Shown one piece after another: positions 1 to 21,481 of a stretch of DNA of 21,481 bases. Position 1 is the first letter of the stretch; every line of letters starts with the position of its first letter. This DNA comes from Armatimonadota bacterium (GTDB lineage: Bacteria; Vulcanimicrobiota; JACPDS01; JBDRKI01), in NCBI GenBank assembly GCA_043814095.1, contig JBDRKI010000047.1, positions 1 to 21,481 of the forward strand, read 5' to 3'. The translations under genes and the position numbers were made by a program. Under the pieces are notes generated by a model. That model was given only the letters and a program-made list of their open reading frames with translations. It searched no databases and was not told where the DNA came from.

Positions 1-140
1 CCTCTGCGGATCATCCATGGAAGAGATTTCCAATAACCAAAAATACGGCTAAAGCCGGAGAGGATAGAAAGGTGGCCTAGATGTGAAAATGTGACATTTC
101 TAATTTGCTAAGAATAGGACATTTCTAAATTGCCTTGACA
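1..140 (+). mobile_element. Right end of an IS1202/ISNCY-family insertion sequence (5'-truncated by window)
   Basis: Frame-3 reading ends ..SADHPWKRF..* (TAG 78-80). It is followed by two 16-bp repeats 25 bp apart, GACATTTCTAATTTGC (93-108) and GACATTTCTAAATTGC (118-133), and ends in ...TTGACA at 140. This matches the TGT..ACA ends with repeated transposase-binding sites of this family. Confidence 0.8.
3..80 (+). CDS. C-terminal 25 aa of ISNCY/IS1202-family transposase (partial)
   Basis: Translation SADHPWKRFPITKNTAKAGEDRKVA*. The DHPW(K/R) motif is typical of the C-terminus of these transposases, and the ORF lies just inside the IS end repeat. Confidence 0.75.
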   Translation, partial: SADHPWKRFPITKNTAKAGEDRKVA

Positions 141-156
141 ATTTATTCACCGCCTA

Positions 157-185
157 TTGACCTTTACCGGCAATTAAATTATAAT
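157..185 (+). promoter_or_regulatory. sigma70-type promoter of tRNA-Ala
   Basis: TTGACC (157-162), 17-nt spacer, TATAAT (180-185), 23 nt upstream of the tRNA. Confidence 0.8.
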
Positions 186-208
186 TTGGGGGAATTTAGA
201 AAAAATAC

Positions 209-284
<76 letters not shown>

Positions 285-371
285 TAATCTATCATTCGCG
301 ATTTTTTGGATTTTTTTGACGGCGCTTCGCGCCGGGGCGGGCAAAAAATATAAATAATCCCACGGTTTTTT

Positions 372-740
372 TTATTTCTCCGTAAACTGCAAGATGATTC
401 CGTATAACTTATTAACAAATTGATATTCAAGGGCATTAATTAAACTTTCATGGGATCTGGCGCGAGTTCCCGCAAGTCCAAGCAAAGCTGTGGCAATATG
501 AAACATCGCGTAATATCCGGCTATAATAACCCAATCAAGCGCCTCATAATCATCTGGTACGGAAAGAATATTTTTGGCTTTAGCGTTTTTTGAAATATTA
601 TTTAATAAATTTGCGGTCATAAGATTATGCCGGGCTCTTTTTATATACTATGGGGAAAGAGCTGAAAAATTTTTGTCTTTATAAATATCACCGTCTTTTA
701 AATAGTCGTCTATTTTTAATTTCAATAGTTCTTTTTTCAT
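372..740 (-). pseudogene. HEPN-domain toxin, interrupted by in-frame TAG and apparently C-terminally truncated
   Basis: ATG at 740 overlaps the MNT stop (ATGA). It reads MKKELLKLKIDDYLKDGDIYKDKNFSALSP*YIKRARHNLMTANLL... with TAG at 650-648, in frame with the 372-620 ORF. HEPN-like GYYAMFHIATALL and SHESLI segments are present; there is no C-terminal R-x4-6-H/Y motif. Confidence 0.75.
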
Positions 741-1360
741 TTTAGCCCCCCAAAGGTTAATTCCCAGAATTTATTGGCCCCAAAATAAATAACTTTATTT
801 TTAAGAATCTGTTTGGCTACATTTTCTTCTCTTTCTTTCAGCATATTTATATACATTTTCGGTTCGGTTATTATCGAGTTAATATCCCGTCCGTAACTCA
901 TCCTTAATACATTGCATTCGTTTTCTATTATTTTATCATATTTATCTTTTGACAGAGATATAAAGAAAAGATCTATATCGCTTTTTGCTGTTGCTGCTCC
1001 GGTAACCGTTGAACCGAATAAAACAAGGGCAAATATGCCATAGTTTGATTTTTCGTTAACTCTAACGGCGAGTTCGTTAAGCGCTTGAGATAGTACGCCT
1101 TGCTTTTTTGTAAAGTATTCTTTTTCGTAAACGGAGAAAATAGAAAGCAATTCTATAGCCTTTTGGTTTTCAAAATTAAGAGAGCAAAGGGTTGCTTTGC
1201 CTTGGACGACAGCTTTTAAAACCTGTTCTTTTATTAAACTTTGCACGTAATTATATGTTGTTCCATAGGGTTTTGATAGTAGTTTGGAAATTTCATGTAT
1301 ACTGCAAACCTTAATAGGATCATTATAAAATACTTTTATTATTTCAATATATTGATTCAT
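737..1360 (-). CDS. MNT (minimal nucleotidyltransferase) antitoxin with N-terminal HTH
   Basis: LFGSTVTGAATAKSDIDL Pol-beta-type GS..DxD motif. N-terminal winged-HTH-like SIHEISKLLSKPYGTTYNYVQSLIKE. Start placed at ATG 1360 (GGAG RBS upstream) rather than GTG 1375. Confidence 0.85.
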   Translation of the reverse strand: MNQYIEIIKVFYNDPIKVCSIHEISKLLSKPYGTTYNYVQSLIKEQVLKAVVQGKATLCSLNFENQKAIELLSIFSVYEKEYFTKKQGVLSQALNELAVRVNEKSNYGIFALVLFGSTVTGAATAKSDIDLFFISLSKDKYDKIIENECNVLRMSYGRDINSIITEPKMYINMLKEREENVAKQILKNKVIYFGANKFWELTFGGLK

Positions 1361-1407
1361 AATCTCCAACCCCACATTATCAGATTTAAGATAATATTAT
1401 CATAAAA

Positions 1408-1436
1408 TTGACATCTTCAATAAAGTATTGTATAAA
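1408..1436 (+). promoter_or_regulatory. sigma70-type promoter of pan-coa operon
   Basis: TTGACA (1408-1413), 17 nt, TATAAA (1431-1436). Confidence 0.75.
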
Positions 1437-1456
1437 CTATATTAGATACAAAAACA

Positions 1457-1534
1457 CCGGCATCCAAAAGAGCCGGACGGATTATGAATAATAACTGATT
1501 TCATATATCAGCTTGGATCCCTAAAAGGACCGAG
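1457..1534 (+). ncRNA. pan-motif-like cis-regulatory RNA (two hairpins with bulged A)
   Basis: Hairpin 1 CCGGC-A-TC-CAAAA-GA-GCCGG (1457-1476) and hairpin 2 CTTGG-A-TCC-CTAAAA-GGA-CCGAG (1512-1534). Both have a bulged A and an A-rich loop and sit in the 5' UTR of pantothenate genes, as described for the pan RNA motif. Confidence 0.7.
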
Positions 1535-1563
1535 ACAGGAAAAATATGGAATATTACGATTAG

Positions 1564-1594
1564 AACCTTCCTGTTCCGGGAAGGTTTTTTGTTT
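1564..1594 (+). terminator. Intrinsic terminator (attenuator) in the pan leader
   Basis: AACCTTCCT-GTTCC-GGGAAGGTT stem running into a TTTTTTGTTT tract (1585-1594), upstream of the first CDS at 1620. Confidence 0.8.
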
Positions 1595-1619
1595 AGTAAA
1601 TACTCTATCAGGAGTTATT

Positions 1620-2438
1620 ATGAAAGATACAAATAAAAGCAAAAAAATAATAGTTATAGGAACAGGGGCGCTAGGGAAAGCTATCGCAAATAAGCTGAAA
1701 AAGACAGGCTTTAACCTTATAGGGATAGCAAGCAGAACGGCTAAAGCCGCGGACCGCCGCTCATACCCGCTCGGCAAGATGCCGGATGCGGATATATATA
1801 TCCTCGCGGTACCCGATAAGGCAATAAGCGGCACCGTAAAAAAAATAGATAAAAAAATTAGCCGTAAAACTATTTTAATTCATTTAAGCGGCACTTTTTC
1901 TTCAGACATCCTGAAAACAAAAAATAATAACCTCTGCGCGTCATGCCACCCTGTGGGCTCGTTTAAAAATCTTGAAAAATCCATTAAACTCCTGGAAAAA
2001 GCGCACTGGACTCTTGAAGGAGACAAAAAAGCAGTTGATTTTATGGCTTCTTTTATAAAAAAACTGAGCGGAAAATATTACATAATAGAAAAGAAAGATA
2101 AGCCCCTTTATCATGCGGCATGCACACTTGCTTCAAGCGGATTATTAAGCCTGATATATGCATCGCGGGATATGTTAAAAGAAGTAAAATTCGCGTCTAA
2201 GCCCGCGCTCAATGCCTGCCCCTCCGAGATTCTCTGGCCGCTGGTGCTGAGTTCTCTGGAAAACTTAAAGCAGTCGGGCTTCCCCGAAGGGCTTACAGGC
2301 CCCTTTGTCCGGAACGATACCGGTACTATAAAGCTTCATAAAACCGCATTAAAAACTCATAATAAGGAAATTTTAAATATTTATAAAACCTTATTCAAGT
2401 TTACAAAGAACAGGAGTAAAAAACATGAACGGAATTAA
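1620..2438 (+). CDS. panG: Rossmann-like/DUF2520 oxidoreductase, probable PanG-type ketopantoate reductase
   Basis: IGTGALG dinucleotide-binding motif, LAVPD, HLSG, HP, YHAA, LTGP..R.D motifs of the DUF2520 family. First gene of a pan operon that lacks panE. Confidence 0.8.
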   Translation: MKDTNKSKKIIVIGTGALGKAIANKLKKTGFNLIGIASRTAKAADRRSYPLGKMPDADIYILAVPDKAISGTVKKIDKKISRKTILIHLSGTFSSDILKTKNNNLCASCHPVGSFKNLEKSIKLLEKAHWTLEGDKKAVDFMASFIKKLSGKYYIIEKKDKPLYHAACTLASSGLLSLIYASRDMLKEVKFASKPALNACPSEILWPLVLSSLENLKQSGFPEGLTGPFVRNDTGTIKLHKTALKTHNKEILNIYKTLFKFTKNRSKKHERN

Positions 2439-3237
2439 TAAAATTTACGCCCCCTATATCACCGCGAAAAAGCTTACAGGACAGAAAATAACAATGCTTA
2501 CCGCTTATGATTACTCCGCGGCAAAGATACTGGATAATGCCGGTATTGACGCTATACTTGTGGGCGATTCACTGGGCATGGCTGTTTACGGAGACGAAAA
2601 CACGCTCTCTGTTTCCATGGAAGATATTATAAGGCATACAAAAGCGGTATCACGCGGGGCAAAAAGAAGCTTGATAGTTTCCGATATGCCTTTTATGAGC
2701 TACCAGGTTTCCCCCGAAGAAGCCGCTTACAACGCGGCCCGCCTTATAAAAGAAGGCGGGGCAGAGGCGGTAAAACTGGAAGGCGGGAGAGAATTCTCCC
2801 AGGCCGTAAGCAGGATTACAAAATGCCAGATACCCGTTATGGGCCATCTGGGACTTACTCCCCAGTCCGTATATAAGTTCGGCGGGTACAAAATGCAGGG
2901 AAAAAGCAAAGACGACGCAGACAGGATAACCGAAGACGCGCTTCTTCTTGAAACTTTAGGCGTATTCGCTATTGTTCTTGAGTGCATACCGGCCGAACTG
3001 GCAAGAAAGATAACGGAAAAATTAACCATCCCCGCGATAGGAATAGGATCGGGGCCTTACTGCGACGGGCAGGTTCAGGTTATAAACGATATCCTTGGAT
3101 TAACGGAGAATCTACCGCGCCACGGGAAAAGATACCTTGACCTTAATTATGAAATAACCAAAGCGGTTAATGATTATAAAAATGATGTATTGAGTGACCG
3201 GCTGTTTAAAAAAGAAGGTGTAAGTGTTAATAGTTAA
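2425..3237 (+). CDS. panB: 3-methyl-2-oxobutanoate hydroxymethyltransferase
   Basis: MLTAYD, LVGDSLGM, KLEGG, GHLGLTPQ, IGIGSG..CDGQV motifs. Confidence 0.97.
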   Translation: MNGINKIYAPYITAKKLTGQKITMLTAYDYSAAKILDNAGIDAILVGDSLGMAVYGDENTLSVSMEDIIRHTKAVSRGAKRSLIVSDMPFMSYQVSPEEAAYNAARLIKEGGAEAVKLEGGREFSQAVSRITKCQIPVMGHLGLTPQSVYKFGGYKMQGKSKDDADRITEDALLLETLGVFAIVLECIPAELARKITEKLTIPAIGIGSGPYCDGQVQVINDILGLTENLPRHGKRYLDLNYEITKAVNDYKNDVLSDRLFKKEGVSVNS

Positions 3238-4091
3238 AACAACCTCAAAATTAAAAAAAGAAATAAGGAAAATTAAAAGGCGCGGGGAATCAATCGGCTT
3301 TGTGCCTACAATGGGATACCTGCATAAAGCACACCTATCCCTTGTGCGAAAATCCAAAAAAGAGAATGATAAAACAGTTATATCTATTTTCGTAAACCCG
3401 CTTCAGTTCGCGCCGGGTGAAGACTTTGAAAAATATCCCAGAGACGGAAAAAAAGATATAACACTCTTGCAAAAAGAAAATGTAGACCTTCTTTTTGCTC
3501 CCGATGCGAAAGAATTATACCCTGAAGATTTTAAAACAACGGTTTCTGTTAAAGACATCCGGGACTCCCTGTGCGGGGCCTCGCGGAACGGCCATTTTGA
3601 CGGGGTATGCACGGTTGTTAATAAACTATTTAACCTTGTTGAACCGGATAATGCCTATTTCGGACTGAAAGACGCACAGCAATTAATAATAATCAAAAAA
3701 ATGGTTAAAGACCTTAATATGAACGTGAGAATAAAAGAACTTCCGACCATAAGAGAAAAGGATGGACTGGCGCTTTCTTCAAGAAATACATGCCTTACAA
3801 AAGAAGAAAGATCCATTGCTCCCGTATTATATAAAAGCCTTAAAAAGGCAAGGAAAATGACAAAAAAAAACAAAAGATCCTGAAAAGATAATAAATGCCG
3901 TAAAGAAACAGATAGTTAATGAAACGGAAAACAAAGCTGTTATTGATTATGTAGACATAAGAGATTTTAAGACTCTTGAGAAAACAAACCGTATAAACGG
4001 AGACATACTGATAGCTCTTGCCGTTAAAATCGGAAAAACAAGACTAATAGATAACATCCCGGTTAAAAAAACGGAGGTTTCCAATGCATAG
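3224..4091 (+). pseudogene. panC: Pantoate--beta-alanine ligase, frameshifted (+1) at A9 run 3862-3870
   Basis: Frame 0 (3224-3883) has VPTMGYLH, SIFVNPLQF, R.GHF.GV, FG.KD.QQ and REKDGLALSSRN. The +1 frame (3870-4091) supplies the missing C-terminus ...IDYVDIRD...[16 protein letters not shown]. Removing one A gives a 288-aa protein. Could be a sequencing error. Confidence 0.93.
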
Positions 4092-4458
4092 AACCATGTG
4101 TAAAAGCAAAATACACAGGGCAGTTGTTACCGATGCAAACCTTAATTATATAGGAAGCATTACAATAGACCGTGCCCTTATGCAGAAAGCCGATATTACG
4201 GAATACGAACATGTCCATGTGTTAAATTTAGACAACGGCTCAAGGATTGAGACTTACGCGATAGAAGGCGAAGAGAATTCCGGCACAATATGCCTTAACG
4301 GGGCGGCGGCTCATTATTTTAAAAGAGGCGATAAAATCATAATCATTTCATACTCATCATATAATGAAGAAGAATTAAAAGCATTTAAGCCTAAAATTGT
4401 TTTTGTTGATGAGAATAACCGCGCGGCGGATAAAAAAGAGGTTCTTGAATTATGTTAA
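4084..4458 (+). CDS. panD: Aspartate 1-decarboxylase
   Basis: KSKIHRA, Y.G-SITID autocleavage site, ETY, CLNGAAA. Confidence 0.97.
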
Positions 4459-5654
4459 AAGGAAAAAAAATACTTTTAGGCGTAACCGGCGGGATTGCCG
4501 CATATAAATCCGCATATCTTGTAAGTAGCCTTATAAAACAGGGTAATGAAGTTAAAGTTGTTATGACGGACTCAGCGCAAAAATTCGTAGCGCCTTTAAC
4601 TTTCAGCACATTATCACGCGGTAAAGTTTATACAGATATGTTCCGCAAAGAAAATGAATATGATATAGAACATATCAATCTCGGCAAGTGGGCTGATTTT
4701 ATCTTAATAGCTCCGGCGACATATAATACAATAGGGAAAATCTCTTCAGGTATTGCCGATGACCTTTTATCATCAATAGTTGCCGCCTATACAGGAAAAA
4801 TATTTTTATGCCCCGCAATGAATGACGGTATGTATAATAACCCTGTTTTAAAAGAAAATATTGAAAAACTTGAAAAACTGGGTTATGTGTTTATGGGTCC
4901 GGAGACGGGAAGACTCGCCTGCGGGGATGACGCGGAAGGAAGAATGACAGAGCCGGAAGATATAATAAGCTTTCTTGATAAGCTTTATTCCGGGAGAATG
5001 ACAGAGCTTAAGCTTAAAGGCAAAAAAATCCTTATCACGGCAGGTCCCACAAGAGAAGCCATAGATCCGGTAAGATTTATATCCAATTATTCATCGGGAA
5101 AGATGGGTTATGCCCTGGCAGAGGCATCAGAAGAGGCGGGCGCGCAAGTCACCCTTATATCCGGACCTACATCCTTAAAAACACCTAAAAACACAAGATT
5201 AATAAATGTTGAAAGCGCTGACCAGATGTTAAAATCCGTCAACAAATATTTCCCCGGCACAGATATATTTATAAGCTGTGCCGCTGTATGCGACTACAAA
5301 CCGGAAAAAAAACAATCTCAAAAAATTAAAAAGAACAGGGACTGCATCACACTGGATTTAACAAAAAATACTGATATTTTAAAAGAGGCCTCCAAAAAGA
5401 AAAACGGCGCGTTAATTGCGGGCTTCGCGGCAGAGAGCGAAAACATTATAAAAAATGCCAAACAAAAATTAAAAGAAAAAAATCTAGACATTATAATCGC
5501 GAATGATATCTCCCGGAAGAATTCCGGATTTGAAAGTGATTTTAATAAAATTACCGTAATAACCAAAAACGGGAAGGTGAAAAAGTTCAATAAGATGCTA
5601 AAAAAAGACTGCGCGAAAATAATTATGGAGGAGATTTATGCTTTTAGTAATTGA
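4452..5654 (+). CDS. coaBC: Bifunctional phosphopantothenoylcysteine decarboxylase/phosphopantothenate--cysteine ligase
   Basis: [52 protein letters not shown]. Confidence 0.97.
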
Positions 5655-6423
5655 TATAGGGAACACAAACATAGTCCTTGGAATATTTGAAGGCGATACA
5701 TTAAAGCACACATGGAGAATACACAGCAAAGAAAACATGACAGAAGATGAGTACTATGTCCTCATAGACGGACTGTTTAAAGAAAAAAATATCTCAAAAC
5801 AGAATATAAAAGATATCGTTATGGCATCTGTTGTGCCTCCTCTTGAATATGTATTTAAAAAACTGGCACAGAAATATTTTAACATCCAGCCACTTATGCT
5901 CGGGGCGGGAGTAAAAACAGGGATAGACATAAAAACCGATAACCCCAGGGAAGTAGGAGCGGACCTTATAGCGGGCGCGGCGGCGGCGCATAATAAATAC
6001 AAGAAAGCGGCAATAATCATAGATTTCGGGACAGCAACAACCCTTACGGCCATCTCATCAAAGGGAGAATTTTTAGGAACATCTTTCGCGCCAGGGGTAC
6101 TGATATCGCTTGAAGCGCTCTATAGAAGAGCATCCAAACTGCCAAAAGTAGAGCTTACTCCCCCGAAAAGAGCCGTCGGGAAAAACACAACCGAGAGCAT
6201 GTTAAGCGGCATCTTTTACGGAACAATCGGTCAGATCGAAAACATAGTAAAAAACATGAAAAAAGAATTAAACGACAGAGAAACTATTGTCATAGGAACA
6301 GGCGGGGTAATAAAACTTTTTGAGGGCAAGATGGATTTTATTGACCATATAGAACACGAACTTGTTCTTGAAGGATTAAACCTCATTTACCGTAAAAACA
6401 CAATTCTTATTTCTGCCCGGTAA
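5638..6423 (+). CDS. coaX: Type III pantothenate kinase
   Basis: DIGNTN, SVVP, EVGAD, DFGTATT, GTGG, LVLEGL. Confidence 0.95.
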   Translation: MLLVIDIGNTNIVLGIFEGDTLKHTWRIHSKENMTEDEYYVLIDGLFKEKNISKQNIKDIVMASVVPPLEYVFKKLAQKYFNIQPLMLGAGVKTGIDIKTDNPREVGADLIAGAAAAHNKYKKAAIIIDFGTATTLTAISSKGEFLGTSFAPGVLISLEALYRRASKLPKVELTPPKRAVGKNTTESMLSGIFYGTIGQIENIVKNMKKELNDRETIVIGTGGVIKLFEGKMDFIDHIEHELVLEGLNLIYRKNTILISAR

Positions 6424-8545
6424 TATTCTTTGAAAAATCAGAAAGCTCGCCGTCTACTTTGAAATTATATGTTCCCTCTTCTATTTTATCTGATTTGATA
6501 AGTTTAAGGGTTTTGATTTTCTGGCTTTTAATTTTATGCTCTAATTCGGGCAATATTTCTTTAGTCTCTATATTAACAAGGACGCCTTCTTTGGCTTTAT
6601 TTATAAGGACTTCCAGCATCGGAAAATCTTCATCGCCTGTTAATTCATAAACTTTGAAATCTATCTGTTTTTTTGCGTGGTCAACTGACGCGATTTTCCA
6701 CTTCAAGCCGAAATTCCGGTTGGATTTTTCAATTATTTGAATCTCGCGGTTTTCCATGCCGAAAGACGTGCTTTTAGCCAGCTCATCAAAAGGAACCACG
6801 CTTATATAAACCGATTCGGAATCTGTAATAAGAATATTATTTCTGGTATCCAGCCCGCTTATAAGTTCTACATATATTCCAGCGTGTTTTAGGAAATCCG
6901 CCGTTTTTAAATTTTCTTTTACGTCTTTAAGTATTACTTTTACCGCTATGCCTTCTTTTGCTTTTGCGGTTAATGCCTTTAAAATATCCTTGTCGTTTAA
7001 ATAAACGGCTTCAACATAAACAGAGGCCCCTGCTTCATTAATAAGCTTAAGCAGGTCTTTTTTATATTCCGCGTTCTGCCCCGTAAAAAGCGCGTCTTTT
7101 GCCTGAGCTAAATATTCATAGATAAAATCTTTATCCAGTTTCTGGTCAAGTTCCGCGACAGCTCCTTCATCACAGCTTACAACCGCTTCAAACGAACCCT
7201 TTATTTCTTTATCAAGCCCGCAGGGTAGAATCACTGAAATTTTCCCGTCAAAAACCGCCATTGTATTGTCTGCATCAGAACCCGGCGAACACACAACGGA
7301 TTCCGTAAGCTCGGGCGGCCCGTCATAATACGCCGCGGAATCCGGCGGCAGAATGATTTTTACATCCACTCCCCTTTTCTTTGCATTAACAAGACTTTCC
7401 AGTATTTTACCGTCTTCAAGAGCGGATGAAGATATCGTAACCGAAGTCGCGGAATGATTGATAAGCTGGGCCAGAGATTTTTTTACGCCTTCATCATCCA
7501 TAAGATATGTACGGCCGGCCGTTTGAGAGTATACTTCATACTCGTCAAACACTTTCTCAACAGCGCCATCCGGATCAAAAAATACAAGCCCCATCTCCCT
7601 GTTCATTGTAAGTCCGTGAGTGGTGAAATTCTGCGAACCCACAAAACTTAAATTATTGTCCGGATCATAATCTTCTGCGTCCACGGCTACGGCTTTCGCG
7701 TGCAGCCAGGGAGTTTTTAACGCCTTTACTTTTATGCCGTTATTTTTCAAGACCATCACGGTCGCCTGATTTCCCTGCGCCTTATGGGGATCCGCCAGAA
7801 TAACAAAAACATCCACGCCTTCTTTCTTTTTCTTTATGAGAGCTTCTATAACATACTCATCTTCAAACCCCTGTATTAAAATATGCACTGATTTTTTCGC
7901 GCTTCCTATTAAGCCGACTATCCTGTCTCTCGCATAAAAAGACTGTTCATCGGTAATGCTGGTAAAGGGGCTCATGGTAAGCCCCGTGTCTACATAAAAC
8001 TGGGTAGCAAGTTTTCTGTCCCAGTCTGTCATAAAAGAAGCCGCCATCTGGCCTGTAATGGCGGGGTTATTAACAACTACAACTCCCATATCCAGATTCT
8101 TTCCGGTAAAGCTGGATTTGCTTAAGTTTCCGGTTAATATAATGCCCGCATTATCTACAAGCAGGCTTTTTTCGTGAGTTGTCTTATTTCTGCCGAAATA
8201 AGGGTTGGTTGTTCTATAATTAATGCCTGCATCCCTTAATTTTCTTCTCACTGCATAAGAAGGATTAAAATGATCTTCTGTCCAGTAAAAGGGATCCGGC
8301 TCAATCATTACTTTGACATCAACACCGCGGTCCCTGGCTTTTATAAGTTCATCGGTTATCCTGCCGTCAACATCTGTGAATATATATACTTTTATATAGA
8401 TTCTGGTTTTGGCTGATTTTATCCAGTTTAAAATATAATCAAGAGATCCGTCCATAATAAAAACACCGGGCACAGAAGCAGCAGATTTTGCACCTCTGGC
8501 ATCCGGCAATTTAATCTTAGGAATACCAGCAGATATATTATTCAT
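6407..8545 (-). CDS. Phospholipase D-family protein with five PLD-like repeats (two with HKD)
   Basis: HEKSLLVD...GNLS and HAKAVAVD...GSQNFT..NREMG. The A(K)-x-(S/R)-(V/I)...A/K-x-x-(R/E)GV-x-V pattern recurs five times. The 3' end overlaps coaX by 17 nt. Confidence 0.85.
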   Translation of the reverse strand: MNNISAGIPKIKLPDARGAKSAASVPGVFIMDGSLDYILNWIKSAKTRIYIKVYIFTDVDGRITDELIKARDRGVDVKVMIEPDPFYWTEDHFNPSYAVRRKLRDAGINYRTTNPYFGRNKTTHEKSLLVDNAGIILTGNLSKSSFTGKNLDMGVVVVNNPAITGQMAASFMTDWDRKLATQFYVDTGLTMSPFTSITDEQSFYARDRIVGLIGSAKKSVHILIQGFEDEYVIEALIKKKKEGVDVFVILADPHKAQGNQATVMVLKNNGIKVKALKTPWLHAKAVAVDAEDYDPDNNLSFVGSQNFTTHGLTMNREMGLVFFDPDGAVEKVFDEYEVYSQTAGRTYLMDDEGVKKSLAQLINHSATSVTISSSALEDGKILESLVNAKKRGVDVKIILPPDSAAYYDGPPELTESVVCSPGSDADNTMAVFDGKISVILPCGLDKEIKGSFEAVVSCDEGAVAELDQKLDKDFIYEYLAQAKDALFTGQNAEYKKDLLKLINEAGASVYVEAVYLNDKDILKALTAKAKEGIAVKVILKDVKENLKTADFLKHAGIYVELISGLDTRNNILITDSESVYISVVPFDELAKSTSFGMENREIQIIEKSNRNFGLKWKIASVDHAKKQIDFKVYELTGDEDFPMLEVLINKAKEGVLVNIETKEILPELEHKIKSQKIKTLKLIKSDKIEEGTYNFKVDGELSDFSKNITGQK

Positions 8546-8612
8546 ATACCGTTCCTTTACAAGTAAATAACAATATTTACTTAATTAACGGGAGAACGGC
8601 TGTATTGGTTAA

Positions 8613-8642
8613 ATTATACCCTTTTTTTTATATAAAATGCAA
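8613..8642 (-). promoter_or_regulatory. sigma70-type promoter of PLD gene
   Basis: Minus strand TTGCAT (8642-8637), 18 nt, TATAAT (8618-8613). Confidence 0.55.
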
Positions 8643-8658
8643 GCCTCGCTTAATCAAT

Positions 8659-8686
8659 GCAGGATTTATGTAATAATAAAAGAATT
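8659..8686 (+). promoter_or_regulatory. SigH-like promoter of pilin operon
   Basis: GCAGGATTT...AAGAATT, with AGGA (8661-8664), 17 nt, GAAT (8682-8685). Matches the Bacillus SigH consensus. Confidence 0.55.
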
Positions 8687-8699
8687 AACTTAAATTACT

Positions 8700-9101
8700 A
8701 TGAAGAAGATTAAAAAAATACATGGTTATACTTTAATTGAAGTTATGCTTTCTATGTTTTTTCTTGCAGTCTGCATTCTTTTTATAATCTCCGTATTCCC
8801 CACGGCTACTTCCGCCATTAAAAAAGCAGAGAATGTTGAGGTGGCAACCAACCTAGGTGATAAAGAACTGGAATATAACAGGCGGCTCTCTTTTGCCTCT
8901 ATATCCGGCTATTCCGGCACTTATACATATAATGGATTTAGAAACGGCGCAAATTATACACAGAATTTTATATATAACGTGACTGTATCGGATATATCTT
9001 CCGACCTTAAAGACGTCCTAATAAATATAACATGGGCGGAGAAGAGCAGCTCTAACCACTCACTTAGAATGGAGACAGTTGTATTTAATGAAACTATATA
9101 A
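8700..9101 (+). CDS. Type IV prepilin-like minor pilin (PilV/GspI-like)
   Basis: Basic leader MKKIKKIHG, then YTLIEVMLSMFFLAVCILFII: class III signal peptide with E5. Confidence 0.88.
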   Translation: MKKIKKIHGYTLIEVMLSMFFLAVCILFIISVFPTATSAIKKAENVEVATNLGDKELEYNRRLSFASISGYSGTYTYNGFRNGANYTQNFIYNVTVSDISSDLKDVLINITWAEKSSSNHSLRMETVVFNETI

Positions 9102-9678
9102 AAGTTTGAATATAAAAAAGCCTAAAGGGATGACATTAATAGAACTGCTTGTGGCGGCTGCGATAACTGTTTTAATTACCTCTTTTATAGCTACCACTTT
9201 AATAATATCTTTAAAGTACTGGAAAATTATAGACCTAAAATCCGAAGTACAGCTTAACGCCATGGTAGGCATAGAAGGGTTAAAACAGGATATCTCCTCG
9301 TCAAACATAGGATCCTTTACCGTAAATTCAAGCTACCCGAAAGCGGTAAGCTTCCAGTCCGCGCTATATAACGGACAATTTTACGCTAATGCAGACGGTA
9401 CGCCCGCCTGGCAGACTTACATAATTTATTATCTGGCGGCAAATACCACCGACTTAAGAAAAAGAGAGATTTATTCTCCGGGAGCCATAGCCCCCTTATC
9501 ACAGCCCGCTCTTGTTTCTTACTGTGACGGCACGGGTGTTTTAAAAGCAATAGACGTAAATGATTTCAGCGCCGCGCTCGGCTCTGATTATGTTGATATA
9601 CTTATAAAAACAAGAATGGATTATAAAGGCAGTGAAAACTCTACAAGTTTAACAATGAGAGTGTATCCTAAAAACTGA
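9088..9678 (+). CDS. Type IV prepilin-like minor pilin (PilW/GspJ-like)
   Basis: KKPKG, then MTLIELLVAAAITVLI: class III signal peptide with E5. Alternative TTG start at 9079. Confidence 0.88.
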   Translation: MKLYKSLNIKKPKGMTLIELLVAAAITVLITSFIATTLIISLKYWKIIDLKSEVQLNAMVGIEGLKQDISSSNIGSFTVNSSYPKAVSFQSALYNGQFYANADGTPAWQTYIIYYLAANTTDLRKREIYSPGAIAPLSQPALVSYCDGTGVLKAIDVNDFSAALGSDYVDILIKTRMDYKGSENSTSLTMRVYPKN

Positions 9679-9686
9679 GGTAAAAG

Positions 9687-10937
9687 ATGAATAATAATAA
9701 AAGAAGGGGCATGTCATTTATAATAGTTCTGCTTACTGTTTCCCTTCTTGTTATAATAAGCTTCATGGTTGTTGTTTTAAACGCCCTTAACCTGCAGATG
9801 GTTACTAAAAACAGGGATACCGTAAAAGCATACTGGGCGGCGCAGGCCGGACTTGCTGACTCTCTTGCCCAGTTAAAATTAGATCTTAACTGGGCGGCCG
9901 GTTTTGCAAGCAAAGCCATGAATAACAATGAAGGCAACTATACCGTTACATTCACCCCCGGATCCAATCCTTACTCAACAAATAATACCTCAGGGGGTAC
10001 TGCCGTAACCGGATGGAATAATACAACCGTACCCGCGGGATGCGTGCATCTTGTTTCTACTGGAAGCTTCGGAAAGGGCATAAAAACTTCACAGGCTATC
10101 GTATATGGTTCAAGCGGGGGGAGTTTTTTCAGATACCCCTACCTTACACAGGATAAAATAACAATAAACAGGGGATTTGTATCTGACAGCTTTGATTCTT
10201 CGGTAGGCACCTACGCAGAAACACAGCAGAATTCAAACGGATCTATAAGATCAAATGATACACAGAATAATACTGTTAATATATCCGCCACCGGCGGGAG
10301 CCCCTCTTATGTTTACGGGGATGTTATAGTGGGGCCGGGCGCGGATGTTAATACTGCAATAAGTATAGCCGCAAATGCTACTGTTAGCGGTTCTTTAATT
10401 GCCGCAGGTTCTTTATACAGTTTTCCGGAGATTACCGTAACGCCTAATTCAAATAATTTATCAATATCGGGAGCTCAGTCACTGCCGGCAGGGACTTACG
10501 GCACACTCTCCTTAAGCAAAAACGCCCAGCTTACGCTTACAGGAACGGAATACACATTTGACACGGTTTCTTTCGGTAAGGATGCACAATTAATAATCCC
10601 GCCCGGGAGTGATCCGGTTACCGTCTATTTAGACGGCAATATGGATACAAGCGGCGGGTCTATAGTTAATAATACCTTAAAGCCGACACATTTGATATTC
10701 TACGGTTCAGATAACTGTTCAACCGTAAAATTATCGAGCGACGCATTTCTTGCAATTTATGCAAGAAATGCTACTTTCTTCCCGTCAGGCTCGCTCGCGC
10801 ATATATACGGAGCAGTAGCAGTAAAGCAGATGAACGGTAAAAATAACCTGCAGGTGCATTTTGACAGAGCACTGGGAGATATGGAAGTGCCGGGTTATAC
10901 AGCAGAAGGCGAATTAATAATAAAATCAAAATGGTAA
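9687..10937 (+). CDS. PilX/GspK-like minor pilin with large beta-rich C-terminal domain
   Basis: KRRG, then MSFIIVLLTV with no E5 (PilX/GspK hallmark). AYWAAQAG PilX-N motif. G/S/T/N-rich C-terminus ending IYGAV..VHFDRAL. Confidence 0.82.
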   Translation: MNNNKRRGMSFIIVLLTVSLLVIISFMVVVLNALNLQMVTKNRDTVKAYWAAQAGLADSLAQLKLDLNWAAGFASKAMNNNEGNYTVTFTPGSNPYSTNNTSGGTAVTGWNNTTVPAGCVHLVSTGSFGKGIKTSQAIVYGSSGGSFFRYPYLTQDKITINRGFVSDSFDSSVGTYAETQQNSNGSIRSNDTQNNTVNISATGGSPSYVYGDVIVGPGADVNTAISIAANATVSGSLIAAGSLYSFPEITVTPNSNNLSISGAQSLPAGTYGTLSLSKNAQLTLTGTEYTFDTVSFGKDAQLIIPPGSDPVTVYLDGNMDTSGGSIVNNTLKPTHLIFYGSDNCSTVKLSSDAFLAIYARNATFFPSGSLAHIYGAVAVKQMNGKNNLQVHFDRALGDMEVPGYTAEGELIIKSKW

Positions 10938-10947
10938 GGGGTATCTT

Positions 10948-12639
10948 ATGAGAACCATAGAACAGAAAATCAAGGAATTCGGCGATACACTGGTACAGGC
11001 AGATTTAATATCTCAGGAACAGTGGGATAAGCTTCTTGAGGAATATAAAAATTCCAATTTGAGCATAGATAAATTAATTATTGCCAAAAAAATATTCGGA
11101 CCCAATGAAACCATGCAGATACTTGAATTATATTACGGGGTTCCTTACGTAAATCTGTCAGAATATATTCTACAGAGGGAAGCATTAGAGCTTTTATCCG
11201 AAGATTTCTGCCGGTCCGCTAAACTCATACCGATAAATCTTAAAGACGATAAACTTGTCGTTGCTATGGCAGATCCCACAGACATACTTGTGCAGGATAA
11301 TCTGCGCAGTTTAACAGGAAAAGACATACAGCTTGTTTTCGCCGATGAAGACAGTATTATAAGGGCGATTGATATGTATTACGCGGGAGCCAAAACCTAT
11401 AAACTTTCCGATTCAGTAGAAGGATTCGGCAAAGAAACAATTGAGCTTGCCGAGAGCGTCCAAAAAATGTTAAAGCTGGGAAAAGAAACCCCCGTAGTCA
11501 GTCTTATAAACGATATTCTTTTAAAGGCAGTATCCTCAAATGCAAGTGATATTCATATTGAGCCAACAAGGAATGAAGTAGTTGTCCGCTTCAGGGTTGA
11601 CGGAATGTTAAGGGTCTTTTTAACGGCTCCCATACTCCTGCATGCTCCCATAGCGTCACGCATAAAAATCATGAGCGGGCTTGATATATCGGAAAAACGC
11701 ATGCCCCAGGACGGCAGGGCGGACATAAGGGTAAGGGACAGGATAATTGACTTAAGGGTAAGCACGCTCCCTTCTATTTTCGGAGAGGCTGTCGCGATAA
11801 GAATTTTAGATAAAAAGCTTGCCATACTTGACCTTGAAAACATAGGTTTCTGCAAAGAAAACCTGGCGAAAATAAAAGAAATGATCACCAGCACCTACGG
11901 CATGCTCCTTATATGCGGCCCTACCGGCTCGGGTAAAACAAGCACGGGCTATGCGATATGCAACAGGATAAAAAGCGTAGAAAAAAATACGATAAGCATT
12001 GAAGACCCTGTTGAATACCAGGTTGATGATATCACCCAGGTCCAGATAAACCATGAGATAGGCCTTACATTCGCCAAAGTCCTGCGCTCAATATTAAGAC
12101 AGGACCCGGATATCGTGCTTGTGGGTGAGATGCGCGACCTTGAAACCGCGGACATTGCCGTTCACGCCGCTCTTACCGGCCACCTTGTAATAAGCACCCT
12201 CCACACGCAGGATACGGCAACGGCCATAGCCCGCCTTCTTGATATGGGGATACACTCATATCTTATTAATTCGGCGATAAGAGGAGTAATATCCCAGCGG
12301 TTGGTAAGAAAAATATGCCCTAACTGCAAAAAAGAGATACCCACGCCTCTTGACCTGTGGAAAGTGGCTTTCGGCTCCCAGTATACTGTCCCCGAAAAAA
12401 TATTCAAGGGTATGGGATGCAATGTATGCTTCGGCACGGGGTACTTCGGCAGAACAATAATAGGGGAAGTACTCCCCATAACAGAAGGAATAAGAACCGC
12501 CATTGCGGTAAACCCGGAAAAGAATAATATCCTTATGGTCGCGAAAGACGAAGGGCTGATCACATTAAAAGATGAAGCAATGTTAAAAGCCAAAGAAGGA
12601 ATTACGACTATTGATGAAGTAATAAGAGTAATTTTATAA
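10948..12639 (+). CDS. pilB: PilB/GspE-family pilus assembly ATPase
   Basis: ASDIHIEP, RFRVDG, PQDGR, Walker A GPTGSGKT, EDPVEY, LRQDPD..VGEMRD, TGHLVISTLH, tetracysteine CPNC/CNVC. Confidence 0.93.
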   Translation: MRTIEQKIKEFGDTLVQADLISQEQWDKLLEEYKNSNLSIDKLIIAKKIFGPNETMQILELYYGVPYVNLSEYILQREALELLSEDFCRSAKLIPINLKDDKLVVAMADPTDILVQDNLRSLTGKDIQLVFADEDSIIRAIDMYYAGAKTYKLSDSVEGFGKETIELAESVQKMLKLGKETPVVSLINDILLKAVSSNASDIHIEPTRNEVVVRFRVDGMLRVFLTAPILLHAPIASRIKIMSGLDISEKRMPQDGRADIRVRDRIIDLRVSTLPSIFGEAVAIRILDKKLAILDLENIGFCKENLAKIKEMITSTYGMLLICGPTGSGKTSTGYAICNRIKSVEKNTISIEDPVEYQVDDITQVQINHEIGLTFAKVLRSILRQDPDIVLVGEMRDLETADIAVHAALTGHLVISTLHTQDTATAIARLLDMGIHSYLINSAIRGVISQRLVRKICPNCKKEIPTPLDLWKVAFGSQYTVPEKIFKGMGCNVCFGTGYFGRTIIGEVLPITEGIRTAIAVNPEKNNILMVAKDEGLITLKDEAMLKAKEGITTIDEVIRVIL

Positions 12640-12676
12640 AGAGGGAATAAGCCATTTGTAAAGAAGGTTATATGTT

Positions 12677-13048
12677 ATGAAAAAATTAAAATATATACTA
12701 TATATAGCAGTTTCGGGGCTTATTCTGCCTTTATTATGCGGATTCAGGCTTCCTCCGGATTCCGCCAAGGAATTAATCCCCGTGGAAACAATACAGAGCC
12801 AGGTAAGCGGCTTTAAATGGATAACCATTATAGCCCTTATAATTCTGGCAATTTCGGTAACAGCCAATATTATATTAATACTTTACATGCTGCGCCAGCA
12901 AAACCAGATATCTGACGCTTTGCTGACCATTAAAAATTACAACGCGAACAGGGACGCGGTAAACCAGATAGCGGAAAAAGTCAGAGTTTATACAAACCAG
13001 GAAAAAAAAGATGATATTGAGGTAATAAGGAAACAGAAGCTGGATTAA
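12677..13048 (+). CDS. Hypothetical membrane protein (N-terminal hydrophobic segment plus one TM helix)
   Basis: ILYIAVSGLILPLLCGF and WITIIALIILAISVTANIILILYML hydrophobic segments; co-oriented within the cluster. Confidence 0.7.
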   Translation: MKKLKYILYIAVSGLILPLLCGFRLPPDSAKELIPVETIQSQVSGFKWITIIALIILAISVTANIILILYMLRQQNQISDALLTIKNYNANRDAVNQIAEKVRVYTNQEKKDDIEVIRKQKLD

Positions 13049-13064
13049 ATAAAAGGTGAAAATA

Positions 13065-14168
13065 ATGAGTGAGATGATAAAAATAGGAGAAGAGGGGTAT
13101 AATGTAATTGAATTTTATACCAATTTCCTCCATGACCTGCGTGCGGAACTTACTATTATAGGCGGATATGCCTCAATAATATCCGAAGAAAGCGAAAACT
13201 CCGAAATAAAAGCAAATGCGGAGCTTATCTCCGATTCGTATAAAAAAATGGCCGAAGCAATAAACAACGTAAACGACCTTATAAGGATAGAATCAGGCGT
13301 TACCAAATTTAAAAAAGAAGATATAGATCTTAAAAAGATTATAAGCGACATTCTGCTTGAAAACGCCAAACTTTTGGAAGAAAAACAACTTGTGGTTGAG
13401 TTTAACCCCGATAGCGAACAGATATGGATCACAAGCGATCCGGAAGGAATACAAAAAGCATTTACGCATATAATTGATGCTTCCATCGGCTTCTGTCCCA
13501 TGGGCAGCCGCATCAAAATCAATATAATGCGCGGTGAAAAAATCTGGAAAGGCTACCTTCAGGATAACGGCCCCGGCATACCCGTGGAAGACGTCCCGAA
13601 CTTATTTAAGCCGTTCCAGAATATACAGTCGCTGTCATATACCGGGCAGAGCAGGATAGGCCTTAAGCTTCTTATTGCGAAAGAAATATTAGGGCACCTG
13701 GACGGAAAACTCTGGGCCGAAAGCCAGCCGAATAAGGGGATAAAATTGAATTTTGAACTACCGGTTAAAAAAGAAATAGAGAAAAAAAGAGTCCTCATAA
13801 TAGAAGACAACCTTACAATAGCTAAAATGTGGGAAGCCAAACTTAAAAAAACCTATACTGTGGATATCGCGCCCAACGGTCCGGAAGGATTAAAAAAAGC
13901 CCAGGAGCATCATCCCCATATAGTTATACTGGATATACTTATGCCGGGCATGGACGGGTTTGAAGTCTGCAAGCAGTTGAAAGCAAATCCCGAACTTGTC
14001 AATGTGCCTGTAATATTCTTATCCAATCTGCTGCAGGAGCACCTGAAGGAGAAAGCCAAAGCTGCCGGCGCGGTAGATATTATAACTAAATCTTCGGTAT
14101 CCCCTTCCGACCTGGCCGCCAAAATAGAAGAAATACTGGCCAAATATCATACCGATACCGGAGAATAA
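13065..14168 (+). CDS. Sensorless hybrid histidine kinase-like protein (degenerate HisKA-HATPase) with receiver domain
   Basis: H-box HDLRAEL, G1 DNGPGI, F-box LFKPF; REC with IIED, ILDILMPGMDG, S, K. Start at ATG 13065 (AAGGTG RBS); the ORF track uses GTG 13056. Confidence 0.88.
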   Translation: MSEMIKIGEEGYNVIEFYTNFLHDLRAELTIIGGYASIISEESENSEIKANAELISDSYKKMAEAINNVNDLIRIESGVTKFKKEDIDLKKIISDILLENAKLLEEKQLVVEFNPDSEQIWITSDPEGIQKAFTHIIDASIGFCPMGSRIKINIMRGEKIWKGYLQDNGPGIPVEDVPNLFKPFQNIQSLSYTGQSRIGLKLLIAKEILGHLDGKLWAESQPNKGIKLNFELPVKKEIEKKRVLIIEDNLTIAKMWEAKLKKTYTVDIAPNGPEGLKKAQEHHPHIVILDILMPGMDGFEVCKQLKANPELVNVPVIFLSNLLQEHLKEKAKAAGAVDIITKSSVSPSDLAAKIEEILAKYHTDTGE

Positions 14169-14201
14169 CCAACACAAAACACAGCAAGCGGAGCAGCGAA
14201 A

Positions 14202-16523
14202 ATGATTAGCACCCTGGTTTTAAACCCTGAAATAAAAGATATATCTTTTATAGAACAGTTAAGAAAAAGTAAAAAATACAGGATCACGGGCGTAGTTACT
14301 AACAAAAAGACGCTCCCGCGTTACTTTAACCGGTTGAAAATTATTCATCCAAACCATATCAAGGGGATTGATTTGCGTAAAATAGATCTTCTCCTTGAGC
14401 TAAATCCCAGCAAAAGCTTAATATTTGAAATCGCATCGGACTACCTGTCCGAGATAAAAGTAATCACGCATAAAGATTATAAAGTGCTGTCTGGTATTTT
14501 TTTCAATAACAAAAAACACCTTGAAAGGCTTATTGATATCACAAAAAAAGACTCCCGCCTTCTGGAATTCAAAAAAGGGTTAGACAGAAAATTCCTGGAA
14601 TTCGCCATAACGCTTGAAGTTTCAAGATTTATAAACGCCCCGCTGGGCCAGGCAGGCACTGTTGAGGCCCTTTTCAATACGCTGCACAGAAAGATAAACA
14701 TAAGCGCGTGCGCCGTTAACTTTTTTAAGCCGGACATAAATGAGCTTTTCGCGACAACCAATATGAATATGGGGGAATCCCAGAAAAAAACATTCATAGA
14801 TAAAATAACCGATTTTTCAAAAGAACTCTCAAAAAAACAGACCGTATTAAAAGAGCTGACTCATACAGACTTGCGTAAAAGCAAAAAACTTAAATTATTT
14901 AAAAATTTCAAAATAACATCGGGAAACCTAATTCTCGGCGCCTTAAGCGTGGCATCGGTAAAAAACCGCCTGACACAGAAAGAAATAGAATTCATAACTA
15001 TTCTTGCAAAACAGTTCGCCGTGTTTCTTGAGAATGATTACGATAAAGAACTCCTGGCAAAAGAGAAAAACATCATAGAATCAATCGTACAGAGCATGGC
15101 TGAAGGCGTGATATTCGTTGATAAACAGCAGAGGATAGCTATTATAAACAATGCGGCCAAGTCAATTTTAAACATAAAAAAAGAAGTCCTGGGCAGGAAA
15201 ATTTACACCTATATTAAAAATAAGGAAGTATTAAACCTTCTGGATATAATAAAATCGGATCTCGGCAATTTTATATACAAGGAAATAACCATCGAGGACC
15301 AGACCCGCCCCCGAAAAAGAATCATCAGGTGCTACGCCTTAAAAACGCTTGATGTGCATAAAAAGCCGCTGGGCACAACCCTTGTTTTTAATGACATAAC
15401 ACACGAAAAAGAAGTAGCCGAGGCAAGGATAGAATTTTTATCGGCAACATCCCACGAATTAAGAACCCCTCTTGCGGCGATAAAAGAATCAATAGAGCTT
15501 CTCTCTGAAGATACAGGCGCCGGATACTCCGACGAACAGAAGCACCTCTTGGGTATATCCAGGAAAAACATAAGGCGGCTGGCAACCCTTATAAACGACC
15601 TTCTGGATATTACCAAAATAGAATCTGGAAAAATGAAATTTAATTTTGAAAAATCCGACATTAAAAAAATCCTTGGAGAATCCGTATCAACTTTTGAAAT
15701 ACTTGCAAAAGAAAAGGGTATAACTCTTAAAACGGAAATCAACAGGGATATCCCCGAGATACATATTGACAGGCAGCGCATTATGCAGGTTATGGCAAAT
15801 CTCCTCTCTAATGCCGTTAAATTCACAAAGCCGGGCGGGGAAATAACCCTGGAAGCGGATTATTATCAGTATGATCCCAACCTTATATGTATCTCCATAG
15901 AAGACCAGGGTGTAGGTATAGATAAAAAAGATATGCCTAATCTGTTTAAAAAATTCCAGCAGTTTAGCAAAACAGAGGACAAGCTTATAGGAAGCACGGG
16001 ACTGGGACTTGTAATAGCAAAAGATATAACCGAACAGCATAACGGCAATATATGGGTGGAAAGCCAGCTCGGCAAAGGCACTAAATTCAGCTTCACGATT
16101 CCTGTTGAAAGGCGTGAAGGCGTAAATAAGCCTAAAAAAATTCTTGTGATTGACAACGATCCAAACTTTGTAAATTACATAACTTCACACCTTGAAAAAA
16201 ACAAATTCCACGCAATCAAGGCGCATACCGGCAAAGAAGCAATTAAAAAGATAAACACCTTATCCCCCGATCTTATAATATTAGACACCCGGACCCCGGA
16301 TATAAATACATACAGGATTAATAAATTCCTGCGCAAAACAGCTGATTCCAAGAAAACACCTCTTATCATGCTGACTGCCATGGATAAAGAAGGTAAAAAA
16401 TCCAAGTTAAAAACTTCATTGGGTGATAAAAATATATCCGGCATTTTGATAGAAAAAGATTCTATTGCTAAAGAACTTTTAAAAACAATAAACCTGCTGC
16501 TTAAAAAAGAGGCTGCAAAGTGA
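14202..16523 (+). CDS. Cytoplasmic hybrid sensor histidine kinase (GAF-like, PAS, HisKA, HATPase, REC)
   Basis: PAS SMAEGVIFVD..NNAA..DIT; SHELRTPL; NLLSNAVKFT; DQGVGI; GSTGLGL; C-terminal REC IDND..ILD. No TM segment seen. Confidence 0.92.
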   Translation: MISTLVLNPEIKDISFIEQLRKSKKYRITGVVTNKKTLPRYFNRLKIIHPNHIKGIDLRKIDLLLELNPSKSLIFEIASDYLSEIKVITHKDYKVLSGIFFNNKKHLERLIDITKKDSRLLEFKKGLDRKFLEFAITLEVSRFINAPLGQAGTVEALFNTLHRKINISACAVNFFKPDINELFATTNMNMGESQKKTFIDKITDFSKELSKKQTVLKELTHTDLRKSKKLKLFKNFKITSGNLILGALSVASVKNRLTQKEIEFITILAKQFAVFLENDYDKELLAKEKNIIESIVQSMAEGVIFVDKQQRIAIINNAAKSILNIKKEVLGRKIYTYIKNKEVLNLLDIIKSDLGNFIYKEITIEDQTRPRKRIIRCYALKTLDVHKKPLGTTLVFNDITHEKEVAEARIEFLSATSHELRTPLAAIKESIELLSEDTGAGYSDEQKHLLGISRKNIRRLATLINDLLDITKIESGKMKFNFEKSDIKKILGESVSTFEILAKEKGITLKTEINRDIPEIHIDRQRIMQVMANLLSNAVKFTKPGGEITLEADYYQYDPNLICISIEDQGVGIDKKDMPNLFKKFQQFSKTEDKLIGSTGLGLVIAKDITEQHNGNIWVESQLGKGTKFSFTIPVERREGVNKPKKILVIDNDPNFVNYITSHLEKNKFHAIKAHTGKEAIKKINTLSPDLIILDTRTPDINTYRINKFLRKTADSKKTPLIMLTAMDKEGKKSKLKTSLGDKNISGILIEKDSIAKELLKTINLLLKKEAAK

Positions 16524-16885
16524 AAAAAATATTAATAGTAGATGACGAAAAAGATATAGTAAACATGATAGCAATCAGGCTCAAAAGATGGGGATATATC
16601 CCTCTTAAAGCGTTTGACGGGAAAGAAGCTTTAAATTTAATAAAAAAAGAGCCTCCCGACCTTATAATACTTGACCTTAAAATGCCCAAAGTTGACGGAT
16701 ATGAGTTCTGCAAAAAGTTAAGGGAACAGAAGAAAAACAAAGATATACCAATCTTAATATATACCGCCTCAACCGCCGTAGACCACAACTCTATCGTTAA
16801 TAAAACAGATGTTCTGGAAGTTATAACAAAACCGTTTGATCCGGATTATTTAAAAGACAGACTGGAAAAAATTCTTAACCAGTAA
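16520..16885 (+). CDS. Single-domain response regulator
   Basis: ILIVDDE, ILDLKMPKVDG, YTA, TKPFD. GTG start overlaps the upstream stop (GTGA). Confidence 0.93.
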   Translation: MKKILIVDDEKDIVNMIAIRLKRWGYIPLKAFDGKEALNLIKKEPPDLIILDLKMPKVDGYEFCKKLREQKKNKDIPILIYTASTAVDHNSIVNKTDVLEVITKPFDPDYLKDRLEKILNQ

Positions 16886-16892
16886 ACCGGAG

Positions 16893-17621
16893 TTATTCAA
16901 AAGCTATAACACAGCCTGCTCTAACCTGATTTAAGTAGCTTGTTTCCGTTAAGCCGCATCCGTAAGAAGCATCAAAAATAATATTATCTGTAATTCTGTA
17001 CCTCATGCCCAGCTGGGAGATTACAGGACCTGCGTCGTTATTAGAAGACTCTCCGAAAACCTCTCCTACTAAACTCCATTTTCCGGCAAGAGCTCTATCA
17101 AACGAAACACCATATAATACAGAACACGGATCTGAGGTGGAATATCCTAAATTAAAATCAAATGCAGCACCGAAGAGCTCTTTTTCCCAGAAAAGGCGCG
17201 TACTGTTCTCAGGGATACCCATTTCTATGCTCTCAACACCGTCATTTAAATCAAATGAGGTTTTTATGCCGAAAGCAGGGCTATGCTCTGTTTCTTCAGA
17301 AAACCTGGATTTAAGAGAGATAACCGTATCTCCCAGCCCCATCCGTATATTGTCATCAAGAGGGCTTATAAACGCCTGGAGCTGGTCCACAATAATATCC
17401 AGATTATCAAAAACACCTATATTCAGAGTAAAGGGATGAAAAATCTCTGTAGAACCGTCCCTGTTATTTACCCACTGGTATCCCAGCTCAAGCTCGTAAT
17501 TGCCCTTCCCGACAGTGCCGGCATCTTCCGTAAGAAGGGGGGGGGCAGCCCATACGTATATAAAACTGCTGAAAAAGAAAATTATTATTAATAAAATAGT
17601 TAATTTAAATTTATTCTCCAC
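16893..17621 (-). CDS. Putative outer-membrane beta-barrel transporter (MetA-pathway/phenol-degradation-like family)
   Basis: Signal peptide, then PPLLTEDAGTVGKG.YELE; GLGD..ISLK.RF motif; alternating amphipathic strands; aromatic residue near the C-terminus (AFE). Confidence 0.72.
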   Translation of the reverse strand: MENKFKLTILLIIIFFFSSFIYVWAAPPLLTEDAGTVGKGNYELELGYQWVNNRDGSTEIFHPFTLNIGVFDNLDIIVDQLQAFISPLDDNIRMGLGDTVISLKSRFSEETEHSPAFGIKTSFDLNDGVESIEMGIPENSTRLFWEKELFGAAFDFNLGYSTSDPCSVLYGVSFDRALAGKWSLVGEVFGESSNNDAGPVISQLGMRYRITDNIIFDASYGCGLTETSYLNQVRAGCVIAFE

Positions 17622-17651
17622 AACTCACCCCAGTCTATTTATATAAAACAT

Positions 17652-17678
17652 ATTCTTCATACCGGGTATAGTACCTTC
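17652..17678 (-). promoter_or_regulatory. SigH-like promoter of the beta-barrel gene
   Basis: Minus strand GAAGGTACT...AAGAAT, with AGGT (17676-17673), 17 nt, GAAT (17655-17652). Confidence 0.45.
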
Positions 17679-17718
17679 AATAATATAATTAATATAAGAA
17701 TGAAAGATATATATAAGG

Positions 17719-17761
17719 AAAATAAAAAGGGGCTGTATCTTTTAGAAAACATAGCCCCTTT
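17719..17761 (-). terminator. Intrinsic terminator downstream of lat
   Basis: Minus strand AAAGGGGCTAT...ACAGCCCCTTTTTATTTT; inverted repeat 17726-17736/17751-17761, 19 nt after the lat stop. Confidence 0.8.
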
Positions 17762-17780
17762 ATTTGCGTTTATCCTTAAT

Positions 17781-19136
17781 CTATATTTCCTTAAGCGTTT
17801 TCTCTAATACCTGCAGGGCCTCATTTATAATATTCTCATCCACGTCAAGATGGGGCCTGAACCTTATTCCCGTATGCCCGCTTGCAAGTCCTATAAAATT
17901 ATTATTTCTGAGCTTTGTAAGATATTTATCGCGCATCTGGGTAGTCGGCAGGTCAAATGCCGTAAAGAGGCCTTTCCCCCGCACATTTGATACTTTGTCA
18001 GGATATTTTTTCTGCAGGTCATAGAGGCCTTTGATAAACTTCTCACCCATTACGCGGGCGTTCTTTACCAGATTATCCTCCTGGATTATCTCAAACATCT
18101 TTGTTGCTCTTATCATGTCAACAAGATTCCCGCCCCATGAAGAATTAAGTCTGGATTTTAATTCAAAGCAGTTATCTTTAACTTCGCTTACCCTGTCAGA
18201 TACGCAGATGCCGCAGACCTGGGTTTTCTTGCCGAAGCATAAAATATCCGGCAGAACCCCGTAATATTCATGCGCCCACATCTTGCCCGTTAAGCCGATA
18301 CCTGTCTGGACTTCGTCAAATACAAGGAGAAGTTCATGTTCATCGGCAAGCCTTCTTAATTCCTTAAAGAATTCGGGCCTGAAGTGATTATCCCCGCCTT
18401 CACCCTGTATGGGTTCTATTACAATAGCACAGCACGAGTGAGGATACATTTTAAGGTAGTTTTCTATCATTAAAATAGAGTCTTTTTCTTCTTTCTCAAC
18501 ACGCTTTAACTCATCTTCGGTAACCGGGAAGCGGAGTTTGGGATTAGGGAACCTGGGCCAGTCAAACTTGGCAAAATACATGTATTTTCTGGGATCAGCC
18601 GTGTTTGTCATTGACATTGTGTAACCGGTTCTACCGTGGAATGATTCTTTGAAATGTATTACCCTGGTACCGTATTTTTCTTTCTCCTCATCGCCTTTGC
18701 CGACAATGCCGCGTTCTAGGTTCTTTCTTACCTTCCAGTCAAAAGCAACTTTCAGGGCATTCTCAACCGCCAGGCCGCCGCCGTCTATAAGGAAAAGATG
18801 GGGCAGTTCTTCGGGCGCGCATATTTTATAAAAAGTCTGCACGAATTCCGCCATCTCTATTGTATAAAAATCGGAGTTTGACGGCTTTATCTCCGCTGCC
18901 TTAAAAAGTTTTTTTGTAAATTCCGGAGTTTTTAATTTGGGGTGATTATACCCTATCGGGTAAGTCGCGAAAAACGAGAAGAAATCCAGAAGTTTTCTGT
19001 TATTCAAAGAATCATAAATATATGATCCTTCGGACCTTTCAAGATCCACGACAATGTCCGTGTACCCGTCAGCCAGCATATGCTTGCTTATTACCTTTAC
19101 CACATCTTTCGGCTGAATTTTTTCCTTGGTCAACAT
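17781..19136 (-). CDS. lat: L-lysine 6-transaminase (class III PLP aminotransferase)
   Basis: KPSNSD, AVENALKVAFDWK, FHGRTGYT.S.TNT, EPIQGEGGDNHF, FDEVQTG, FGKK.QVCG, SRLNSSWGGNL.DM.R motifs typical of Lat. Confidence 0.92.
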   Translation of the reverse strand: MLTKEKIQPKDVVKVISKHMLADGYTDIVVDLERSEGSYIYDSLNNRKLLDFFSFFATYPIGYNHPKLKTPEFTKKLFKAAEIKPSNSDFYTIEMAEFVQTFYKICAPEELPHLFLIDGGGLAVENALKVAFDWKVRKNLERGIVGKGDEEKEKYGTRVIHFKESFHGRTGYTMSMTNTADPRKYMYFAKFDWPRFPNPKLRFPVTEDELKRVEKEEKDSILMIENYLKMYPHSCCAIVIEPIQGEGGDNHFRPEFFKELRRLADEHELLLVFDEVQTGIGLTGKMWAHEYYGVLPDILCFGKKTQVCGICVSDRVSEVKDNCFELKSRLNSSWGGNLVDMIRATKMFEIIQEDNLVKNARVMGEKFIKGLYDLQKKYPDKVSNVRGKGLFTAFDLPTTQMRDKYLTKLRNNNFIGLASGHTGIRFRPHLDVDENIINEALQVLEKTLKEI

Positions 19137-19150
19137 GATACCTCCCTTAT

Positions 19151-20281
19151 TTATACTTTTACCTTTAATTTGCCGGCAATCTCGTTTGCCACTTCTAAAG
19201 TGGTATTTTTGCCGCCCATATCATATGTTTTCACTTTGCCTTCTTTTATCACTTCCTTAACCGCATTCTCCAGGGCCACGGCCTTATCCTTTTCTCCGAG
19301 ATAATCAAGCATCATTTTCGCTGCTAAAATAGTGGCTATGGGATTAACTTTATACTGGCCTTCATATTTAGGGGCCGACCCGTGAGTGGGTTCAAAAACA
19401 GCTGTTTTCTCCCCTATATTACCTGAGCACCCGAAACCGAGCCCGCCTACCATCTGCGCGCAGAGGTCTGATATAATATCGCCGTAAAGGTTAGGGGCGA
19501 CAAGCACATCATAATTATGCGGGTTCTTTAAAAGCCACATGCACATAGCGTCTATATTGGCATTATCCATCTGTATGCCGGGATAATCTTTTGCTACTTC
19601 TTTCCCCGTTTCCAGGAATAAGCCGTCGGTAGCTCTCACAACATTGGCTTTATGGACTATTGTGACTTTTTTACGCCCGTGTTTTTTAGCGTATTCAAAC
19701 GCCGCCCTTATAATACGCTCACAGCCGCTTTTTGTGTTCACCTTACAGGAGATTGCGTATTCCTCCCCTGGAAGAGAACTGAATTTTGAAAATGGTTTTG
19801 AAATTTTTGTTAAAGTATCCGAAAGCTCCTTGGGTACAGAGGAAAACTCCACTCCCGAATAAAGATCTTCGGTATTCTCCCTGAAAACAACAATATCTAT
19901 GTCTTCTTTGTAATTAAGTGTATTGCCCGGATATGATTTGCAGGGCCTTAAGCATATATAAAGATCAAAAAGCTGTCTCATCCTTACTATAGGCGAGCGG
20001 TAGCTTAGCCCCTTCCCTTTTAATTCATCAATAAGTTCCGCTTCGGCCTCTTTTACAGGCTTTGAAGTTATCGCGCCGAACATAGCCGCATCAACATTTT
20101 TAAGCATTTGGACGGTTCTTTCAGGAAATGCATCTGCTTCTTTCTGCCAGTATTCCCAGCCGATATCACCGTGAATATACTCGGCATCCAAACCAAGTCG
20201 ATCAAGGACAATCTTTGCCGCCTCCATAACTTCTTTTCCGACACCGTCGCCTGGAAGCCATCCGATTTTGTACTTTGCCAT
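19151..20281 (-). CDS. Isocitrate/isopropylmalate dehydrogenase-family protein, probable homoisocitrate dehydrogenase
   Basis: PGDGVG.EV, YRSPIVRMRQ.FDLY..LRP, RENTEDLY, HKANV, PNLYGDIISD, EPTHGSAPKY, NPIATI. Confidence 0.9.
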   Translation of the reverse strand: MAKYKIGWLPGDGVGKEVMEAAKIVLDRLGLDAEYIHGDIGWEYWQKEADAFPERTVQMLKNVDAAMFGAITSKPVKEAEAELIDELKGKGLSYRSPIVRMRQLFDLYICLRPCKSYPGNTLNYKEDIDIVVFRENTEDLYSGVEFSSVPKELSDTLTKISKPFSKFSSLPGEEYAISCKVNTKSGCERIIRAAFEYAKKHGRKKVTIVHKANVVRATDGLFLETGKEVAKDYPGIQMDNANIDAMCMWLLKNPHNYDVLVAPNLYGDIISDLCAQMVGGLGFGCSGNIGEKTAVFEPTHGSAPKYEGQYKVNPIATILAAKMMLDYLGEKDKAVALENAVKEVIKEGKVKTYDMGGKNTTLEVANEIAGKLKVKV

Positions 20282-20317
20282 ACCTTCCTCCTTATTTTCT
20301 TTAATTAGTTTTTTAAT

Positions 20318-20860
20318 TTATTTATAAAAATATTCCATTATTTCCGTATTCATAAAATCCAGTTTATTCACTATAACGGCTTCCGGCGTCCTTTTTATAA
20401 AATCTCCTTCTCCGGAATGCGCGCCTATTATATGAAGGACTTCATCGGGGATATTCTTGCCGTAAGCTATCCCCACACCGCTTAAAGGATGGCGCAGGTA
20501 TTTTCCGTTATCACTTAGAACAATCTCCCCGTCTTTTTTCGTATATTCCAGAAGTTTTCCCACATCATGCAGTAATCCCCCGCATATAAGATAATCAATA
20601 TCCAGGGCAATCTTACCTGCATAAATCTCTTTAAGCTTTACTCCCGTATCATAACCTGTCTGCGCGACAGCTCTTGTATGGTCAATAAGATTAACCGGAC
20701 AGTTTTTAATATGCAGTGTTGAGGGTATATCTTTTAAATCTTCTATCTCCCACTTCCCCTCGCGCATCGCGTCAATCCATACCTGAAGCGCGTTCTCGCG
20801 CAGTATATCATCTTTAATAAGAAGAAACTCCGGGATAATATCTGTAAGCTTGTCTCTCAT
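20318..20860 (-). CDS. HD-domain (HDIG-type) metal-dependent phosphohydrolase
   Basis: DHTRAV, LLHDVGK, LRHP..G, HIIGAHS, D. Confidence 0.88.
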   Translation of the reverse strand: MRDKLTDIIPEFLLIKDDILRENALQVWIDAMREGKWEIEDLKDIPSTLHIKNCPVNLIDHTRAVAQTGYDTGVKLKEIYAGKIALDIDYLICGGLLHDVGKLLEYTKKDGEIVLSDNGKYLRHPLSGVGIAYGKNIPDEVLHIIGAHSGEGDFIKRTPEAVIVNKLDFMNTEIMEYFYK

Positions 20861-20873
20861 AAAAACACCTGCA

Positions 20874-20910
20874 GTTTATCCGTCCCCGCGCAAAGCGGGG
20901 ATGGATAAAC
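20874..20910. repeat. 16-bp GC-rich inverted repeat (REP-like hairpin)
   Basis: GTTTATCCGTCCCCGC-GCAAA-GCGGGGATGGATAAAC between two co-oriented genes. Confidence 0.7.
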
Positions 20911-20919
20911 AAATATATT

Positions 20920-21417
20920 TTAACTGTTTGCGGCTTCCAGCACTTTTCTGCGGGCGTACGGGATAAGTCCGCCGGCATCAACAATGGCCTGGCGGGCCGG
21001 CGGAAGCGGTACCACCTTAAATGTTTTACCCTTTGTTTTATTTATAACTTCATCGGGCATTATATCAAGCTCATCGCCTTCGCTTGCTTCAATCTCCGGG
21101 CATATAACCGTATGCAGTCCGAGATTAATGGCATTCTGCAGGAATATCCTGGCAATTGATTTGGCAATAATTATGAAATCATACCCTTTTAAAGTTGATG
21201 CGGCCTGCTCGCGCGATGAACCGCACCCGAAATTATTACCGCCTATTATTACGCTTCCCTGCGAAACTTTACCTGATTTTAATTTATCGTTAAATTCTTT
21301 ATCATCCGCAAAAGCGTACTGCGGGGTCTCTGAAGGCAGAACGGTTGCCATAAACCTGCCGGGATAAATAATATCGGTTGATATATCATCACCTGTCTTA
21401 TACACTACTTTAGGCAT
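20920..21417 (-). CDS. Aconitase-family small (swivel) subunit: LeuD/HacB type, probable homoaconitase small subunit
   Basis: DDISTDIIYPGRF, NFGCGSSREQA, ARIFLQNAINLGL, GGLIPY. Confidence 0.9.
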   Translation of the reverse strand: MPKVVYKTGDDISTDIIYPGRFMATVLPSETPQYAFADDKEFNDKLKSGKVSQGSVIIGGNNFGCGSSREQAASTLKGYDFIIIAKSIARIFLQNAINLGLHTVICPEIEASEGDELDIMPDEVINKTKGKTFKVVPLPPARQAIVDAGGLIPYARRKVLEAANS

Positions 21418-21481
21418 GCGTTTTGCTCCTTTCTTTTGTGGGATCTGTAATCTTGCCGGTAATGGCGCTCACTGCCGCCAC
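21410..21481 (-). CDS. C-terminus of aconitase-family large subunit (LeuC/HacA type), partial
   Basis: Minus-strand reading VAAVSAITGKITDPTKERSKTHA*. A..SAITGKITDP is the typical LeuC/HacA C-terminus, and the stop overlaps the small-subunit start. Confidence 0.85.
   Translation of the reverse strand: MAAVSAITGKITDPTKERSKTHA

Follow-up and report, generated by a model that had tools for sequence, protein, structure and literature searches.

What does an operon do that combines an L-lysine 6-transaminase (LAT) with an aconitase-type isomerase and a beta-decarboxylating dehydrogenase? We examined this for a window of 21,481 nt from an Armatimonadota bacterium, which constitutes the entire contig C47 of an assembly holding 129 contigs. 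The genes could be identified, have the structure of an operon, are orthologous to a widespread module, and are linked in genomes to lysine-deaminating genes. Judging from sequence and genomic context, with the substrates, the direction and a contig join deduced from them, we lean towards an operon that breaks down lysine via a reversed homocitrate route.

Layout of the operon and a neighbouring contig

The preliminary description had proposed five packed minus-strand genes with gaps of -8, 59, 36 and 14 nt that end at a terminator, and the ORF coordinates, together with the stop codon of the first gene at 21410-21412, agree with this layout. The first gene encodes the large subunit (LSU) of an aconitase-family enzyme and is present as its final 23 codons and stop (21410..21481, minus strand, from translation); as the window spans contig C47 in full, the frame runs off the sequence there and no more of it lies inside. 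The encoded C-terminus can be aligned to that of LSU orthologues of the operon type, and the remainder falls in an assembly gap, with no match to PF00330 in any of the 129 contigs. The following minus-strand genes encode the small subunit (SSU), a LeuD/HacB-like dehydratase of the conserved-operon type (20920-21417, 165 aa), an HD-domain metal-dependent hydrolase (20318-20860, 180 aa), the dehydrogenase, a candidate homoisocitrate dehydrogenase or 2-oxoadipate reductive carboxylase (19151-20281, 376 aa), and LAT, the last gene of the operon (17781-19136, 451 aa). A strong hairpin with a 16-pair stem (20874..20910; -28.9 kcal/mol, z -5.1) lies between the SSU and HD genes. Sequence and folding also bear out the terminator 3´ of LAT (17719-17761, minus strand), an intrinsic-terminator-like hairpin followed by a U run (-22.3 kcal/mol, z -3.9, equalled by none of 200 shuffles), which is absent from the list produced by a simple consensus terminator scan.

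The CitE/CitF/CitD-like cleavage enzyme that had been guessed to lie upstream gives way to a different one: contig C91 begins with a gene for a petal-death-protein-like lyase (81.5% identical across residues 1-227 of 311). Its frame runs off the contig end, in a direction that would lead into the truncated LSU gene of the window. Based on the gene order of other genomes rather than on reads, we infer that C91 adjoins C47, in which case the window would hold the downstream two-thirds of a single operon with the order lyase-LSU-SSU-HD-dehydrogenase-LAT.

Sequence affiliations of the encoded proteins

LAT scores 592.1 bits against TIGR03251 (cut-off 520.8) and is much nearer to the Mycobacterium tuberculosis LAT structures (403 bits) than to GABA aminotransferase (194 bits). 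The HD protein matches PF01966 (42.8 bits), its AF2 model (pLDDT 90.9) retrieves only generic HD folds as structural matches, and homologues of 38-52% identity adjoin the dehydrogenase orthologue in other loci.

The dehydrogenase belongs to PF00180 (Iso_dh, 313.6 bits) and is below all NCBIfam equivalog cut-offs, including those for homoisocitrate dehydrogenase and LeuB, with the Thermus homoisocitrate dehydrogenases as its closest solved relatives (243 bits). Orthologues 75-81% identical are found over many phyla. Every catalytic residue is kept, and the LeuB-type GGPKWD/E loop is missing, as the preliminary description had noted, a longer and different segment occupying the site of GGPKWE in E. 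coli LeuB. In the pocket, the position of E. coli ICDH Ser113 and the RS..V..RQ frame are retained, and all 70 orthologues have Ile at the position of Asn115, the residue we take to bind the gamma-carboxylate of isocitrate, and Arg (Lys in one) at that of Ala117. The position of Arg85 in Thermus homoisocitrate dehydrogenase is Val, with an Arg one residue further on. The invariant Arg suggests, from sequence, that the side chain of the substrate is acidic rather than alkyl.

The SSU passes the cut-off of the Aconitase_C / LeuD-DmdB subfamily model TIGR02087 (118.5 bits against 108.95) and is below every NCBIfam equivalog cut-off, including LeuD and homoaconitase. The SSREQA and TDxIYPG motifs claimed for it are there, the latter as STDIIYPG; in PDB alignments SSREQA is shared with the M. 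jannaschii homoaconitase small subunit 2pkp, and SSREHA is found in the isopropylmalate/citramalate isomerase subunit 3vba. The SSU also carries the loop YPGR[FYH]MATVLP, present in 29 of the 35 SSU rows aligned, and has Ala where the YLRT loop of the methanogen homoaconitase subunit has Arg (Arg26). For the lyase, the closest solved relative is the petal death protein 1zlp (179 bits); the (K/R)CGH stretch of the aligned lyases is kept, and the scores of 207 and 218 bits are under the PrpB cut-off of 354.

These affiliations could also fit the same chemistry on a different pair of 2-oxoacids, such as 2-oxobutyrate to pyruvate via citramalate or 2-oxoisocaproate to 2-oxoisovalerate via isopropylmalate, with LAT as a neighbour of convenience. 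The SSU is nearer to 3vba (111 bits, its closest solved relative) than to homoaconitase (103 bits), the petal death protein, the closest solved relative of the lyase, accepts a broad range of 2-alkylmalates, the genome has IlvE-like, IlvA-like and citramalate-synthase-like genes, and the absence of IlvD described below is a correlate for which we have no explanation. We nevertheless regard this reading as quite unlikely, given the acidic side chain suggested by the pocket Arg, the missed LeuB and LeuD equivalog cut-offs, and a linkage that is specific to lysine genes, with LAT replaced non-orthologously by saccharopine genes.

Cleavage modules and lysine genes in other genomes

Across genomes, the dehydrogenase usually sits with LSU and SSU and one of three interchangeable, non-homologous cleavage modules: an HMG-CoA-lyase-like protein (HMGL; 50 of 80 IDH loci) with a CoA-transferase (CoAT; 48 of 80), a petal-death-protein-like lyase of the isocitrate-lyase superfamily (4 of 80), or, in genome G034, citryl-CoA synthetase/lyase-like genes. 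From the side of the lyase, 13 of 31 loci have it adjoining LSU and SSU. Neither an HMG-CoA-lyase-like gene nor the orthologous CoA-transferase was found in this assembly. All three partner modules are capable of cleavage and none is a thioester-hydrolysing synthase, which favours the catabolic direction.

We also observed lysine genes beside the module. An aldehyde dehydrogenase (ALDH)-LAT pair adjoins IDH-HMGL-CoAT-LSU-SSU at loci L008 and L019 and CoAT-HMGL at L014 and L021, Lys1-like and Lys9-like saccharopine genes adjoin the module at L065 and L162, and at L152 a piperideine-6-carboxylate dehydrogenase gene (763.6 bits against a cut-off of 730) points away from an adjoining IDH-lyase-LSU-SSU set in divergent orientation. 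The ALDH-LAT cases make up 4 of 41 LAT loci. Physical linkage is the exception, since within 10 kb of IDH we found LAT in 0 of 80 loci and saccharopine genes in one.

Co-occurrence was more consistent. In a set of 41 relatives, every one of the 13 genomes with a dehydrogenase orthologue carries one of two lysine enzymes, LAT in this genome and a Lys9-like saccharopine dehydrogenase in the remaining 12, as against just one of the 28 without the orthologue; counted by family, the numbers are 8/8 and 1/9. The orthologue was defined here as at least 54% identity, a line set after the data had been seen, and related genomes are not independent samples. A second set of 30 genomes contained 15 with LAT over the cut-off, one more with a broken LAT, 12 with a Lys9-like enzyme (at least 250 bits), none with both and two with neither. 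No LAT over the cut-off was detected in 14 control genomes.

Genome context, proposed route and relation to known systems

The claim that these are not leucine genes is supported by the genome. Searches with E. coli queries found neither IlvC nor IlvD, PF00920 has no match here or in the 12 other genomes with a dehydrogenase orthologue (IlvD thus being absent in 13/13 tested), and the sole LeuA-family gene, for which a position directly upstream had been considered, is citramalate-synthase-like (TIGR00977, 690 bits) and lies on another contig.

A citrate-level module is the alternative that the TCA genes bear on. LSU and SSU would together work as an aconitase, the dehydrogenase would act on isocitrate, and citrate would be made or split by the lyase or the CoA-dependent partners. 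They would form a TCA or reductive-TCA branch between 2-oxoglutarate and oxaloacetate plus acetate or acetyl-CoA to which LAT is tied only via 2-oxoglutarate/glutamate. In keeping with it, this genome has no PF00180 or Aconitase_C genes besides those of the operon, and no citrate synthase was found in it; G003, G006, G013 and G034 have a single PF00180 gene each, no PF00330-matching frame above 525 aa and no monomeric IDH; neighbours in G034 score above the cut-offs of citryl-CoA lyase subfamily models and are similar to subunits of succinyl/citryl-CoA synthetase; and the Ser113 position and its frame are kept. However, G053, G056 and G057, which lack IlvD, encode a citrate synthase, a monomeric IDH and an aconitase with a frame of 758-771 aa, and still retain operon-type LSU/SSU, the HMGL-like lyase and the orthologue, which is the one PF00180 gene they have. 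Of 12 operon-bearing genomes searched, 11 contain 2-5 genes of PF00180, and the Asn115 position is Ile throughout. The tracking with LAT, saccharopine and piperideine-6-carboxylate dehydrogenase genes would also be left unexplained. We therefore judge this reading unlikely, and since IlvC and IlvD are missing here and relatives with a full TCA set keep the dehydrogenase and LSU/SSU, the genes appear to serve neither leucine synthesis nor the TCA cycle.

The module might instead run forward, from 2-oxoglutarate and an acetyl unit via homocitrate and 2-oxoadipate to aminoadipate, with lysine made by reversed LAT or saccharopine enzymes, much as in the carrier-free synthesis first offered as an alternative. 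Homologues of Lys9 and Lys1 are biosynthetic in fungi, four of the 13 orthologue genomes have no LysA over the cut-off, and the citramalate-synthase-like gene could in principle serve as a homocitrate synthase. Yet the genome check for a diaminopimelate (DAP) pathway found lysA, dapA, dapB and a dapD-type gene over cut-offs and two aspartate kinases, so the operon is not needed for lysine synthesis; LysA is present in the other nine of the 13 genomes; LAT is paired in 17 of 41 LAT loci with NAD(P)-type aldehyde dehydrogenases, which do not reduce free acids; and condensation of acetate with a 2-oxoacid by a CoA-free lyase would be unfavourable. Synthesis in this direction is very improbable.

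We thus favour the reversed aminoadipate catabolism of the preliminary description, minus its CitDEF-like enzyme, because genes for converting lysine to allysine are joined to the module or found in the same genomes (13/13 versus 1/28), its partners are reversible lyases and not synthases, and the DAP pathway is present. LAT would transfer the epsilon-amino group of lysine to 2-oxoglutarate, giving allysine and glutamate, and an aldehyde dehydrogenase and an aminotransferase would yield 2-aminoadipate and then 2-oxoadipate. An allysine dehydrogenase and an aminoadipate aminotransferase were not identified in this genome, nor was an orthologue of either aldehyde dehydrogenase type found with LAT in other genomes (the closest candidates share 32% and 26% identity). 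The dehydrogenase may then reductively carboxylate 2-oxoadipate to homoisocitrate, probably with NADPH, LSU/SSU would convert this to homocitrate, and the lyase would release 2-oxoglutarate and acetate. As 2-oxoglutarate is the amino acceptor of the first steps, the net result would be redox-balanced conversion of lysine carbon to glutamate and acetate. We found no existing description of such a route.

Several known systems resemble parts of this scheme. The upper alpha-aminoadipate pathway of Thermus, archaea and fungi has the same isomerase and dehydrogenase families and the same proposed intermediates, but uses homocitrate synthase where the operon has a lyase and a proposed reverse direction; the operon includes neither its LysW carrier genes nor the aminoadipate reductase of fungi, and the operon proteins miss its equivalog cut-offs, the Thermus Arg85 and the methanogen Arg26. 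The LAT/piperideine-6-carboxylate dehydrogenase route from lysine to 2-aminoadipate is known from Flavobacterium, Streptomyces and Mycobacterium and continues via glutaryl-CoA. The operon LAT passes its equivalog cut-off, but shares its operon with dehydratase, dehydrogenase and lyase genes and not with one for its aldehyde dehydrogenase, and the route proposed here leads via homocitrate. The five-gene IDH-HMGL-CoAT-LSU-SSU operon of other genomes has an orthologous dehydrogenase, SSU (66-69% identity) and LSU C-terminus, whereas here the lyase replaces HMGL and CoAT, and the operon further includes an inserted HD gene and LAT.

The citrate side of the reductive TCA cycle, as in Hydrogenobacter (isocitrate dehydrogenase, aconitase, citryl-CoA synthetase and lyase), follows the same logic one carbon shorter, with reductive carboxylation of a 2-oxoacid, isomerisation, and cleavage to an acetyl unit and a shorter 2-oxoacid, and the G034 module uses homologues of its citryl-CoA enzymes. 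The substrate proposed here is 2-oxoadipate and not 2-oxoglutarate, the purpose would be catabolic and not CO2 fixation, and G053, G056 and G057 have the module in addition to a full TCA set. Among the petal death protein and the methylisocitrate and 2,3-dimethylmalate lyases of the isocitrate lyase superfamily, the lyase resembles the petal death protein 1zlp and keeps the (K/R)CGH stretch, but it is below the PrpB cut-off and its gene lies with those of a LeuCD-type dehydratase and an IDH-type dehydrogenase. A similar pairing is that of DmdAB with dimethylmalate lyase in nicotinate fermentation, but here the pair is accompanied by lysine genes.

Operon structure and its probable upstream part

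Genome G000, whose contig C47 (21,481 bases) is the window, comprises 2.50 Mb in 129 contigs and is rated 98.97% complete. A tightly packed minus-strand operon had been noted at the end of the window in the preliminary description, and we confirmed both this observation and the claimed intergenic gaps of -8, 59, 36 and 14 nt from the ORF coordinates. Its part in the window begins with the terminal 23 codons of a large subunit (LSU) gene of the aconitase family, the body of which runs off the contig end, followed by genes for a LeuD/HacB-like small subunit (SSU, 20920-21417), an HD-domain protein (20318-20860), an Iso_dh-family dehydrogenase (19151-20281) and an L-lysine 6-transaminase (LAT, 17781-19136). 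A hairpin is predicted 3´ of LAT (folding energy -22.3 kcal/mol, z -3.9), and a second, stronger one (20874-20910; 16 pairs, -28.9 kcal/mol, z -5.1) lies inside the 59-nt gap between the SSU and HD genes, where it may serve in internal attenuation or processing or may be the scar of an HD gene insertion. Directly downstream of the operon terminator, a 242-aa ORF with a hydrophobic N-terminus (16893-17621, minus strand) had no match in Pfam or NCBIfam. The rest of the window carries pantothenate/CoA genes, a pilus ATPase and two-component systems; the plus-strand stretch 1620-6423 encodes a DUF2520 Rossmann protein, PanB, PanC, a short ORF, CoaBC and a type III pantothenate kinase, and its 219-aa PanC matches profile positions 2-207 of 268 and no others.

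The LAT assignment is supported by a match to TIGR03251 (LAT_fam) over the whole protein at 592.1 bits, above the equivalog cut-off of 520.8. The protein is also closer to characterised LAT: its score against the M. tuberculosis LAT structures (403 bits) is twice that against GABA aminotransferase (194 bits), and on this difference a role in a GABA shunt was dropped. The window protein is thus a putative L-lysine 6-transaminase, predicted to transfer the epsilon-amino group of L-lysine to 2-oxoglutarate.

Another contig of the genome, C91 (5,542 bases), starts with a lyase gene on the minus strand, running from 681 down to 1 and open at the contig end, whose product is 81.5% identical to the lyase of genome G003 (residues 1-227 of 311). 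The order lyase-LSU-SSU is seen in G003 and at loci L152 and L125, and the LSU C-terminus at the cut end of the window matches operon-type LSUs. We infer an operon lyase-LSU-SSU-HD-dehydrogenase-LAT in which C91 is joined to C47 across ~1.5 kb of unassembled sequence; an exact 42-base search of metagenome contigs for an extension gave no match. The HD gene is found beside the dehydrogenase gene in the window and at L065, L067, L068, L121, L126, L155 and L157. The HD protein had no sequence match in the PDB, its sole matches in the Atlas were unnamed HD clusters, and a fold search returned the generic HD fold and nothing more specific.

Leucine, TCA cycle and the substrate pocket

The view that these are not leucine genes held up. 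E. coli IlvC and IlvD queries found no match in G000, the dehydrogenase missed the LeuB cut-off (TIGR00169, 209.1 bits against 353.2), and no LeuA was found in the genome other than a citramalate-synthase-like gene on C36 (37355-38953, equivalent to 7356-8954 of locus L075, minus strand; TIGR00977, 690 bits, cut-off 450), which is also the sole HMGL-family gene in G000. With IlvC and IlvD not found, the product of this gene would have no obvious sink, and leucine or isoleucine biosynthesis was rejected on the same ground. The IlvD family (PF00920) was absent from G000 and from the 12 other genomes that carry an orthologue of the dehydrogenase, and present in 14/14 controls; the 13/13 genomes lacking it are G000, G003, G005-G007, G013, G019, G034, G046, G053, G056, G057 and G059. 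Judged by gene content, the orthologue-bearing genomes tested appear to be auxotrophic for branched-chain amino acids.

An alternative reading is that of a housekeeping aconitase and isocitrate dehydrogenase (ICDH). The dehydrogenase is the sole PF00180 gene of G000, the SSU is its sole Aconitase_C gene, and the genome has no gene of the citrate synthase family. Genomes G003, G006, G013 and G034 likewise have one PF00180 gene each and no monomeric IDH, with no PF00330 match in a frame of more than 525 aa; for the citrate synthase family, G006, G013 and G034 have short citryl-CoA-lyase-like members only and G003 has none. This reading is made less likely by G053, G056 and G057, in which the orthologue is again the only PF00180 gene but is accompanied by a full-length citrate synthase, an aconitase in a 758-771 aa frame and a monomeric IDH. 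These three genomes also lack IlvD while retaining the operon-type LSU/SSU and the HMG-CoA-lyase-like gene. Since they keep the module besides a full TCA set, a third function, neither leucine nor TCA, is indicated.

The dehydrogenase and SSU passed family or subfamily models only and missed all LeuB, ICDH, homoisocitrate dehydrogenase, LeuD and HacB equivalogs. For the dehydrogenase, every ICDH cut-off was missed, as were those for homoisocitrate dehydrogenase (AksF2_Meth, 366.3 against 540; AksF_Meth, 328.9 against 500; iso_homocit_dh, 190.9 against 680). The SSU exceeded the cut-off of the LeuD/DmdB subfamily (TIGR02087, 118.5 bits against 108.95) and fell below that of HacB2_Meth (115.8 against 230). 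It shares SSREQA with the methanogen homoaconitase subunit 2pkp, but its substrate loop reads FMAT where 2pkp has YLRT, such that Arg is replaced by Ala and the Arg-Thr pair, which has a substrate role in methanogen HacB, is lost. The window SSU is of the operon type, with 66-69% identity to operon SSUs and the loop YPGR[FYH]MATVLP, as in 29/35 SSU rows; of the other six rows, one is a broken gene and the rest are SSUs from HD-type clusters.

Across 70 orthologues of the dehydrogenase, the catalytic positions of E. coli ICDH (R119, R129, R153, Y160, K230, D283, D307 and D311) are conserved in 70/70. The pocket has Ser at Ser113, Ile at Asn115 and Val at Val116, and Arg at Ala117 (Lys in one). 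The classical ICDH pair Ser113 and Asn115, ligands of the gamma-carboxylate, is therefore incomplete, with Ser kept and Asn115 replaced by Ile in 70/70. At the position of Thermus Arg85, a substrate-recognition residue of homoisocitrate dehydrogenase, the dehydrogenase has Val, with an Arg one residue later (alignment to 3asj). Given this Val, the Ile at Asn115 and the Ala in the SSU loop where methanogens have Arg, the predicted pocket differs from both the classical ICDH and the classical homoisocitrate dehydrogenase pockets. Lys344, Tyr345 and Tyr391, which have a role in NADP(H) use in E. coli ICDH, are mostly kept in the orthologues, a hint at NADP(H) as the cofactor.

Conserved neighbours and candidate cleavage partners

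The dehydrogenase is widespread, with 75-81% identity across the 80 best loci retained; many phyla appear in the titles of their records. Within 10 kb at these loci we found an HMG-CoA-lyase-family gene in 50/80, a Family III CoA-transferase in 48/80 (family names of both taken from L019), LSU in 49/80, SSU in 43/80, HD in 4/80 and LAT in 0/80. Clustering of the neighbours around LAT and the dehydrogenase revealed no further conserved partner; two apparent clusters were antisense ORFs over the dehydrogenase and LSU genes.

In a second form, the CoA pair is replaced by a single 310-aa lyase of the isocitrate lyase superfamily, 79-82% identical among L125, L131, L152, L159 and G003. LSU and SSU adjoin the lyase in 13 of 31 lyase loci, and the dehydrogenase does so in 11. 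The best solved relative of the lyase is petal death protein (179 bits), and the cut-off for PrpB (TIGR02317, 354.4) was missed by both the C91 fragment (207.2) and its full-length L152 orthologue (217.9). Both proteins contain PKRCGH, in L152 aligned to the same stretch of 1zlp and 3eoo, and so share the (K/R)CGH of the lyase branch of the isocitrate lyase/PEP mutase superfamily.

A third form is found in G034, where locus L065 (on C52; positions 1293-12728 of the locus) has eleven genes: Lys1-like and Lys9-like, two succinyl/citryl-CoA-synthetase-like subunits, citryl-CoA-lyase-like, HD, LSU, SSU, dehydrogenase, and a second LSU and SSU. This cluster looks like an ATP-dependent version of the proposed reversed homocitrate route. 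By family membership, all three partner systems would be reversible cleavage systems, with no thioester-hydrolysing synthase among them. Homocitrate isomerisation in fungi is stated in PMC3556520 to need two aconitase-family enzymes, which may be relevant to the presence of two LSU/SSU pairs in G034 and G006.

Lysine genes and the direction of the proposed route

The module is linked to lysine genes in several arrangements. LAT is inside the window operon, and an aldehyde dehydrogenase-LAT pair lies beside the five genes at L008 and L019 and beside the CoA-transferase and HMG-CoA-lyase-like genes at L014 and L021, that is, at 4/41 LAT loci. Saccharopine genes (Lys1-like and Lys9-like) form the head of the G034 cluster and lie behind SSU at L162, and at L152 the lyase-form operon has, in divergent orientation, a gene for piperideine-6-carboxylate dehydrogenase (763.6 bits against a cut-off of 730). 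On a Planctomycetaceae contig (L199, 3013-10593), an aldehyde dehydrogenase (55% identical to the L019 type) and a class III aminotransferase with no more than 30% identity to LAT precede a divergent set in which the dehydrogenase, LSU and SSU are 49, 50 and 40% identical and the lyase 80%; a different omega-amino acid may be the substrate of this possible sister pathway.

Among 41 relatives, LAT or a Lys9-like enzyme was present in all 13 genomes with the orthologue (LAT in G000, Lys9-like in the other 12) and in one of those without, the remaining 27 having neither, with the 54% identity line for orthologues set after the identity gap was seen and related genomes not being independent samples. 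Counted by family, the co-occurrence was 8/8 with the orthologue and 1/9 without. A second set of 30 genomes, 29 chosen for the orthologue and one (G052) from a LAT locus, had LAT over the cut-off in 15, a Lys9-like enzyme at >=250 bits in 12, both in none and neither in two (G044 and G049); the lysine genes of G000, G034, G051 and G052 were known beforehand. In G043, also of this set, LAT is split into two matches (C5:550549-551827; 430.7 and 209.4 bits) and contains one TGA, so that the gene is either broken or wrongly assembled.

Two roles had been put forward in the preliminary description, lysine breakdown by a reversed aminoadipate route and carrier-free lysine synthesis with LAT as the last step, together with a check of the genome for dap and lysA genes. 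In G000, the cut-offs were exceeded by lysA, dapA, dapB, a gene of the dapD type and two aspartate kinase genes. LysA is over the cut-off in 9/13 genomes with the orthologue and 16/28 without, showing that the module does not replace the DAP pathway, and these observations make the synthetic role unlikely. At 17/41 loci, the partner of LAT is an aldehyde dehydrogenase of the NAD(P) type (nine of the L019 type, seven of the piperideine-6-carboxylate dehydrogenase type and one other), which by established chemistry sets the direction as lysine to aminoadipate; for a CoA-free lyase, cleavage is expected to be favoured. Based on the DAP genes, the aldehyde dehydrogenase pairing and this expectation, we read the module as running backwards. 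The dehydrogenase would convert 2-oxoadipate, CO2 and NAD(P)H to homoisocitrate, LSU/SSU would convert this to homocitrate, and the lyase would cleave homocitrate to 2-oxoglutarate and acetate, with acetyl-CoA as the last product in the CoA forms.

With its comparative linkage to lysine genes and the evidence for direction, lysine breakdown by this reversed homocitrate route is the best-supported explanation, and one that we modestly favour. A fuller reading, which we advance more tentatively, is that a single operon provides for CoA-independent, redox-balanced conversion of lysine to glutamate and acetate, the key steps being reductive carboxylation of 2-oxoadipate and cleavage by a new "homocitrate lyase" from the isocitrate lyase superfamily. 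The lysine catabolic pathway, itself undescribed, would then exist in three or more interchangeable versions across many bacterial phyla, and the HD protein would be a dedicated accessory. For neither type of aldehyde dehydrogenase paired with LAT at other loci did we find an orthologue in G000 (highest identities 32% and 26%), and we identified no aminoadipate aminotransferase. Among the papers searched, we found none on homocitryl-CoA or homocitrate lyase and none describing such a route.

In known routes, lysine-derived 2-oxoadipate is converted to glutaryl-CoA or, by pseudomonads, in a step that depends on oxygen. The reversed homocitrate route, if true, would be a third, oxygen-independent solution in which the amino acceptor 2-oxoglutarate is regenerated, the NAD(P)H formed by the aldehyde dehydrogenase is balanced and acetate or acetyl-CoA is produced. 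It would also give a homocitrate-cleaving lyase its first function, and annotations by the thousand as "LeuB/LeuC/LeuD", "HMG-CoA lyase" or "methylisocitrate lyase" would be reassigned, in records titled uncultured Ignavibacteria, Acidobacteriota, Aminicenantes, Verrucomicrobiota and others. What the window contributes is the probable lyase form and the placing of LAT directly in the same transcription unit, making the hypothesis testable with six cloned genes. Compared with the five-gene operon of dehydrogenase, HMG-CoA-lyase-like, CoA-transferase, LSU and SSU genes, the dehydrogenase, SSU and LSU end of G000 are orthologous, but the HMG-CoA-lyase-like lyase is not in the G000 assembly and the only CoA-transferase match, on C23, is 39% identical. 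On this gene content, the window represents a distinct, putatively lyase-based form rather than the five-gene form.
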